64,000 nucleotides of DNA. It comes from Candidatus Latescibacterota bacterium (GTDB lineage: Bacteria > Latescibacterota > UBA2968 > UBA8231). The DNA lies in assembly GCA_965223905.1 (NCBI GenBank), contig CBDCXV010000011.1, positions 1,440,001 through 1,504,000 on the forward strand, in the 5' to 3' direction. Below are positions 1-64,000 of this stretch, in pieces (the first letter of the stretch is position 1; every line of letters starts with the position of its first letter). The position numbers were made by a program, and so were the translations under genes. The notes under the pieces were generated by a model. The model was given only the letters and a program-made list of their open reading frames with translations. It did not search any database and was not told the DNA's origin.

Positions 1-1111
1 GCGGCGGTCGGTGATGACCACGATCGAGTCGAAGACGCGGCGGTCGTCAGCGTCGTGCAGGGTCGAGAGCTGGTGGGCGAGCCAGGCGATGGTATAGCTC
101 TTGCCGCTCCCGGCCGAGTGCTGGATGAGGTACTGCTGCCCCACCCCGTTCTCGCGGGCGTCGGCGACGAGCCGGCGCACGCAGTCGAGCTGCTGATAGC
201 GCGGGAAGATCAGCGACTTCCCGCCGGTCTTGCGGCCGGTCTCGTCCTCCTCCTCGACTTCATGGATGAACTGGCGCACCAGGTCGAGCACGCTGTCGCG
301 CGCCCAGGTCTCTTCCCAGAGATAGGAGGTGGCGTACCCGGTCTGCGTCGGCGGAACCGGCGGGTTGCCGGCGCCGCCGAACTTGCCCCGGTTGAAGGGC
401 AGGAAGCGAGTCCCGGCACCATCGAGATGGGTGGTGACGTAGACCAGGTCCGCATCCACGGCGAAGTGCCCCAGGCAGCGGCCATAGGCCAGCAGCGGCT
501 CGCGGGGATCGCGGTCGGTCCGGTACTGGCGGATCGCGTCCTCGACGGTCTGGCCGCTGAGCGGGTTCTTGAGCTCGGCGGTGAACAGGGGGATGCCGTT
601 CAGGAAACAGCACCAGGTCGAGGCTCTTCTCGTTCTTGACGCTGTAGCGGACCTGTCGGGCAACGGCGAAAAAGTTCGCCGCGTGCAGCCGCCGCGTCTC
701 CTCGTTGAGCCCGCTGGCCGGGGCGAAATAGGCGAGCCGGAAGCTGCAGCCCATGTCCTTCACCCCGGACCGCAGCACGTCGAGGGCGCCGCGTCTCGCG
801 ATCTCCGACGATAACCGCTTGAGAAACCGCTCCTGCACCTGGACCCCGTAGTGTTCGGACAGCCTTTGCCACTGCTTCGGCTGCGTAGCCAGCAGGAAGT
901 CCACGACGTCGCGGGGCAACAGGCACAAGGTTCGGTCGTAGTCCTGGGGCAGGCGCTGGTGATAGCCCCCGGGCTGCATCCCCCGGGCGCCCAGGGAAGG
1001 CCTGGGTTCGCCCGCCAGGGCCTCGCCGCCGGGAAGCTCCTCCTCGATCAGGCGCAGCAAGGCCGCCTCGATGGCGTCCTCGAAGGCTCGTTCCGAGATC
1101 TCGGGATTCAC
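1..1111 (-). pseudogene. hsdR: Type I restriction subunit R, N-terminal part (runs off window); single-base frameshift at ~605, real or sequencing error
   Basis: ORF 260-1111 reads MNPEISERAFEDAIE...SLDLVLF. After an extra base (TTTCCTG) the next frame continues LNGIPLFTAELKNPLSGQ (nuclease motif) ...FPRYQQLD...LIQHSAGSGKS (helicase motif I)...DSIVVITDRR. Confidence 0.88.
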
Positions 1112-2300
1112 ATGCCACCTCCCCGGGTTGTCGCGGCTTCAGGGTCCCGTCTCGGGGTGGACGGGGCATCCAGCACCTCGAGCACTGCACGCGCGCAATA
1201 CACCCGGTTGCGCCTCGCCTCCCCGACCAGGGTGACGATGCCTGCCGCTTCCAGCCGGTCGACGGCGCGCCGGGCCGTGGTGTAGGCGACCTCCAGATTC
1301 TGGGCAAGGCCGCGCACGGACCAGAAGGGGTTCTGGACAAACAGCTCCAGCACCTTCTCCGATTGCCCCGAATGAACCCCGTCGATTTTCTCCAACCAGC
1401 CCTGAAACAGGTCGTCGATGCGTTGGATCCGGCCGACCGCGTCCCCTGCCTGGAGTTCTACCCCGCGCAGGAAGTACGTCAGCCACGCCTCCCACTCCCC
1501 GCTCTCCGCCACCCCTTGCAGGCGGGCGTAGTACTCCTCGCGCGTAGCTTCAAAGTAAGCGCTCAGGTAGAGAAGGGGTTCCGGCAGGAGGCCGCGGGCG
1601 ACGAACAACAGCGAGATGAGCAGACGGCCAACGCGCCCATTGCCGTCGATAAACGGATGGATGGCCTCAAACTGCGAGTGTATGAGTGCGGCGTGCACCA
1701 GGGGGGGCAGGGTTTCGTCGTGGAGGAACTGCTCCCACTTCCCCAGGCAGGCCATCAACTCGACGGGCGGAGGGGGCACGTACCTGGCGTCCTCGAGGCC
1801 GTTTCCGGGCGGACCGATCCAGTTCTGGGTGCGTCGAAACTCACCCAGGGTAGCCGTGTCGCCCCGGACCCCCCGCATCAGACGCTCGTGCAGCTCCCGC
1901 ACCAGACGGAGAGACAGCGGCAACGTGTTCAGGCGCCTTATCCCGTACTGCAGCGCCAGGACGTAGTTGGCGACCTCGTGCAGATCCGCTGCATTCCGTT
2001 CGACCCCTGCCCCAGCCTGCGCTGCAAGCAGTTCGCCCAGGGTGGCCTGCGTGCCTTCGATGCGGCTGGAAAGCACCGCTTCCCGGTGGAGGAAGGCCCG
2101 GATGAACAGGTGCGGATTCGATACAAGCCTGCCTTCTCCTGCGAGCCGGCCTACTGCCTGGGCGGCGCGGGAGAGCGCGGAAACCAGCTCCGCGTTCCAA
2201 GCAATAGGAGGCGGAAGGGGAGCCGGAACGAAGGCGCGGTACCCGCCGGGGCAAGGGAAGTACCGGTGTTTTTCCAGCTGACCCGGAGAAGGAGGAGTGA
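1108..2300 (-). CDS. fic: Fic family protein with N-terminal extension and C-terminal HTH
   Basis: Fic motif HPFIDGNGRVGR. The frame stays open upstream of the annotated 2076 start (YRAFVPAPLPP...EAVLSSRIEGTQ) to a stop near 2308, so the true start is uncertain. Its stop overlaps the hsdR ATG (ATGA). Confidence 0.85.
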
Positions 2301-2485
2301 CCTCACTTCACGGTACTGTATCAGTCTGAAAATTTCACCCGCCCCGGAAAGCCGATTCCATCACCCAGGTTTCCTGGCTAAAGGGTGTGCTGGTTCGGCC
2401 CCAATAGTCGCTCTTGGTGGGAGGTTGATCCACCCCATCCGCGTTATACATTTGTATAACATCCCACGCCAAGGAGGTAGCAATC

Positions 2486-2611
2486 ATGTCCGCAGCCAAT
2501 GGCATCCCTCGGGAGAAGGACGAAACAATCGAGTTGCAAAAAATACTCGACGATCCTTCCACGGAGTGGGTGTCCTGGAAGGAAGCAGAAGATGAGCTAC
2601 GAGCTCGATAA
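2486..2611 (+). CDS. Small putative antitoxin (41 aa, MSAANGIPREKDETIELQKILDDPSTEWVSWKEAEDELRAR)
   Basis: Strong RBS AAGGAGG upstream; acidic; ends in a WVSWKE-type tail common in RelE/ParE-associated antitoxins; overlaps the downstream toxin start. Confidence 0.6.
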   Translation: MSAANGIPREKDETIELQKILDDPSTEWVSWKEAEDELRAR

Positions 2612-2842
2612 ACAGGAAAGCCTTGAAAAGGCTGAAGCAAATCCCCCAGCCCACGAGAGGGCGCATTGAGGAGGCCATCAGGGCCATTGAGAAAAATCCT
2701 TGTGCTGGGGAAGCCCTACGAGGGAATTTTCTTGGATTTCGAAAGATCAGGATTGGCCAGTTCGGGTTCTCTACAAGTGAATGAATCTGAGAAGCTGATC
2801 CGAATTGTGAAAATAGAACCGCGAGGCTCGTCCTACCGATAG
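2592..2842 (+). pseudogene. RelE/ParE-family toxin, frameshifted
   Basis: Pieced frames: MSYEL/INRKALKRLKQIPQPTRGRIEEAIRAIEKNPCAGEALRGNFLGFRKIRIGQF/RVLY/VNESEKLIRIVKIEPRGSSYR; about three frame breaks. Confidence 0.75.
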
Positions 2843-2897
2843 TCGTCTTCTTCGCTCACCGCCTTGGGTAAAATTTTTTCCCCAAGTACATCTCCTC

Positions 2898-2936
2898 TGA
2901 ACCCGGCTCTTTTCGAGAGATCGGGTTTATTTTTTT
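2898..2936 (+). terminator. Probable intrinsic terminator after the TA module
   Basis: Hairpin GAACCCGGCTCT-TTTC-GAGAGATCGGGTTT followed by ATTTTTTT. Confidence 0.55.
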
Positions 2937-3124
2937 CCAGTTCGTCACATTATCCAAATCAAATCACTGACACATATGCTTGCCATTTATCGTTCTGAAT
3001 TCGTAGATGTTATCTGAACAAGATTGCAGATATTCGGTTGGAAAACGGAGGAGAGTTTGTAACATTTTGTTACGAACTATAACTATTTGGAAAACTTCTT
3101 CGTAACGGCCGGATTGAACGTGAC

Positions 3125-4519
3125 TTATGCGGCAGCCTGCCGCACGTCGATCTTGCCGGTCACCGCTGCGGAGATGAGGGCGGTGCGGAGTTCCTTGAGG
3201 CGGTCGATGGCCTCGCGGACTTTGGCGACAAGGGCGTCGATCTTGGCCGTTTCACGATCAAGGTACGAGACGATGGCCTGTTGCTCTGTCGGCGGTGGCG
3301 CAAGAAGGGGACTTGTAGAAAGCGTATCACTATTGACTTTTGGGATCGCAGAACGCAAGGACTCATCAACCATGAGCTTAACGAAAGCTTCAGACAGCAT
3401 GAAATATTGGAGGAATTTTGTGGAGATTTGGGCATCTGTGACTGTTATGGGGTACATGTCCGCACTACAAAGCCAAGCACCCTCCGCAATGCACACTTTG
3501 TTAAGTGCCGGACGAATTTTTGAATAAACGATCTGACCTAGATCAACATGGTATTTTCCGCTTATCGCCCCTTGGTGTTCCGCGGTTTCCCGAAGTAGAA
3601 TCATTCCTGTATCTGATTGAATGTGATTGGGTGCGATCAATGTTCGCTCGCAATAAGGAATTGTGGTCGGATCAACAAGGCCTTCTGCAATCTTGCAACA
3701 ATTTCGCCAACGCTTCACCTCCCAATGCGCCGGGATCTCCCCCAGCCACTCAACACCGGAGTCCTTCATCGGCACGTCGGAGTCGAAGCCCTTGGTAACC
3801 GCCTGGTTGATGAGGGCAGTGCGCTTTTCCTCGAGCAGCTCGATCAACCGCTCCTTCTTTGCCACGAGGGCGTCGATCCTGGAGGTCTCGCGATCGAGAA
3901 AAGCAGCGATGGCGCGTTGTTCAGGGAGGGAAGGAATAGGTAAGAGAGCTGAGGTGTATTCGTCGACTCTCAGATTAGGATATGTTGATCCCGCAACCAT
4001 ACGTTTGACACGCTCGCGGGTGAGGTCGCTACTAAGTAGCAGAAAAAGGTAGCGAGGATTCGCAACTTGGACGTGTGCTATAACCCTTAATAAAAAATTG
4101 CTGAAGACGAACTCTGGCGTATTGCCATCCACTATGCCTGTTTTGCCGGAGATCACATTGGAGATCGAACCACTCGACTTTACAACAAGGATATCGCCTG
4201 GTCGACATCGAAATCGGTCGGCATCTTTGTGTGAGAATCCTCGCAGTGGCATGTCATCGACGGCGAAGTGTCCCTCCGTATCAATTTGTGCTGTCGTCGC
4301 CACTGCTAATACCCAATCACTGCTCTCAGGTTCTTCTCCGTAGCTGCCGCTGTTGTCTATCCTTGCAATACGCTTCAGCGGTAACTCGACCCAATGCGCC
4401 GGAATCTCCCTCAGCCACTCAATGCCAGATTCCTTGTAGGCCGGATAGGGCCTGTATCGCTCCGCACCCAAAGTGGACGTAATACCGCTATCCCCAATTG
4501 CAGCAGATCGCTTAGTCAT
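3125..4519 (-). CDS. hsdS: Type I R-M specificity subunit
   Basis: Two conserved repeats (KESGIEWLREIPAHW / KDSGVEWLGEIPAHW; PSLPEQRAIAAFLDRET / PPPTEQQAIVSYLDRET) flank two AT-richer TRDs; ends AVTGKIDVR. Confidence 0.95.
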   Translation of the reverse strand: MTKRSAAIGDSGITSTLGAERYRPYPAYKESGIEWLREIPAHWVELPLKRIARIDNSGSYGEEPESSDWVLAVATTAQIDTEGHFAVDDMPLRGFSHKDADRFRCRPGDILVVKSSGSISNVISGKTGIVDGNTPEFVFSNFLLRVIAHVQVANPRYLFLLLSSDLTRERVKRMVAGSTYPNLRVDEYTSALLPIPSLPEQRAIAAFLDRETSRIDALVAKKERLIELLEEKRTALINQAVTKGFDSDVPMKDSGVEWLGEIPAHWEVKRWRNCCKIAEGLVDPTTIPYCERTLIAPNHIQSDTGMILLRETAEHQGAISGKYHVDLGQIVYSKIRPALNKVCIAEGAWLCSADMYPITVTDAQISTKFLQYFMLSEAFVKLMVDESLRSAIPKVNSDTLSTSPLLAPPPTEQQAIVSYLDRETAKIDALVAKVREAIDRLKELRTALISAAVTGKIDVRQAAA

Positions 4520-4550
4520 CTATTCCGACCCCTTTGAACTTTGGCAGCGT

Positions 4551-5483
4551 TCATCGTCCAGCTTCATGACACCACGGCCCACCCGCCGGCCAGGTTCCAG
4601 TGAACCCGGACCGGAGCGCCATCGCATCCCACGGTTCTCTGAGAAATGACAGTAGGCGCTCGGCCACGATACCAAAATCCGGTGGCGCTCCAAGAAGCTC
4701 GTTCCTGTCCAGGTAATTACGCCAGTGCTCCGCCCGCTCGGCATCCTCATAGAACCGAGGCGTCAGAGCGACTGGCAGATTCTGAGAGATCGTGGTACGG
4801 CGTTTTTCGAAGGTTGCGCCCATGGCCCGTAGGAGATTTTCGCCATCGAAGGAAGAGTACTGTGCAAGCGCTTGAAGATCGTAAAAATCCTTGTAGCGGC
4901 TGTTCCGTTCACCGAGCACAACCATCGCGTGGAGCTTCTCGGCCACGACGGCTTCGGCTGGGTAAACACGGATTTGCGGATGTGGAGCGTCGAGCAGTGT
5001 TGGGTAATCGGCGTCAATCGGCGGCGGCTGGATGGCATTCCCAAAGCCGATATCGATCCTCATCCGTATTCGTGCGCCGGAGATCCTGGCCCAGAAGAGC
5101 GCTCGGAAGCCGTTATACTCTTGATGTTCGCGGAAGGGTTCGACCCCGATGTCTCCGCTGTCGAAAACAACTCCATCGTCGGCGGCCGGGGTCTCGAAAA
5201 TGTCGCGGATGGTGGAGCGCACCTCGTTTGCCAGGGGGCTTCCGTGGCCGGTAAAATCGAGATCCCGCGTCGGGCGATAGACTGCTTCGCCCCAAAGGAC
5301 AAGGAGCATCGCACCCTTCAAGACGTAGCGCTCCCGATGCTGCGATTCTCCGAGGCGGTAGCGAAATCGCTCCGCGGCATAGCGCTGCAGCAGGAACTGG
5401 AAGTCCTCTCCGGTTTCGCGGCTCCGGTTCATCAACCTTGCGCGAACCGATGCTCCCATGTTTCGGCGTTTCCCGCGTGTCAT
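4551..5483 (-). CDS. abiEii: AbiEii nucleotidyltransferase toxin (type IV TA)
   Basis: LKGAMLL, RPTRDLDF, EKLHAM, NSRYKDFYDL motifs. Confidence 0.9.
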   Translation of the reverse strand: MTRGKRRNMGASVRARLMNRSRETGEDFQFLLQRYAAERFRYRLGESQHRERYVLKGAMLLVLWGEAVYRPTRDLDFTGHGSPLANEVRSTIRDIFETPAADDGVVFDSGDIGVEPFREHQEYNGFRALFWARISGARIRMRIDIGFGNAIQPPPIDADYPTLLDAPHPQIRVYPAEAVVAEKLHAMVVLGERNSRYKDFYDLQALAQYSSFDGENLLRAMGATFEKRRTTISQNLPVALTPRFYEDAERAEHWRNYLDRNELLGAPPDFGIVAERLLSFLREPWDAMALRSGFTGTWPAGGPWCHEAGR

Positions 5484-6085
5484 AGCGAGAGTGCTTCCAG
5501 GTAAGCCCGAATAACGGTCTGCGCACGGCAGACTTCGGCGGCGCGCACGATCTCATCCACGGTCGCAGCCCGCGATCGCAGGGCGTCGTGCAGTGCCTCG
5601 AGCGCGATGTCGAGTCCGAGCTTGTTGCGATAGCGAAAACAGTCCACCACGGTGCGGGCCGGCGAAGTGATGCGAAACGGCACCCTCTGCGCCGAATGGG
5701 AGGCAACGCCGTAGGTGAGCATCGCACCGGAGAAACGGACGATGCGCACGCGGGAGGGAGGATGCGCGGGCTTGCGGGCCTTGCGGTCGAGGGCGATCCA
5801 GACCTCGTGCGGCGACTGCGTGCCGATTTCGTGGAAGCGAAGCGCCGTCAGCAGGCAGATGACGGCATTCGGGATGGCCGCGGCTACCATCGCGATCGTC
5901 TCGACCTCCGTGGGTTCGACTTCGGATAGTCGGTAGAGGCCGTTTCCCAGGTTCTCGACGAGTCCCTTGGAGACCAGACCCTGAAGCCTGCGGTGAGAAA
6001 GCCCGAGCGGCGCGAGATCCCGAGGCCGGAAGTAGGTTCCGATGCCGGCTTCCTGGAGCTCAGCAGTGTCCAGTGCATTCGCCAT
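5480..6085 (-). CDS. abiEi: AbiEi antitoxin / transcriptional regulator
   Basis: N-terminal wHTH (GNGLYRL), ICLLTALRFH, TSPARTVVDCFRYRNKLGLD; ATGA overlap with abiEii. Confidence 0.9.
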   Translation of the reverse strand: MANALDTAELQEAGIGTYFRPRDLAPLGLSHRRLQGLVSKGLVENLGNGLYRLSEVEPTEVETIAMVAAAIPNAVICLLTALRFHEIGTQSPHEVWIALDRKARKPAHPPSRVRIVRFSGAMLTYGVASHSAQRVPFRITSPARTVVDCFRYRNKLGLDIALEALHDALRSRAATVDEIVRAAEVCRAQTVIRAYLEALSL

Positions 6086-6102
6086 ACCCACAGATGATAC
6101 TG

Positions 6103-6134
6103 AATGTCGGCACTTAATCGCAACTGCCGACATT
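6103..6134. promoter_or_regulatory. Inverted repeat, probable AbiEi autoregulatory operator
   Basis: Perfect AATGTCGGCA-N12-TGCCGACATT about 18 nt upstream of the abiEi ATG; AbiEi proteins are known to bind promoter inverted repeats. Confidence 0.65.
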
Positions 6135-6168
6135 TAATATCAGCCAGCCGGTCCGGCGGACGCGCCCT

Positions 6169-6765
6169 TCAAAACCCCCTCAATCGGTTCAGGAGATCCT
6201 TGCCATGCGGACATGCGGCTTCGACGAGTGTTGGATCGATTCGCGCCAGCAATCCGAATGAAGTCTTGCCCTTGGAATACGGGTTTGGGCATCGGGCGGT
6301 GGCCCTGTCCAGCGCGTCGAGAACCGTCTCCCTAGACAGGTCTTCCAACTTGGGCCATTGCCTGAGCGCGTTCTCTATAAACAGCGGACCGAAATAGCTT
6401 CGCAGTGCATCATGGTCCGCCAGAAACCAGGTTTCCATGACCTGAACCATCAGGAAGGCCTGATCGTCGCCGGCCCCTGAAGGTCTATTCCAGCCGTCGC
6501 GTTGCTGCAGATGCTGCCAGGCCGAGTGACCCGCTGCGACCGGGTCTTCGCTGTCCACGAGGAGCAGTGGGATGGTACCAGGCTTCTGCCCAGCGGCATC
6601 TGTCGCAAAGCGGTTGAAGGTGTCTTGCCGTGTGCCGCCCCGAACTACTCTCGGCATGCGGCCACGCAGCCCTGCCGCTGTGAAGAAACTGGTCCAGCCC
6701 TCGCGGAATTGCGCGCCAAGCCGCCGATTATCCCCACCCCCCTCGATGTAAAGCACGGCGGTCAC
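6169..6765 (-). CDS. DUF4276-like (RloB/TOPRIM-like) protein
   Basis: LYIEGGG, LLVDSED, MVQVMETWFLAD, YSKG motifs; GTGA coupling to the upstream ATPase. Confidence 0.8.
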   Translation of the reverse strand: MTAVLYIEGGGDNRRLGAQFREGWTSFFTAAGLRGRMPRVVRGGTRQDTFNRFATDAAGQKPGTIPLLLVDSEDPVAAGHSAWQHLQQRDGWNRPSGAGDDQAFLMVQVMETWFLADHDALRSYFGPLFIENALRQWPKLEDLSRETVLDALDRATARCPNPYSKGKTSFGLLARIDPTLVEAACPHGKDLLNRLRGF

Positions 6766-8006
6766 CAACGATTCCCTCCCAGTTGCCCGGAGCTCCAGAG
6801 ATTGCCGAGGGTGTAATCCTTCAGCCACTTTGCCAGGTCCTCCTTGTCGAGCCGTCGCATTTCGGTCCGCCCCTCGTGCTTTTCGCAGATCACGACACTT
6901 TCCGGGGTGTCGGTCAGCGCATCGACCATGACATCCGAATGCGTCGTCACGATCAGTTGACTGCGCTCGGACGCTGAGCGCAGCAGCTCGACCAACGTCG
7001 GCAACAGGTCCGGGTGCAGGCCCAGTTCCGGCTCTTCGATTACGACAAGGGGCGGGGGCTCGGGGTGCAACAGGATGGCGAGCATGCAGAGGTAGCGAAG
7101 CGTGCCGTCCGACAGGAGGGTGGCCGGGATCGTGCGGCTGTCAGCTTCTTCCAGGTACAGGGCAACGGTACCGCCCGTCACCGGGCAGGCGATGTCGACG
7201 ATTCCGTCAAAAAGCTTCTGCAATGCAGTGACGAGTTGTCGTTTGCTGTCACCCTGGAAATGAGACAACACGAGCGCCAGGTTCGCGCCTCCGTCATCGA
7301 GAAAGTCGGCACGGTCGTGGGCGCTTTGGTTGCTGCGAAACCCGGCGGAAGGACCGAATGACCAGTTCCGGAAGAGGCGAATACGCTCGTATTGCTCTTT
7401 CAGATGCCACAGTACCGGGGCGTCGGGACTGGCAAACCAATGAAGGAATGAGTGTTCAGGTTGAATCTCACCTGCGAGATCGACGGCCCCCGGACGAGGC
7501 CAGGAGGCGATGCGAGGTGTCGACCACTGCCCCGAGCGCATATCCCTCTCGGAGTCGGCACGCTCCGCCTCTGCATTGGATTTTGCGATCTCCGCCGCGG
7601 ATACCTCGTCCTGAGGGGGGCGGTAATAGGACAGCGAGACCGGTTCGTCGGCGTGTTTCTCCGATGGCTCGACCCGCTCGCCCGTCACTTCGGGGCGGCC
7701 GTTTCGATCGGCCAATGTCAGCGAGTGCCGAAGAACGCCGCCGTAGGGATAGCCGATCTCGGTCTCCATCGATATGGAATCCGGCGCCTCCGGGCCCTTC
7801 CACAACCAACCTCGAACGCCGCCCATGCGCGAGATCGGTTCGGTAATGCCACGGGGCGCAGCCTGAAGCAGCGCAATCGCTTCGAGGAAGTTCGACTTTC
7901 CCGAACCGTTCGGGCCGATGAGGACGTTCAGCGGTTCCATGGGCAGGTCGATCCCGTCGGGTCCGAACGACAGAAGGCCGGCGACTTTCAATCTGTGTAT
8001 CAGCAT
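6762..8006 (-). CDS. ABC-type (AAA_21/AAA_15-like) ATPase
   Basis: Walker A GPNGSGKS, signature LSDGT, Walker B IEEPELGLHP, TTHS. Confidence 0.9.
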   Translation of the reverse strand: MLIHRLKVAGLLSFGPDGIDLPMEPLNVLIGPNGSGKSNFLEAIALLQAAPRGITEPISRMGGVRGWLWKGPEAPDSISMETEIGYPYGGVLRHSLTLADRNGRPEVTGERVEPSEKHADEPVSLSYYRPPQDEVSAAEIAKSNAEAERADSERDMRSGQWSTPRIASWPRPGAVDLAGEIQPEHSFLHWFASPDAPVLWHLKEQYERIRLFRNWSFGPSAGFRSNQSAHDRADFLDDGGANLALVLSHFQGDSKRQLVTALQKLFDGIVDIACPVTGGTVALYLEEADSRTIPATLLSDGTLRYLCMLAILLHPEPPPLVVIEEPELGLHPDLLPTLVELLRSASERSQLIVTTHSDVMVDALTDTPESVVICEKHEGRTEMRRLDKEDLAKWLKDYTLGNLWSSGQLGGNRW

Positions 8007-8036
8007 GTCGATACCTCTTCCACGCAGCGGTCCAAA

Positions 8037-10184
8037 TTATCCCGCCGACACGCCCTTCAGCATCTCCAGGATGTCCTTCTCGATACCCTGAATATCCGCC
8101 TCGATATCCCCGAGAGGCCGCGGCGGCTTGTACTGGTAGAAGTAGCGGTTGAAGTTGATCTCGTAGCCGATCAGGCCAACCATCCCGTCCCTGTGATCCC
8201 GCTTCGATGTGTCGATCCAGGCATCCGGCACATGGGGCTCGACCTCGCGCTCGAAGAAGGCGCGGACGCTGTCCGGCACTCCATCCTCTCCGGTGGGATC
8301 CTTTCCATCTGACAGGGGCACCCGCTCGGTGTCCCGCTGCTCCGGGTCGGGTTCGGGTGCGCCGTCCTTGCCGCGGCAAATCCCCGCGGTTTCGTCCCGC
8401 TCTGAAAGGGCATCGAGTATCGCTGTCTTGAGCGGAGCCGGGAGCTTCAGGCCGGCTTTCGAGGCCGCTTTCGCAAGCTCCGCAAGGAACGCCTCCCGGT
8501 CCTTGTGAAGGGTGCCGGGCAGGGTCTCGAGCATGGCCAGAACGGCTTCCTGCAGGGCGCGGCCTGCCTCCTCCTCCCTGACGCCGGCGTCCCCGCGCTT
8601 CTTCGATCTGGCAAGGTTCTGAAACCCCTTCTGGTCGCCCAGCCGGGCGATCCATTCCGGGTTCGCCTGGAAATTGAGCCGCAGCGGCCGTTCCACGGTG
8701 ATCTTCCGGTACCCGAACCGGGACGTCGAGAAGACGCGGCTGACGACGGTCTCTTCCTCCTCTCCGTCCTTTGAGGGCTTGCGGGTCTCGCCGTCACGCA
8801 AACCGGCGAGGAGTTCGAGCACATCGGCTGCCTTATCCGGTGGTATCTGGCGCCGCTTGTCCCCGAGGCTCCGCCGCATCGGCGCCCAGAACCCCGTGGC
8901 GTCGATGAGCTGCACCTTTCCCCTGCGGGCCCCCGCCTTGCGGTTGCTCAGCAGCCACACATAGGTGGCGATGCCGGTGTTGTAGAAGAGCTGCTCCGGC
9001 AGCGCGATCAGGGCCTCCAGCAGGTCGTTCTCGAGGATGTAGCGGCGGATCTCGCTCTCGCCGCTGGCGGCGTCTCCGGTGAACAGGGGCGAGCCGTTCA
9101 TGATGATGGCGATGCGGGTGCCCCCCTCGTCCGCTGCTCTGGCATGGGCGAGCATGTGCAGCAGGAACAGGGTCTGGCCGTCGCTGATGCGCGGCAGACC
9201 GGGGCCGAAGCGGCCGGACGCCCCGCGCTCGTGCTCGGCTTCGACCGCGGCCTTGTCCCGCTTCCAGTCCTTGCCGTAGGGCGGATTGGCGATCAGGTAG
9301 TCGAAAGACTGGCCGGCATGGCGGTCGTTGGAGAGGGTGCTTCCGAAAGCGACGTTTTCCGCGTCGCGGCCCGACGGGTCCTTCATGAAGATGTCGGACT
9401 TGGAGACCGCCCAGGTCTCCGGGTTCACTTCCTGGCCGAAGAGATGGATCTCCGCCTGCGCATTGATGGCGGGACGAACCAGTTGGCCGTTGCTGCTCAT
9501 GCCCCCGGTGATGTGCTCCTTGGCGATCATCAGCATGCCGCCCGAACCGCAGCAGGGGTCGTAGACCGAGCGCACCACCCCGGTGCCGGCGATCTCCTTT
9601 TCGTCACCGGAAAGCATGAGGTCCACCATCAGATGGACGACGTCGCGGGGCGTGAAGTGCTCGCCGGGGTTTTCGTCCAGGGCCTCGTTGAAACAGCGGA
9701 TCAGCTCCTCGAAGATCGTCCCCATGCCCGGGTTGTCGATCGCGTCCGGATGCAGATCGACGCTCCCGAACCGTTCCAGCACCTGGAACAGCAGTCCCGC
9801 CTCGTCGAGCTTGCTGATGGTGTTGTCGAAGTCGAACCGCTCCAGCACCTCGCGCATGTTTGGGCTGAAGCCGGCGATGTAGTTCCTGAGGTTGGCGGCG
9901 AGGTTCGGCGCATCGGCGAGCAGCTTGTCGAAGTCGTAGCGGGAGGTGTTGTAGAAACTGAAGCCGGATGTTCGACAGAGCTGGTCATTCAGGTCTTCAA
10001 GGCCCCGCTCCGACAGTTCGGCCTGCCGTTGCAGCACCTTCTCCTTGGTCGGTGCGAGCACGCAGTCGAGGCGGCGCAGCACGGTCAGCGGCAGGATGAC
10101 GTCCTGGTACTTGCCGCGCTTGAAGCTGTCGCGGATCAGGTCCGCGACCCCCCAGAGAAAACTGACTATTCCGCTGTGGTTCAT
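8037..10184 (-). CDS. hsdM: Type I R-M N6-adenine methyltransferase
   Basis: GEHFTPRDV, YDPCCGSGGML, ANPPY, YEINFNRYFY. Confidence 0.95.
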   Translation of the reverse strand: MNHSGIVSFLWGVADLIRDSFKRGKYQDVILPLTVLRRLDCVLAPTKEKVLQRQAELSERGLEDLNDQLCRTSGFSFYNTSRYDFDKLLADAPNLAANLRNYIAGFSPNMREVLERFDFDNTISKLDEAGLLFQVLERFGSVDLHPDAIDNPGMGTIFEELIRCFNEALDENPGEHFTPRDVVHLMVDLMLSGDEKEIAGTGVVRSVYDPCCGSGGMLMIAKEHITGGMSSNGQLVRPAINAQAEIHLFGQEVNPETWAVSKSDIFMKDPSGRDAENVAFGSTLSNDRHAGQSFDYLIANPPYGKDWKRDKAAVEAEHERGASGRFGPGLPRISDGQTLFLLHMLAHARAADEGGTRIAIIMNGSPLFTGDAASGESEIRRYILENDLLEALIALPEQLFYNTGIATYVWLLSNRKAGARRGKVQLIDATGFWAPMRRSLGDKRRQIPPDKAADVLELLAGLRDGETRKPSKDGEEEETVVSRVFSTSRFGYRKITVERPLRLNFQANPEWIARLGDQKGFQNLARSKKRGDAGVREEEAGRALQEAVLAMLETLPGTLHKDREAFLAELAKAASKAGLKLPAPLKTAILDALSERDETAGICRGKDGAPEPDPEQRDTERVPLSDGKDPTGEDGVPDSVRAFFEREVEPHVPDAWIDTSKRDHRDGMVGLIGYEINFNRYFYQYKPPRPLGDIEADIQGIEKDILEMLKGVSAG

Positions 10185-10317
10185 CGGCTTACATGGAGGA
10201 TGTCGTGTTTACGCATCGCTTCGATTCCTGCACTCGCCTCTGCCTGTCCGGGAAGCCTCCCGAGACAGCGAATCCGGATGCGGGGTTCGCGGCCCCGGCC
10301 CGGGGTAGCCGCAACGG

Positions 10318-11376
10318 CTATCCGTCGAGCCGTACCTCGCGCCCGCTTCGCGCCGACTCGTACACGGAATCCTGGATCAGCTGCAGGTTGCGGATCTCGC
10401 GCGGGGTTTGCGACGGTTCGGTCCCCTCGCGGATGGCGGTGGCGAAGCGGTGGATCTCCCGGAACACGCTCTCCCCCCAGGAATGGCGCTGCCCCGGCTC
10501 GGCGTAGTCGGTGGGAGTGCGGTCGACGATCTCCCCTCCCTCGTCCATCAGGACCGACAGCGGGTTGAAGCGGACGGTGCCGCGCTCGCAGATCATCTCG
10601 AAGCTGTAGTGGGCGTCGAGCCGGTCGTGGGCCCAGGTGCCCTCGAGGACGAGGGTGGCGCCGGTATCGAGGCGGATGTGGGCCGCGGCGATGTCCTCCA
10701 CGTCGTACCGGTCGCGCGCCTCCGCGTCCGGCGCGGTCTCGGCCCGTTTGTGCGGGAACAGCCGGTGGGTCGAGCCGGACACCGAGACCAGGCCGGGGCT
10801 TCCGGCGACCCAGAGGGCCACGTCGGCGATATGGATCGCCGTCGAGGCCAGGGCTCCGCCGGCGGCGATCTCGCTGATGTAATGCGGGCCCCACCAGGGA
10901 ATGGAGGGGTAGTAGGTCCAGGCGCGGATGTAGGTGGGTTGGCCGAGCTTCCCCGACTCCACCAGCTCCCTGAGCATGCCGGCTTCCAGCATGTGCCGCA
11001 TGTTGGTGCCGACCTGGATCATGCGCCCGCCCTGTTCCGCGGCCGCCAGCATCCGGTCCGCCTCGGCGACGTTCATGGCGAACGGCTTCTCGCACAGCAC
11101 GTGGGCCCCGGCCTCCAGCGCCGCGACCGCGATCTCGCAGTGCGTCTGGGGCATGGTGGCGACGCTGACGAGGTCGAGGTCACCCGGCTCGAGCAGCTCG
11201 CGGAAATCTCCGGCGGTGCGCGCCCCCGGAAAGCGCTTCCCCGCGGCGGCGAGCGCCTCTTCTTTGATGTCGCACAGCGCCGCGACTTCGACGGTCTCCG
11301 GCATGCGGCCGTAGGCCTCGAAATGGCCCTTCCCCATGGCGCCAAGGCCGACCACTCCCACCCGCAGCTTTTCCAT
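10318..11376 (-). CDS. Gfo/Idh/MocA oxidoreductase
   Basis: VGVVGLGAMG Rossmann motif, HVLCEKP; start taken at MEKLRVG. Confidence 0.9.
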   Translation of the reverse strand: MEKLRVGVVGLGAMGKGHFEAYGRMPETVEVAALCDIKEEALAAAGKRFPGARTAGDFRELLEPGDLDLVSVATMPQTHCEIAVAALEAGAHVLCEKPFAMNVAEADRMLAAAEQGGRMIQVGTNMRHMLEAGMLRELVESGKLGQPTYIRAWTYYPSIPWWGPHYISEIAAGGALASTAIHIADVALWVAGSPGLVSVSGSTHRLFPHKRAETAPDAEARDRYDVEDIAAAHIRLDTGATLVLEGTWAHDRLDAHYSFEMICERGTVRFNPLSVLMDEGGEIVDRTPTDYAEPGQRHSWGESVFREIHRFATAIREGTEPSQTPREIRNLQLIQDSVYESARSGREVRLDG

Positions 11377-11395
11377 CCCGGCTCCTTTCTCTCCG

Positions 11396-11872
11396 TTACG
11401 CCTTCTTCTTCGCGGCGGCTTTCTTCTTTGCCTTCGCCTTCTTCGCTTTGGCCTTCGGCTTCTTCGCTGCCGGCTTGGCAACCGACTGCAGGAACTTCAC
11501 CACCTCCGCGGCCTCCTTGCCCCCCTTCCGGGCATGGGTCATCAGCGCGATCCCGTGCGGCCCCTTCTCGTTGACGACCGCGGGGTTGTCGGCCACCACC
11601 GCCTGCACGATATCGAGCTTGCCCAGCATGGCCGCGGCGAACAGGTCGATGCGAGCCCCGTTTTCCAGCAGATACTCGGCGATGTCCCGGCGGCCCATGT
11701 GCGCCGCGGCTCCCAGCCCGGTCTCCCAGTCGCCGCCTCCCCAGTCCCAGGAGGAGTTGACGAGCGCCGGCTCCTGCGAGATCAGCTCCTTCACGCTGTC
11801 GAAGTCGCCGTGGGCGTCGTTGACGAACTGTTTCACCAGCTCCGGGGAGATGGCGGCTTTCTTCGGTGACAT
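11396..11872 (-). CDS. Ankyrin-repeat protein with Lys/Ala-rich C-terminal tail
   Basis: ETGLGAAAHMGRRDIAEYLLENGA, DLFAAAMLG; tail AKPAAKKPKAKAKKAKAKKKAAAKKKA. Confidence 0.85.
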   Translation of the reverse strand: MSPKKAAISPELVKQFVNDAHGDFDSVKELISQEPALVNSSWDWGGGDWETGLGAAAHMGRRDIAEYLLENGARIDLFAAAMLGKLDIVQAVVADNPAVVNEKGPHGIALMTHARKGGKEAAEVVKFLQSVAKPAAKKPKAKAKKAKAKKKAAAKKKA

Positions 11873-12001
11873 GGTCTTCTTCCTGTGGTGGGGTTGGCGG
11901 GGTTGGCGGCCTTTGACTCGCAGCGGCCGTTTCGGGCCGCCGAATCCGTTCGGGACGGGTCCTGGGTCCTGCCGGCCTTGCAGGTGGATCCTTCGACCGT
12001 A

Positions 12002-12628
12002 TCAGCCGGAGGGGGAGGAGGCCGCCTCGAAGCTCGCCTCCACGTCGGCGCGATACGCCTCGAGGGGTGGCGTTTCCAGGCGTTCCACCTTCGACATGTC
12101 GTCCCAGCGGCGCAGCCGCACCGCGGTGTCGAGGTGGGGATGGCGTGCGAATTCCCGCCGCTCCTCGTCCGACATCGGACCCCCCTGCAGCTCGAGGCTC
12201 TTCTTGGAACCCGCGGACAGGCCGTCCCGGTACTCCGGCTCGACGGCGCACAGGTACCTCTTTGCCGGCACGTGCAGGCGGATCGGCTCGACGATGGCAC
12301 CGGGAAGAAAGCCAACCATGTAGTCGGCCCCGATGACCTCGTGCTCGAGGTCATCGTGCTGGAAGTCCGCGGTCTCGTTGTGCTCGTCGAGCAGGAAATG
12401 CCCGATGTCGTGGAGCAGGGCGGCGGTTACCACCTGCGCTGCGGAGCCTTCCCGGCGCGCCAGGCGGGCGCACTGCAGGGCGTGCTCGAGCTGGGTGACG
12501 CTGCGGTCGTAGTAGATGCCTCCCTTTCTCTGCATGTAGGCGAAGAGCAGGTCGGTTTTCCGCGCTGCCGAAGGGCTTGCCTGCAGATCGGCGCGCAGGG
12601 ATTGATCGATGCGTCCCGGGTTGTTCAC
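12002..12628 (-). CDS. phnZ: HD-domain diiron oxygenase, PhnZ/TmpB-like
   Basis: VTQLEHALQCA, AALLHDIGH, HEVIGA, LHVPAKRYL, SLELQGGPMS, LRRWDD; GTGA coupling to the upstream dioxygenase. Confidence 0.75.
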   Translation of the reverse strand: MNNPGRIDQSLRADLQASPSAARKTDLLFAYMQRKGGIYYDRSVTQLEHALQCARLARREGSAAQVVTAALLHDIGHFLLDEHNETADFQHDDLEHEVIGADYMVGFLPGAIVEPIRLHVPAKRYLCAVEPEYRDGLSAGSKKSLELQGGPMSDEERREFARHPHLDTAVRLRRWDDMSKVERLETPPLEAYRADVEASFEAASSPSG

Positions 12629-13428
12629 AGTACCGTCCTTCCTCGAAAGTGCCTGATCTTGCTGATCATCCCGGCTTCCTCGGGATTCTCCTTCATCTTC
12701 TTCATGGCGGCGAGCTTGTCCTGGTAGTAGCGCTCGCGCAGGTCCCCCGCCGACAGGGCGTTGTAGGTGACGTAGAGCAGCCTGCGCGGCTGGCCGGTGT
12801 TGTTCGGAGGGCTGTGGTGGGGCGCGTACGAACCGAAGAACAGGATGTCCCCCGGATCGGTCGGGACCGCCACCCATTCCATCTGCGCCGCGGCCGTTTC
12901 CTCGATGCAGCCGTGCTCGTCGAGGGCGACGAAGCCCCGGACATGCAGACCCGGGCTGAAGAACAGGCAGCCGTTCTCCGGGGTAGCCGGATCGACCGAT
13001 ATCAGGCAGGTGACGTGGTAGTCGGCGAACTCGTAGGCCGGGGCGTCCTGGTGGGCGGCGTACCCGCCGCCGCCGGGGTACTTGTAGTTGATCTTCTCCT
13101 TGTAGAGGACGGCCGCTTCCCCCATCAGCTCGGAGACCGCCTCGACGACCTTGCCGCGGGTGAGCAGGGCCTGGAGATCCTTCTGGAACGGCGCGAAGTT
13201 CTCCGACCTCGACAGGCGCACCCCCGAACCGGTCCGCTCGAAGTGATGCAGCCATTCCCCGCGGTCCGGCGGCCACTCCGAAACCTCGGCGACCGCCCTG
13301 CCCAGCACGGCGACCTCTCCCGGCTCGAAGAAGCGCCTGATGCGGAGGAACCCGTCCTCTTCCCAGCTGCGTTTCATCGCGGCGCTGATGGCGGGGGCCG
13401 TTCCCTGCGGCCCGTCGAATCTGGACAT
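12625..13428 (-). CDS. phnY: Fe/2OG (PhyH-family) dioxygenase, PhnY*-like
   Basis: KEKINYKYPGGGGYAAHQD, ENGCL, distal His in PHHS; adjacent to the phnZ-like gene. Confidence 0.7.
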   Translation of the reverse strand: MSRFDGPQGTAPAISAAMKRSWEEDGFLRIRRFFEPGEVAVLGRAVAEVSEWPPDRGEWLHHFERTGSGVRLSRSENFAPFQKDLQALLTRGKVVEAVSELMGEAAVLYKEKINYKYPGGGGYAAHQDAPAYEFADYHVTCLISVDPATPENGCLFFSPGLHVRGFVALDEHGCIEETAAAQMEWVAVPTDPGDILFFGSYAPHHSPPNNTGQPRRLLYVTYNALSAGDLRERYYQDKLAAMKKMKENPEEAGMISKIRHFRGRTVL

Positions 13429-13616
13429 ATTGGAAAAAATATACTTTGGCTGTTGTCAGCTCTCCCCGGCCCGTGTTGAAGCTCGCTTTACGGGGGAGTC
13501 CCGGCAAGCGGCGCCGGGTGTCCTGTCCTGAAAAAACCGACGGCTGAAATCCTGGCGCCAAGGGGCCAGGGTCACAAGGCCGCGGCGCCGGCCCTCGGAA
13601 GTACCGAAAACCCCTC

Positions 13617-15006
13617 GTGCAGACACTCATCCAGCGCATCGGTCTTCCCCTGCTCTTCTCCGCCGCCTCCGCGGCCGGCTTCTGGTACGCCGGCGCCCGG
13701 TCCCTCGAACCCGGCGGCGACCGCGTCGAGGTCTCCTGGCTGATCCCCGTAAACGACATGAAGAGCAGCTACGAGGAGCTCGCCGCCGGCTTCCGCGCCC
13801 GCCATCCCGACATCGACCTGCGCATGATCTGGGTCCCCGGCAACCAGTACCAGACCAAGTTCAAGACCCTCTCCGCTGCAGGCGACGCCCCGGACGTCTT
13901 CTACACCGGCGACGTCTGGGTGGCGTACATGCTCCCCTTCCTGCGCGACATGACCTGGTACTTCGAGCGCGACCGCGAGGAGATCGACCTCGACGACTTC
14001 TTCCCCGAGGTCATCCCGGCGATGCAGCACAAGGGCAGGTTCTACTTCCTCGCCGTCCACATCAACGTCTCGATGCTGTATTTCAACCGGAAGCTGTTCG
14101 ACGAGGCCGGCGTCTCCTACCCGACCCCGGACTGGACCTGGGACGACTTCTTCCGCGCCGGCGAGGCGATATCGCGGGTGCGCGAGGACGGCACCCGGAT
14201 CTGGGGATCGGACATCAGCACCTCCTGGTGGGGGGAGTGGCTGATCTACGTCCGCCAGGCACCTTCTGGCGCATCTACAACCGCGTCGAGGACCTCGACT
14301 GGGACGTCGCCCTGCTGCCGAAGGGGCCGGCGCGCAGGCACGGCGGTGAGATCGCTGTCGGCGCCTTTGCCGTCACCAAAAACTGCCGGCACCCGGAAGC
14401 GGCCTGGCCGCTCCACATTCTGGTTCTACCTGATGGCGGGACCGGCGATCATCGGATTCCTGGCCTTCGCCCTGATCCCGATGCTCTACTCCCTCTACCT
14501 CAGCTTCACGCGCTACACCGTGGTGAACCCGCCCGAGTGGATCGGCATCGACCACTACTACGGCGCCCTCGTAGGCGGCGCCGGCCTGATGCTGTTTCCG
14601 CTGGCCTGGATGCTGATGACGAGCCTGAAGTCGTTCACCGAGGTCCTGCAGGAGCCGATGAAGTGGATCCCCGAGCGGTCGCAGTGGAGCAACTACCTCG
14701 TGGTGTTCCGGGAGTTCGAGTTCGGCAGGTTCCTGTGGAACTCGGTCTTCGTCACCGGGATGACGATTGCCGGGACCCTGGTTTCCTGATCGGCCGCGGC
14801 CTACGCCTTCGTCTTCATCCGCGTGCGCTTCAAGGGTCCGAATCGCCAAGGCGGGAGTCATCCTCGGAGGGGCCGGCACCCAGGTGACGCCGTGGAACCT
14901 GGTGATGGCGCTGACCACGGTGATGATCGTGCCGGTCATCGTCGTCTTCTTCCTGGCGCAGAAGCGGTTCATCGAGGGGATCAGCGCCTCGGGGATCAAG
15001 GGGTAG
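13617..15006 (+). pseudogene. Collapsed carbohydrate ABC transporter operon (SBP plus two permease fragments)
   Basis: SBP N-half (APDVFY, PTPDWTWDDF), SBP C-fragment (LDWDVALLPKGP), permease-1 start (GPAIIGFLAF...WIGIDHY), permease-2 start (LFPLAWMLMTSLK) and end ([12 protein letters not shown]), joined by frameshifts and a stop. Confidence 0.8.
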
Positions 15007-15139
15007 GGGAAGAGCTGCAGGTGCCTGGAACAAGCGCGGGGCGCGGGGAATTCTGCAATACAGGGGGAAGCTTGGGCATCAGGGCGGCGAGGACTCTCCG
15101 CAAAGTGCGGCTCACGTGGTGGCGCCGGACCGTACATGC

Positions 15140-15180
15140 AAAGAGGGTGCCGGGGCAATCCCCGGCACCCTCTTTTTTTT
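15140..15180. terminator. Intrinsic terminator, probably bidirectional
   Basis: AAAGAGGGTGCCGGGG-CAAT-CCCCGGCACCCTCTTT plus a T-run, between convergent genes. Confidence 0.85.
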
Positions 15181-15195
15181 CCGAAGCGGTTGGCT

Positions 15196-15405
15196 CTACA
15201 GCGCCCTGACGTTCTCCGCGGCGGGGCCCTTCTGGCCCTGCACCACCTCGAACTCGACCTGCTGGCCTTCAGCGAGCGACTTGAAGCCGTCTGTCTGAAT
15301 GGCGCTATAGTGCACGAAGACATCGTCTCCGTTCTGCACGCTGATGAAGCCGAAGCCCTTGGCGTCGTTGAACCACTTCACTGTTCCTGACTGGCGATCC
15401 GCCAT
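15196..15405 (-). CDS. cspA: Cold-shock protein
   Basis: [24 protein letters not shown]; RBS GGAGG. Confidence 0.95.
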
Positions 15406-15682
15406 AACTAACCCTCCCTGTGGGGCATGTGATTGCAGCAGGACGTTTCGAGATGGACTGGCGGGATGTAACTCAGAACAGCGCGGAACGACTGCCGAAA
15501 ATACCCTCTGCGGGTGCAGAGAGCTTAGTCCGAATAATATATGGCCAATGTCGAAGGAAATCCAAAAGCATTTTGCCGGTCTGGAATACGTCGCTGTACC
15601 GGCGTTTTTACGCGGCTTGCGGCCGAGCCGTAAGCAGGGTGCCCATCTTCGCCGGCCGGTCCCCCTTGCCGGAGGCCGGGAT

Positions 15683-17533
15683 TCAGGTCGAGATACCCTC
15701 CATCGGAGGGAAGTCGTACGAAGGCCGGTGGACGAACCGCTTCATCCCCATGTCGAGCTCGATGCGCGCGGCCGGTCCCAGCTCGACGAGAAGATGCCTG
15801 CCCCCCACGGTCACCCGCTGCTCTTCCCCACCGCCGTCGCTGCCGCGGACCTCGGTGAACTCGTGCTCGCCGAAGGAACCGGCCTGAAGCAGCACCGGAC
15901 GGGCATGGACCGGATCGGTGTTGACGAGGGTGACCCGGGCCCCGTGCGCACCGGCGCGGTCGGCGAGGGCGGCCACGTGCCTGGGCAGCCCGGCGCGCCG
16001 CTGCTCCGGGTCGAAATAGCGCAGGTGGGCCTGCAGCAGGCCGCCGTTGTAGACCGCGGCCGGCGTCCCCATGGCCATCTGCACGAGAGCCTCCGGGAGC
16101 ACCGGGCAGAGCCGCTGGAAGTGGTAGCACTCCCGCGTCTCCGGGTCGCTGTCGTCCGCTTCGAGCCGGTCGAGGGCGCGGCAGACGCTGCCGTAGGTCG
16201 TGTCGAGGACCTGCTCGGGAAACCCGGGGTTCTTCCCCTCGACGAACGCGGACCAGGCCATGGGCGGGCAGATCCCCGCCTTGCCGGCGCCCCAGTCCTC
16301 CGGCAGGCCGGCGAACCCCTCCCGGTCGGGAAACAGCTCGTCTAGGCGCGCGAGGTCCTCTTCGCTCTGGCTCAGGTAGTACAGGTGGATGTAGTGGTAG
16401 GGGTCCGGCGGCCGGTAGTCGAACCAGCCCCGGTCGCCGTGCCGGGACGGGATCATCTGCACCCCGTCGACGTCGCGGCGCAGCGACCACAGCATGTCGA
16501 GCTGCGAGCGGCAGAGGTCGAGATGGGACATGTCCCCCGTCATCAGGGCGGCGCAGCTGCCGGCCACGAAGGCCGGCTCGACGACGTTGCGGGCCCCGTG
16601 CGGCCAGCGCCAGCCGTAGTACCCGCCCCACCATTTGCCGTTGTTCAGCTCCCCGATCCGGCCGCCGGGTCCGATGTTGTCCGGCATGATGCCGCCGTTG
16701 GCGTCGCGGTGCTCCATCCACCTCTCCAGGTAGTCGAGCACCCACTGCCTGTACTTCTCCTCGCCGGTGTACAGGTAGGCGTTGGTGACCATGCTGGCGG
16801 CGTTCAGGTTCAGCGGCACGTCGCCGCGGGTCATGCGCTCGTTTATGAGTGCCAGGACCTTGGCGAAGATCCCGTCGTCGGTCCAGTCGACCTTGAACAT
16901 CGGGTCGTCGCTGCCGGCGCCGGGTATGTCCTCGAAAGGGGAGAGGTAGTCGGCCAGGATCGGCCTGTGGTACTCCCAGTCGGCCTGCGTGGTGACGAAT
17001 CGCGGGCCGCGGCTGCCGTTCAGCGGACCGCGGATCATGCGCCTGTCCGCGTCCCAGTTCGGGGCCAGGGGGTCCTCCCCGGTGTACATGGCGGCGTAGC
17101 GCAGGGCGCGGTTGCGGTCGATGAAATGCCCCGGGTCCGACATGGCGAGGTAGTAGATGTAGGTGTAGCTCTCGCTGTGGTGGAACCAGTCGAAGCCGGT
17201 GACGAACTCGCGGTCGACGGTGCCGTAATCCGCGTACTGCCAGGTGATGGCATCCCACTCCTTGCGGGCGGTGCGGTGGGTGAATTCGCTGCCGCCGAGG
17301 AGGTAGAAGAGCGGAAACGACAGGAAGGCCTCGTAGCCGTTGTCGGTGCCGTCCATGCTCGTCCAGACCGTGCGCTGGATCAGGGTGCCGTCCGGGCGCG
17401 TCGCATGCCTGGTGAAGCGGACGGCCGCCCGGTCCATCAGGTCGAACAGGTGGCGCTGGCGCACCGCCCAGTCCGGCGGGATGGTGCGGCCCCCGGCTCG
17501 CAGCACGGGTTGTGAGTGAAGTTCCTGGTTCAC
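15683..17533 (-). CDS. Conserved hypothetical protein, possibly (alpha/alpha)-barrel glycosidase/lyase-like
   Basis: Long ORF with host-like codon bias, aromatic/acidic motifs ([28 protein letters not shown]); fold is inferred. Confidence 0.7.
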
Positions 17534-17729
17534 GGGTGGTTTCCTTTCAAATCGGTGAGGAGCCTGTCGGTTTTGACGGAGTGCCGCTTTCCCGGAGGAA
17601 TCATTGGGGCCGCTCCAAAAGGGGCGCGCCGGGACCCCTGGGGAGATCCCGCCTGCAGCCGCAACCAAGCCATCGGTCGCCAGGCCCGGCCGCAGCCCCG
17701 ACGGGATACCTGGACAGGCCCGGGTCCGT

Positions 17730-18881
17730 TCACGGAAGCGCCTCGAGGAGGCGGTCGATGTCGTCGTGGTTGTTGTACACCGAAGGGGACAGGCGCATCT
17801 TGTTGCCGAAACGCATCGCTATGTGGACGCCGTTCTTCCGGCAGGCGGCCATCGCCCCTTCCGGGTCGGGGACGGCGAAGGAGAGGATGGGGCTCTCGTT
17901 CCCCTTCGGCGTGATCGATTGGTAGCCCCTGCGCGGCAGCTCTTCCTGCAGGCGGCCGGTGAGCTCCCGCGAGTGGCTGCGGATGTTGTCGACCCCCAGA
18001 CGCAATATGTACTCGATGCTCTCCCTGGCGCATACCACCCCCTCGTAGGAGGGATAGCTGACCTCGTAGGCGCCGGCGCCGGTCGCCGGGGAAAACGAGA
18101 TTTCTTCGCTGTCCGGGTCGGCGCTGTCTACCCAGGGGGGATAGTTGAGAGACACCCCTCCGCAGGGCTGCGACGGCTCGAGCACGGTTCCCTGCAGGTC
18201 GGAGCGCACGTACAGGAACCCGAACCCCTTCACCCCCATAAGCCACTTGAAGGTCGAGCAGGCCGCGAAGTCGATCCCCATCGCCTTGACGTCGATCGGG
18301 ACGCCGCCGGCAGCCTGCATGATGTCGGCATAGAGGTAGGCCCCGTTGGCGTGCGCCAGCTCCCCGAGCGCGGCCACCTCGGCGAGAAACCCGTTGACAT
18401 TGGAGACCAGCGCCACGGAGATCAGGCGGGTGTCGCCGTCGACGGCACGCTCCATGTCGGCCATGTCGATCTGCCAGTTGCGGTTCTTGACGATCCGCAC
18501 CTCGAGCCCGCGGCGCTCGCGATACTTGTAATTGTATATGCATGGATTGAAGGTCAGGTCGGAGGTGACGACGTTGCCCCCCGCCAGGTGGTCCCCCAGT
18601 CCGTTGAGGATGTTGCTCTCCGACTCGACGGTGCTGCGCGCGAAGGCGATCTCGCCCGGGTCGGCGTTGATGAGGCGGGCGAACAGGGTCTTTACCTCGT
18701 CCCGCGGCGGCGCCCAGGCCGGCCACCACGGCTCCCCGACCTCGTGGGTGACCCATTCGACGTAGCGATGCAGGGCCGCGGCCGAATGCACGCTGATCGG
18801 ATGCGACGAGGCATTGTCGAAATAGGCCATGGTGCGCGCGCGCGGGAAATCCTCGCGCACCGAGGCGGGGAGGCCGCTCAT
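17730..18881 (-). CDS. Class V PLP aminotransferase (cysteine desulfurase-like)
   Basis: AYFDNAS, ADIMQAAG, STFKWLMG, RLSPSVYN. Confidence 0.88.
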   Translation of the reverse strand: MSGLPASVREDFPRARTMAYFDNASSHPISVHSAAALHRYVEWVTHEVGEPWWPAWAPPRDEVKTLFARLINADPGEIAFARSTVESESNILNGLGDHLAGGNVVTSDLTFNPCIYNYKYRERRGLEVRIVKNRNWQIDMADMERAVDGDTRLISVALVSNVNGFLAEVAALGELAHANGAYLYADIMQAAGGVPIDVKAMGIDFAACSTFKWLMGVKGFGFLYVRSDLQGTVLEPSQPCGGVSLNYPPWVDSADPDSEEISFSPATGAGAYEVSYPSYEGVVCARESIEYILRLGVDNIRSHSRELTGRLQEELPRRGYQSITPKGNESPILSFAVPDPEGAMAACRKNGVHIAMRFGNKMRLSPSVYNNHDDIDRLLEALP

Positions 18882-20194
18882 ATCCGCCCCTCTTCGGGCA
18901 CGGTGCGGCCGCCGTCCCAGAAGGATGCGGGCACGGTTCCGGTCGGCCAGTACGGCCCTCCGGCGTATTCGTCCCACCGGTTGCCGCACAGGGAGCTGAT
19001 GACCGTCCATTCCGCGGCGCCGAAGTCCGGCTCCGGGTGGTAGAGGAAGCGCTGCAGCCCCGCCTGCTGCGAGGCGGTGAGGATTCCGTGCAGGTCGCGC
19101 GCCTGCATCTGGTCGCCGCCGTGGGGCCCGCGGCCGGTGGAGACCCAGGCGATCACCTTGTCCGGGTCGCCGATGGCGTCGAGGGCGCGCCGCGTCTCGC
19201 TGTAGACCACCTTGCTGAAGAACTCGTCGGGAAAGCCCATCTCCATGTCCATCGTTGAGTTGACCCCGGGAAGCTCGATCCCGAGAAGGGCCTTGACCGC
19301 GGCGAAACAGTCCGCCTCGGTCAGCGACGGATTCCAGTTTCCCAGGCGCCTCACCCACCGCGCTATCGTTCCGTACATCCCGTCCATGCCGCGGTGCCAG
19401 AAGTAGTGCTTGGGAAAGATGTAGTCGAAGTACTCCGCCATCTGGTGGTAGTTCTGCCCGGTCAGTGACGACCAGGTCGCCGCCCGCGGAATCCCCCCGA
19501 GCTCGACCCTGCGATCGACGCCGTCGACCTGTTCCCGCATGTAGCGCCAGTCGGCGCGGGAGCGCTCCTGGCGCTGGCGCAGCCAGTAGAGGACATCCTC
19601 GTTGACGTCGAACAGGATCAGCGAGGCCAGCATGCCCCCGGCGGCGTGGTAGCGCACCATCTCCGGGCTGAGGTTGTGCAGGCGTTCGCGCAGATGGGCG
19701 ATGCCGCGGCGGATGCGATCGACCTCGGCGCCGATCTGCGAGAAGCGCTCGTCCTCGCCGGGGCGCAGCTCGAGCAGCTCGCCGCCGTGATGGAAGGCGA
19801 GCTCGTAGTGGTTCTCCCCCGGGCCGTCGGAGATCACTCCGTGCACCTGCGGAAAGGCGTTCATCAGGTCCTGCACGTGCACGGTGGGCCCGATTCCGCT
19901 GAAAATGAGGATGCGCCAGCCGCGCTCCGCGGCGTTGTCGAGCATCGCCTGCAGCTTCTTCTCCTTTTCGAGATCGCGCGGGCGCGGTTCGGGAGGCTCG
20001 GCTCCGAACGCCTCGTACAGCTTGCGGTCCGGTGCCCAGGCGGGAATCTTGGTGCCGTCCTCCTGGAGAAACTCCATGCGGCCGACGGCGAGGCCGCGCA
20101 CCCCGCCCTCCTCCCAGGCGTCGAAGCGCTCCTCGAAACCGTCGAGCCAGTGCTCGTGCGGACTGTCGCTGCAGGTGAACACCCAGAGTTTCAT
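18878..20194 (-). CDS. Hypothetical protein
   Basis: 438-aa ORF, host-like codon bias, RBS AGGAGGAG, ATGA overlap with the downstream gene. Confidence 0.75.
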   Translation of the reverse strand: MKLWVFTCSDSPHEHWLDGFEERFDAWEEGGVRGLAVGRMEFLQEDGTKIPAWAPDRKLYEAFGAEPPEPRPRDLEKEKKLQAMLDNAAERGWRILIFSGIGPTVHVQDLMNAFPQVHGVISDGPGENHYELAFHHGGELLELRPGEDERFSQIGAEVDRIRRGIAHLRERLHNLSPEMVRYHAAGGMLASLILFDVNEDVLYWLRQRQERSRADWRYMREQVDGVDRRVELGGIPRAATWSSLTGQNYHQMAEYFDYIFPKHYFWHRGMDGMYGTIARWVRRLGNWNPSLTEADCFAAVKALLGIELPGVNSTMDMEMGFPDEFFSKVVYSETRRALDAIGDPDKVIAWVSTGRGPHGGDQMQARDLHGILTASQQAGLQRFLYHPEPDFGAAEWTVISSLCGNRWDEYAGGPYWPTGTVPASFWDGGRTVPEEGRI

Positions 20195-20556
20195 CGTCTC
20201 CTCCTGTATCCTCTCCGGTTGAGCGGCGCCGCCGCGGGGCGTAGAGTAGGTGGAGGAACCTCGGCGATGTCAAGCCGCGGCCAGGGGACCTGCGGAGGCG
20301 TATGGCTGCCTGGGAAAGTGCGGGAAAATCCCTTCCGTCCCGACCCGGCAACCTGAGAAAACGCGGCCGACCGCCTCACGACGAAAGCGAAGGAAACCGA
20401 AGAGGAAATGGGCGCCTGGACGACCATCGATCTGCCAACCTGTTCGAGTACCGGATTCGGGCTTCGTCCTGCCAAAGCCGCCGGTCCCGGCGTTGCCCTC
20501 GCTCAACCCATCTCCCCTCGACGAGCTGCTGGCCGCGAGCCGGATTTTCCACCGCG

Positions 20557-21963
20557 ATGACTCCGACTCGCCGCCCACAAGCCGGATATCCTGACGGGCT
20601 CCTGGCGGGGTACGGTCTTCCCTACTGGCTCGACTTCGAGCGCCCGTCCTATCCCTCCCTCGAAGAGCGGGTGCAGGTCGACGCCGCAGTCATCGGCGCC
20701 GGCATCGCCGGCTTGAAGATCGCCGACTGCCTCAGCGGCCGCGGCCTCTCCTGCGCCGTCCTCGACGCCGGGAGAGTGGGGGAAGGGGCCTCTTCCCGAA
20801 ACCAGGGGTGCATCGTCACCGGCCTCGGCATGCCCTACTCCGAACTGGTTCAAAAGGCCGGCCGGGAAATGGCGCGCGCGCTGGTGGCCCTCAGCTATTT
20901 CAACCAGGATCTGCTGGTCGATCAGATGGAGCGCCACGCCATCCGCTGCGACTACGAGGTTCTCGGCGAGACCGGACTGGTCCGCGGCGACCAGCCCGAT
21001 GCCGGGCCGGTGCTGGAATCGCTCCGCGGCGACGTGCAGCTGCTGCGGGAAGACGGCTTCGCCGCCGAGCACCTCGATGCCGGGGAGGCGCTCGCCGCGA
21101 CCGGCTCCCCGCTGTTCGCCGGCGGCATCAAGTTCCCCCGGGACGCCCAGTTCCACTCCGGCCGCTTCGTTGCCGGCCTCGGGGCGGCCGTCTCCTGTTT
21201 AAGCGGCGTTCGCCTTTTCGAGGGCTCCCCGGTGCTGTCGCTCAAGGACCGCGGCGGCGACCACCTCGTGCGCACTCCGCGCGGGGAGGTCCGATCCCGC
21301 CACCTCTTCGTGGCGGCCAACGCCCTCGCCCCCCAGCTGCTGCCGGAGCTGACGTGCAGTCTGCGGGCGGAACGGGGCCAGGTGCTGGTCACCGAGCCGC
21401 TGGCGGCCAGGCCCTGCCGCGGCTGTTTCGGCGGCGGGCTGGCCTGGTGGCGGGACATCCGCGAAGCGGACGGCCGCTACCGGCTGCTCTTCGGGGGGGC
21501 GCGGCGGCGGGACGAGCCGGACAGCCTGTTCAGGCAGTACGGGACCGACGGCAGGCGGAACTCCCGCCTCGGGAACGGTTTCCTGCCGACGGTCGCCCAC
21601 CAGCGCCGTCTGCATGCGCGGCTCGCCGAGGTCTTTCCCCACCTGGCCGGTGCCGGCATCACCCATCGCTGGGGGGGCCTGCAGTCGTTCACCTGCGACG
21701 GGCTCCCCCTGATCGGCGCTCTCGATCCGGAAAGGCGCGTTTACGGCATGGCCGGCTTCTCGGGGATGGGGAACTCCTACTCCAATGTCGGCGCCGCCGG
21801 GGTGACCGGGGAGGTCGAGCGGCGCTTCGGCCCCGCGGTCGAGATGCTCCTGGCCCCGCACCGGGAAGGGGCGCGCTGGCCCGGACCGGACCCGACGCTG
21901 GCGCGCTCGGCAACAGGCGGGGTCTTTCGCCCCGGCCTGACCTCCCATAGTGCCTCCGCCTGA
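20557..21963 (+). CDS. FAD-dependent oxidoreductase (DAO/PuuB-like)
   Basis: VIGAGIAG, GASSRNQG, DGLPLIG, GFSGMG. Confidence 0.85.
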   Translation: MTPTRRPQAGYPDGLLAGYGLPYWLDFERPSYPSLEERVQVDAAVIGAGIAGLKIADCLSGRGLSCAVLDAGRVGEGASSRNQGCIVTGLGMPYSELVQKAGREMARALVALSYFNQDLLVDQMERHAIRCDYEVLGETGLVRGDQPDAGPVLESLRGDVQLLREDGFAAEHLDAGEALAATGSPLFAGGIKFPRDAQFHSGRFVAGLGAAVSCLSGVRLFEGSPVLSLKDRGGDHLVRTPRGEVRSRHLFVAANALAPQLLPELTCSLRAERGQVLVTEPLAARPCRGCFGGGLAWWRDIREADGRYRLLFGGARRRDEPDSLFRQYGTDGRRNSRLGNGFLPTVAHQRRLHARLAEVFPHLAGAGITHRWGGLQSFTCDGLPLIGALDPERRVYGMAGFSGMGNSYSNVGAAGVTGEVERRFGPAVEMLLAPHREGARWPGPDPTLARSATGGVFRPGLTSHSASA

Positions 21964-22066
21964 TCCCCTGGAGGTCCCACTCGAACCGCGGCCGGCGCCT
22001 GGCTTCCCGCCTTCGACGAACCCGGAAGCTGAGTCGGCAGCACCCGTATCCAAACAAGAGGCCATC

Positions 22067-23539
22067 ATGCCGAACTCGTACGACACGGAACAAGAGACCG
22101 GGGAGAATGCCCCGGCGGACAACGCCGGCCGCCTCACCGACGAGCAGGTACAGCAGTTCATCGCCGACGGGTACCTGACCGTTCACGCCGACTACCCTGC
22201 CTCGTTTCACGAGGGGATTTGCCGGAATCTCGATTCGGTGCTGGAAAGGGAGGGGAACCCGGGGAACAACATCCTGCCGCACATTCCCGAGATCGGGCAG
22301 GTCTTCCGGCACCCCGCGGTCGCCGGGGCCCTGACCAGCCTCCTCGGTCCGGGGTACATCCTCAATCCGCACCGGCATTGCCACCTCAACCCGCCCGGAA
22401 GCAGCGGCCAGTCCTGGCACAAGGACTGCTACGTCTTCGACCACAACCTGCGCCACCCGCGCTTCTCCTGGGTGCTCGCCTTCTACTACCCGCAGGAGAC
22501 GACAGCGGAGATGGGCCCCTCGGGGCTCCTGCCGGGGACGCAGTTCCAGCGCACGATCAGCGATCCCGACCCCGCGGCCACGAGGGAACGGGAGGCGGGG
22601 ATCTGCGGTCCGGCAGGCACGGTGGGGCTCATCCATTTCGACTCCTGGCACCGGGCCCTACGCAACGCCAGCGGCCGCGGCCGTTACATGCTCAAGTTCC
22701 AGTTCGCGCGTCTGCGCGAGCCGGCCGCCCCCACCTGGAACCACCGGAATCCCGCCTGGGCCCCGGGTAGCGGCAACCCCAATCCGCGCGTTTCCCGCGA
22801 TGTCTGGGACTGGATGAGAGGAAGCAGTGCGAATGGAGCCGGCCGCCCGGCTCCCGGGACCTCCGCGGAGGGGGATTCCGAGGCCGCGCTTCTCGAAGCG
22901 GCGTACCAACTCGCGGCCGTCGGCGAGGCCGCGGTCCCCGAACTGACCGCGGCGATGCGGGAGCAGACCCTGGCCTCCCTCGAGGAGACGACGGCGAAAA
23001 CCCCCGACAACGCGCACGGGACCAACCCGACCCCCGGCCCCGCGGCAACCGCCCTGACCTCGGCCGGTGGCGCCGCGGTTCCCGCCCTGATCGACACCCT
23101 GGGAGACCCCCACTGGTGGGTGCGAGCCGTCGCCGCCGGAATCTTCGCCCGCATGGGCGGCGAGGCCGCGGAGGCGGTGCCGGCCCTGACTGCGGCGCTG
23201 GGGGACGATCACTGGTGGGTGCGGAGAAACGCCGCCGAGGCGCTCGGGACCATCGGCCTGTACGGCGGCTGGCTCGTGGGGGAAATGAGAAGGTTGCTCG
23301 GCGACGGCGACTACCGCGTCCGCCGCAATGCGGCGCTGACCCTGGCGAAGATCGGCCCGGAGGCCGAGGCCGCGGTCCCCGACATCCTCCCGTTGCTGGG
23401 GGACGAAAACCGCTACAACCGCTTCTACGGGGGACTGGCCCTGCGGCGCATCGGCACCCCGAAAGCCGGCGAAGCGCTGCTCGACTCACTGTTCGAGTCG
23501 CGCTGGTGCCCGCTGACCACCAGGGACGACATGTACTGA
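22067..23539 (+). CDS. PhyH-family dioxygenase fused to HEAT repeats
   Basis: LTDEQVQQFIADGYL, QSWHKD, WHRA; C-terminal AVPAL...D..WWVR..AA repeats. Confidence 0.85.
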   Translation: MPNSYDTEQETGENAPADNAGRLTDEQVQQFIADGYLTVHADYPASFHEGICRNLDSVLEREGNPGNNILPHIPEIGQVFRHPAVAGALTSLLGPGYILNPHRHCHLNPPGSSGQSWHKDCYVFDHNLRHPRFSWVLAFYYPQETTAEMGPSGLLPGTQFQRTISDPDPAATREREAGICGPAGTVGLIHFDSWHRALRNASGRGRYMLKFQFARLREPAAPTWNHRNPAWAPGSGNPNPRVSRDVWDWMRGSSANGAGRPAPGTSAEGDSEAALLEAAYQLAAVGEAAVPELTAAMREQTLASLEETTAKTPDNAHGTNPTPGPAATALTSAGGAAVPALIDTLGDPHWWVRAVAAGIFARMGGEAAEAVPALTAALGDDHWWVRRNAAEALGTIGLYGGWLVGEMRRLLGDGDYRVRRNAALTLAKIGPEAEAAVPDILPLLGDENRYNRFYGGLALRRIGTPKAGEALLDSLFESRWCPLTTRDDMY

Positions 23540-23602
23540 CGTTCTTGCGAAAGGAAGGCCTTGGGCGCCGGCTCCCGCAACGGACATTCAGGAGGATCGA
23601 AA

Positions 23603-24451
23603 GTGAAGCACATCATCGTCACCGGTGCCAAAGGGGGCACCGGCTTCAGCATCGTCGGCGAGCTCAGGAAGGCGGGGTACGAAGTCACCGGGGTCGACAT
23701 GGCTTATCCGCGGCACGCCGACGGCGGCTACAAGAGGGCGGACGTCCTCGATGCGGCGAGCCTCAACGACCTGTTCGCCGGCGCCGACGCCGTGGTCCAT
23801 TTCGGCAGCCTGCCGACCGATCACTGGTCGTCCTGGAGCACCTGCTTCGAAAACGTGATGATGGGGGGCTTCAACGTGTTCCAGGCCTGCGCCAACACCG
23901 GGACAAGGCGCATCGCCTACGCCTCGAGCATGGAGGTGTACGGCGATCTCGCCCGGCAGCCGCACCTGCCCGTCACCGAGACCAGCGCTGCGGTGCCGCA
24001 TTCCATCTACGGATCGGCGAAGCTGCGCCTCGAGGAGCTCGCCTCCGACTACTGCCGCTGGCACGGCATGTCGATCGCCGGCTTCCGGCTCGGCCGCATC
24101 ATCTACGAGAACTCCTTCGAGTGGCGGCTCAAAGCCCAGACCGAGGCCGCCGAGCGCTGCGCCGAATGTCTCTGGTGCTACGTCGACGCCCGCGACGTCG
24201 CCGAGGCCTGCCGGCTCTGGCTCGAGTCCGACCTGCAGGGGTTCAGGGCCTACAACCTCGCTGCCGACGACGTCTGCATCGACCTCCCGGCCGCGGAGCT
24301 GCTGCGGGAGCATTTTCCCGGCATTCCGGTTCGGGGAGAGCTCGGCGAGTTCCAGTGCCCGTACGTGTCGGACTCCCTGAAGCGGGAGCTGGGGTGGCGG
24401 GCCAGGTACGGCTGGCGCGAACTGCGCGCGGAGTGGGAGGCCGGCCGCTGA
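23603..24451 (+). CDS. NAD-dependent epimerase/dehydratase (SDR)
   Basis: IIVTGAKGGTG, YASS, YGSAK. Confidence 0.88.
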   Translation: MKHIIVTGAKGGTGFSIVGELRKAGYEVTGVDMAYPRHADGGYKRADVLDAASLNDLFAGADAVVHFGSLPTDHWSSWSTCFENVMMGGFNVFQACANTGTRRIAYASSMEVYGDLARQPHLPVTETSAAVPHSIYGSAKLRLEELASDYCRWHGMSIAGFRLGRIIYENSFEWRLKAQTEAAERCAECLWCYVDARDVAEACRLWLESDLQGFRAYNLAADDVCIDLPAAELLREHFPGIPVRGELGEFQCPYVSDSLKRELGWRARYGWRELRAEWEAGR

Positions 24452-24463
24452 GCCTTCCCGAAA

Positions 24464-25333
24464 TCAGCCGGCCAGCCCCAACTCTTCCACCAGGCGGTGG
24501 AGCTCGCGCAGCGTCAGCTCGTCGGTAGGAGGTACAGGATGGCGAAGTCTGGAGCTCTTGAAGACCCCGCGCAGCCGCAGGACCTCCTTGTTGACGTGGG
24601 GGCCGTGGAGCCTGAACAGCGGCGTGTACCTGTTGAATTCCCGTTCCGACTCTTGCTCCCTGCCGGCGAGGAAGAGGTCGATGACGCGGCGAAACATGTC
24701 CGGTATGTGGCAGTGAGGCATGGTTCCGACCGATCCGCGGCGCATCTCCTCGATCAGGAAAGCGCCGCTCATGCCCCCGAGGACGATCAGGTCGTCGCCG
24801 GCCGCGGCCACGGTCTCGGCGATCCGCGGCGGGGTCGGGGACGTCTCCACCTTGGCGTAGCAGACGTTCTCCGATTCCCCGGCGATGCGGGCCATCAACG
24901 CCGGGGGAACGCCGGCGGCTCCTGCGTCCTGGATGAAGACCGGTAGCGTCACCGCTTCCCCGATGGCGCGGAAGTACTCCGCGACCGGGTCGCCGCCTCC
25001 GGCGGCGGCAGGGGGTATCGCCATTACCGCGTCCGCCCCCAGCTCCTCGGCGCGGCGGCTGTATTGGACCGCCACCCGGGTCGACTCCGCCCCGGAATTG
25101 ACGACGACCGGCACCCTTCCCGCGGCCTGCGCGACCACCGTCCGGGCCGCCAGGTCGCGCTCGGCTTCCGACAACTTGTTGACCTCGCTGCCGAAGGCGA
25201 TGCCGAGTCCGTCGACCCCGGCGTCGATGGCGAAATCCACCTCCCGCTGCAGGTCCTCGACGTCGATGTCGTCCCGCGCATCGAACGGCATCGCCAGAAT
25301 CGGAAACAGCCCCTTCATCGACCTGTCGACCAT
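24464..25333 (-). CDS. Dihydrodipicolinate synthase-family lyase
   Basis: GLFPILAMPF, GSEVNKLS, GRVPVV, Schiff-base Lys in YAKVE. Confidence 0.88.
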   Translation of the reverse strand: MVDRSMKGLFPILAMPFDARDDIDVEDLQREVDFAIDAGVDGLGIAFGSEVNKLSEAERDLAARTVVAQAAGRVPVVVNSGAESTRVAVQYSRRAEELGADAVMAIPPAAAGGGDPVAEYFRAIGEAVTLPVFIQDAGAAGVPPALMARIAGESENVCYAKVETSPTPPRIAETVAAAGDDLIVLGGMSGAFLIEEMRRGSVGTMPHCHIPDMFRRVIDLFLAGREQESEREFNRYTPLFRLHGPHVNKEVLRLRGVFKSSRLRHPVPPTDELTLRELHRLVEELGLAG

Positions 25334-25409
25334 CTATCGATCTCCTTGGTTCAGAGGGATCCTCGTACCCAACTGGGCAGATCCGACAAAAAGGCGCCGG
25401 CAGAGCGGA

Positions 25410-26606
25410 TCAGGCAAAGATCGCGCGGCAGGCGATGCCGCAGGGGTACCCCTCCTTCTGGATTCCGCCGAGGAACTGGGCCGTGCGGCCGGCTGGCGCC
25501 GTGCCCTCGTACCAGGCGCTGAAGGAGCCGTTGAAAGCCTGGATCCACTCCCGGTCGGCACTGGAATCCCCGCCGGCGACGACGTAGGCGTTGTTGAAGA
25601 TGCCGTCCTCCTTCAGGCCGTTGCCCCCTGCCTCCCTGACGCGTCCGTCGAGCGACCCCAGGAGGGCGCCGGCGTCGTCACCCCCGGCAGCGCTCAGCAG
25701 CACCTCGGTAAGGCCGCCGTACTTCAGCGCCGTCCAGGTGCTGAAGCCGTCCGCGATCTCCCCGGAGCGCACGATCTCCGCCTCGCCCGAAACCAGGCGC
25801 GGCTGGATCTCGACCTGCCCCTTCTCCAGGGGGATCCTCGATACCGGGTAGATCAGTCCGGCAGGCCGCGCGTCGCCGTAGTACTCCTCCACCAGCTTGC
25901 GGACGATCTCCACCCGCTCCCAGGCCTCTCCAGGGGCGTAGTCCGCGGCGACCATGATCTCGATCCACGCGGTCTGCTTCTTCATGTCGACGCCGGCCTC
26001 GGCGAACGGCTTCTCCAGCTGTTCCTCGAGGATGAAGGTCGCCTCCTCGGCGATGCCGCCCCCCAGGGTGTCGACCATTTCTCCGTTGGCCTCGTGCAGC
26101 ACCGTCTTGCCGCTCGGGTGGTGGTCGACCCAGTACCCGTGATCGATGTCGACGCTCCCCGAAAGCGACACCCCCGCTCCCTTGATCGCCTTGATCTGCA
26201 CCTCGAACAGCGCCGCCGGATCGGGGAACCCCTCCGGGTGGGTGTGGCGCGCCATGCGGTTGGAGCGCAGAGGGCCGCCCGTTACCGCCTCGATCATGGC
26301 CGCGTACACCTCGTTGAAGGCGTTCTTCTGCTCGTCGCAGGGGCCCCAGTCGCTCGACGGGGTCGTCCACAGCACGTCGGTCTTGTACACGTCCGACCAG
26401 TGCGCGCCGCAGACCTCGAGGCCGGCGTTGAGGTTCTCGATCGTCCCCAGCCACTGGCTGCCGACGTCGGCCGGGTACTGGGTGCCGACGTTTCCGCTCG
26501 GCTCGATCAGCCGGAAGACGTTCTCCCTGTCGTCCTTCAGGATGACCTCGGTCGGGTTGGAAAAGATGGCGATCGGGTTGTGGCGGATGATGCTTACCTG
26601 GGCCAT
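25410..26606 (-). CDS. Hypothetical protein with probable tandem Rid/YjgF-like domains
   Basis: Three segments with Rid-like pattern (ENLNAGLEVCGAHWSDVYK...FNEVYAA...LFEVQIKA; RPAGLIYPVSRIP..GQVEIQ; FNGSFSAWYEGTAPAGRTA). Confidence 0.55.
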   Translation of the reverse strand: MAQVSIIRHNPIAIFSNPTEVILKDDRENVFRLIEPSGNVGTQYPADVGSQWLGTIENLNAGLEVCGAHWSDVYKTDVLWTTPSSDWGPCDEQKNAFNEVYAAMIEAVTGGPLRSNRMARHTHPEGFPDPAALFEVQIKAIKGAGVSLSGSVDIDHGYWVDHHPSGKTVLHEANGEMVDTLGGGIAEEATFILEEQLEKPFAEAGVDMKKQTAWIEIMVAADYAPGEAWERVEIVRKLVEEYYGDARPAGLIYPVSRIPLEKGQVEIQPRLVSGEAEIVRSGEIADGFSTWTALKYGGLTEVLLSAAGGDDAGALLGSLDGRVREAGGNGLKEDGIFNNAYVVAGGDSSADREWIQAFNGSFSAWYEGTAPAGRTAQFLGGIQKEGYPCGIACRAIFA

Positions 26607-26869
26607 GGGTGCGGTCCTCTTCTGGTTAGGTCGGTTGGTGTTGAATCCGGGGGATACATCATCGGAGGCGGGGGTATATGGTGCAAGTAAGCAGGGGTCG
26701 GGGGAGACAGGGAATTTCCTTTCTTCTACGGGCTCGGGACCCCTTCCCAGGCTTGGGGAAGGTCAGAACGTCCCGGCGCCGCTCAATGTGGCTGATCCGG
26801 CTCGTCCTGATCCCGTGGACCACGAGAAGGTGGTTTCCCCGATCCATGGCCCGAGGAAGCACCGGGGTG

Positions 26870-29800
26870 CTAGTCCAGCAAACCGCTGAGCGCCGAAGCA
26901 GCTTCCCAGCCCGTGTCCGACTCCGCGAGCTGCTGGCGTTGTGTGCCTGTGAGCCACTCCGCCCGGCTCCCAGTGGGGTCGCGAGTTACCGCAAGGACAT
27001 GGTCGATCTGCTCGGCCACCGCGCGGACGTGAGAGATCACACCGACCATGCGCCCCCCGGCCGCGACGGTTCCCAGAGCCTGGACCGCAGAGTCGAGGTT
27101 GTTGCGGTCCAGCGAGCCGAATCCCTCGTCCAGGAACAGCGACTCCAGCCTTCCACCGCTGCGCGCCATCATCTCCACCATGCCGAGTGCGAGCGAGAGG
27201 GAGGCGATGAACTGCTCCCCTCCCGAGAGGCTTGCGGGGGAGCGGGCCTGCCCGGAATCCCGATCGAGGACGCGCCACTGCTCTTCGGTCTCGCCGGGGT
27301 CGACGAAGGCGTACCTGCCGGCGCTCATCTCATCGAGCATCCGGGACGCATGAACCAGCAGACCCCGTGATCTCCGCAGGGTCAGCCACTTCAGGAACGC
27401 GCCGGGTTTGAGGGCATCCTCGAGATCGCCGAGCGCCCGCTCCTTGCCTTCGACCTCCGCGAGAAGCGCTCGGAGATCTCGGACTTCGTCGATTATTGCA
27501 ACGAAGTTTTCCTCAGACTCCCTGGCGCGACGTTCTTCGAAGCGGGCGTCGTTCGCCCGGGTACCTGCGCTTTCCAGGACGGCATTGAGGTCGCGGACGT
27601 CGATCTCCGCGTCCAGCCGGTTTCCGAGTGCAGCCAGTTCCGTGCGTACGGCTTCTGCACGGCCCGCCGCGGCCCGTGCGGCCTCGTCCGCGGCCCGTAA
27701 TACCTCCGCTGCCATGGTTTGAAGCGCGGCGATTTGCTGCCCCTCCAGCGCGCCAGCGTCACGGACAGAAACCGCTGGGGGAACGTCTGCGTCGAGCGCC
27801 AGCCTGCTGATCGACTCGACCAGGACGTCGCGGTGGGAATTGAGGTCATGAACAATCTCTTCGAGCGATGCTTCGACTTCCTCGGCTCGCCGTCTCGCCA
27901 AGACCGATCGCACGTTACGAGCATCTGCAAGTCTCATCTCCAGGCGTTGTCGTTCGGATGCGCGTTCCGCCAACACCTGTTCACGCTCCTGAGCCGAGTT
28001 CGTCTGCGCGTCTACCGGGATTGTGTCCACCTCGTGCAGGTCCGCCGGGTCCCCGGGCAAGTCCAAGCTGGGCCGGTACGCAGGTGGCACGGTGCGGACC
28101 GCCTCCATCAACCGCTCCAGGGCATCGTCCGCCGCCGTACGGGCGTGTTCCACCAACGTATCGGCGTTGGCAGCCCCCGTACGGGCGACGGTGGCGGCTG
28201 TCTCCTGACGGGTAGTTTCCGAGCTCAGATCCCCGTAGACGCAATCGTGTTCCGCCAGCCGATCCGCTTCTTCGGTACAGGCGGCCTCGAAGGGAGCGAG
28301 CAGGGTGTCGCGCGGGGGTACGGGCGCTCGCACATCCTGATCGACATGCCGGGCGAGCTCATTGCGCGCCTCCGTGATATGCGATTCAGCGGCGGCAAGG
28401 CGACCTCCAGCATCGGCGACCTGACGCTCGATGCCTGTCCGTTCCGTGCGGATCCTAGTCAACGCCTGCTCTGCCAGTCGAGCAGCCTGGCTCGCGGCGT
28501 CGGCTATCTGCTCCGCCTCACTGAGCCGGGCTCCCTCGAGGGGCTCCCAGTCGGCGGGAAGGTCGCGGCGGCAGATCGGGCACTCGTCCCCCGGGTGCAG
28601 GCCGTGTGCGGCGGACGCCGCCGACTCCGACCGCCGCGCCAAGGTCAGATGCTCCTGGGCCTCGGCTGCCGCACGGGTGGCGCGTCGTTCATCCTCCTGC
28701 GCGATCTGCAGTTGTTCTGCCAGGACGGCGTCGGCTTGTCCGAGTTCGCCAAGCTGTCTCTGCCTCTCTTCCAGCTCAGCCGCCCGCTCCTCGTACCGCG
28801 AGTACCCCATGTCGACCGCCGTGCGGCGCCCCTGCGCTCTCTCGACACCTTCGGCGAGTGGACCTCTGTTTGCGGCGTGCCTTTCCGCCCTTTCCCCGGC
28901 GCTCTCGGCCTCCGCAGCCAGGCGCTGCGCTTCGGCATGCTCTCGTGAGGCCTCTTCGACTGCGGCGCGGAGTTCCCGGGAAGCGTTTTCGCTGTCCGCG
29001 ATCAGGCGGCCCATGCTCCTCAACGTCGTCAAGGCCGCCGCCACTTCCTCGCTCGTGGGACCGTCGTCTGACGGGATGCCCGCCAGCTCATCCTCCAAGT
29101 CCTCCTGCCGTTGCCTCAGGGCCGCTTCCTCTTCGCCGAGTTGCCTTTCAATCGCCGCAATCGGCGCCAGCCTTCCGGCGGCCCGCTCGGTATCCAAGGC
29201 GCGCAGCCGTTCGAGGACGCCGGAGGCCGTTTGCTGCATCTCTTCGGCGGCGAGCACGGTATCGAGCGCTGTAGTAGCCGCCCGTTCGTCCTCGGATGCA
29301 GCGGCGGCAAGGTCGCGGGCTTCGTCCAAGGCCTCCTGGAGTTGCTCCAGATGCGCTTCGGGATCTTCGGGATAGGCGGTGGCCGCCTGCTCCAACCGGA
29401 CCCGCAGCGTGACGGCTTCCTGGCGGGCTTCCCCTGCGAGCCCCCCTGCCTCTTCAAGCTCGTCGGTGGGCCAGACCTGACGCAGGATCCGGCTCCGGTC
29501 GCGCGGTTCGTCCTCGACCAGCAGGCGGGCGAAGCGACCCTGAGGCAGCACGACGGTACGGAGAAACGCGTCGCTGTCGAGCCCGAGCAGCTCCTTGACG
29601 CGCTCGTTGACCCGACGGACCTGCTCAACCTGCTCGACCGTCTCCCCGGCGGCGCCGAACCTGCGGAGCTGGGCGTTGGGTTGGCCTACCGCACGGTCGC
29701 CGGCACGGCGCAACGTGCGGACGACCTCCCATGTTTCGCCGGACACCTTGAACCGGAGCACGACCCTGAGATGTATCGAGGTGTCGTTCATCAGCTCCTG

Positions 29801-29980
29801 GTTGGCCTGCGCCGTGAACGTCGTCTGCCCGTAAAGGGCATAGGTGATCGCCTCCAGGATGGAGGACTTCCCCGCCCCGGTGTCGCCGACGATGGCGATA
29901 TGGTCCCGCCCGGTGAAGTCGATGGAGACGGGAGCCCTGAACGACCGCAGCCCTTCGATGGTGAGCCTGAGTGGACGCAT
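26870..29980 (-). CDS. sbcC: SbcC/Rad50-like SMC ATPase
   Basis: Walker A GDTGAGKS, Q-loop LPQG, coiled coils, zinc hook CPIC, LSGGE, LFLDEGFG, VISH. Confidence 0.95.
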   Translation of the reverse strand: MRPLRLTIEGLRSFRAPVSIDFTGRDHIAIVGDTGAGKSSILEAITYALYGQTTFTAQANQELMNDTSIHLRVVLRFKVSGETWEVVRTLRRAGDRAVGQPNAQLRRFGAAGETVEQVEQVRRVNERVKELLGLDSDAFLRTVVLPQGRFARLLVEDEPRDRSRILRQVWPTDELEEAGGLAGEARQEAVTLRVRLEQAATAYPEDPEAHLEQLQEALDEARDLAAAASEDERAATTALDTVLAAEEMQQTASGVLERLRALDTERAAGRLAPIAAIERQLGEEEAALRQRQEDLEDELAGIPSDDGPTSEEVAAALTTLRSMGRLIADSENASRELRAAVEEASREHAEAQRLAAEAESAGERAERHAANRGPLAEGVERAQGRRTAVDMGYSRYEERAAELEERQRQLGELGQADAVLAEQLQIAQEDERRATRAAAEAQEHLTLARRSESAASAAHGLHPGDECPICRRDLPADWEPLEGARLSEAEQIADAASQAARLAEQALTRIRTERTGIERQVADAGGRLAAAESHITEARNELARHVDQDVRAPVPPRDTLLAPFEAACTEEADRLAEHDCVYGDLSSETTRQETAATVARTGAANADTLVEHARTAADDALERLMEAVRTVPPAYRPSLDLPGDPADLHEVDTIPVDAQTNSAQEREQVLAERASERQRLEMRLADARNVRSVLARRRAEEVEASLEEIVHDLNSHRDVLVESISRLALDADVPPAVSVRDAGALEGQQIAALQTMAAEVLRAADEAARAAAGRAEAVRTELAALGNRLDAEIDVRDLNAVLESAGTRANDARFEERRARESEENFVAIIDEVRDLRALLAEVEGKERALGDLEDALKPGAFLKWLTLRRSRGLLVHASRMLDEMSAGRYAFVDPGETEEQWRVLDRDSGQARSPASLSGGEQFIASLSLALGMVEMMARSGGRLESLFLDEGFGSLDRNNLDSAVQALGTVAAGGRMVGVISHVRAVAEQIDHVLAVTRDPTGSRAEWLTGTQRQQLAESDTGWEAASALSGLLD

Positions 29981-29981
29981 G

Positions 29982-31238
29982 TCAGCTCCGGCTGCTGTTC
30001 CGCTCCGAGGCGAGGCGGTCGAGGATTTCCTGCGCGCCCGAAATGAGCGGCGTCAGCCCGAAATCGGGTCTCCTTCCCTGACCCACCCCGCCCAACGCCT
30101 GCTCGAACAGCGTTGCCACGATGTCGTGGGGCGCCCTGATCCCGCGCGCCGCGTTGTTGCGCCATTCGAGAAACAGCTCTTCGAGCCCGGGTTCGGCCTC
30201 CCCTTCGCGGTCCGGGTCAATAGGGCTCACCGGCCGGTTCTCAACTACGTTCATCAGCTCGAAAACAGCGCAGTTCGGCGACCATTTCAACAGCCGATCC
30301 GCCAGGTCCGGAATCGGATCGTCCGAGCCCACACGCGCCTTCAGAATGCAGCCGTCGAACCCGCCGTTTGCGGCGCATTTCTCAAGTTTCGCCAGGGTGC
30401 CGGCAAACTCTACGAGGGGCCGTCCGCACGGCAGGTCGTGCGTGCCCACCTGCACGCCGTCCCCGATCGTCACGAGCACCGCCTGCTTTGTCTGCTCGCG
30501 CTCGCCGAAGTCCAGCGGGACCAGCGAGCCGGCGTACCTTCCTTGCGCCTTTCCTCCCGGCAGGAGCTGCGGGTCGTGAAGGTGCCCGAAGGCGCAGTAC
30601 AAAGCCTGCTGGAGACCATCGACGTGCGTGGCGTAGTCCTCTCCCACGGTAATCCGCCGTTCCGACCTGCCCGGCCGGGCGTCATGCACGAAAAGGTGGG
30701 CGGCGTAGAGGACGATCCCTCGTTTGCCCGCGCGTTGATGCGCGACCTCCAGCAGACCTTTGTTCAGGGTTCCGATGCCGTCGGCGTAGGTGCCCTCGAA
30801 CCGGGATGGATCGTCGGTCGCGTAGTCGGCGATGGCACTGGGAGGGATGAATGGCACACACGCCACGGCGACCGGCTCCTCCGTGACCTCCGGATACTCA
30901 ACCACTTCGGGTCGAGTGACCAGCCGCAGCCGCCTGGGGCTCGCCGCCCCTGCCAGCTCGTCGATCACGCCCAGCAGAACGGACGAATCGTGGTTTCCGG
31001 TCAGCACCAGCGTCGGTGCGGTTTCCGCAAGGCCACTCAGCGCCTTGACACCGAGCTTCAGGGCTTCGTGCGGGGGACGCGAGGCGTCGAAAAGATCGCC
31101 GGTGTGCAGGATCAGATCCGGTCGGGCAGATTTCGCGAGGTCCAGCAGTCCGCGGAGCGCCTGCACCTGGTCCGGAGTGCGGTCGTGCCGGCCGAGCTTG
31201 GCCCCCAGGTGCCAGTCGGAAGTATGGAGCAGCTTCAC
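29982..31238 (-). CDS. sbcD: SbcD/Mre11-like nuclease
   Basis: LLHTSDWHLG, GDLFD, GNHD, FGHLH, YAGS; GTGA coupling with herA. Confidence 0.95.
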   Translation of the reverse strand: MKLLHTSDWHLGAKLGRHDRTPDQVQALRGLLDLAKSARPDLILHTGDLFDASRPPHEALKLGVKALSGLAETAPTLVLTGNHDSSVLLGVIDELAGAASPRRLRLVTRPEVVEYPEVTEEPVAVACVPFIPPSAIADYATDDPSRFEGTYADGIGTLNKGLLEVAHQRAGKRGIVLYAAHLFVHDARPGRSERRITVGEDYATHVDGLQQALYCAFGHLHDPQLLPGGKAQGRYAGSLVPLDFGEREQTKQAVLVTIGDGVQVGTHDLPCGRPLVEFAGTLAKLEKCAANGGFDGCILKARVGSDDPIPDLADRLLKWSPNCAVFELMNVVENRPVSPIDPDREGEAEPGLEELFLEWRNNAARGIRAPHDIVATLFEQALGGVGQGRRPDFGLTPLISGAQEILDRLASERNSSRS

Positions 31239-33058
31239 AGGTCGATCCGGGGACCGTCCAGGGCTTCGAGGTTCCCCTCGATCTTCCGAACCTGGGCCTG
31301 CTGGCCGTCGGTGTCCGTCGCCGCTTCGTCCGGGTTGGTCGCGAACGGCGGGAAGGGAAACCGGATCGGGATCGGCTCCGGCACGATCGGCTGGGACGCC
31401 ACCATGGTGCCCGGCATGAAGCGGGTGGCGCGCTCGCGCAGCGCCGGAGTGAGGAACCGGTAGGTCTCGGACTCGCTTGCATCCAGCCGCCCGGCGACCT
31501 TCAGCGACGCGTTGCGGGGCAGCGCCTGGGCCACCGCGGAGGCGGCCTGCTGCGCCCCGATCAGCAGCACGCCCAGAGAGCGACCGCGTTCCGCGATATC
31601 CACCAGCAGGTCCTTCAGCGGCGAGAATCCCTGTGCCGGGGCGTACTTGTTGAGCTCGTCGAGGACCACGAAGCGCAGCGGCAGGCGGCCGGTGCCCTGC
31701 TTCTCGCGCCAGATCCGCTCCAGAAGCGCGCCCACCACGAAGCGCTGGGCGTCGTCGTGGAGGGTCGAGATGTCGACGACATGGAGCTTCGCGTTCTCCG
31801 ACGAGACCGGCTCGAGACCGCACCCGATCAGGGGGCCGATGTGGCGGCGCAGCCGCAGAAGCCTCCGGAGAAAAGCCTGCCGCGTGCCCGACTGTGTGCG
31901 CCCGAACCACTCGTCGATCACGGCCTCGTCCTCTTCCGAAGCGATGCCTTCGAGCAGGTCGATGAGGTCGCCGAAGTCGCGAATTACGTGCCCAGCCCCG
32001 GAGGCCACCGAATCCGGGTCGCGCTCGGCGAGACGGTCGGGGTTGTAGCTCGTGTTGGGAGAAACGGCATGGGCGATCACCACTGCCCCGGACATATCCC
32101 CTTCCAGCCGCCGCAGGCGCCGCAGGAGCTGGATCCGGACCTGCTGCTCCACGAAGCCGACCTGCGTCGAGCGCTCGTCGTCGGAGGTGAAACAGAACTG
32201 CAGTAGCTGCTCGCGGATGAACTGCTCCGGAGTCCAGCCGTAGGGGTTCACGTCAGCGGTCTTGCGGGTCCTGACGTTGGAGACGGTGTTCGGCGACGAG
32301 TCGGATTGGCGGGGAGCGTAGAGGCGGACCGACCGAAACGGCGCGGGATTTTCGATGCCCAGGGCGCGCCATTTCTCCAACTCCTCCGGCTTGCCGGCGA
32401 ACTCGGCGTTGGCCCGGTCCAGATGGAGCAGGTCCTCCCCCTTTGTATTGAAGACCAGCGCCCGGACGCTTTCCCGCCCGGCCCTTCCGCCCAGCAGATC
32501 CATGCCCTGCTCGGTCTCCAGCAGTTGGTAGAGCAGAAACAGCGCGTAGGAGGTCTTCGTCGCGACTCCCGAAATTCCCGAGATCGAGACGTGGCCCCCG
32601 GAGCGCCCATCCACGAAGCGCATGTCCGCATACACCGGCGCCCCTCCCAGGTCGAGGCCGAGGGGCAGCTTGCCGCGGATCATCTCGTCCTCGAAGAGGG
32701 CGACCTCCCGGTGTTTTCCGGCGGCCCGGGTCACCACTCCCCCGGCATGGGGGGCGAGGAACAGTTCCGGACTCACCCGCAGTACCCGCACCTCGGCTCG
32801 CCGCACCAGCTCTGCAGGAAGGGTCCGCTCGATAACGCGGCCTGTGTCCGAGGGAAGATCGGCTCCTTCGAAGCGGGAGAGCAGCTCGGTGACGATCCCG
32901 TAGTGGATTACCTCCCGCCCGTCAGGCAGCTCGGTGGAAACGGTGACCAGCTCGTCGAGCTGGATTACGGTGTCGGCTTCCAGCACCACGTGGAAGGTCC
33001 GCGAGTCGCTGTCCACCGAGCCATCGATGAGCCCGATGCGTTTTTGCTCACCGCTCAC
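31235..33058 (-). CDS. herA: HerA-family ATPase/translocase
   Basis: N-terminal HAS-barrel-like region, Walker A variant SGISGVATKT, VVLDELNKYAP, IAERGRSLG, GAQQ. Confidence 0.88.
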   Translation of the reverse strand: MSGEQKRIGLIDGSVDSDSRTFHVVLEADTVIQLDELVTVSTELPDGREVIHYGIVTELLSRFEGADLPSDTGRVIERTLPAELVRRAEVRVLRVSPELFLAPHAGGVVTRAAGKHREVALFEDEMIRGKLPLGLDLGGAPVYADMRFVDGRSGGHVSISGISGVATKTSYALFLLYQLLETEQGMDLLGGRAGRESVRALVFNTKGEDLLHLDRANAEFAGKPEELEKWRALGIENPAPFRSVRLYAPRQSDSSPNTVSNVRTRKTADVNPYGWTPEQFIREQLLQFCFTSDDERSTQVGFVEQQVRIQLLRRLRRLEGDMSGAVVIAHAVSPNTSYNPDRLAERDPDSVASGAGHVIRDFGDLIDLLEGIASEEDEAVIDEWFGRTQSGTRQAFLRRLLRLRRHIGPLIGCGLEPVSSENAKLHVVDISTLHDDAQRFVVGALLERIWREKQGTGRLPLRFVVLDELNKYAPAQGFSPLKDLLVDIAERGRSLGVLLIGAQQAASAVAQALPRNASLKVAGRLDASESETYRFLTPALRERATRFMPGTMVASQPIVPEPIPIRFPFPPFATNPDEAATDTDGQQAQVRKIEGNLEALDGPRIDL

Positions 33059-33137
33059 TTTTCCTGGCCTCCCATCATTTTCCTGTCGATTTGCTCCCTG
33101 CTTTATTGTTTCCCAAAGTCACTAAACAATTTCCCCT

Positions 33138-33656
33138 CTATGGGTCGGACATAATTTTAAAGAACTGATCAGCTCGATCAACTACCAGCCGAATGTCTTC
33201 AGTTCGATAAACCTCAGTGTAAAGCCGTTCACAGCCCACCGTTACACATTCAATAGCAGTCTTTTCCCAAAGATGTCTGCATGGCCATTATTTGACTAGC
33301 TTTAGAAAAGGTGTCGTCGTCTTGTGAGATCGCATCCTTTCGTTTACATCGGAAGCGAAACCTACCTTAAATCGGCCAGGATCCAATTCAGGCTCAAGCA
33401 AAATTAAATAGAACATCCCAGGGGATAGATCACTTTGGTCCTCATTTCTGACTTCGCCCTCCTCGACCAATAAAGTTTCCTCTAAGAGGTTATAATCATC
33501 TCTGGAAATGTGAGACAGCTTCTGTCCTCCAGCCTTCTCTGTTTTCTTCAAAACAGTGGAAAATCCCATACGCTTAACAATTTTGTGGATAGTCTGTCTA
33601 CTACGACCGTGCTGTTTTGCTATTTCAGCAATAGATACCAAGTTCTGGTACATCAC
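33138..33656 (-). pseudogene. Low-GC HTH plus GIY-YIG (T5orf172-like) gene with an in-frame TAA at 33288-33290
   Basis: SIAEIAKQHGRSRQTIHKIVKRMG (HTH); GMFYLI...FKVGFASDVNERMRSH. The same frame continues WPCRHLWEKTAIEC...FFKIMSDP to TAG at 33138. Confidence 0.7.
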
Positions 33657-34612
33657 AATCCTAATCCTTCCTTGTTGAGCTCCATCACCGCCGCACGCAC
33701 TGCGCGCAGGGCCAGGCGCGGGTCTCCCTGCAAATGGTGCAAATGGCGCTCCAGCCCGGCAATCGGGACCATGTTGACCGGCGCGCGTTCATCTCTATGG
33801 GGAGCGGAAGCGAACGCAGGAAGCCAGCCCGCGGCGGCATCCGCCGCCTCCACCGCCAATGCTTGGCCGACTCCGGCCGGCACCTCGATCCGCACGATCC
33901 CAGCCCACGGACTGGCCCACGGTCCCGGCATGCCCACCCGCAGGTAGCAGCCGTAGAGGTCGTCCCGCATGGAGAACAGACCGGAGCGTTCCCCGGAGGA
34001 CAACCCCGGCACCTGGCCCCAAGCCTCGGGTTCCAGCATCGAGCGGTGATGGGTCTTCACGTAGCCGATGACAGGGAGCGTGCGGGTGCGCCGGATGTGG
34101 TGCAGCGGTCCGTCGATCACTGTAAGCCAGTCCCGAACGGAGAGCCCCTCGGCAATGGCGGCTTCGGTATCGCGCATCCGCCGGCGCAGGCGCTCGCGGG
34201 CGGCCTCAAGTTCGTTGCTGGTGATCGAGTCTGCCTCCCAGCGCCACCCCCCTGGTTGTGGCGGCAGCTCGACCCGGTGCCCGTCGGTGAAGATCGCCGC
34301 CCGACCCACGGTAACCTGATCGAAGCGCAGCGGCCTCTCCCCCTCGACCAGCACCGCACCGGCTCCCCAGCTTCCCGCCAAGCCCGTCACCGTTCCCCGG
34401 TCATCAGTACGTGTCAGGCGCGCCTCGACGCGCATGGTTCCGTCCACGAATGCCAATCGCCGCGGCCGTTGCGTCTCCGCGGGCCGATGGCCGCGAAACA
34501 CCCCATCATCCTCCACCAGCTTGCATGCCTGGGCGTCGGCAGAATCGATGCCGACCTGAAAGCCGCCTCCGAAACCGGTATCGAACGGCTCCACGCCGAT
34601 GGTACTATTCAA
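33653..34612 (-). CDS. nurA: NurA-like nuclease
   Basis: LAFVDGTMR, TVIDGPL, GYVKTH, IVRIEV, RAPVNMVPIAGLERHLH; first gene of the herA-sbcD-sbcC operon. Start chosen at TTG after AAAGGA. Confidence 0.75.
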   Translation of the reverse strand: MNSTIGVEPFDTGFGGGFQVGIDSADAQACKLVEDDGVFRGHRPAETQRPRRLAFVDGTMRVEARLTRTDDRGTVTGLAGSWGAGAVLVEGERPLRFDQVTVGRAAIFTDGHRVELPPQPGGWRWEADSITSNELEAARERLRRRMRDTEAAIAEGLSVRDWLTVIDGPLHHIRRTRTLPVIGYVKTHHRSMLEPEAWGQVPGLSSGERSGLFSMRDDLYGCYLRVGMPGPWASPWAGIVRIEVPAGVGQALAVEAADAAAGWLPAFASAPHRDERAPVNMVPIAGLERHLHHLQGDPRLALRAVRAAVMELNKEGLGL

Positions 34613-34791
34613 GCCCGGTCCTTTGCCAGCGCCACCCAGAATGCGAGCGGCGTAGCCGGGCTCGATACTTAAGTACACGTCCGATTTCAACAGATACACT
34701 CAATGGCCGCTCCCATCCGTTGCCATACGCCCGCCCGAACCCTCAAGGTGCTCAGGCTGCATACCGGTAAGCATTTCCCGGATCCTATCCC

Positions 34792-35964
34792 TCAGGCCGC
34801 GGTCTGAAAAGGCTTCCAGGCTTCGCCCGCGGCCGCGGCCTGGCGCTCCAGCTCGCTGCGCCAGCCCACCACCTCACCGGACTTGATGCGATTGATGTCG
34901 AAGCCGGCGTAGCGGTCCTCGAGCGTGTCCCCCAGCTTCTGCGTTTCCGCCCAGCGGTCCCAGGCCGTCTTCATCCACTCGTGGGGCAGGGCCTCGCGCA
35001 CCGCGGGGTCGAGCTGCCAGGCCTGGCGCGCGTCCGCCACCGACGGCTCCCCGGTGAACGGGCCCTTCCACTTCGACCAGCCGACCGACAGGGTGTTGCG
35101 CTCGCGGTCGGGGACGGTGTGCCCGGTGTGGATCGTCGCCCCGTTGCGGATCAGGGCTTCGCCGGCCTTGAGCCGGATCGCCACCTGGCCAGGCAGGGGG
35201 TCGGTGCCGTTCCAACTGGGGGTGTACGGCACCCCCTTGTCCTTCATCCCCTGTGGCAGCAGGACATCGTGCTCGAGCGGGGTCCGCCACCGGTGGTGGC
35301 TCCCCGGAATCAGCTCGTGGCACTCGTCGTCGACCAGCGCCAGGAACATGCTGACGCCGTCCCGCTCTTCGACGAGCCTGGCGTTGTTGGCGCGGATCTC
35401 TTCCCAGCGGATCCTCTCGACTTCCTCGGAGTATGCCTCGGAGCCCTCCTGCTCGTTCCTCTGTGCGACGTAGGCCTTGCCGGTGCCCCACCAGGTCACG
35501 TCCCGATGCCAGCTCGGGCCGTTCTCGTGGCGCCGGGGATTGCACCACAGCAGCATACTCGTCATCACCATTTCCTCGGGCCCGAGGCCGTTGCACCAGG
35601 ACTCGACGAAACCGAGGAAATCGGGCGAGCCGTGGAACTCGGCAAAGCCCGGCTCCCCGAAGGCGGGGTGGGTGAGGCCCCGGATCGCCCACGGCTCCTC
35701 CTCCCGGGCGCGGTGCACGTACCCCTCCGAGCTGTCGATCCTGCTGTAGCCGTTCTCCGGCGCACAAGCCTCGGTGACGCGGCGGCCGGCTTCGCGGAGG
35801 ATGGGAATCCAGGGGTTGCCGACGAAGTCGTCGATGATGACGAAACCGTGCTCCTGCAGGTGGGCGAGCCTCTCCGGCGTGCCCCCGGGGGCGGCGAGGT
35901 CCGGCTTTGAGTCGGCAAAGGCGGTGGCCCGGTAAGACGGCGGCGACTGCGGCTGATCGTTCAT
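34792..35964 (-). CDS. PhyH-family Fe/2OG dioxygenase
   Basis: HLQEHGFVII, SWHRD, LIPGSH, IHTG. Confidence 0.8.
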   Translation of the reverse strand: MNDQPQSPPSYRATAFADSKPDLAAPGGTPERLAHLQEHGFVIIDDFVGNPWIPILREAGRRVTEACAPENGYSRIDSSEGYVHRAREEEPWAIRGLTHPAFGEPGFAEFHGSPDFLGFVESWCNGLGPEEMVMTSMLLWCNPRRHENGPSWHRDVTWWGTGKAYVAQRNEQEGSEAYSEEVERIRWEEIRANNARLVEERDGVSMFLALVDDECHELIPGSHHRWRTPLEHDVLLPQGMKDKGVPYTPSWNGTDPLPGQVAIRLKAGEALIRNGATIHTGHTVPDRERNTLSVGWSKWKGPFTGEPSVADARQAWQLDPAVREALPHEWMKTAWDRWAETQKLGDTLEDRYAGFDINRIKSGEVVGWRSELERQAAAAGEAWKPFQTAA

Positions 35965-36123
35965 TTTCGCTCTTCCTTGCTGAGAGATGACGGGAAAGAG
36001 TTCTACGTGCAGGCTACCTTGTCGGGCCTTGCAGCGGTGAAGCTCGTCTTGCCGGCGGGGCCGGGCAATCGGCCGGGTTCGAGGTGCCGGGGCCGGGCAA
36101 CCAATGGGGGATTCGGCGAGCCT

Positions 36124-36285
36124 TCACTCACCTGCAGGGCCGTGTCCCGCGAATCCCCAGCGGCGCAGGAACTCCAGCCAGCGCCGGCGCCGCGGGCTGC
36201 CGCCGGGATCGGTCAGCCATTCGCGGTGGGGGCGCAGCAGCGGGAAGGTGTCGAACCGGGCCAGCTGGCTCGCGGTGAGGGTCAC
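36124..36285 (-). pseudogene. PhyH-family remnant (53 aa) with large in-frame internal deletion
   Basis: MTLTASQLARFDTF (PhyH-like start) joined directly to PLLRPHREWLTDPGGSPRRRRWLEFLRRWGF; GTGA-coupled to the upstream gene. Confidence 0.55.
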
Positions 36286-37289
36286 GGGCCCACCTCCGTC
36301 CAACGCCGGAAGCTCTCCTCGTCGACGTTGCGCCCGCTGACGACGACCACCACGTCCCCCTCTCCGTCGAGATCGACGGCCCCGCCCAGGGCCGCGGCCA
36401 CGGCGATCGCCCCGGAGGGCTCGGTGCGCAGCCCGTGCCCGGCGTAGAGCCAGCGCATGGCGGCGCAGGTGGCGGCATCCGCCACGGTCACGGCCGCGGG
36501 CACGTGCCGGCGCAGGATCGGCCAGTTGTGCTCGCCGACGTCGTACGACAGCAGGCCGTCGCAGATGCTCTGCGGCTTTTCTATCCGCACCCGCTTTCCC
36601 CTGGCCAGCGACCGGCAGTAGTCGTCGGCCCCCTCCGGTTCGACGCCGACGATGGCGGCCCCGGGAAAGCCGCCGGCGATGGCGAGGGCATGTCCCGCCA
36701 TCAGTCCGCCGCCGCTGACCGGACAGAGGAAATGCGAGATTTCGCGGTCCTGCCGGCGCAGCTCCTCGACGATCTCGAGACCTCCCACCCCGTTGCCGGC
36801 AATGACGTGGTTGTCGTCGTAGGGGGAGGCCTGGACCGCTCCGCTTGCGGCGATCTCCGCGGTCAGGCGGTCCCGCTCGCCGGTCAGGTGGTCGCTGGCC
36901 AGGTCGTAGGTGCGGATCTCGGCTCCCAGCGAGCGCGTCAGCTCGAACTTCACCTTGGGAGCGCTCTCCGGCATGACGATGACGACCGGCTTGCCGTAGC
37001 GCATGCCCGCAAAGGCGATGCCGGAGGCGAAGTTGCCCGACGAGTGCGCCACCACCGGACGGCTGCCGATGGCGGCGAGGTTGTTCTCCATCCAGTTCAG
37101 CGCCCCGAGCAGCTTGAACGAGCCGACCGGGGTCCAGCCGTAGTCCTTGAGCCAGGCGCGGCGGCCGTCCGCCAGCCCGAGCTTTTTCTCCAGTGGGTAC
37201 GAGCGCACCAGCGGCGCCGGGGAGAGGTGCCGGCGGACCACACCGGCGGCGCGGCGCACGTCCTCAAGGGTCGCCGTTTGAATTGACAT
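36282..37289 (-). CDS. PLP-dependent serine/threonine dehydratase family
   Basis: GSFKLLGA, HSSGNFA, PVSGGGL, EPSGA, VVSGRN. Confidence 0.9.
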   Translation of the reverse strand: MSIQTATLEDVRRAAGVVRRHLSPAPLVRSYPLEKKLGLADGRRAWLKDYGWTPVGSFKLLGALNWMENNLAAIGSRPVVAHSSGNFASGIAFAGMRYGKPVVIVMPESAPKVKFELTRSLGAEIRTYDLASDHLTGERDRLTAEIAASGAVQASPYDDNHVIAGNGVGGLEIVEELRRQDREISHFLCPVSGGGLMAGHALAIAGGFPGAAIVGVEPEGADDYCRSLARGKRVRIEKPQSICDGLLSYDVGEHNWPILRRHVPAAVTVADAATCAAMRWLYAGHGLRTEPSGAIAVAAALGGAVDLDGEGDVVVVVSGRNVDEESFRRWTEVGP

Positions 37290-37392
37290 CCGGGTCACAG
37301 CTTCTAAACTCAGCGGGCCGAATCCGCCTGTAAAGAAAGAGAGGCCGCCTTCCCGCGGCTCTTCATCGGACTTACGCAAGGAACCAAGCGCC

Positions 37393-38568
37393 TTGAGAAT
37401 CCGCAGAATCACTCCCTGGTTGATCCGCGGCCCGCAGCCCTTCATGGCCGCCGCGGGGGAACCGCCCGGGGCCGAGCGTCCCTACCTCTTCGTCCAGGTA
37501 GAAACCGACGAAGGGGTGACCGGATGGGGCGAGGTCACCAACTCCACCCCGGCCCACAACGCCGCGGTCGCCGCCCTGCTGGCGCAGGCCAACGAGCTCG
37601 TGGCCGGCGACGACGCCGGTCACATCGAAGCGATCTGGCACAAGATCTTCCGCACCTACACCTACATGGGGTCTCGCGGCGCCGTGACCAGCGTCATCAG
37701 CGGCATCGACATCGCGCTCTGGGATATCCGCGGCAAGGTCGCAGGCCTCCCGGTGTACGACCTCCTCGGCGGCCCGGTGCGGGACCGCATCTCCCTCTAC
37801 GCCCACCCCAACGGCGGCACGTCGATCGAAGAGGTCGCGCGCGCCGCAAGGGCGATCGCCGACTTCGGGCACACGGCACTCAAGACCGACCCATTCCCGC
37901 TTACGAAAGAGGAGCGGACCTATTTCGGATATCTCAGCGGCGAGGTGGATGCGGCGACGGAGAACGCCGGCATCGAAAAGGTCGCGGCGATCCGGGAGGC
38001 GGTCGGCCCGGACATCGAGATCCTGATCGACGCCCACGGCCGCTTCGACGTGCCGACCGCGGTGCGCCTGGCGACGCGCCTGGCGGAGTACGACATCGGC
38101 TGGTTCGAGGAGCCGGTCCCCCCCGAGAGCTATGCGGCGCTCAAGCAGGTCAGGTCGGAGGTCCCGGTGCCGATCTGCGTCGGCGAGCGGCTGTTCACCC
38201 GCTTCGACTTCCTGCCGGTGCTGCAGGAGGGCTTGGCCGACTACCTGATGCCGGACGTGACTTGGACCGGGGGGATCACCGAGCTGCGGAAGATTTCCAG
38301 CCTCGCCGAGACCTTCTACATCCCGGTGTCGCCGCACGACGCCTCCGGGCCGGTGAACGTCCTGGCCGGGGCGCACGTGATGATGACGGTGCCCAACTTC
38401 TACAGGCTCGAGACCATGCGCGCCGACCTCGGGGCCTACGGCGCCTTCATCGACCACCCTCTCGACGTGCGCGACGGCTGTCTGCACCTGTCGGAGCGGC
38501 CCGGCCTCGGCATCGAACTCGACGTCGATTTCCTGCGCGCCCACGCCCTCCCGGTCGCCGGGGTCTGA
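37393..38568 (+). CDS. Mandelate racemase/galactonate dehydratase-like enolase
   Basis: SGIDIALWDIRGK, IDAHG, WFEEP, VGERL, PGLGIE. Confidence 0.9.
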   Translation: MRIRRITPWLIRGPQPFMAAAGEPPGAERPYLFVQVETDEGVTGWGEVTNSTPAHNAAVAALLAQANELVAGDDAGHIEAIWHKIFRTYTYMGSRGAVTSVISGIDIALWDIRGKVAGLPVYDLLGGPVRDRISLYAHPNGGTSIEEVARAARAIADFGHTALKTDPFPLTKEERTYFGYLSGEVDAATENAGIEKVAAIREAVGPDIEILIDAHGRFDVPTAVRLATRLAEYDIGWFEEPVPPESYAALKQVRSEVPVPICVGERLFTRFDFLPVLQEGLADYLMPDVTWTGGITELRKISSLAETFYIPVSPHDASGPVNVLAGAHVMMTVPNFYRLETMRADLGAYGAFIDHPLDVRDGCLHLSERPGLGIELDVDFLRAHALPVAGV

Positions 38569-38569
38569 C

Positions 38570-39712
38570 CTACCTGTTCCCCGCCTCGCGGGCGAGCACC
38601 TTCACCGCCTCGACCAAAGCCTCGATCTCCTCCTCGCTGGTGTAGAAGGCGATGGAGATGCGGACCCCGGTCGGCTCGGTCATGCAGGTGGCTCGCTGCA
38701 CGATCTGCCAGCGGGTCCTCAGCGCCTTGTCGAGGTCGCCGCCGTCCATGCCTTCGATGGCGAAGGTGACGATGCCGGTCTGGGAGTCGGGTCGACGCGA
38801 GCTGACCACGACGGCGCCCGGCACCTCGTCGAGGCCCGCCTTGAGCAGGTCGGTCTTGCGCACGCACTCCCGCCGCACCGCCTCGACGCCGCCGATGCTC
38901 TCGATGAAATCGATGGCGGCTCCCACCCCGGCGTAGAGGGCGTGGGCGGGGTTGCCCAACCTGTACTGGCCGGCGCCGCCCCCGGGACTGTGGGGATGCA
39001 CGAGGGGCTTGAGCTTCTGCTGCGCCTCCCTGCTCACGTACAGAAAACCGGTCCCCATCGGACCGAGCAGCCACTTGTAGCAGTTGGAGGCGTAGAAGTC
39101 GCAGCCCATTCCGTCGAGATGCACGGGGATCTGCGCGGTCGAGTGGCATCCGTCCCACAGCGTCAGGATCTCCCGCTCGCGCGCCAGTTTGCAGATCTCT
39201 GCGGCCGGCACCGCCAGGCCGGTGTCGGTGGTGACGTGGCTCATGCAGATCATCCGGGTGCGCGGCGTCAGGGCCTCCTCGGTGCGCGCCAGCATCACCG
39301 CGGGATCGTGGTCGATCTCGACGACCTTGAGAACCACCCCCTCCCGCTGCTGGAGACCGAGCACGGCCCGGTGCGGAACCGGGTGCTCTTCGCTGGATAT
39401 CACCACCTCGTCCCCCGGCTCCCAGGACAACCCGGCGATCGCCGCGGCGTACCCGTCCGCGGTGCTGATGGTGAGGGCGATCTCCTCGGTCTCCGCCCCG
39501 AGGAAGGCCGCCAGCTTCCCCCGCGCCACCTCGGCCGACTGGCACATCAGGGAATGCCACTCGATCGGCGGCACGTGCTCTTCGTAGAGCCTGTTGAAAC
39601 CGGTTTCGATCGCATCCCGCACCTCGTTGGAGGGCAGACCGACCCCGCCGGTGTTCAGCTGAATGCCGCTCTGCAGGCCGGGATAGTGGGTGCGGATCTC
39701 TTCGAGGTTCAC
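38570..39712 (-). CDS. Class V PLP aminotransferase
   Basis: LNTGGVG, WDGCHS, NCYKWLLGP, VRISIAFY. Confidence 0.88.
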   Translation of the reverse strand: MNLEEIRTHYPGLQSGIQLNTGGVGLPSNEVRDAIETGFNRLYEEHVPPIEWHSLMCQSAEVARGKLAAFLGAETEEIALTISTADGYAAAIAGLSWEPGDEVVISSEEHPVPHRAVLGLQQREGVVLKVVEIDHDPAVMLARTEEALTPRTRMICMSHVTTDTGLAVPAAEICKLAREREILTLWDGCHSTAQIPVHLDGMGCDFYASNCYKWLLGPMGTGFLYVSREAQQKLKPLVHPHSPGGGAGQYRLGNPAHALYAGVGAAIDFIESIGGVEAVRRECVRKTDLLKAGLDEVPGAVVVSSRRPDSQTGIVTFAIEGMDGGDLDKALRTRWQIVQRATCMTEPTGVRISIAFYTSEEEIEALVEAVKVLAREAGNR

Positions 39713-39740
39713 GGGCAGCGTCCTCCTTTTCGATTCACTG

Positions 39741-40554
39741 TCATTCTCCCATTTCGTCGAGCAGCCGCTGCACCACCTTCTTGCGGTGCAGGAACGAGGC
39801 CGGCTTCTTGAGCTCGTACAGGTCGGGTGAAATGCGGTCGCGGTACTCCTCCATGGGACCGCCCCCTGGCGACCAGGATGCGTACGAAGTCGTGTAGCGC
39901 ACAAAGGCGGTGGTGCGCGGGCTCTCCTCCGTCCACCTGCGGGCGCCGTGGCAGAGCGCTTCCGTGAACAGCACCGCGTCCCCGGCCCGCACCGCCGGGT
40001 TGGCGACCAGGGGCGGCCCGTCGTAGATGGTGACGCGGTCCGGCTTGGGAAAGTGGGCCTTGTGGCTTCCCGGGATGCAGACGAAGCCGGTGCCGGCCGG
40101 CACGTCGACCAGGGAGACGCCGGCGTTGAGGAAGGTGGCGAATATCCTGCCGTCGGCCGCCTGGTAGTCGTTGGCCGGGTGGTGGATGCCGCCGCTGACG
40201 CCGCCGTGGAAGGGCAGGTCGTCCGTCTCCCTGGTGTTCCGCGCCAGGCCGGTGCCGGCGTGCTGCGGGCAGTTGTCGGTCAGGACCAGCACCACCTGCA
40301 TGATCTCCCGGTTGAGCACCAGCCGCTCGAACACCTCGTCGGCGTACTCGGCCTGGAAGATGGAACGGGGGCTGGTCGGTTTCGTGCTGGCGTCGCGGTA
40401 GGTCGACAGGGGCGGGGGCAGCTCGCCCTCCTCCAGGGCGTGCCACTCGTCGGCGAGCCGCAGCATCCCGGCGACGTCCTCCGGGGATACCGCGTTCCGC
40501 AGCACCAGGTAACCCCTGGATGTCGAAATGCCATTTTTCCTCTTCGGTCAGCAC
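39741..40554 (-). pseudogene. PhyH-family dioxygenase with frameshift near 40515
   Basis: VLTEEEKWHFDIQG, then a shift to YLVLRNAVS; LPFHGG, IPGSHK, EALCHG. Confidence 0.75.
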
Positions 40555-40795
40555 GGGTCCTCTTTCTTCGGGGGCTGTCCTGGTCGGAAAGGAACCGCGA
40601 TAAGGGCGGGACCGCCCGGGGCGCTCGCGTACCGGCGGACAGGACGCGCGTAATCTGGCCAGACAGGGCCTGCGGCGCCACCGGGGGGGCCCGGGTTCCC
40701 CGCCGCGCCTGCGACATTTTGACCATGATTTGCAGGGCCAGTACCTTGCGGAGAAACAGCAAACTGCCCCTCTTGCAGACCGCTTCGACATAAGC

Positions 40796-41632
40796 TTGAA
40801 CACGAACTTCGATTCCTACATCGAGGCCTGGCGGGAGCGCCTGAGCCGCGAGACCGCCGAACTGGACGAGTCGCTTGCTCAGGCCCGCGCCAATGCGAGC
40901 GCCTGTGCCGCGCTGCTGGTGGAGAAGTTCGGTGCCTCCGAGGTGTATCTCATCGGCTCCGTCAGCGGCGCGGGGCGCTTCCACGAGAGATCCGACATCG
41001 ACCTCTGCGTCCGGGGCCTCGACTCGCATCGCTATCTCCAGGCCCTGTCCGAAGCGGCTGAAATCGCCGGGCGGGACGTCGACCTCATACTCATCGAGGA
41101 GGCCCCCCCGGAGCTGGTCCGCGGCACGCAACGGGAAGGAGTTCTACTCCCCCGGAAGTTCCTGCTTCTCAAGGCTGACATCGACCGGGAAATTGCGCAG
41201 ATCGAGCGCCTGCTCGCCGAATCCCGAAGCGACCTGGGCGGCGTGGGAGGAATCCCGAGCCGCCTGGAGGTGCGCGGGGTTGCGAGCGTACTTCACGATT
41301 TCTATTCGGGGATCGAGCGCGTATTCGAGCGCATCGCGGTCGAGCTGGACGAGGAGCTGCCTCGAGGGGGGGACTGGCACAGCCAGCTCCTGAACCGGAT
41401 GGAGGAAGATGTCGAGGGTGTCCGCCCCCGGGTCCTGACCTCCGGCATGGCCGAACGGCTGCGGCCCTTTCTGCGTTTCCGCCAGCTGTTCCGGAACATC
41501 TACGGCGGACAGCTGCGCTGGGAGCGCAGCACCGAGCTGCTTCAAGAGGCGGATGAAGTGTGGCCGCTATTCAAGCAGCAGACAGAGGAGTTCAAGGGCG
41601 TGCTGGCGCAGCTTCACGACGGCTGCCAGTGA
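40796..41632 (+). CDS. Fused MNT nucleotidyltransferase + HepT-like HEPN protein
   Basis: YLIGSV...SDIDL...VDL (MNT), then LHDFYSGIE...GDWHSQLL...FRQLFRNIYG (HEPN) in one frame. Confidence 0.8.
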   Translation: MNTNFDSYIEAWRERLSRETAELDESLAQARANASACAALLVEKFGASEVYLIGSVSGAGRFHERSDIDLCVRGLDSHRYLQALSEAAEIAGRDVDLILIEEAPPELVRGTQREGVLLPRKFLLLKADIDREIAQIERLLAESRSDLGGVGGIPSRLEVRGVASVLHDFYSGIERVFERIAVELDEELPRGGDWHSQLLNRMEEDVEGVRPRVLTSGMAERLRPFLRFRQLFRNIYGGQLRWERSTELLQEADEVWPLFKQQTEEFKGVLAQLHDGCQ

Positions 41633-42092
41633 AGGAGTCCCTCCTCATCCGGCGGGGCGGTTCACTCACCCCGGCAAACACGCAGTAGGCGCCCCAGGCG
41701 CTGTCGACGTAGAGATCGAGGCTTCGGTACCCGGTGCCGCCGAAGTGCACGAGCAGGCGCCGGCTGCCGTCGGGATGCGCGAAGGGCTCGTGCGGCCAGA
41801 CGATAGGGCGATGCCGCTGCGCGTCCGGGTGCTGCTCGCCGAAGCAGACCGCCTCTTCCGGAGTCGGCCGCCGCAGTCCGCGCCTGTGGAGCTCGGCGAC
41901 TCCTTCTGCCGAGGTGGCGATCCGCCCGAGGCCGACCAGCTCGACAGCGACCTCCGCCTGCGGCCGCGGCACCAGCGGAAAGTTCTCCTGGTCGATGAAG
42001 GAGTGCACCCCGTCGTAGCCGCCGGCGCGCACGATCTCGTCCATCGTGCGGCTGCCGCCGACCCTCACCGGAAACCGCCTTGCTTCCGTCAT
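41592..42092 (-). CDS. Hypothetical protein
   Basis: Coupled downstream of the PKD gene; AGGYD..I.QENFP, GLRRPTPEEA..FGEQHP..QR..PIV pattern. Confidence 0.6.
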   Translation of the reverse strand: MTEARRFPVRVGGSRTMDEIVRAGGYDGVHSFIDQENFPLVPRPQAEVAVELVGLGRIATSAEGVAELHRRGLRRPTPEEAVCFGEQHPDAQRHRPIVWPHEPFAHPDGSRRLLVHFGGTGYRSLDLYVDSAWGAYCVFAGVSEPPRRMRRDSFTGSRREAAPARP

Positions 42093-42109
42093 GCCGCGAC
42101 CTGCCGCGG

Positions 42110-43180
42110 TCACTTCACCATCACCTCGTAGACCTTGACGCGCCGGGCCTTTCCCTCGGGGCCCTCGACGTTCAGGGTCACCACGAACGCGCCCGCTTCG
42201 CCGTACTGGTGGATCGGGTGCGGCTCCTCCGAGGTCGTGCCGTCGCCGAAGTCCCACGACCAGGAGTTGATCTCCCCGCGCGAGCGGTCGGTGAAGGCGA
42301 CCATGCGGCGGTCCATGTCCACGACGGTGTATTCGTACTCCGCCTCGAGCGACTTCAGGTGCTCAGGTTCCAGCGGCATCAGCCGGAAGGCGCACAGGTT
42401 CGAGGCGTTGTTGTCCATGCGGGTCTCGTGGGAGAGGTTCCAGAACCCCTCGTACTGGGTGTGATCCTCGTCGTAGTCGAGGATCGACCAGGAGAGCGCG
42501 ATCAGGCCGTTCTCGACAAGCTGCGAAACGCTGGCCCGCTCCGGCCCGTCGTAAGGGGCGTAGTCGAACGGGGTGATCCAGCACTCGAGCACGAGGTTGC
42601 CGCTCTCCCCCTCCTTGAAGTCGTAGGAATAGGCATGGTTGGCGTACGGGAGCTTGCCGATCCAGGGCTGGCAGCCCCAGACGAAGACCCAGTCCCGCCC
42701 CTCCCCGGGGGGCGTGAAGATGTGGTAGTTCTGGGCGTGCACCCCCTTGAACAGGAAGTGGCTCTCCCAGGGGTCATCGATCTGCGGGTTTGTGATGTTC
42801 GGCCCCCCCGAGCGGTCGGCGTCGACGGCTATCTCGAAGAGGTCGCCGCGGGCGTAGTACATGTTCCAGAAATCGTCGTACGCCTCGTACAGAAAGTAGA
42901 GGCGGTTGAGGCCGTTGACCCAGCCGACGCGCACCCTGACATCGAGGTCCTCCGGGTCGTGGTTGGTCCCCTTCCCCATCACCGTGTCCTTCAACTGGTC
43001 GGTGCCGTAGACGTACTCCTCGGGGACCATCTCCCAGTCGTCGGTGCTGCCGTCGATGCGGGGGATCATGTCCGCGGGAAACTGGAAGATTTTGAACTCG
43101 GTGTCGGTGCGCTGCAGCGCCTCGGAAGCGGTCGTGCCGAGCAACAGGGCCGCCAGCATGCAGAGTACTTGCTTCATCAA
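42110..43180 (-). CDS. Secreted protein: sugar-binding/DOMON-like N-domain plus PKD domain
   Basis: Signal peptide MMKQVLCMLAALLLGTTASEA; PRIDG..DDW; PKD motif SWSWDFGDG. Confidence 0.8.
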   Translation of the reverse strand: MMKQVLCMLAALLLGTTASEALQRTDTEFKIFQFPADMIPRIDGSTDDWEMVPEEYVYGTDQLKDTVMGKGTNHDPEDLDVRVRVGWVNGLNRLYFLYEAYDDFWNMYYARGDLFEIAVDADRSGGPNITNPQIDDPWESHFLFKGVHAQNYHIFTPPGEGRDWVFVWGCQPWIGKLPYANHAYSYDFKEGESGNLVLECWITPFDYAPYDGPERASVSQLVENGLIALSWSILDYDEDHTQYEGFWNLSHETRMDNNASNLCAFRLMPLEPEHLKSLEAEYEYTVVDMDRRMVAFTDRSRGEINSWSWDFGDGTTSEEPHPIHQYGEAGAFVVTLNVEGPEGKARRVKVYEVMVK

Positions 43181-43341
43181 CTGTTAGCTCCTTTCGGTGT
43201 TCCTGTGGGATGACTCGCGGGGATTTCAATCTGGTTCCAGGCTGTCTATTTAATCGATCCGGAGGCGTACAAGATAACGCAGGGCAGCCGCACTTTTCGC
43301 CGCGGATGCCGCCGCCCAAATGCAAATGCTGGCACCACACC

Positions 43342-44553
43342 TCAGGTAGGTGTGCCCGCGGACCGGACTTCGCAACGAAGGGCGCGAACCCTTACCGCCA
43401 GTTCGCGGATGCGCGCCTGCAGATCGCCGATCATCCCCGACAGGTCGAGCGCGGCGACTTCGAGTCGTTTCCCGGCGTGACGAACCTGATGCACTACATC
43501 CTCCGCTTCGCCCCCGGCATAAACAAGCAGGCCCCCCGGCAGATCCAACGCGGTGGCATAGGCGAGAAGCTGGTACAGGTCGGCGTTGGGGACACGCTCA
43601 TCCTGGACCCGCTTGTACTTGGCATCACCGACGAATCTGCAGGTACGGCCGTCCCACCACGACAGGTCGGGCTTCAACGCGACTCTTCCCCTCTCGTCGA
43701 GGAAGACTCCGGATTTCTCCTCGTCGGACCGGAACGTCCGTTCCGAAAGGCCCAGTTCGTCGCGGAGAGCCCGAGTCACGAATTCCTGGAACACTTCGTT
43801 CATGTCCATCAGGAAACCTGCTGCCCGAACGGTGCCGCGTCCGACTTCGATGGCGGCGTAACGCAGGATGAGCCGTGCCAGGGTCACGACCTCCCGGTAG
43901 TGCTCGTTCAGCCGGTCGAACGCGACCTCCGGGACAGCGTTCGGCGGGAACTCTTCGAGGCTCACGTTGTCGAGCCTGGCGCCGATCCCGGCCAGCGCGG
44001 TACGGGACCGGGGACGGATGCGCAGCCGGCCGAGACTCGCGGCCGCGGCCTTCACCAGCCTGTTGGCCAGCACATCCTCCGTGAAGTCGTCGTAACGGAC
44101 TTCGATCGGCACCGGGAGAACGAAGCGCCGGCGAAGCTGCTCGCCGATGCGGATTCGCCCGCGGACCGTGTGCAGGGCCTCTTCCCTGATTTGATAGCCG
44201 TGGAGCAGCCCACCCGCAAACGCCCGCTGCGCCGCGGAGACGAGCGCGGGGGCCAGCGCTTCGACCAGGGTAGGTGCATCCTCGAAGTCGAAACGGTCCT
44301 CCCGGAAACGGATCCCGTCCATTGCGAAAGAAGCCAGGTAGAGCACGCGCGCGATCGGCAGCTTGGGACGGATTGCGACCGAGAGATCGCCGATTTCGAG
44401 CGCGCCTATGGTGGAACCGGGCGTCAGGTGGTACTCGTTCTTCGTCCCGGCTGCCGGCTCGACAGTGAGGATGTCGAGAAGCGCGTCTCGTTGGGAAGCT
44501 GAAAGCTGTACCGCTTCGCTTTTCTCGTGCTCCTTCAGGTCAAGCTTCGTCAT
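43342..44553 (-). CDS. mcrC: McrC nuclease subunit
   Basis: IRPKLP, FLMDMNEVFQEFV, LKPDL...VGDAKYK, DLYQLLAY. Confidence 0.9.
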   Translation of the reverse strand: MTKLDLKEHEKSEAVQLSASQRDALLDILTVEPAAGTKNEYHLTPGSTIGALEIGDLSVAIRPKLPIARVLYLASFAMDGIRFREDRFDFEDAPTLVEALAPALVSAAQRAFAGGLLHGYQIREEALHTVRGRIRIGEQLRRRFVLPVPIEVRYDDFTEDVLANRLVKAAAASLGRLRIRPRSRTALAGIGARLDNVSLEEFPPNAVPEVAFDRLNEHYREVVTLARLILRYAAIEVGRGTVRAAGFLMDMNEVFQEFVTRALRDELGLSERTFRSDEEKSGVFLDERGRVALKPDLSWWDGRTCRFVGDAKYKRVQDERVPNADLYQLLAYATALDLPGGLLVYAGGEAEDVVHQVRHAGKRLEVAALDLSGMIGDLQARIRELAVRVRALRCEVRSAGTPT

Positions 44554-46141
44554 TGTCCGGAACCCCGCCTTCTTGCTGTTCTTCCTCATCCTGCCTCGTG
44601 GCGCTCTCCCGTCGGAGTCTATCGAGATCGAACTCTGCGCGGGGGTCGCGTTCCCCGTAGAGGCGCTCTTCGATGTAAGGGAGGACATTGTGCTCCCAGA
44701 TCATGCCGGCCTTGTCGTCGTCGAGCCTGTCCTTCTTAATGAAATAGCTCGGCCCGATGGATGCCTGCCGGTCGTCCAGCTTCTCGTTCGCCCGTTCGAC
44801 CGCGTCCGCCACCCAAACCATTTCCGGCGCATGCTTCTCCAGCCAACGCCTGAGCAAGCCCTGTACAGGCGGCCTGTCGGGATGGAACTCCACGAAATGG
44901 AAGCGGCGGCGCAGGGCGAGATCGACGAGGGCGATGGAGCGGTCGGCGGTGTTCATTGTACCGATGATGTAGAGGTTTTTGGGCAGGGCGAAGGACTCGC
45001 TGGAATACTGCAGGTCCATCTCCTCGTCGCGGTACTCAAGCAGGAAGTAGAGCTCGCCGAACACCTTGGCGAGGTTGCCCCGGTTGATCTCGTCGATGAC
45101 GAGGAAGTGGTTGGAATTCCGATCGGACCGGGCCGCTTTGGCCGCCTGGAGCAGAGGTCCGTTTCGCAGTTCGAAGCCGGGGTGTCCGTCGACAAGCCCG
45201 GGCCGGAAGCCCTGGACAAAGTCCTCGAACGCGTAGGACGGATGGAACTGCACCAGCTTGACGCGCTCCTCCGCCCCGGCGAGGCAGCGCGCCAGCTTCC
45301 GCGCGGCGTAAGTCTTGCCGGTGCCCGGCGGTCCCTGAAAGATGACCTGCCGTTTGTCGTCGAGCAGTTTCTCGATATTGCGAAGCTCTTCCACGTCGAA
45401 CAGCAACTCGGCAGCGAGCGCTTGCAGGTTGGGCGCTGGTTCCGTGGAATCCATTGAAACCTCTACCTCCTCATCCCCTGTCTCAGCGTCATCGACATCG
45501 GCTGCATCCGGTTGACTGTCTGCCTGGATTCCCCAAACCACCGACTGGGCCTCAAGAGGATTACTGGGTCTCTCAAGTCCCTTCGAGCGCGCTTTCTCAA
45601 CGAGGAACTCAAGGAAGTTCAAGGCATGCTCGTACCGAGTCCCTTCATCTGCCCTCCGGGGAAGGGAGGGATACCCGGTGAGTTTGTACGCATCGGAAAA
45701 GAGCTGCTCTCTGTAAGGGGGGTATCGATCGGGGTCCATCCCCATCAGCAGCACGGAGATCACGTTCAGGCGGACTCCCGGGCCTTTGATCACCTCCTCG
45801 GGAAACTGGCTGGCGAAAGAGCGGATGCGGGCACCCGGCCCTTGCTCGCCGGCGGACCAGAAGGCTAGCAGCGATGCCGATGCTTCGTCCGTGAATTCAT
45901 CTAGCCAGCGGATGACTTTTTGCCCATTACGCCAGTAGACCAGGTTGTTCCGGTTGTCCCTGATCGCAGCCTTGAGGAGATCGAGCCAACTGCCGTTTCC
46001 CGCGAGCAGGGCGTCCCGGGCGGCCGCCAGGTTTTTTCCTATCTCACGCTTGTAGACTATCTCCTCGTCATCCAGGCGACCGCTGTCGACGTACTGCCGC
46101 ACATCTTCGATGAAGCCGTCCCACTTGTTGTCTTCGGTCAT
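44540..46141 (-). CDS. mcrB: McrB GTPase subunit
   Basis: GPPGTGKT, VQFHPSYAFEDF, IDEINRGN, GTMNTADRS, ALRRRF. Confidence 0.92.
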   Translation of the reverse strand: MTEDNKWDGFIEDVRQYVDSGRLDDEEIVYKREIGKNLAAARDALLAGNGSWLDLLKAAIRDNRNNLVYWRNGQKVIRWLDEFTDEASASLLAFWSAGEQGPGARIRSFASQFPEEVIKGPGVRLNVISVLLMGMDPDRYPPYREQLFSDAYKLTGYPSLPRRADEGTRYEHALNFLEFLVEKARSKGLERPSNPLEAQSVVWGIQADSQPDAADVDDAETGDEEVEVSMDSTEPAPNLQALAAELLFDVEELRNIEKLLDDKRQVIFQGPPGTGKTYAARKLARCLAGAEERVKLVQFHPSYAFEDFVQGFRPGLVDGHPGFELRNGPLLQAAKAARSDRNSNHFLVIDEINRGNLAKVFGELYFLLEYRDEEMDLQYSSESFALPKNLYIIGTMNTADRSIALVDLALRRRFHFVEFHPDRPPVQGLLRRWLEKHAPEMVWVADAVERANEKLDDRQASIGPSYFIKKDRLDDDKAGMIWEHNVLPYIEERLYGERDPRAEFDLDRLRRESATRQDEEEQQEGGVPDNDEA

Positions 46142-46438
46142 GGTTCCCTCCTCGAAGCCGGACTGCACTTGCCGCGCAGTCGGCCAGGTTTTGGTTGTTT
46201 CCAGGCGCCATGCCGTCTCACCCACTCCCTGAGCAACCGGCGCGAATCCTGCCAGGGATAACAGCTTTTTGAAACAATCGGGTCAAGCGAGATTGTGTTG
46301 CCGCTGGTGCCGGATGACCCTTGGCGGGATGCGGAGCCCGCCGGCAATAAACCTCGGCGGCCCGCAGCGAAACATTAGATTCCCCGGCGCAACGGTTTTC
46401 CCAACAGACTCATCGGTTCCCCTGCAGAAAGGCTTTAA

Positions 46439-48430
46439 ATGGACACAGGTCTTTTCACCCGTGAGGGCAGGTCCCTCGTCGGGCGCATCGGCAGCCTCGA
46501 GCTCTCCTGGGACCGCCACAAAGGCGGCCGCCTGTCGCTCTCGCACCGCCGCGGCGGTTCCCTCGTGCCGGTCGGCACCTTCTCGATGGAGGCCCGGCTC
46601 GAAGGGGCGGTCCTCCGTTCCGCGGACGACCCGGACCCGCGCCTGATTCCGGTGGAGGCAGGTCCCCACCGTCTCGTCCTCCGCGTCGTGCAGCGCCTGC
46701 GCGACGGCGACGGCATCCACCTCGGCGACGCCATGCAGGAGACCTGGGCCTGGGCCGACGGCCCGGTATACCTGAGCGCCATGCTGCGGCTCGTCCACCC
46801 GGGCAGAGGGGGCCGGCTGCTGGCAGCAGGCGCCAGTCTCCCCTTTGCCGGTGGCTGGAGCCCGGCAGGCGGAGATGGGATCCGCCTGGCCCACGAGAGC
46901 GGACTGCGCACCGCGGTCCTCAGCTACCGCGGCGGCGGACTCTGGGCCTTTCCTCCAGGGGTAGCCGAACCGCAACCCGCGGACGCTCGCAAAGCATGGG
47001 AGCTGGTGGAGCCAAGTGGCCCACCGTTCTACCGCTCCTGGGGCCCGTACTTCGAGCAGTGGGGCAGCCCTGCCGGCTGGTCCTCGCTACGGCTGGAGGA
47101 AGGACCGGCCCTGCGCGCCGCCTGGACGGAAGGGGACCCGTTGGACAGGGAGCCGGTCCAGGGTTTCCACGGGTTGCTCGCCCTTCTATGCGGCGAGGAG
47201 GACGAAGCCGTCGAGCGCCAGGTCCGCTCCTTCGAGCAGCCGCCGACCCCTTCCGTGACCGGGGGAACCGTCCTCTTCCACTCGCCGATGGATGGGTCGA
47301 CCACGGTGCGCAAGACCGCTCCGCGCATGACGGTGACCTACCCGGCCGGCGGGACGGAGGGCCGTGCACGTCTCTGCGTCCGCGGCATCGGTCCCGGTCC
47401 CGCGGTCCGCGTCGGTGGAAGCGAGGCCCTGCCGTTCCCGGTGGCCGGCGGCGGCGTCGACGACGACCCGAACGGCCCCAACCTGGTGCGCCCCGACGAC
47501 CGCCACGGACCGATCCTGACCGACGGGGACCGGGCCCCGGACGAGCTGCTGACCACCTTCGACCTCGCCGCGGGCCGCCAGACCGAAGTGGAGCTGGCCT
47601 CTGCACCGGGCGTGGCGCTGGCAACGCAGAAATGGGACGACCGCCGCAACCTCCTGCTGTTCTCGTCCGCCCAGCCCCGCGGCAACCTCGGCTCCCTTTG
47701 CCTGCGCGACCTGAAGATGCGCGACCTCAAGGTGCCGGGAGATACGGCGCCCTCCATGGCCCGCCTGCCGCTCTACTGGTTCCTCGCCAACGCCAACTCC
47801 GCCCACCACTGCCTCAACGAGCCGAAGTCGGTGGACCTGTTGGAAAACGGCCCGGACGCGGTCCGCCTGCGCATCACCTCCGAAAACCCGGCCGGCACCG
47901 CGGTCTCGGAAATCGACGCGACCATTCCCTACCTCGAGGACCGCCTGCGGTTCGATCTCAGGTGCCGCTTCAGCGCCCGGGAGACCTGGGACGTCGCCGC
48001 AATCCAGTACTGCAATTTCTTCCCCGAAGAGCGCCGCCACCCGCAGGAGTGGGGCACCGACCGCGTCCTGGTGATCTCCTCCGACGGGCAGCGGATGCTC
48101 GTCGACCACCGCGGCGCCGGGGAGCAGCGCATCCTGTCGGGCGAGAAGTTCCAGCAGTACGAGGGGAACCTGTTCGTCGCCCTCTACGGGGGGCCGCGCG
48201 GCGACATCCTGGCCCTGAGCCGGCCCCGCGGGATTCCCGGGGCGCGCCAGGAGTACGTGCTCTGCGAGTGCTGGCTCGACAATCACCTCAACCTCGGCTC
48301 CACGTCGGAGACGATCGCCGCCGGCACCTGCTGGGAGATGGACCTGACCCTGCTGCTGACCCGCCCCACCAGCGTCGACGAGGATATCGAGGCCCTCGGC
48401 CGCCGGGCCCTGGAAGCCGGGGAGCTGTGA
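46439..48430 (+). CDS. Hypothetical protein (663 aa)
   Basis: Long ORF with host-like codon usage; no motif recognised. Confidence 0.7.
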   Translation: MDTGLFTREGRSLVGRIGSLELSWDRHKGGRLSLSHRRGGSLVPVGTFSMEARLEGAVLRSADDPDPRLIPVEAGPHRLVLRVVQRLRDGDGIHLGDAMQETWAWADGPVYLSAMLRLVHPGRGGRLLAAGASLPFAGGWSPAGGDGIRLAHESGLRTAVLSYRGGGLWAFPPGVAEPQPADARKAWELVEPSGPPFYRSWGPYFEQWGSPAGWSSLRLEEGPALRAAWTEGDPLDREPVQGFHGLLALLCGEEDEAVERQVRSFEQPPTPSVTGGTVLFHSPMDGSTTVRKTAPRMTVTYPAGGTEGRARLCVRGIGPGPAVRVGGSEALPFPVAGGGVDDDPNGPNLVRPDDRHGPILTDGDRAPDELLTTFDLAAGRQTEVELASAPGVALATQKWDDRRNLLLFSSAQPRGNLGSLCLRDLKMRDLKVPGDTAPSMARLPLYWFLANANSAHHCLNEPKSVDLLENGPDAVRLRITSENPAGTAVSEIDATIPYLEDRLRFDLRCRFSARETWDVAAIQYCNFFPEERRHPQEWGTDRVLVISSDGQRMLVDHRGAGEQRILSGEKFQQYEGNLFVALYGGPRGDILALSRPRGIPGARQEYVLCECWLDNHLNLGSTSETIAAGTCWEMDLTLLLTRPTSVDEDIEALGRRALEAGEL

Positions 48431-48507
48431 TCCAGGCCAGGGGAAACCGCTGCATGACCGGCACGTCGACCGGCCGGCAGGGGCTCGTTCGCGGGTTCCA
48501 GCGGTCC

Positions 48508-48704
48508 TCAGATCTCGCCGATCACCGCTGCGAGGGTGCGGTGGCGAACATGTACAGCCGGTCCTCGTAGTGGTGGATAACCATGTTCACCCCGTTCGCC
48601 CTCAGCGCTTCGGCGACCCCGGGCCACAGCTCGCGGTGGGCCTTCCTGTACTCGTCGGAGCCGCCCGGCTTCAACTTGAAGGTCTGTCCGGTCCAATACA
48701 TCAT
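48508..48704 (-). pseudogene. L-rhamnose mutarotase-like gene, truncated
   Basis: FKLKPG..DEYRKAHRELWP matches the RhaM N-terminus; stops after about 60 aa. Confidence 0.7.
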
Positions 48705-48819
48705 CCACCTCTCTTTCCCGAGGATTCCGGCGCTTTCCCGATCCTTGGGGGAATCTATATTACCCGCCTTTCGCGGCCCCTTCCAAGGCCGTTCCCCTCG
48801 CTCCGGGAGCCATCTATCC

Positions 48820-49596
48820 ATGCATATCGCCGTATTCGGCGCCGCCGGCTGGCTAGGCCGCGCCCTGCTCGGCAACCTGAAGGAGAAGCACATTGTCCGC
48901 GCCGTCGACCGCTCCCCGGATGCCTGGCGGGCCTGGGAGGACGTCGACGGAACCTGGGAGGGAGAGGTCGTTCACGGGGAGATCACCGACTTCGCTTCCG
49001 TCGATACCGCGCTCGAGGGGATGGACGCCGCGGTCCACGCGACCGCCTTCTTCCCCACGGACCGCCCTGCCGAGGAGGAGGCCGAGACCGCCTTCGCCGT
49101 CAACGTGCGCGGCCTGTGGAACTTCCTCGAAGCCGCCCGCCGCCGCGGCCTCAAACGGGTCGTCCACGTCGGCTCCTGCCAAAGCCGGCATCCGGACGGC
49201 CGCTTCTTCACCGCGGAAATGCGCCGGCCCGACGCCTCCCTCTACGCCGTGACCAAGCGGCTGCAGGAGGAGATGTGCCGCCAGTACCACGAGGGCCACG
49301 GCCTCTCCATCGTCGTCATGCGCCCCGACTACATAGTCGACAGCCGCATCGGCATGGGCCGCTTCCGCGAGCAGCTGGTGATGTCGCACCTGGGAAGCAG
49401 CGGCTGGGTCTGCCGGCACGATCTGGCGGATGCCTGCAGGCTCGCCCTCGAGTCGGAGAACATCCAATTCGACATCTTTCACACGGTGGGCGAACCCGAG
49501 GCCGACGCCACCTGCGACGTCGCCCGCTCCCGCGAGGTCCTGGGGCTGACATACCGGGGGGACCTCGCCCAGTACCGGACCGCAGAGAACCCGTAA
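48820..49596 (+). CDS. NAD-dependent epimerase/dehydrogenase (SDR)
   Basis: IAVFGAAGWLG, YAVTK. Confidence 0.88.
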   Translation: MHIAVFGAAGWLGRALLGNLKEKHIVRAVDRSPDAWRAWEDVDGTWEGEVVHGEITDFASVDTALEGMDAAVHATAFFPTDRPAEEEAETAFAVNVRGLWNFLEAARRRGLKRVVHVGSCQSRHPDGRFFTAEMRRPDASLYAVTKRLQEEMCRQYHEGHGLSIVVMRPDYIVDSRIGMGRFREQLVMSHLGSSGWVCRHDLADACRLALESENIQFDIFHTVGEPEADATCDVARSREVLGLTYRGDLAQYRTAENP

Positions 49597-49616
49597 ACAC
49601 GGAACGGAGACCCGAC

Positions 49617-50447
49617 ATGCCGCGGCGCGCGGACGCCCACATTCACCTTTTCGAGCACAGCCTGCAGGGCACCTTCCCCACCCGGCCGGGCGTGCAGATC
49701 GACGAGGCCGCCTGCTACGACTCGCTGGCCGGGGAGCACGACGTCGCCGCGGCCCTGATCGTCTGCCACAGGGGGGGCGGAAACGAGGGGAACAACGAAT
49801 ACGTGGCCGGCCTGAAACCGAAGTACGACTGGATCCGGCCCGCCGCTTACGTCGACCCGGGGGACCCCCCGTCGCTCGAAACCCTCGCGAAATGGCAGGA
49901 CCAGGGGTTCGTCGGCCTGGTGATGTACATCGACCCGGAGAACGTCGCGGGCCTGCGGACCTTCCCGGACGAGATCTGGGAATGGATGATCGCGCGGAAC
50001 TGGCTGCTCAGCGTCAACTCCAGGGGGGAGCTCTGGTCGGCCTGGCATGGGGTGCTCGAGCGCCACCCGCGGCTGCGCCTGGTGATGTCCCACCTCGGCC
50101 TGCCCGACCGGGTCGCCTCCCCCATCGGTCGGGAGCAGGCGCGGTCGGGGCTGAGCCACCAGACGGGCCTGGCCCGTTACCCGGAAGTGCGCGTCAAGCT
50201 CAGCGGGTTCTACGCCCTCACCGAACCCTGGTACGACTACCCCCACGAGCTCGCCTGGCCCTATGTCGAGGTGCTGATCGAGGCGTTCGGCGTCGAGCGG
50301 CTGCTGTGGGCATCCGATTTCACCCCCCACCTCAACCACCAGACCTTCCCGCAGACCCTCGGGCTGTTGTGGAAGATGCCCTTCCTCGGCGACGGCGACC
50401 GCGACCGCATCGCCGGGGAGAACCTGCTCGACCTGCTGGAAGGCTGA
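49617..50447 (+). CDS. Amidohydrolase_2 (lactonase-like)
   Basis: DAHIH, SHLGLP, VKLSG, LLWASDF. Confidence 0.88.
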   Translation: MPRRADAHIHLFEHSLQGTFPTRPGVQIDEAACYDSLAGEHDVAAALIVCHRGGGNEGNNEYVAGLKPKYDWIRPAAYVDPGDPPSLETLAKWQDQGFVGLVMYIDPENVAGLRTFPDEIWEWMIARNWLLSVNSRGELWSAWHGVLERHPRLRLVMSHLGLPDRVASPIGREQARSGLSHQTGLARYPEVRVKLSGFYALTEPWYDYPHELAWPYVEVLIEAFGVERLLWASDFTPHLNHQTFPQTLGLLWKMPFLGDGDRDRIAGENLLDLLEG

Positions 50448-50510
50448 AGCCCCTCCCGCAGGCGCAGGGCAGGCGAATCGACCGATTTCCCAAGACAGGA
50501 AAGGAGCCCC

Positions 50511-51773
50511 ATGAAAGTCACCGCAGTCGAACGCATCGTCGTCGACGTCCCCTTCACCACGCGCCAGCAGGAGATCACGCGCCAGTCGGTCTACAACTGG
50601 TCGATCCTCGAGCTGTGCAAGGTCGTCACCGACAGCGGCCACGTCGGCTGGGGGGAAACCGTCGTCCACTACACTTACGGCCGCGTCACCGACGACACGG
50701 TCGCCAGCGCGATCGGGCGCAGTCCCGCGGAGCTGATGAACGAGGACGGCCTCGGCGCCGGCCTGCAGATGGCCCTATTCGACGCCGTCGGCAAGATCCT
50801 CGAAGTGCCCGTGCACCAGCTGATCGCGCCCAAGGTGCGGGACTGGACCCCGATCTCCTGGTGGTGCAGCCACTCCTCGCCGGAGAACTGGGCCGCGGAG
50901 GCGGCCGAAGCGGTGGAGCACGGGTACACGAGCCTCAAGAACAAACCGCGGCCCTGGAACGACATCGTCGCCCAGGTCGACGCCATCTGCAAGGTGGTGC
51001 CGCCGCACTTCCACCTCGACCTCGATCCCAACGGCTCCTGGGAGAACGCCGCCAACGCGGTGCCGATCATGAAACGGCTCGAGGCCTTCGAGAACGTCGC
51101 CATGTTCGAGACCCCGATACCGCAGGACGACATCCTCGGCAACCGCCAGATCCGCCGGGCGGTCAACAGGCCGGTGGCCATGCACTTCGGCTCGCCGCCG
51201 TTCACCACCGCGGTGCGCGAGGAGGTCTGCGACGGCTTCGTCATCGGCGGCGGGAAGTCCAACACCGTCAGGCAGGGACAGTGCGCCGCGGAAGTCTCGA
51301 TGCCGTTCTGGCTGCAGATCGTCGGCAACGGGCTCACTACCACCTGGGACGCCCATCTCGGGGCGGTGCTGACCCACGCCAAGTGGCCGGCGATCAGCTG
51401 CATCAACCTCTACAGCCACCACCTGCTGAGCGAGCCGGTGCGCGTGGTCAACGGACACCAGCGCGTCCCCGACGGCCCCGGCCTCGGCGTCGAGGTGGAC
51501 GAGGACGCGGTCGAGCGCTTCCGGGTTCCGCAGGAGGTCCTCGACGAGCACGCCAGCCGGGGGGAGCTGTTCATCCACCCGAAACCGCGGCTGATCAACG
51601 CCGTCGTCTATCCGGACGGCACCTGCATTTACATGGACGGCCTCGCGACCCCCGGCACCTACGTAGAGGGAGTGCGCACCGAGATTCTCGACGACGACGG
51701 CTCGAAGGAGTGGGCGGAGCTGCACGGGCGGGTGCAGCGGGAAGGGCAGGTGGTCAGCCGCTGGGAGGGGTGA
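50511..51773 (+). CDS. Mandelate racemase/muconate lactonizing enzyme family
   Basis: GWGET, ALFDAVGK, KNK, LDPN, FETP, GPGLGVE. Confidence 0.88.
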   Translation: MKVTAVERIVVDVPFTTRQQEITRQSVYNWSILELCKVVTDSGHVGWGETVVHYTYGRVTDDTVASAIGRSPAELMNEDGLGAGLQMALFDAVGKILEVPVHQLIAPKVRDWTPISWWCSHSSPENWAAEAAEAVEHGYTSLKNKPRPWNDIVAQVDAICKVVPPHFHLDLDPNGSWENAANAVPIMKRLEAFENVAMFETPIPQDDILGNRQIRRAVNRPVAMHFGSPPFTTAVREEVCDGFVIGGGKSNTVRQGQCAAEVSMPFWLQIVGNGLTTTWDAHLGAVLTHAKWPAISCINLYSHHLLSEPVRVVNGHQRVPDGPGLGVEVDEDAVERFRVPQEVLDEHASRGELFIHPKPRLINAVVYPDGTCIYMDGLATPGTYVEGVRTEILDDDGSKEWAELHGRVQREGQVVSRWEG

Positions 51774-51865
51774 GGTGTCGAGGGTCGCAGAGCCCACGAG
51801 CCGGCGCCAGATCGAACGGGTGGAACCGCGGGGGGCAGTCGAAGCCTGATCCATTCCCGGTAGCT

Positions 51866-51919
51866 CCCGGGGGCGGTTTACGCTATTGAGTATTTTTACT
51901 CAGTAGTGTAATTTCCCGG
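51866..51919. promoter_or_regulatory. AT-rich inverted repeat immediately upstream of the ATPase start
   Basis: TTACGCTATTGAGTA-TTTT-TACTCAGTAGTGTAA (51878-51911), flanked by CCCGGG on both sides. Confidence 0.6.
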
Positions 51920-51921
51920 GC

Positions 51922-53199
51922 ATGGAGCCCTTCCAACGCCCCCAGGTCGACACGCTCGTCGAGCGCCTGGCCGAGCCCGCCCGCCACATCATCGCCCTCT
52001 TCGGGCCGCGCCAGACCGGCAAGACCACCATCGCCCGCCAGGCCCTGGGCCGGATCGACCTCGAAAGCCGCTACCTCGCGGTCGACGAGCCCGAGGTCCC
52101 CGGACTCCCCGCCCCGCACGATGAGGATGCGGCCACCTTCCGGTTGCACCCGGAGCGGGACTCGAAATGGCTGGTGCGCCAGTGGGACGCGGCCCGAGAG
52201 CAAGCGGGACGATCCCCGCGCGGGTCCGTGCTGGTCCTCGACGAGATCCAGAAGATCGAGGGGTGGTCGGAGACCGTGAAGGGGCTGTGGGACGCCGACC
52301 GCGCCCGGGACTGCCCCCTGCGCGTGGTCATCCTGGGCTCGGCTCCGCTGCTCATGCAGTCGGGGCTGAGCGAGAGCCTCGCCGGCCGCTTCGAGACCAT
52401 CCGCGTCACCCACTGGTCCTTCGCCGAGATGTCCGCGGCCTTCGGCTTCGACCTGCCGAAGTACCTCTACTTCGGAGGCTGGCCGGGGGCGGCGCCCCTC
52501 GTCCGGAACCCCGACCGGTGGCGCGGCTACATCCTCGGTGCCCTCGTGGAGCCGAACATCGAGCGCGACCTCCTGGCCATGACCCCGGTGAAAAAGCCGG
52601 CCCTGCTCAAGCGGCTTCTCGAGCTGGGCGCCGACTGCTCCGGGCAAATCCTTGCTTACAACAAGATGCTGGGCGAGCTCCAGGACGCCGGGAACACGAC
52701 CACCCTGGCGCGCTATCTCGACCTGCTCGCAAGCGCCGGCCTGCTCGCCGGCCTGCAGAAGCACACCGGCAGCCCCGCTTCGAGGCGGGCTTCCAGTCCC
52801 AAGCTCAACGTGCTGAACACCGCCCTGATGACGGCCGGCTCGGGGTACTCATTCGATGAAGCGCAGGCCGACCGCACCTTCTGGGGCCGCATCGTCGAGA
52901 GCGCCGTGGGCGCGCACCTGTTCAACACCGCCGAATCCGATATGCGCCTCCTCTACTGGCGGGAGGGGTCGAACGAGGTCGACTTCGTGCTGAAACGGGG
53001 GAACCGCGTGGTCGCCGTCGAGGTGAAGAGCGGCGAGGAGCGGAAGCCCACGCGAGGCCGGAGGCCGTTGCCGGGGATGGCTGCCTTCGAGGGGCGCTTC
53101 GGTCCCTGCGGCCGTCTGCTTGTCGGGGTGGACGGGGTTCCGCTCAACGAGTTCCTCACGGCACCCGCCGGTGAATGGTTCGAGGAAGCATGGGGGTGA
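51922..53199 (+). CDS. AAA_14 ATPase with DUF4143 / PD-(D/E)xK-like C-terminus
   Basis: GPRQTGKTT, LDEIQK, LGS, SLAGR, GGWP, EVDFV...VEVKS. Confidence 0.9.
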   Translation: MEPFQRPQVDTLVERLAEPARHIIALFGPRQTGKTTIARQALGRIDLESRYLAVDEPEVPGLPAPHDEDAATFRLHPERDSKWLVRQWDAAREQAGRSPRGSVLVLDEIQKIEGWSETVKGLWDADRARDCPLRVVILGSAPLLMQSGLSESLAGRFETIRVTHWSFAEMSAAFGFDLPKYLYFGGWPGAAPLVRNPDRWRGYILGALVEPNIERDLLAMTPVKKPALLKRLLELGADCSGQILAYNKMLGELQDAGNTTTLARYLDLLASAGLLAGLQKHTGSPASRRASSPKLNVLNTALMTAGSGYSFDEAQADRTFWGRIVESAVGAHLFNTAESDMRLLYWREGSNEVDFVLKRGNRVVAVEVKSGEERKPTRGRRPLPGMAAFEGRFGPCGRLLVGVDGVPLNEFLTAPAGEWFEEAWG

Positions 53200-56100
53200 T
53201 CGTCTCCCGCACCTGCACCGAGATCCCGGACGGGGACGGGGATCGGCATCACCGCGAGGAACGGCAGTCCCGCCCTTTGAAGGAGTACCGGGATACGCCG
53301 GCCTACGTGCTGGTAGGCGATCCCGGCGCCGGAAAGACGACTGCCTTCGAGATGGAGTGCGAGGCACTGGGGGAGGAGGCCCATTGCCTGATCACCGCCG
53401 ATAATTTCCTGAGCTACGACGTGAGTACTCTTCCATCCGAATGGCGGGAGAAGACGTTGTTCATCGATGGACTGGATGAAGTCAGGGCAGGCGCACAAGG
53501 AGCGAGCGAGTTCAGGGAGATCCGGAAGCTTCTGCGCGCGCTGGGCAAGCCGCGCTTCCGGCTGTCGTGCCGGGAGGCGGACTGGCTGGGGGAGAATGAC
53601 CGGCAGCACCTGGAATCCGTGTCGCCGGACTCCCAGGTGAAGGTGCTGCGCCTCGATCCCCTGACGGATGCGGACATCGCCTCGATCCTGGAGGGCCGGC
53701 GGGATCTCGCAGGTGGCCGTGAGTTCATCAAGGAGGCGCGAGAGCGGGGTGTCGAAGGGCTGTTGACGAACCCGCAGACCCTGAGAATGCTGGCCGATGT
53801 CGTCGGCGGGGGAGGCGGGTGGCCGGAGAACCGCATGGAGACCTTCGAGAAGGCTTGCCGGCAGATGGTCCGCGAACACAACGAGGAGCGTCAGTCGGCG
53901 GAAGAGTGGAGAAGACCACCTGCTCCCAACCAGCTTCTCGATGCTGCGGGACATCTCTGCGCAGTTCAACTGATCTCGGGCGGGGCTGGGTACACCTTGC
54001 GCGGCGAGCCGGACGAAGAGTACCCCGCTCTGGACCAGTGCGACTATAACCGCCAAGCGCTCCGGTTCGCACTCGCCACGAAGCTGTTCAAGAGCGCCTC
54101 CAGCAACCGCTTCACGCCCGTTCACCGCCACGTCGCCGAGTTCCTCGGAGCCCGGCACTTGGCCGGGGTCATCGAGGACGGGCTCCCGGCCCGCCGGGTC
54201 ATCGCCCTGATGGTGGGGGAGGACGGCGGCGTGGTCACGGAGATGAGGGGACTTTCCGCCTGGCTCGCGGCCCATTCCAGGGACGCCCGGACGGACCTCA
54301 TCGAACGCGACCCCATCGGCGTCGGGCTGTACGGAGACATCGGGGAGTTCACTGACTACGAGAAACGGACGCTGCTGGAATCCCTGAACCGAGAGGGAGA
54401 GCGGCTTGGTTCGGTCCGGTGGACGGCTGGGGCCTTCGGCGCCCTCGCTGCGCCGGATATGGAACCGGTGCTGAGGGAAGTTCTGGAAGACGAGGACCGC
54501 GGCGCGGACCACCAGACGTTCACCGACTTTGTCTTGTGTGCCTTGCAGGAAGGGGCGCCTCTGCCAGGGCTCAGTGCACTGCTGATCGAAATCGTCCGCG
54601 ACGAGACGAGGTGGCCTCGCGTCAATACTTCCGCCCTCAATGCCTTCATCCACAACTGCCCGGACAGCGAGGACAGAACAGGCGAGCTCAGGGGGCTGCT
54701 AGCTGAAATTCAAAGCGGCTGCCCCTCGGACCCGGACGACGAACTTCTCGGAATCCTGCTCGCAAAGCTCTATCCGCGGGATCTCCCGCCCTCGGAGGTG
54801 TGGGATTTCTACGGCAGGGGAAAACCGAATTTTTTCGGAAGCTACTACTACTTCTGGGAAATAGACCTGGTCCAGAACTCCTCGAATGAGCAGGTGGCCG
54901 AACTCCTCGACCATCTGACCAAGCGGCTTCCCGAACCGGTTTCCTCTCCAGAGGTTCTCCCAGTGTATCTCCTGGCTCGCGGCCTGAAAGCGCACGGAGA
55001 CCAACTGGATCCTGCGCGCCTGTACAACTGGCTCGACGTGGGCTGCCGGAAAAAGGCCATCGGTGGAAACGCAACTGGAGCATTTGCTTTCCCCAGACGC
55101 GACGAAAGTATTAACCAGATCCGCTCCTGGCTGGAAGAGCGACCCGAAATCCAGAAAGCCGTCATCCTGGAGGGGGTTACCCACTGTCCCAATGAATTCA
55201 ACCTCGCTGCATTTCGGCATCAGCACCTGCACCTGTCCAGCCTGCCGCCAGACTTCGGCCTCTGGTGCCTGGAGCAGGCGGTCTCCATGGCCGACGCCAA
55301 GCCGTTGGTTGCAGAGCACCTGTTGAAATGGGCATTAGGGGCGCATCGGGATCATGTAGGGGATGCGGGTCTGTCACTCGAAGTCCTGAAAGAACGGACA
55401 CAGGAGAAGGCGAGGTTGAAGGACCGGCTGGATCAACTACTGTCACCTTCGCCCATTCTCAAGGAGCACCTGCAATACGAGGAAGAAGGACGCCGGCAAC
55501 AGGAGGAGGAACAGCAGCAGTGGCTCGACCATGTCCGGTCCAACAAGACAGAACTACTCGAGAACCGGGCGGCGCCGGCGCTGCTCCACCATATTGCCAC
55601 GCTGAATCTCCAGGGGCCGCAGACCCTTGAAAAAAGCCTCGCTAGCGAGCGGGACATGATCGATGCGGCCCTCCACGGCCTCCGGAACTCGATCCACCGG
55701 GAGGATGTCCCGGCCTTGGAGGAAATCCTGCGCCTCAGGGAGCAGAACAGGTTGCACTATCTCGGCGAGCCGTTCCTGGCTGGAATCGAGGAAGCCGCCA
55801 AGACGACGGACGTATCCCGATGGGACGCCGGCCTTGTCAGCCGGGCGATAGCGTTCCACTGCAACTGGCCCCTCTTGAACCGGAGCTGCAGATGGTATGA
55901 GCGGCTCCTGTCCGAGCGTCCCGAGATGGTTGCTCAGGTGCTGGTGAAATCCGCGGTCTCCGGGTTCCGCAGTGGCCGCGAGCACATCGACATGATCTCC
56001 AAACTCGCGCATGACAAAGGCCATGCCCAGGTGGCTCGGCACGCGAGCCTGCCTCTGCTGCGCGCCTTTCCGACGCGCTGCAGGTCGCAGCAGATCGAGG

Positions 56101-57314
56101 CGCTCGACCACCTGCTCAAGGCTGCCATTCAACATGCGGATCGGAGGTCCCTTCAGGGATTGATCGACACGAAGCTGTCACGGAAGAGCATGGACGACGC
56201 CCAGCGCGTGTACTGGCTGGCGGCCGGGGTCATCGTTTCTCCAGAGGTGTACGCGCCTCTGTTGAAAGAATTTTCAGAGGGGCGAGAGGGGCGGATCCGG
56301 CGTCTGACGGCCTTTTTCTCTTACCCGGGTTCCGTGAGATCCGTTGCCGATAAACTGCAAAGTCCAGCGCTGCAACTCCTCATCGGTCTGGCGGGAAGCA
56401 CCGTGGGGCCGGATGAGCAGTGGAACGAAAAGGTGACCTACTTCACTCCTGCAATGGAGGCTTCCCGGTTTGCTGGTGACCTGATTCAGCGTCTCGCCGC
56501 CTGTCCGGCCAAGGAAGCCAGCGATGCGCTGGCCAGGCTTCTCGAGGACGAGTCCCTATCGCAGTGGCGCGACGTGCTGTCGCGGGCACAGGATGAGCAA
56601 CGGGTGATCCGCCGTGACGCCGGCTATCGCCACCCCGATATCGCCCAGATCTGCAAGACGTTGAACGGTGGAATCCCCGCCAACGCCGCGGATCTCTCAG
56701 CTCTCTTGATGGACTTGCTCCAGGGGCCACCTGAGTGCCCTCGGTGCCCACGCGGACGAGCCGAGGCGCATGCACAAGGCTCTGTTCGAGGTGTGCCGCT
56801 CGCCCTGCAGATCCGGAGCGGCAATACCGACGGCTGGCGTCAGTACTGGAATGTAGATTCGAACGGGAGCCCCACGGGACCGAGGCACGAGGACGTGTGC
56901 CGCGACGCCCTGCTCTCCGCCCTGCGACACCAACTCCCCCAAGGGGTCGACGCCCAGCCCGAGGGGCAGTACGCCAACGATAACCGCGCCGACATACGGG
57001 TTTCCTTCCGGTGCTTCCAGGTGCCGGTGGAAATCAAGAAGAACATGAACTGCAAGAGCAGGCACCGCGACTTATGGAGCGCGATGCGAAACCAGTTGAT
57101 CGCCAAGTACACCACCGACCCGGACACTGACGGATACGGCATCTACCTTGTATTCTGGTTCGGCAAGGAACACACCCCGCCGCCGCCCTCCGGCCGCCCC
57201 CCGGCCGGCCCCGAAGAACTGAGAGAGAGGCTGGCATCGGAAGCAAATCTGTCGCCCGTCGAAGCGCGGAAGATCTCGGTCTGCGTAGTCGACGTAAGTC
57301 GACCGGATGAATAA
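53196..57314 (+). CDS. NACHT/STAND-like NTPase with C-terminal PD-(D/E)xK-like domain
   Basis: VLVGDPGAGKTT, FIDGLDE, LSCR, NPQTL, PVHRHVAEFL; long helical region; PE...RADI...PVEIK...QL..KY...GIYLVFWFG. Confidence 0.8.
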   Translation: MIVSRTCTEIPDGDGDRHHREERQSRPLKEYRDTPAYVLVGDPGAGKTTAFEMECEALGEEAHCLITADNFLSYDVSTLPSEWREKTLFIDGLDEVRAGAQGASEFREIRKLLRALGKPRFRLSCREADWLGENDRQHLESVSPDSQVKVLRLDPLTDADIASILEGRRDLAGGREFIKEARERGVEGLLTNPQTLRMLADVVGGGGGWPENRMETFEKACRQMVREHNEERQSAEEWRRPPAPNQLLDAAGHLCAVQLISGGAGYTLRGEPDEEYPALDQCDYNRQALRFALATKLFKSASSNRFTPVHRHVAEFLGARHLAGVIEDGLPARRVIALMVGEDGGVVTEMRGLSAWLAAHSRDARTDLIERDPIGVGLYGDIGEFTDYEKRTLLESLNREGERLGSVRWTAGAFGALAAPDMEPVLREVLEDEDRGADHQTFTDFVLCALQEGAPLPGLSALLIEIVRDETRWPRVNTSALNAFIHNCPDSEDRTGELRGLLAEIQSGCPSDPDDELLGILLAKLYPRDLPPSEVWDFYGRGKPNFFGSYYYFWEIDLVQNSSNEQVAELLDHLTKRLPEPVSSPEVLPVYLLARGLKAHGDQLDPARLYNWLDVGCRKKAIGGNATGAFAFPRRDESINQIRSWLEERPEIQKAVILEGVTHCPNEFNLAAFRHQHLHLSSLPPDFGLWCLEQAVSMADAKPLVAEHLLKWALGAHRDHVGDAGLSLEVLKERTQEKARLKDRLDQLLSPSPILKEHLQYEEEGRRQQEEEQQQWLDHVRSNKTELLENRAAPALLHHIATLNLQGPQTLEKSLASERDMIDAALHGLRNSIHREDVPALEEILRLREQNRLHYLGEPFLAGIEEAAKTTDVSRWDAGLVSRAIAFHCNWPLLNRSCRWYERLLSERPEMVAQVLVKSAVSGFRSGREHIDMISKLAHDKGHAQVARHASLPLLRAFPTRCRSQQIEALDHLLKAAIQHADRRSLQGLIDTKLSRKSMDDAQRVYWLAAGVIVSPEVYAPLLKEFSEGREGRIRRLTAFFSYPGSVRSVADKLQSPALQLLIGLAGSTVGPDEQWNEKVTYFTPAMEASRFAGDLIQRLAACPAKEASDALARLLEDESLSQWRDVLSRAQDEQRVIRRDAGYRHPDIAQICKTLNGGIPANAADLSALLMDLLQGPPECPRCPRGRAEAHAQGSVRGVPLALQIRSGNTDGWRQYWNVDSNGSPTGPRHEDVCRDALLSALRHQLPQGVDAQPEGQYANDNRADIRVSFRCFQVPVEIKKNMNCKSRHRDLWSAMRNQLIAKYTTDPDTDGYGIYLVFWFGKEHTPPPPSGRPPAGPEELRERLASEANLSPVEARKISVCVVDVSRPDE
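56724..56798. repeat. Imperfect palindromic element apparently inserted in frame in the NACHT gene
   Basis: GGCCACCTGA...TCGAGGTGTGCC and GTGCCCTCGG...CCGAGGCGCAT pair; encodes an atypical GPPECPRCPRGRAEAHAQGSVRGVP segment. Confidence 0.45.
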
Positions 57315-57320
57315 GCGAGT

Positions 57321-60300
57321 ATGACCGGCCAACTCTTCACCCATTACTTCCTCACCGACGGCATAAAGGCCACCCCCGAGTGGCAGGCCTCGGCTGACCC
57401 GGAGGCCTTCGCCGCCTTCCGGGAGGCAGTGCTCCAGCGGTACGAGACCCTCAGCCGTTCCGCGGACCCCAACGAAGCCGCCACCGAGCAGGACCTGATC
57501 CGGCCGATCCTCGAGCTGCTCGGGTGGACCGACTACCTGCCGCAGCAGGGCACGGCCGGCAAGGAGGACATTCCAGACAACCTCCTTTTCGCCGACGCCG
57601 GCTCCAAGGAGCGCGCCACCGCGGAGCGCAACCCAGGTGGCCGCGCCCGATACGCGATCGCCGTCGAGGAGAGCAAGCGCTTCGGCCTGTCCCTGGACGA
57701 GCGCGACAGGGAGGCCGGCTTCCACGCCAGGTCCCCCCACAGCCAGATCCTCCGCTACCTGGCCACAGCTGAAATCGAGTCCGAGAGCCGGGTCCGCTGG
57801 GGCATCCTCACCAACGGCCGGGTCTGGCGCCTGTACGACTACCGCGCCCGTCCCCGCGCCAGCGGCTACTTCGAGGCCGACCTCGCCGACCTGCTTAATC
57901 CCGACAAGGAAGCGGATCTGCGCGTCTTCCACCTGCTCTTCCGCCGCGGCTCCTTCACGCCGCAGGAGGGAGCCGCGGCCTCCTTCCTCGAAGCCGCGCT
58001 CGCCGAGGGCCGCCGTTACGAGCAACATGTCGCCCAGGATCTTTCGGGTGTGGTGTTCGAAAGCGTCTTCCCGCGGCTCGTCCAGGCGCTCGCGGATGCC
58101 TCCCCGGCCAGCCTCCCCGAGGTCCACAAGGCCGCCCTGATCTTTCTCTACCGTCTGCTTTTCGTACTCTACGCCGAGGATCGGGGCCTGCTGCCGGTCA
58201 ACGACTCCCGCTACGACGACTACGGCCTTCGCAAGCGCGTGCGGGATGACATAGCCCGCAGGATGGCTGAAGGGGACACCTATTCCGCGCTGGCCACCAA
58301 CTACTACGACCGCCTCCAAAATCTCTTTCGGATCATCGACCGGGGAGACCCGTCCATCGGCCTGCCCCCTTACAACGGGGGGCTGTTCGCGTCGCAAGCC
58401 GCGCCCCTGCTGGAAACGGTCCGCCTCCCCGACGCCGAAGTCGCCCCGGTTATTTACGACCTCAGCCACGCCAGGGACGCAGAAGGCGAGCGCCGCTTCG
58501 TCAACTACCGCGACATGTCGGTGCAGCAGCTCGGCTCGATCTACGAGCGCCTGCTCGAACGCGAGCCGGTACGCGAAAACGGGGGCATCGCCATCCGCCC
58601 CAACCCGTACGCCCGCAAGGACAGCGGCAGCTTCTTCACCCCTCAGGAGCTGGTCGACCTCATCGTCGAACGCACCCTCAAGCCGCTGGCGGAAGAGCGT
58701 CTCAAAGCTTTCAAAGAGAAGGCTGCCGCACTCAAGAGCGACCGCCGGCCCAAGGACCAACGGCTAACCGAGCTGCTCAGGCTCGACCCGGCCGAGGCAG
58801 TCCTGAACCTCAAGGTCCTGGACCCGGCCATGGGCAGCGGCCACTTCCTGGTCACGGCGGTGGACTTCCTGTCCGACTACGTCGCCGAGCTGATCGAGAA
58901 GGTCGCCGCAGTCCCGGAGTGGCTCGACGGCGGGTACGCTTCGCCGCTGGTCGGGCGCGTGGCCGCGATCCGCAACGAGATCATCCGGCGTGCGGAAGAA
59001 TCGAACTGGGTCCTCGACCAAGCCCAGCTCACCGACCAGGCCATCATCCGCCGCATGGTCCTCAAGCGCTGCATCTACGGCGTGGACAAGAATCCCCTGA
59101 CCGTCGAGCTGGCCAAGGTGTCGCTGTGGCTGCACAGCTTCACCGTGGGCGCCCCGCTCTCCTTCCTCGACCATCACCTGCGTTGCGGCGACTCGCTGGT
59201 CGGCATGCGGGTAGCAGAGGCGGTGCGGGACCTGAACCGGTTGGGCGGGCTGTTTGCCCAAAGCGCCATCCAGGGCGCGGAGACCGCAACCGAAGGAATG
59301 CGGCTCATCGAGGAGATGTCCGACTCCGACGTGGCCGAGGTGCAGGAGTCGGCGGAGCTGTTCAGCGGGGTGGAGCGGACCACCGCGGACCTGCGCGGCC
59401 TGCTCGACATCCTCTGCGGCTGGCGCTGGCTCACGGCCGGCATGAAGAAGAAGGAGCGCGCGGCCTTCGAGGGACCGCTGGATCTGACGCTCGGCCGGCA
59501 CCAGGCAGACGCGTACAAGCTGTTGGCCCGCGGGCCGGAGTTTTTTGGCGACGATTCGCCCCAGTCCGGGGAGTGGCCGCGGTTCGTCGAGTGCTGGAAC
59601 GAGGCCCGCGCCATCGCCGACCGGGAGGGCTTCCTGCACTGGGAGGTCGCCTTTCCGGGGGTGTGGCGCCAGTGGCAGGACAGCCGCCCGCAGGGAGGGT
59701 TCGACGCCGTCATCGGCAATCCGCCGTGGGACCGCATCAAGTTGCAGGAAGTGGAGTGGTTCGCGACCCGTGATCCGGAGCTCGCCCTGGCGCCAACCGC
59801 GGCGGCAAGGCGAAAGGGCATTCAGCGGCTGCGCGACCAGGGATCGCCCCTGGCGTCCGCGTTCGACAAGGCCAAGGAGCAGTCGGAGGGCTTAGCCCGC
59901 ATGGTCAGATCCTGCGGCGACTACCCCTTGCTTGGAGGCGGCGACGTCAACCTGTACTCGCTGTTCGTCGAGCGGGCCACCGCCCTGATCAGGCCGGACG
60001 GCTTCGTCGGTTTGCTGACTCCTTCGGGCATTTACGCCGACAAGACCGCGGCCCCCTTCTTCAAGTCCGTTTCCACCGGCGGGCGGGTGGGCGGCCTGTT
60101 CGACTTCGAGAACAAGAAAATCTTTTTCAAGGACGTTCATGCCTCTTTCAAGTTCTGCGCTCTCATCTTCGGCGGCGAGGACCGGCACTTCGACCGGACC
60201 GAATGCGCCTTCTTCCTGCACGACACGAGAACACTCGCCGACGAGAACCGCTGCTTTCCGCTGGCCCCGGACGACTTCGTTCGGGTGAACCCGAATACCG

Positions 60301-61352
60301 GAACGGCGCCCGTGTTCCGCAGACGCCGGGACGCCGAGATCACCCGCCGCATCTACGAGCGGCATCCGGTGCTGGTGGACCGCTCCGGGGGTGAGGAGGT
60401 CCGGGCGTGGCCGGTGAAGTACGTGCGCATGTTCGACATGACCAACGACTCCCATCATTTCAAGACCGCCGCCCAGCTTGACGCGGAGGGCTTCTACCCA
60501 GTGCAGGGCAACCGCTGGAAACGGGGGTTGGAACTGTATCTGCCCCTATATGAGGGGAAAATGGTACAACCCTTCGATCACCGCGCCGCCAGCGTGGTGA
60601 TAAACCCGGAGAACCTGAACCGGCCCGCGCAGCCACAGGCAGCTACCAGCGAAGAACTGGCCGACCCGGATTGGGTCCCCAATCCTCAGTTCTGGGTCCC
60701 CAAGAAACCAGGGGAATGGCCCGAAACCTTGGGGTGGACCGTGACCTTTAAAAATGTCACAGCCGTGACGAACGTTCGAACTATGATCACATGTATAGCA
60801 CCGCGCGCCGGTTACGGTAACAGTCTGCCAATCCTGTTTCCAATCGCTCCCGACAAGACAGAGGAATACAAGGAGGGGTCATATCTCCTGGCTGCGAACA
60901 TGAGCGCATACGCTTTCGATTTTGTAACGCGGCAAAAGGTTCAGGGACAGAATTTGAATTGGTTCATTATCGAGCAACTCCCCGTAATCGCCCCCGCCGA
61001 TTACGACCGCCAATTCGGCGCCACCACCGCCCGCGATCTCGTCAAGGACCACGTCCTTCGCCTCACCTACACCTCCCACGACATGGCCCCCTTCGCCCGC
61101 GACCTCGGGTACGACGGACCACCCTTCTCTTGGGACGAGGAGGAACGCCGCCACCTCCGCGCCCGCCTCGACGCCCTCTACTTCCACCTCTACGGCCTCA
61201 CCCGGGAAGATGCGGGGTACGTGCTCGACACCTTCCCGATTGTCCGCCGTGAAGACAAGGTCGCTTTTGGGCGGTACCGCACCCGCGACCTGATCCTGGC
61301 CTACATGAACGCCCTGGCCGCCGGCGACACGGATTCGGTGGTGGCGGTGTAG
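57321..61352 (+). CDS. Type IIG (Eco57I-like) restriction-modification fusion enzyme
   Basis: IPD...VEESK nuclease motif, WGILTNG, GSFFTP, VLDPAMGSGHF, IGNPPW, C-terminal TRD. Confidence 0.9.
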   Translation: MTGQLFTHYFLTDGIKATPEWQASADPEAFAAFREAVLQRYETLSRSADPNEAATEQDLIRPILELLGWTDYLPQQGTAGKEDIPDNLLFADAGSKERATAERNPGGRARYAIAVEESKRFGLSLDERDREAGFHARSPHSQILRYLATAEIESESRVRWGILTNGRVWRLYDYRARPRASGYFEADLADLLNPDKEADLRVFHLLFRRGSFTPQEGAAASFLEAALAEGRRYEQHVAQDLSGVVFESVFPRLVQALADASPASLPEVHKAALIFLYRLLFVLYAEDRGLLPVNDSRYDDYGLRKRVRDDIARRMAEGDTYSALATNYYDRLQNLFRIIDRGDPSIGLPPYNGGLFASQAAPLLETVRLPDAEVAPVIYDLSHARDAEGERRFVNYRDMSVQQLGSIYERLLEREPVRENGGIAIRPNPYARKDSGSFFTPQELVDLIVERTLKPLAEERLKAFKEKAAALKSDRRPKDQRLTELLRLDPAEAVLNLKVLDPAMGSGHFLVTAVDFLSDYVAELIEKVAAVPEWLDGGYASPLVGRVAAIRNEIIRRAEESNWVLDQAQLTDQAIIRRMVLKRCIYGVDKNPLTVELAKVSLWLHSFTVGAPLSFLDHHLRCGDSLVGMRVAEAVRDLNRLGGLFAQSAIQGAETATEGMRLIEEMSDSDVAEVQESAELFSGVERTTADLRGLLDILCGWRWLTAGMKKKERAAFEGPLDLTLGRHQADAYKLLARGPEFFGDDSPQSGEWPRFVECWNEARAIADREGFLHWEVAFPGVWRQWQDSRPQGGFDAVIGNPPWDRIKLQEVEWFATRDPELALAPTAAARRKGIQRLRDQGSPLASAFDKAKEQSEGLARMVRSCGDYPLLGGGDVNLYSLFVERATALIRPDGFVGLLTPSGIYADKTAAPFFKSVSTGGRVGGLFDFENKKIFFKDVHASFKFCALIFGGEDRHFDRTECAFFLHDTRTLADENRCFPLAPDDFVRVNPNTGTAPVFRRRRDAEITRRIYERHPVLVDRSGGEEVRAWPVKYVRMFDMTNDSHHFKTAAQLDAEGFYPVQGNRWKRGLELYLPLYEGKMVQPFDHRAASVVINPENLNRPAQPQAATSEELADPDWVPNPQFWVPKKPGEWPETLGWTVTFKNVTAVTNVRTMITCIAPRAGYGNSLPILFPIAPDKTEEYKEGSYLLAANMSAYAFDFVTRQKVQGQNLNWFIIEQLPVIAPADYDRQFGATTARDLVKDHVLRLTYTSHDMAPFARDLGYDGPPFSWDEEERRHLRARLDALYFHLYGLTREDAGYVLDTFPIVRREDKVAFGRYRTRDLILAYMNALAAGDTDSVVAV

Positions 61353-61499
61353 ATGGGCACTGTTGTGAGGACCGCGGCCACTTGGGATCCAGACCGCCTT
61401 GGCCGAAACGGTTCGACCCGACCAAGCCGTTTGGCGGCAGTTCCGTCGTAGAATCTCGGGCTCGCAAGGAAACATCGGACTCCTAACGGAGTGCACAGG

Positions 61500-64000
61500 A
61501 TGACGGAACAACGAAACGACGAATTCCCCGACCAGCCCTTCCTCAACCGTGTTCGTGATGCGCTCTGGCGTCGTCCGGGTCAAGCGTCCGTGATGATCGG
61601 CAGCGGGTTCTCCCGGAATGCCAGAAAGAGCCGGCCCGATGTCGGGGACATGCCCTTGTGGTCCGATCTGGCGGAGGCACTATCCAAGAGCCTCTCGACC
61701 TCAGGAGATAAACCGGCGTGCGAGGTCGATGCCCTGGAACTTGCGCAGGAGTACGAGCAGGCCTTCGGACGGGCGCGTCTCCACCAGTTCCTCAACGAGT
61801 CGGTGCGCGACGAGGATTTCAGCCCGGGCGAGCCACACCGCAGGCTGTTGAAGCTGCCGTGGAGAGATGTCTTTACCACCAACTGGGACACCCTGTTGGA
61901 ACGTTGCCTTCCGATGCCTGAGCGGGCGTACTCCCTGGTGACCTCGGCGGATCACCTGCCACTGCGCGCGCCTCCCCGCATCGTCAAATTGCACGGGTCC
62001 TTCCCAGGGACCTTCCCTCTGATCGTCACCAAGGACGACTATAGGAAATTTCCGAGGGTTTTTGCTCCCTTCGTGAACACCGTGCAGCAGGCGATGATGG
62101 AGACGGTCTTCCTTTTGCTCGGTTTCTCGGGCGAGGATCCGAACTTCCGGCGTTGGCTGCGCTGGGTCAGAGAGAACCTTGATGAAGCCGCCCCGAGGAT
62201 CTATTGGGCCGGATGGCTGAAGCTGGACGAGTCTGCCCGGGCGAAGTTGATGAAGAAAAACGTCGTTCCGATCGATCTTGCCCGGCATCCGAGAGCAGGC
62301 ATCTGGCCCGAGCCCCTGAAGCACGTGAAGGCGTTGGAATGGGTTCTCCGGTCCTTGGAGCATGGCCGGCCCTATCCACCGGAAGACTGGCCGAGCCATG
62401 TTGCGCCCAGCCGTCCTAGTGTGCTGGCGGACCTCGAGCCTGTGGAGCGGGTTCTGGTCAGGCACCCCAGGGAGGAACCCTCGGAAAAACCGCCGGGAGA
62501 GCCACACGAACCTGCGTATCTGGAGGAAATCAGAGCCCTCCTGCATGTCTGGCGTCACAATCGGAAGTGCTATCCATCCTGGCTGGTCATGCCCTCCGAC
62601 GCGGCGCAGGAAGTTCGTGCATACACGGATCACTGGCAGCCACTCATCCTTGCTGCGTTGCCGCACCTTGCCGGCGGCCCCGAGCGTCTTGGCGCTCTCA
62701 GTGAGCTGGTCTGGCGGCGTGAGGCGGCACTCGATCCGCTCTTCAAGGATCTCGAGGAGGCCGTTGGCGGTGTTCTCGAGGAGATCGACTGCGAGCGTCG
62801 TTTGGTCGGCGGCGAGGTGCCGGGGGATCTGGATTGGGGCCGTGTTCGGCGTCAGTGGCGGACGCTGGCAGCGGCTCTCGTGACGGAGGCCCGATTCGCC
62901 TACGATCGCCCGAAGTTCATGCACTGGATCGAGCAGTTGGCACCGTTCAAGGAGGAAGACGAAGACCTCGTCGAGCGAGTACAGCATGAGAAATGTCTGT
63001 GGGCGTTGAATCAGCAGGACTATGAGAAACTTGAGGGGCTGGTTGGAGAATGGCACCCGCAAGCCTCGGATCCCGTTTGGCTGTTGCGGAAAGCCGCACT
63101 CCTGGCAGAATTGGGCCGTACCGATGACGCAAGGGAACGCGCCCTCGGCGTGCTGGAGACGGTGCGGAGGTGGCCTGACGGTCCGGAGAGTCTGGCCGGC
63201 GTCTCAAGGGAGGCATGGGCCCGGCGGCTCGCCCACGTGACCGACGAGGATAGAAAGGACACGATCTCGAGTTTGCGGGTGTTGGAATCGAGGTACCGCG
63301 AGTTGGCGCAATATCGATGCGACCCGACAGCTGAGTTACAAGCCCACGAGCGGGCAGTCTTGGGCAGCCCTCCGGTCGAGAAGCAAAGGCCGTTCGATCT
63401 CGGCAGGAGGACCGCCGAGGGTTTGAGCTTCAGCAACGTGGCCAATCATCGGGCTCTGGCGGCCCTGCGCGCGATCCGGTTCGTCGAGGTCGTCGGATCG
63501 CCGAGTTTCGTCAGCGGTGACCTCCTGGGCCGTGCGGCGGAAGCGCTCCTACCCTACAGCCCGGAATGGGCCTCCGCCCTTACCGTCCGCTGCGCGGACG
63601 GTGGCGCTGATCGGCGGTTCTCGAGGACCCTGTCGCGTTGGCGGATCGCATTCATGAAGCCGGAGTTGGCCCGGTCTTTGGCGGAATCCCAGCGCCGTAC
63701 GATCGAGTTCGCACTCGAGCAAGTGGAACGCAGCACCGGTGCGGTTCAAACCTGGTGGCTCTGGAGCCAACGCCTGGAGGCGGCGATGGAGGCGTTGTCC
63801 CGGTTTGTTCTTCGCTTGAAACCCGAAGAAGTGGAGAGGGTGCTGCAGTTGGCGCAGTCCCTTTACCGCAATCCCCGGATCCACTCGCGCATTCAGTATT
63901 CCGAGCCCTTGGGCAATCTCCTGCGCAGGTCATGGGAGGCCCTTCCCGGTTCCCTCCAAGCGCAACATGCACTGGACCTTCTCCGCCTGCCCATCGTCGG
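61500..64000 (+). CDS. SIR2-domain anti-phage NADase, Dsr1-like (partial, runs off window)
   Basis: Not in the ORF track because there is no stop in the window. MTEQRNDEFPDQPFLNRVRDALW, VMIGSGFS, VFTTNWDTLLE, IVKLHGS, LLGFSGEDPNF, then a long helical region. Confidence 0.85.
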   Translation, partial: MTEQRNDEFPDQPFLNRVRDALWRRPGQASVMIGSGFSRNARKSRPDVGDMPLWSDLAEALSKSLSTSGDKPACEVDALELAQEYEQAFGRARLHQFLNESVRDEDFSPGEPHRRLLKLPWRDVFTTNWDTLLERCLPMPERAYSLVTSADHLPLRAPPRIVKLHGSFPGTFPLIVTKDDYRKFPRVFAPFVNTVQQAMMETVFLLLGFSGEDPNFRRWLRWVRENLDEAAPRIYWAGWLKLDESARAKLMKKNVVPIDLARHPRAGIWPEPLKHVKALEWVLRSLEHGRPYPPEDWPSHVAPSRPSVLADLEPVERVLVRHPREEPSEKPPGEPHEPAYLEEIRALLHVWRHNRKCYPSWLVMPSDAAQEVRAYTDHWQPLILAALPHLAGGPERLGALSELVWRREAALDPLFKDLEEAVGGVLEEIDCERRLVGGEVPGDLDWGRVRRQWRTLAAALVTEARFAYDRPKFMHWIEQLAPFKEEDEDLVERVQHEKCLWALNQQDYEKLEGLVGEWHPQASDPVWLLRKAALLAELGRTDDARERALGVLETVRRWPDGPESLAGVSREAWARRLAHVTDEDRKDTISSLRVLESRYRELAQYRCDPTAELQAHERAVLGSPPVEKQRPFDLGRRTAEGLSFSNVANHRALAALRAIRFVEVVGSPSFVSGDLLGRAAEALLPYSPEWASALTVRCADGGADRRFSRTLSRWRIAFMKPELARSLAESQRRTIEFALEQVERSTGAVQTWWLWSQRLEAAMEALSRFVLRLKPEEVERVLQLAQSLYRNPRIHSRIQYSEPLGNLLRRSWEALPGSLQAQHALDLLRLPIV

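Follow-up and report, generated by a model that had tools for sequence, protein, structure and literature searches.

An apparently laterally gained nurA-herA-sbcD-sbcC operon of Latescibacterota as a probable module for double-strand-break end resection

Introduction

The 64,000-nucleotide stretch of Latescibacterota DNA analyzed here (the window) carries nurA, herA, sbcD and sbcC side by side, and the question raised by this locus is whether it serves the repair of broken chromosome ends or the destruction of foreign DNA. A first-pass annotation, made from the letters of the window, described it as a complete archaeal-style operon and proposed a role either in RecBCD-independent repair or in anti-phage or anti-plasmid defence. 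The herA-mre11-rad50-nurA operon of thermophilic archaea, reportedly described by Constantinesco in 2004, combines the same four functions in one operon with the same presumed division of labor; in contrast to the archaeal order, nurA comes first in the operon of the window. Our analysis favors a bacterial double-strand-break end-processing operon that was gained laterally, constitutes the only SbcCD of its genome and replaces the SbcCD type of the phylum, a reading to which we assign a probability of about 0.75. This repair reading is drawn from what the genes encode, from their intact motifs and their coupling, and from the copy number and distribution of the operon.

Gene identity and organization of the operon

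All four genes are co-directional on the minus strand with intact reading frames (Table 1). The open reading frames together with family and structure matches confirmed the quartet recognized by the first-pass annotation, and all the motifs that we checked were present in the four proteins, in agreement with its statement that the catalytic motifs are intact.

Table 1. Features of the operon and its immediate surroundings (positions in the window)
Feature	Positions	Strand	Description
nurA	33653..34612	-	319 aa from TTG 34612; 5'-3' nuclease, HerA partner; PF09376 and PDB 7f6d_H
herA	31235..33058	-	607 aa; HerA/FtsK-type hexameric DNA translocase ATPase, Deinococcus type; PDB 7f6d_B
sbcD/mre11	29982..31238	-	418 aa; nuclease subunit; TIGR00619, PF00149, five phosphoesterase motifs
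sbcC/rad50	26870..29980	-	1036 aa; SMC-like ATPase, coiled coil and CPIC zinc hook
Low-GC insert	33058..33673		616 bp at the nurA/herA junction
HTH and GIY-YIG-like gene	33141..33656	-	172 codons, in-frame TAA 33288-33290
Upstream intergenic region	34613..34791	-	about 59% GC; presumed promoter region
PhyH-like gene, conserved	34792..35964	-	marks the operon insertion slot

NurA scored 23.3 bits with the Pfam model PF09376 (cut-off 21) and matched NurA of Deinococcus radiodurans (PDB 7f6d_H) over 79-337 with an E value of 5.9e-14; its DG motifs are LAFVDG at 82-87 and VIDGP at 194-198 (348-aa numbering). This numbering refers to the longest frame, which begins at GTG 34699. The shorter product is preferred, because its TTG start at 34612 is preceded by AAAGGA and its length of 319 aa agrees with the NurA proteins of relatives (315-331 aa), and the end coordinate 34612 chosen in the first pass was retained. 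HerA showed no match in Pfam and aligned with D. radiodurans HerA (PDB 7f6d_B) over query residues 7-586 (E = 1.9e-110). Its Walker A-like motif, GISGVATKT at 161, is non-canonical (not GxxxxGK[ST]) and is identical in the D. radiodurans protein, and the Walker B motif is VVLDE at 464. Compared with the NurA-HerA of D. radiodurans (PDB 7F6D, 7WRW, 7WRX; PMC9960219), the window proteins have in common the unusual P-loop GISGVATKTSYALFLL, the Walker B motif and the RGRSLG/GAQQ region of HerA, and the DG and RAPxN motifs of NurA. The arrangement of the genes differs from that of Deinococcus, since nurA-herA of the window sits in one operon with sbcD and sbcC, and nurA and herA are parted by a 616-bp insert. 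The sbcCD genes of Deinococcus presumably lie elsewhere in its genome, away from nurA-herA.

SbcD exceeded the cut-off of the TIGR00619 sbcd model (129.1 bits against 77.65), matched the Metallophos family PF00149 and has the Mre11/SbcD motifs DWH at 8, GDLFD at 47, GNHD at 81, AHL at 180 and GHLH at 218. SbcC has the Rad50/SbcC head motifs (Walker A GDTGAGKS at 32, LPQG at 145, SLSGGE at 917), the CPIC hook at 467 and a Walker B/D-loop, LFLDEGFGSLD, starting at 948, and it was above the cut-offs of AAA_23, SMC_N and SbcC_Walker_B in Pfam. The score of SbcC with TIGR00618 sbcc, 209.7 bits, is below the cut-off of 478.5, which is strict, given that a single one of 14 well-known genomes passed it in a control. 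Archaeal equivalog models remained far below their cut-offs (47.4 against 500 for Mre11_Sulfo, 99.2 against 1087 for Rad50 PRK02224). The term 'archaeal-style' is therefore appropriate for the gene set but not for the proteins, which are bacterial, with HerA and NurA of the Deinococcus type and SbcD above the bacterial sbcd cut-off.

The arrangement nurA-herA-sbcD-sbcC is an already described kind of bacterial layout. Oceanithermus profundus has nurA-hepA(herA)-sbcD-sbcC, the full quartet with herA followed by sbcD and sbcC, and Blesa et al. (2017) liken this cluster to the archaeal break-repair architecture and propose that SbcDC was recruited to a resident nurA-herA pair (PMC5448004). Oceanithermus belongs to a different phylum and the likeness rests on gene layout; in contrast to the recruitment proposal, the whole four-gene block of the window appears to have moved, with displacement of the native sbcCD.

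The stop codon of herA overlaps the GTG start of sbcD (GTGA at 31235-31238), and the stop of sbcD (29982-29984) and the ATG of sbcC (29980) are one base apart; judged from the sequence, herA-sbcD-sbcC is translationally coupled. nurA adjoins herA except for the insert, and a gap of about 595 bp lies between the nurA stop (33653) and the herA start (33058). Thus, the overlapping or nearly abutting junctions described in the first pass hold for herA/sbcD and sbcD/sbcC but not for nurA/herA. Third-position GC was 0.76 for sbcC compared with 0.88-0.93 for the flanking genes, confirming the weaker bias that had been pointed out for sbcC; nurA has the same value of 0.76, and herA has 0.86.

By analogy with the Deinococcus and archaeal complexes, for which structures and assays exist, SbcCD (Mre11-Rad50) would recognize DNA ends and open or clean those that are blocked or form hairpins. 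A HerA hexamer would then thread the duplex into a NurA dimer by ATP hydrolysis, and NurA would degrade the DNA in the 5'-3' direction, leaving a 3' tail for RecA. Published work ties nurA and herA of D. radiodurans to DNA-damage survival assays (PMC9960219), and a 2026 review names Deinococcus and Thermus as the only sources of bacterial NurA-HerA biochemistry (PMC13748450).

Distribution and lateral gain

HerA was found in 9 of the 168 genomes of the phylum, and HerA of the window type in 7. When HerA and RpoB identities were compared, HerA copies with 82-84% identity turned up in genomes with an RpoB identity of only about 51-62% across most of the protein, while a genome of the same family gave 82% for HerA and 83% for RpoB. 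SbcD and SbcC of the operon are likewise nearer to the copies in the genomes with 51-62% RpoB identity than to the usual SbcD of the phylum. Where the operon is missing, the genomes encode another SbcD (26-33% identical), which was above the sbcd cut-off in all four tested. Because of the HerA/RpoB mismatch, the patchiness and the different SbcD elsewhere, the operon looks laterally gained and the native sbcCD replaced; in agreement with the mobile nature proposed in the first-pass annotation, the locus is not a syntenic core of the phylum. Such lateral mobility would fit an accessory role as well.

Related loci come from a large number of soil-type genomes in several phyla, and among 12 such loci with long flanks on both sides, the order nurA-herA-sbcD-sbcC is complete in 9; in the remaining three (L008, L012, L015) a Rad50-like frame was detected, its position not given. 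The PhyH-like gene is present in 61 of the 75 other genomes of the family. It adjoins nurA in L004, L016 and L017 and a divergent herA in L115, and the operon or its divergent version is located directly after it in both carrier genera. Beside the PhyH-like gene of two operon-less loci (L116, L117), no match was obtained with any of the four proteins of the operon.

These loci suggest a wider reading, which we hold tentatively and with the odds somewhat against it when all its parts are taken jointly. The module would be an exchangeable 'end-resection cassette', of which two non-orthologous versions, nurA-herA-sbcD-sbcC and herA-sbcD-sbcC-nurA (27-41% identical), use the same slot after the PhyH-like gene within one family. 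Each cassette would be the only SbcCD of its genome and would spread laterally as a substitute for native SbcCD and for resection of the AddAB/RecBCD type, and selfish genes would repeatedly land at the nurA/herA junction.

Other end-processing genes and regulation

SbcC and SbcD of the operon are the only ones in the window genome, and in all 10 carriers of the operon that were examined, the operon SbcD alone passed the sbcd cut-off. The first-pass annotation had itself named a sole sbcCD as an outcome that would speak against its defence proposal, and no sbcCD besides the operon copy was found in the genome. RecC was not found in the genome either; AddB is present, and addA is spread over three reading frames. 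AddA and AddB were both not found in the same-genus genome G103, the nearest relative, and both are intact in G104. AddAB looks dispensable in the genus of the window, and resection may therefore proceed mainly through the cassette. The RecBCD-independent repair role proposed earlier is plausible on the grounds of the negative search for RecC, the three-frame addA and the result with the nearest relative.

A clear GAAC-N4-GTTC-type box is located upstream of lexA and of one recA copy. Using the SOS-box pattern derived from these upstream regions of the genome's own lexA and recA, no LexA-box-like site was detected in the region upstream of nurA, and damage induction of the operon is consequently not supported.

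The insert between nurA and herA

The 616-bp insert had been overlooked in the first pass. Its GC content is 41-48% compared with 64% for the genome, and it is single-copy in the genome. It was not found in the closest locus, L004. In related DNA, a 59-base spacer takes its place, and in a contig of run X2, 33057 and 33674 are linked through 59 different letters. The insert altered the 3' end of nurA and may uncouple nurA from herA.

The gene in the insert has a weak N-terminal match to HTH_23 in Pfam, and its score with T5orf172 (PF10544), 18.8 bits, is below the cut-off of 20; PF10544 is annotated in one homologue. Intact homologues are 172-198 aa long, with T or Q at the position of the stop. 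A homologue with 82% identity was modelled, and its residues 79-173 gave Z scores of 6.7 with HIGLE (rmsd 2.6, 85 aligned), 6.6 with Slx1 and 4.3 with I-TevI; a Foldseek comparison of the model with the PDB yielded matches only to the N-terminal HTH. Across the contigs of 4 runs, which belong to 3 studies, no other letter was reported at the TAA codon. A selfish gene of HTH and GIY-YIG-like type, now stop-bearing, would have entered between nurA and herA after the operon was gained.

Alternative explanations

One competitor of the repair reading is that SbcCD and HerA-NurA together destroy foreign DNA that enters as linear molecules or replicates, much in the way RecBCD degrades unprotected ends. 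The distribution of the operon is patchy and lateral, and genes of the defence type (SoFic, type I restriction-modification, AbiE, Dsr2-like and DrmMI-like) are located at 1-10 kb and 52-64 kb of the window. Flanks of some relatives contain PIN, restriction-modification or M78 peptidase genes. Other HerA-family ATPases are reported to power defence systems, and the 2026 review regards degradation of viral DNA as the main role of bacterial NurA-HerA (PMC13748450). Sir2-HerA, HerA-DUF4297, Lamassu and MADS likewise have a HerA-family or SMC/ABC-type ATPase beside a nuclease, but the window operon is without a Sir2, DUF4297, LmuA or Toprim partner and, according to PADLOC-DB 2.0, does not hold the component set of a described anti-phage system. 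PADLOC gave only generic P-loop matches, on the ATPases (LmuB 7.6e-23, mad3 8e-21, mad8 2e-15), its two HerA models were weak (E = 7e-4 and 5e-3), and SbcD and NurA had no PADLOC match. MAD3 and MAD8 are described in PMC13662399 as components of ATPase-nuclease modules, and the mad8 match is generic because both HerA and Rad50 were matched. HerA of the defence type (PDB 8xau) matched with E = 0.022, against the value given above for the repair type. The nearest defence genes of the window are at least 16 kb from the operon on either side, and the genes in the 8 kb directly flanking it are metabolic and show synteny with the closest locus. Among 84 flank ORFs of 11 related loci, those matching a family are mostly metabolic, and PIN, methylase, restriction, M78 peptidase and transposase genes are scattered between them. 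HerA is unusually conserved (73-100% identity in the best 120 database clusters), the operon supplies the sole SbcD of its examined carriers, and HerA matches occurred in none of 50,697 phage records and in 4 of 72,556 plasmid records, where identity did not exceed 41%. Since no PADLOC system fits, the phage records searched lack this HerA and the close neighbors are metabolic and syntenic, the anti-phage or anti-plasmid proposal was not upheld, and we consider a defence role improbable.

A role mainly in DNA transfer, in which transforming DNA is taken up, donated or processed, is suggested by the Thermus HerA homologue HepA, for which such a role is reported in PMC5448004. The same paper reports that Thermus hepA mutants are UV-sensitive, and repair is therefore involved there as well. 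Moreover, HerA of the window is coupled to SbcCD rather than to transfer genes, and no competence or conjugation genes were present among the neighbors scanned. We consider this explanation very improbable. The insert, in turn, raises the idea of a partly disabled operon, in which nurA-herA coupling is broken, NurA and HerA are out of balance and the module is decaying. The replacement of the 59-base spacer, the changed 3' end of nurA and the restriction of translational coupling to herA-sbcD-sbcC agree with this idea, but the four frames are intact with their motifs, and the form with the insert was seen in run contigs of 3 studies and therefore persists. The AT-rich insert also has one promoter-like site facing herA (33181-33154), though 0.8 were expected by chance. 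We regard decay as unlikely.

Conclusion

Judged from its sequence, the locus would be an ordinary double-strand-break end-resection module with an interesting evolutionary detail. Taken as a single locus, it is the expected repair module. Should the cassette truly take the place of AddAB as well as SbcCD, it would represent a third major bacterial route of end resection, one that spreads laterally.

Gene content of the operon

Four long reading frames on the minus strand span 26870-34699 and were identified as nurA, herA, sbcD (mre11) and sbcC (rad50). The HerA frame gave no Pfam family, and among the sequences of solved structures its residues 7-586 match D. radiodurans HerA (7f6d_B) with E 1.9e-110; the non-canonical P-loop, GISGVATKTS, is the same in both proteins. 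NurA matches 7f6d_H, the partner chain of that HerA, with E 5.9e-14. SbcD scores above the cut-off of the bacterial sbcd model (NCBIfam TIGR00619). The best NCBIfam model for SbcC is sbcc, at 209.7 bits and under its cut-off of 478.5, a strict value passed by only 1 of 14 control genomes.

The first-pass annotation had described intact catalytic motifs, and every motif checked in the four proteins was indeed intact. Its nurA start, TTG at 34612, agrees with an AAAGGA ribosome-binding site and with the lengths of the relatives. The description of overlapping or abutting genes holds for herA and sbcD, whose stop and start share GTGA, and for sbcD and sbcC, which are one base apart; it does not hold for nurA and herA, which are separated by a stretch of 41-48% GC. 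Judged from these sequence features, the four genes make up a genuine and intact bacterial NurA-HerA-SbcD-SbcC operon, predicted to act in end resection.

Positions of the operon and of the other features discussed (window coordinates unless another record is named)
Feature	Position	Strand	Remarks
sbcC/rad50	26870-29980, 1036 aa	-	AAA_23, SMC_N, SbcC_Walker_B (Pfam)
sbcD/mre11	GTG 31238 to 29982, 418 aa	-	Metallophos (Pfam); TIGR00619 129.1 vs 77.65 bits
herA	31235-33058, 607 aa	-	D. radiodurans HerA 7f6d_B
nurA	33653-34699 (longest frame), 348 aa	-	PF09376 23.3 bits vs cut-off 21 (Pfam)
Stop in inserted gene	33288-33290		In-frame TAA
PhyH-like gene	34792-35964		Just upstream of operon
Defence cluster 1	1108-10184		SoFic-like Fic protein, E 8.7e-101
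hsdS, hsdM	3125-4519, 8037-10184		Cluster 1; type I restriction-modification
AbiEi/AbiEii	4551-6133		Nested between hsdS and hsdM
HEC-01A/AriA-like AAA_21 ATPase	6762-8006		Nested between hsdS and hsdM
Polbeta/HepT-like fusion and AAA_5 ATPase regions	40730-41632, 43210-46225		Second region with AAA_5 ATPase
AAA_5 (McrB-like) ATPase	44540-46225		
Defence cluster 2	51922-63998		PDC-S01 (AAA_14 + DUF4143) ATPase
1379-aa protein	53175-57314		Cluster 2; no Pfam or PADLOC match
DrmMI/type IIG-like methyltransferase	57321-61352, 1343 aa		Cluster 2
Dsr2-like protein	61491-63998, past window end		Cluster 2; E 2.3e-136
AddB + AddA-like gene	G000 (this genome) C10:332998-339278		Locus L026 2998-9278
recA, two copies	G000 C10:1781341-1782309, C9:611396-612367		Both full-length
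G167 cassette	L115 (G167:C1:2577001-2592000) 1843-9238		Directly after PhyH-like gene
ImmA/IrrE-type (Peptidase_M78) gene	L016 3491-4939, L017 4040-5491		483 aa
Second insert	L008 6058-8000		nurA-herA junction

SbcCD copy number and other end-resection genes

The assembly (7.92 Mb in 11 contigs, 93.6% complete by marker genes) was searched for a separate sbcCD and for recBCD or addAB, which the first-pass annotation had left as matters to check. No second SbcC or SbcD was found in the genome, and the operon holds the only copy of each. RecC was not found either. An intact AddB (ADDB_N and PDDEXK_1) is present; in the AddA-like gene beside it, the UvrD and nuclease domains are spread over three different frames, with two frame changes in C10:332998-336369. 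Of two genomes of the same genus, G104 has both AddA (an open frame of 1156 aa) and AddB intact, and in G103 neither was found. The three-frame addA is due either to decay of AddAB in the genus, which is possible, or to sequencing errors.

Distribution and probable lateral spread

The patchy occurrence proposed in the first-pass annotation is borne out, as only 9 of 168 genomes of the phylum (2 of the 52 high-quality ones) gave HerA matches with E of 1e-20 or lower. Of the nine, seven carry the window type, at 80-100% identity; G167 has a version 43-49% identical, and the remaining match is weak and partial. Window-type SbcD (72-93% identity) is limited to the same seven genomes, and the SbcD matches in 103 other genomes of the phylum are only 26-33% identical. 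This more distant SbcD was above the sbcd cut-off in all four operon-less genomes tested, and the operon's SbcD was the only one above it in all 10 operon-bearing genomes examined.

In four genomes outside the phylum (G168-G171), HerA shares 81.5-84.5% identity with that of the window; for RpoB the figure is 51-62% across most of the protein and 66-71% across the C-terminal 250 residues. For a genome of the same family (G164), the values are 82% for HerA and 83% for RpoB. Loci titled Vicinamibacterales (Mre11 72-73%, Rad50 63-68%) lie at the same distance from the window as another type from its own family, that of loci L016 and L017 (Mre11 72-73%, Rad50 64.5-68%). A tree of the four concatenated proteins (13 rows) does not resolve the branching order of three lineages, namely the window type, the L016/L017 type and the pair of loci titled Vicinamibacterales. 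A single clade of the window and L016/L017 types was not rejected by the AU test (p 0.37), so the tree alone shows neither one nor two acquisitions. We read the whole block as having probably spread laterally across phyla, displacing the native sbcCD.

The chromosomal position is marked by a conserved PhyH-like gene, found in 61 of the family's 75 other genomes. The operon follows this gene in L016, L017 and the closest locus, L004. In G167, a divergent cassette with the order herA-sbcD-sbcC-nurA lies within 10 bp after the same gene, and its proteins are 41% (herA), 27% (sbcD), 37-38% (sbcC) and 32% (nurA) identical to those of the window. In two operon-less loci (L116 and L117), no match to any of the four proteins was found beside the PhyH-like gene. 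The neighbour on the rad50 side is located elsewhere in other genera. This gene order points to one insertion slot that is common to two cassette versions. The Peptidase_M78 gene of L016 and L017 is some 2 kb upstream of nurA.

The insert between nurA and herA

The low GC of the nurA-herA gap (against 64% for the genome) coincides with a frame of 172 codons, which has an N-terminal HTH, a weak T5orf172 match and an in-frame stop. Intact homologues are 172-198 aa long, the closest being 82% identical across the first 122 residues; where this frame has its stop, the homologues carry T, except for Q in the closest one. The structure model of this closest homologue (mean pLDDT 85) has an N-terminal wHTH, and its C-terminal domain gave middling scores with GIY-YIG nucleases (Z 6.6-6.7 for HIGLE and Slx1, 4.3 for I-TevI). 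A Foldseek search of the inserted protein's model against the PDB gave nothing at E 0.001 or better, and the weaker rows were HTH regulators.

The insert occurs once in the genome and is missing from L004. It is carried by public-run contigs from three studies, with no other letter reported at the stop codon. One contig of a ~92%-identical relative (run X2) joins 33057 to 33674 via 59 other letters, and the insert is therefore defined as 616 bp in place of a 59-bp spacer.

The gene family (~173 aa, HTH and GIY-YIG-like) is widespread in metagenomes, with 240 metagenomic relatives. Its members sit singly between unrelated genes, with an integrase nearby in 2 of the 22 loci whose neighbours were scanned, and their GC is mostly below that of the flanks in loci with enough flank to compare. 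None of 81 metagenomic and viral loci (L031-L111) has a match to an operon protein alongside, and the contexts are diverse; a tie of the family to nurA or herA elsewhere is not supported by these loci. Because of the low GC, the unrelated contexts and the lack of an operon partner in the 81 loci, we conclude that the inserted gene behaves like a free-standing selfish gene, and that the family resembles a homing-endonuclease-like element that stands alone in bacterial chromosomes.

L008 has a second, unrelated insert at the nurA-herA junction, 2 kb long with two genes: one of 167 aa without a family match and one of 422 aa that matches Peptidase_M78 weakly. Immediately upstream of nurA, that locus also has a gene for a BsuBI/PstI restriction endonuclease.

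Regulation and the defence question

Membership of a classical repair regulon was examined with a LexA-box pattern derived from the genome itself (TGAACGAATGTTCA at lexA and CTGAACAAAATTTCAG at one recA) and run across the window. Although lexA and one of the two recA copies have a box, no LexA-type box was found upstream of nurA; the 15 matches in the window all have two mismatches, and 15.1 are expected by chance, so SOS regulation of the operon is not supported. Of the two recA copies, only that on C10 comes with a LexA-box-like palindrome in a promoter-like region; the other may be genuine or stem from the contamination, estimated at 5%. No common upstream motif was seen by eye across the eight loci whose upstream stretch could be cut. 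Scans for promoters (one promoter-like site, within the insert and pointing to herA, versus 0.8 expected) and terminators (5 versus 5.5 expected) were not informative, and no RNA run carrying the locus was found among the public runs searched.

That the operon is an anti-phage system is a minority possibility. Defence genes do occur in the window, at 1-10 kb and 52-64 kb, but the genes next to the operon have metabolic roles (DHDPS-like, epimerase, PhyH, PLP enzyme, enolase-type) and are syntenic with L004, and PADLOC recognised no system at the operon. Its mad8 and mad3 matches were judged to be generic P-loop similarity, since mad8 matches both HerA and Rad50. A defence-type HerA structure matches the window's HerA at E 0.022 only, and this HerA has no match in phage records and only four in plasmid records, none above 41% identity. 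In 11 other loci, the genes flanking the operon differ by lineage; most are metabolic, and PIN, methylase, restriction, M78 peptidase and transposase genes are scattered among them. Two other regions of the window hold a nucleotidyltransferase (Polbeta) fused to a HepT-like protein and, in the second, an AAA_5 ATPase that adjoins a 430-aa protein with no family match.

The end-resection operon is of an already known kind. Blesa et al. 2017 (PMC5448004) place sbcD and sbcC of Oceanithermus profundus downstream of nurA-hepA, the same layout as in the window, and the Deinococcus NurA-HerA complex is described in PMC9960219 and in PDB entries. Literature searches on the quartet and on a defence role brought up no paper with a test of the four-gene bacterial operon. 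To this known kind, the present locus adds the probable lateral displacement of sbcCD, a slot that appears common to two versions, a possible decay of AddAB, and the insertion of a selfish gene seen in public-run contigs.
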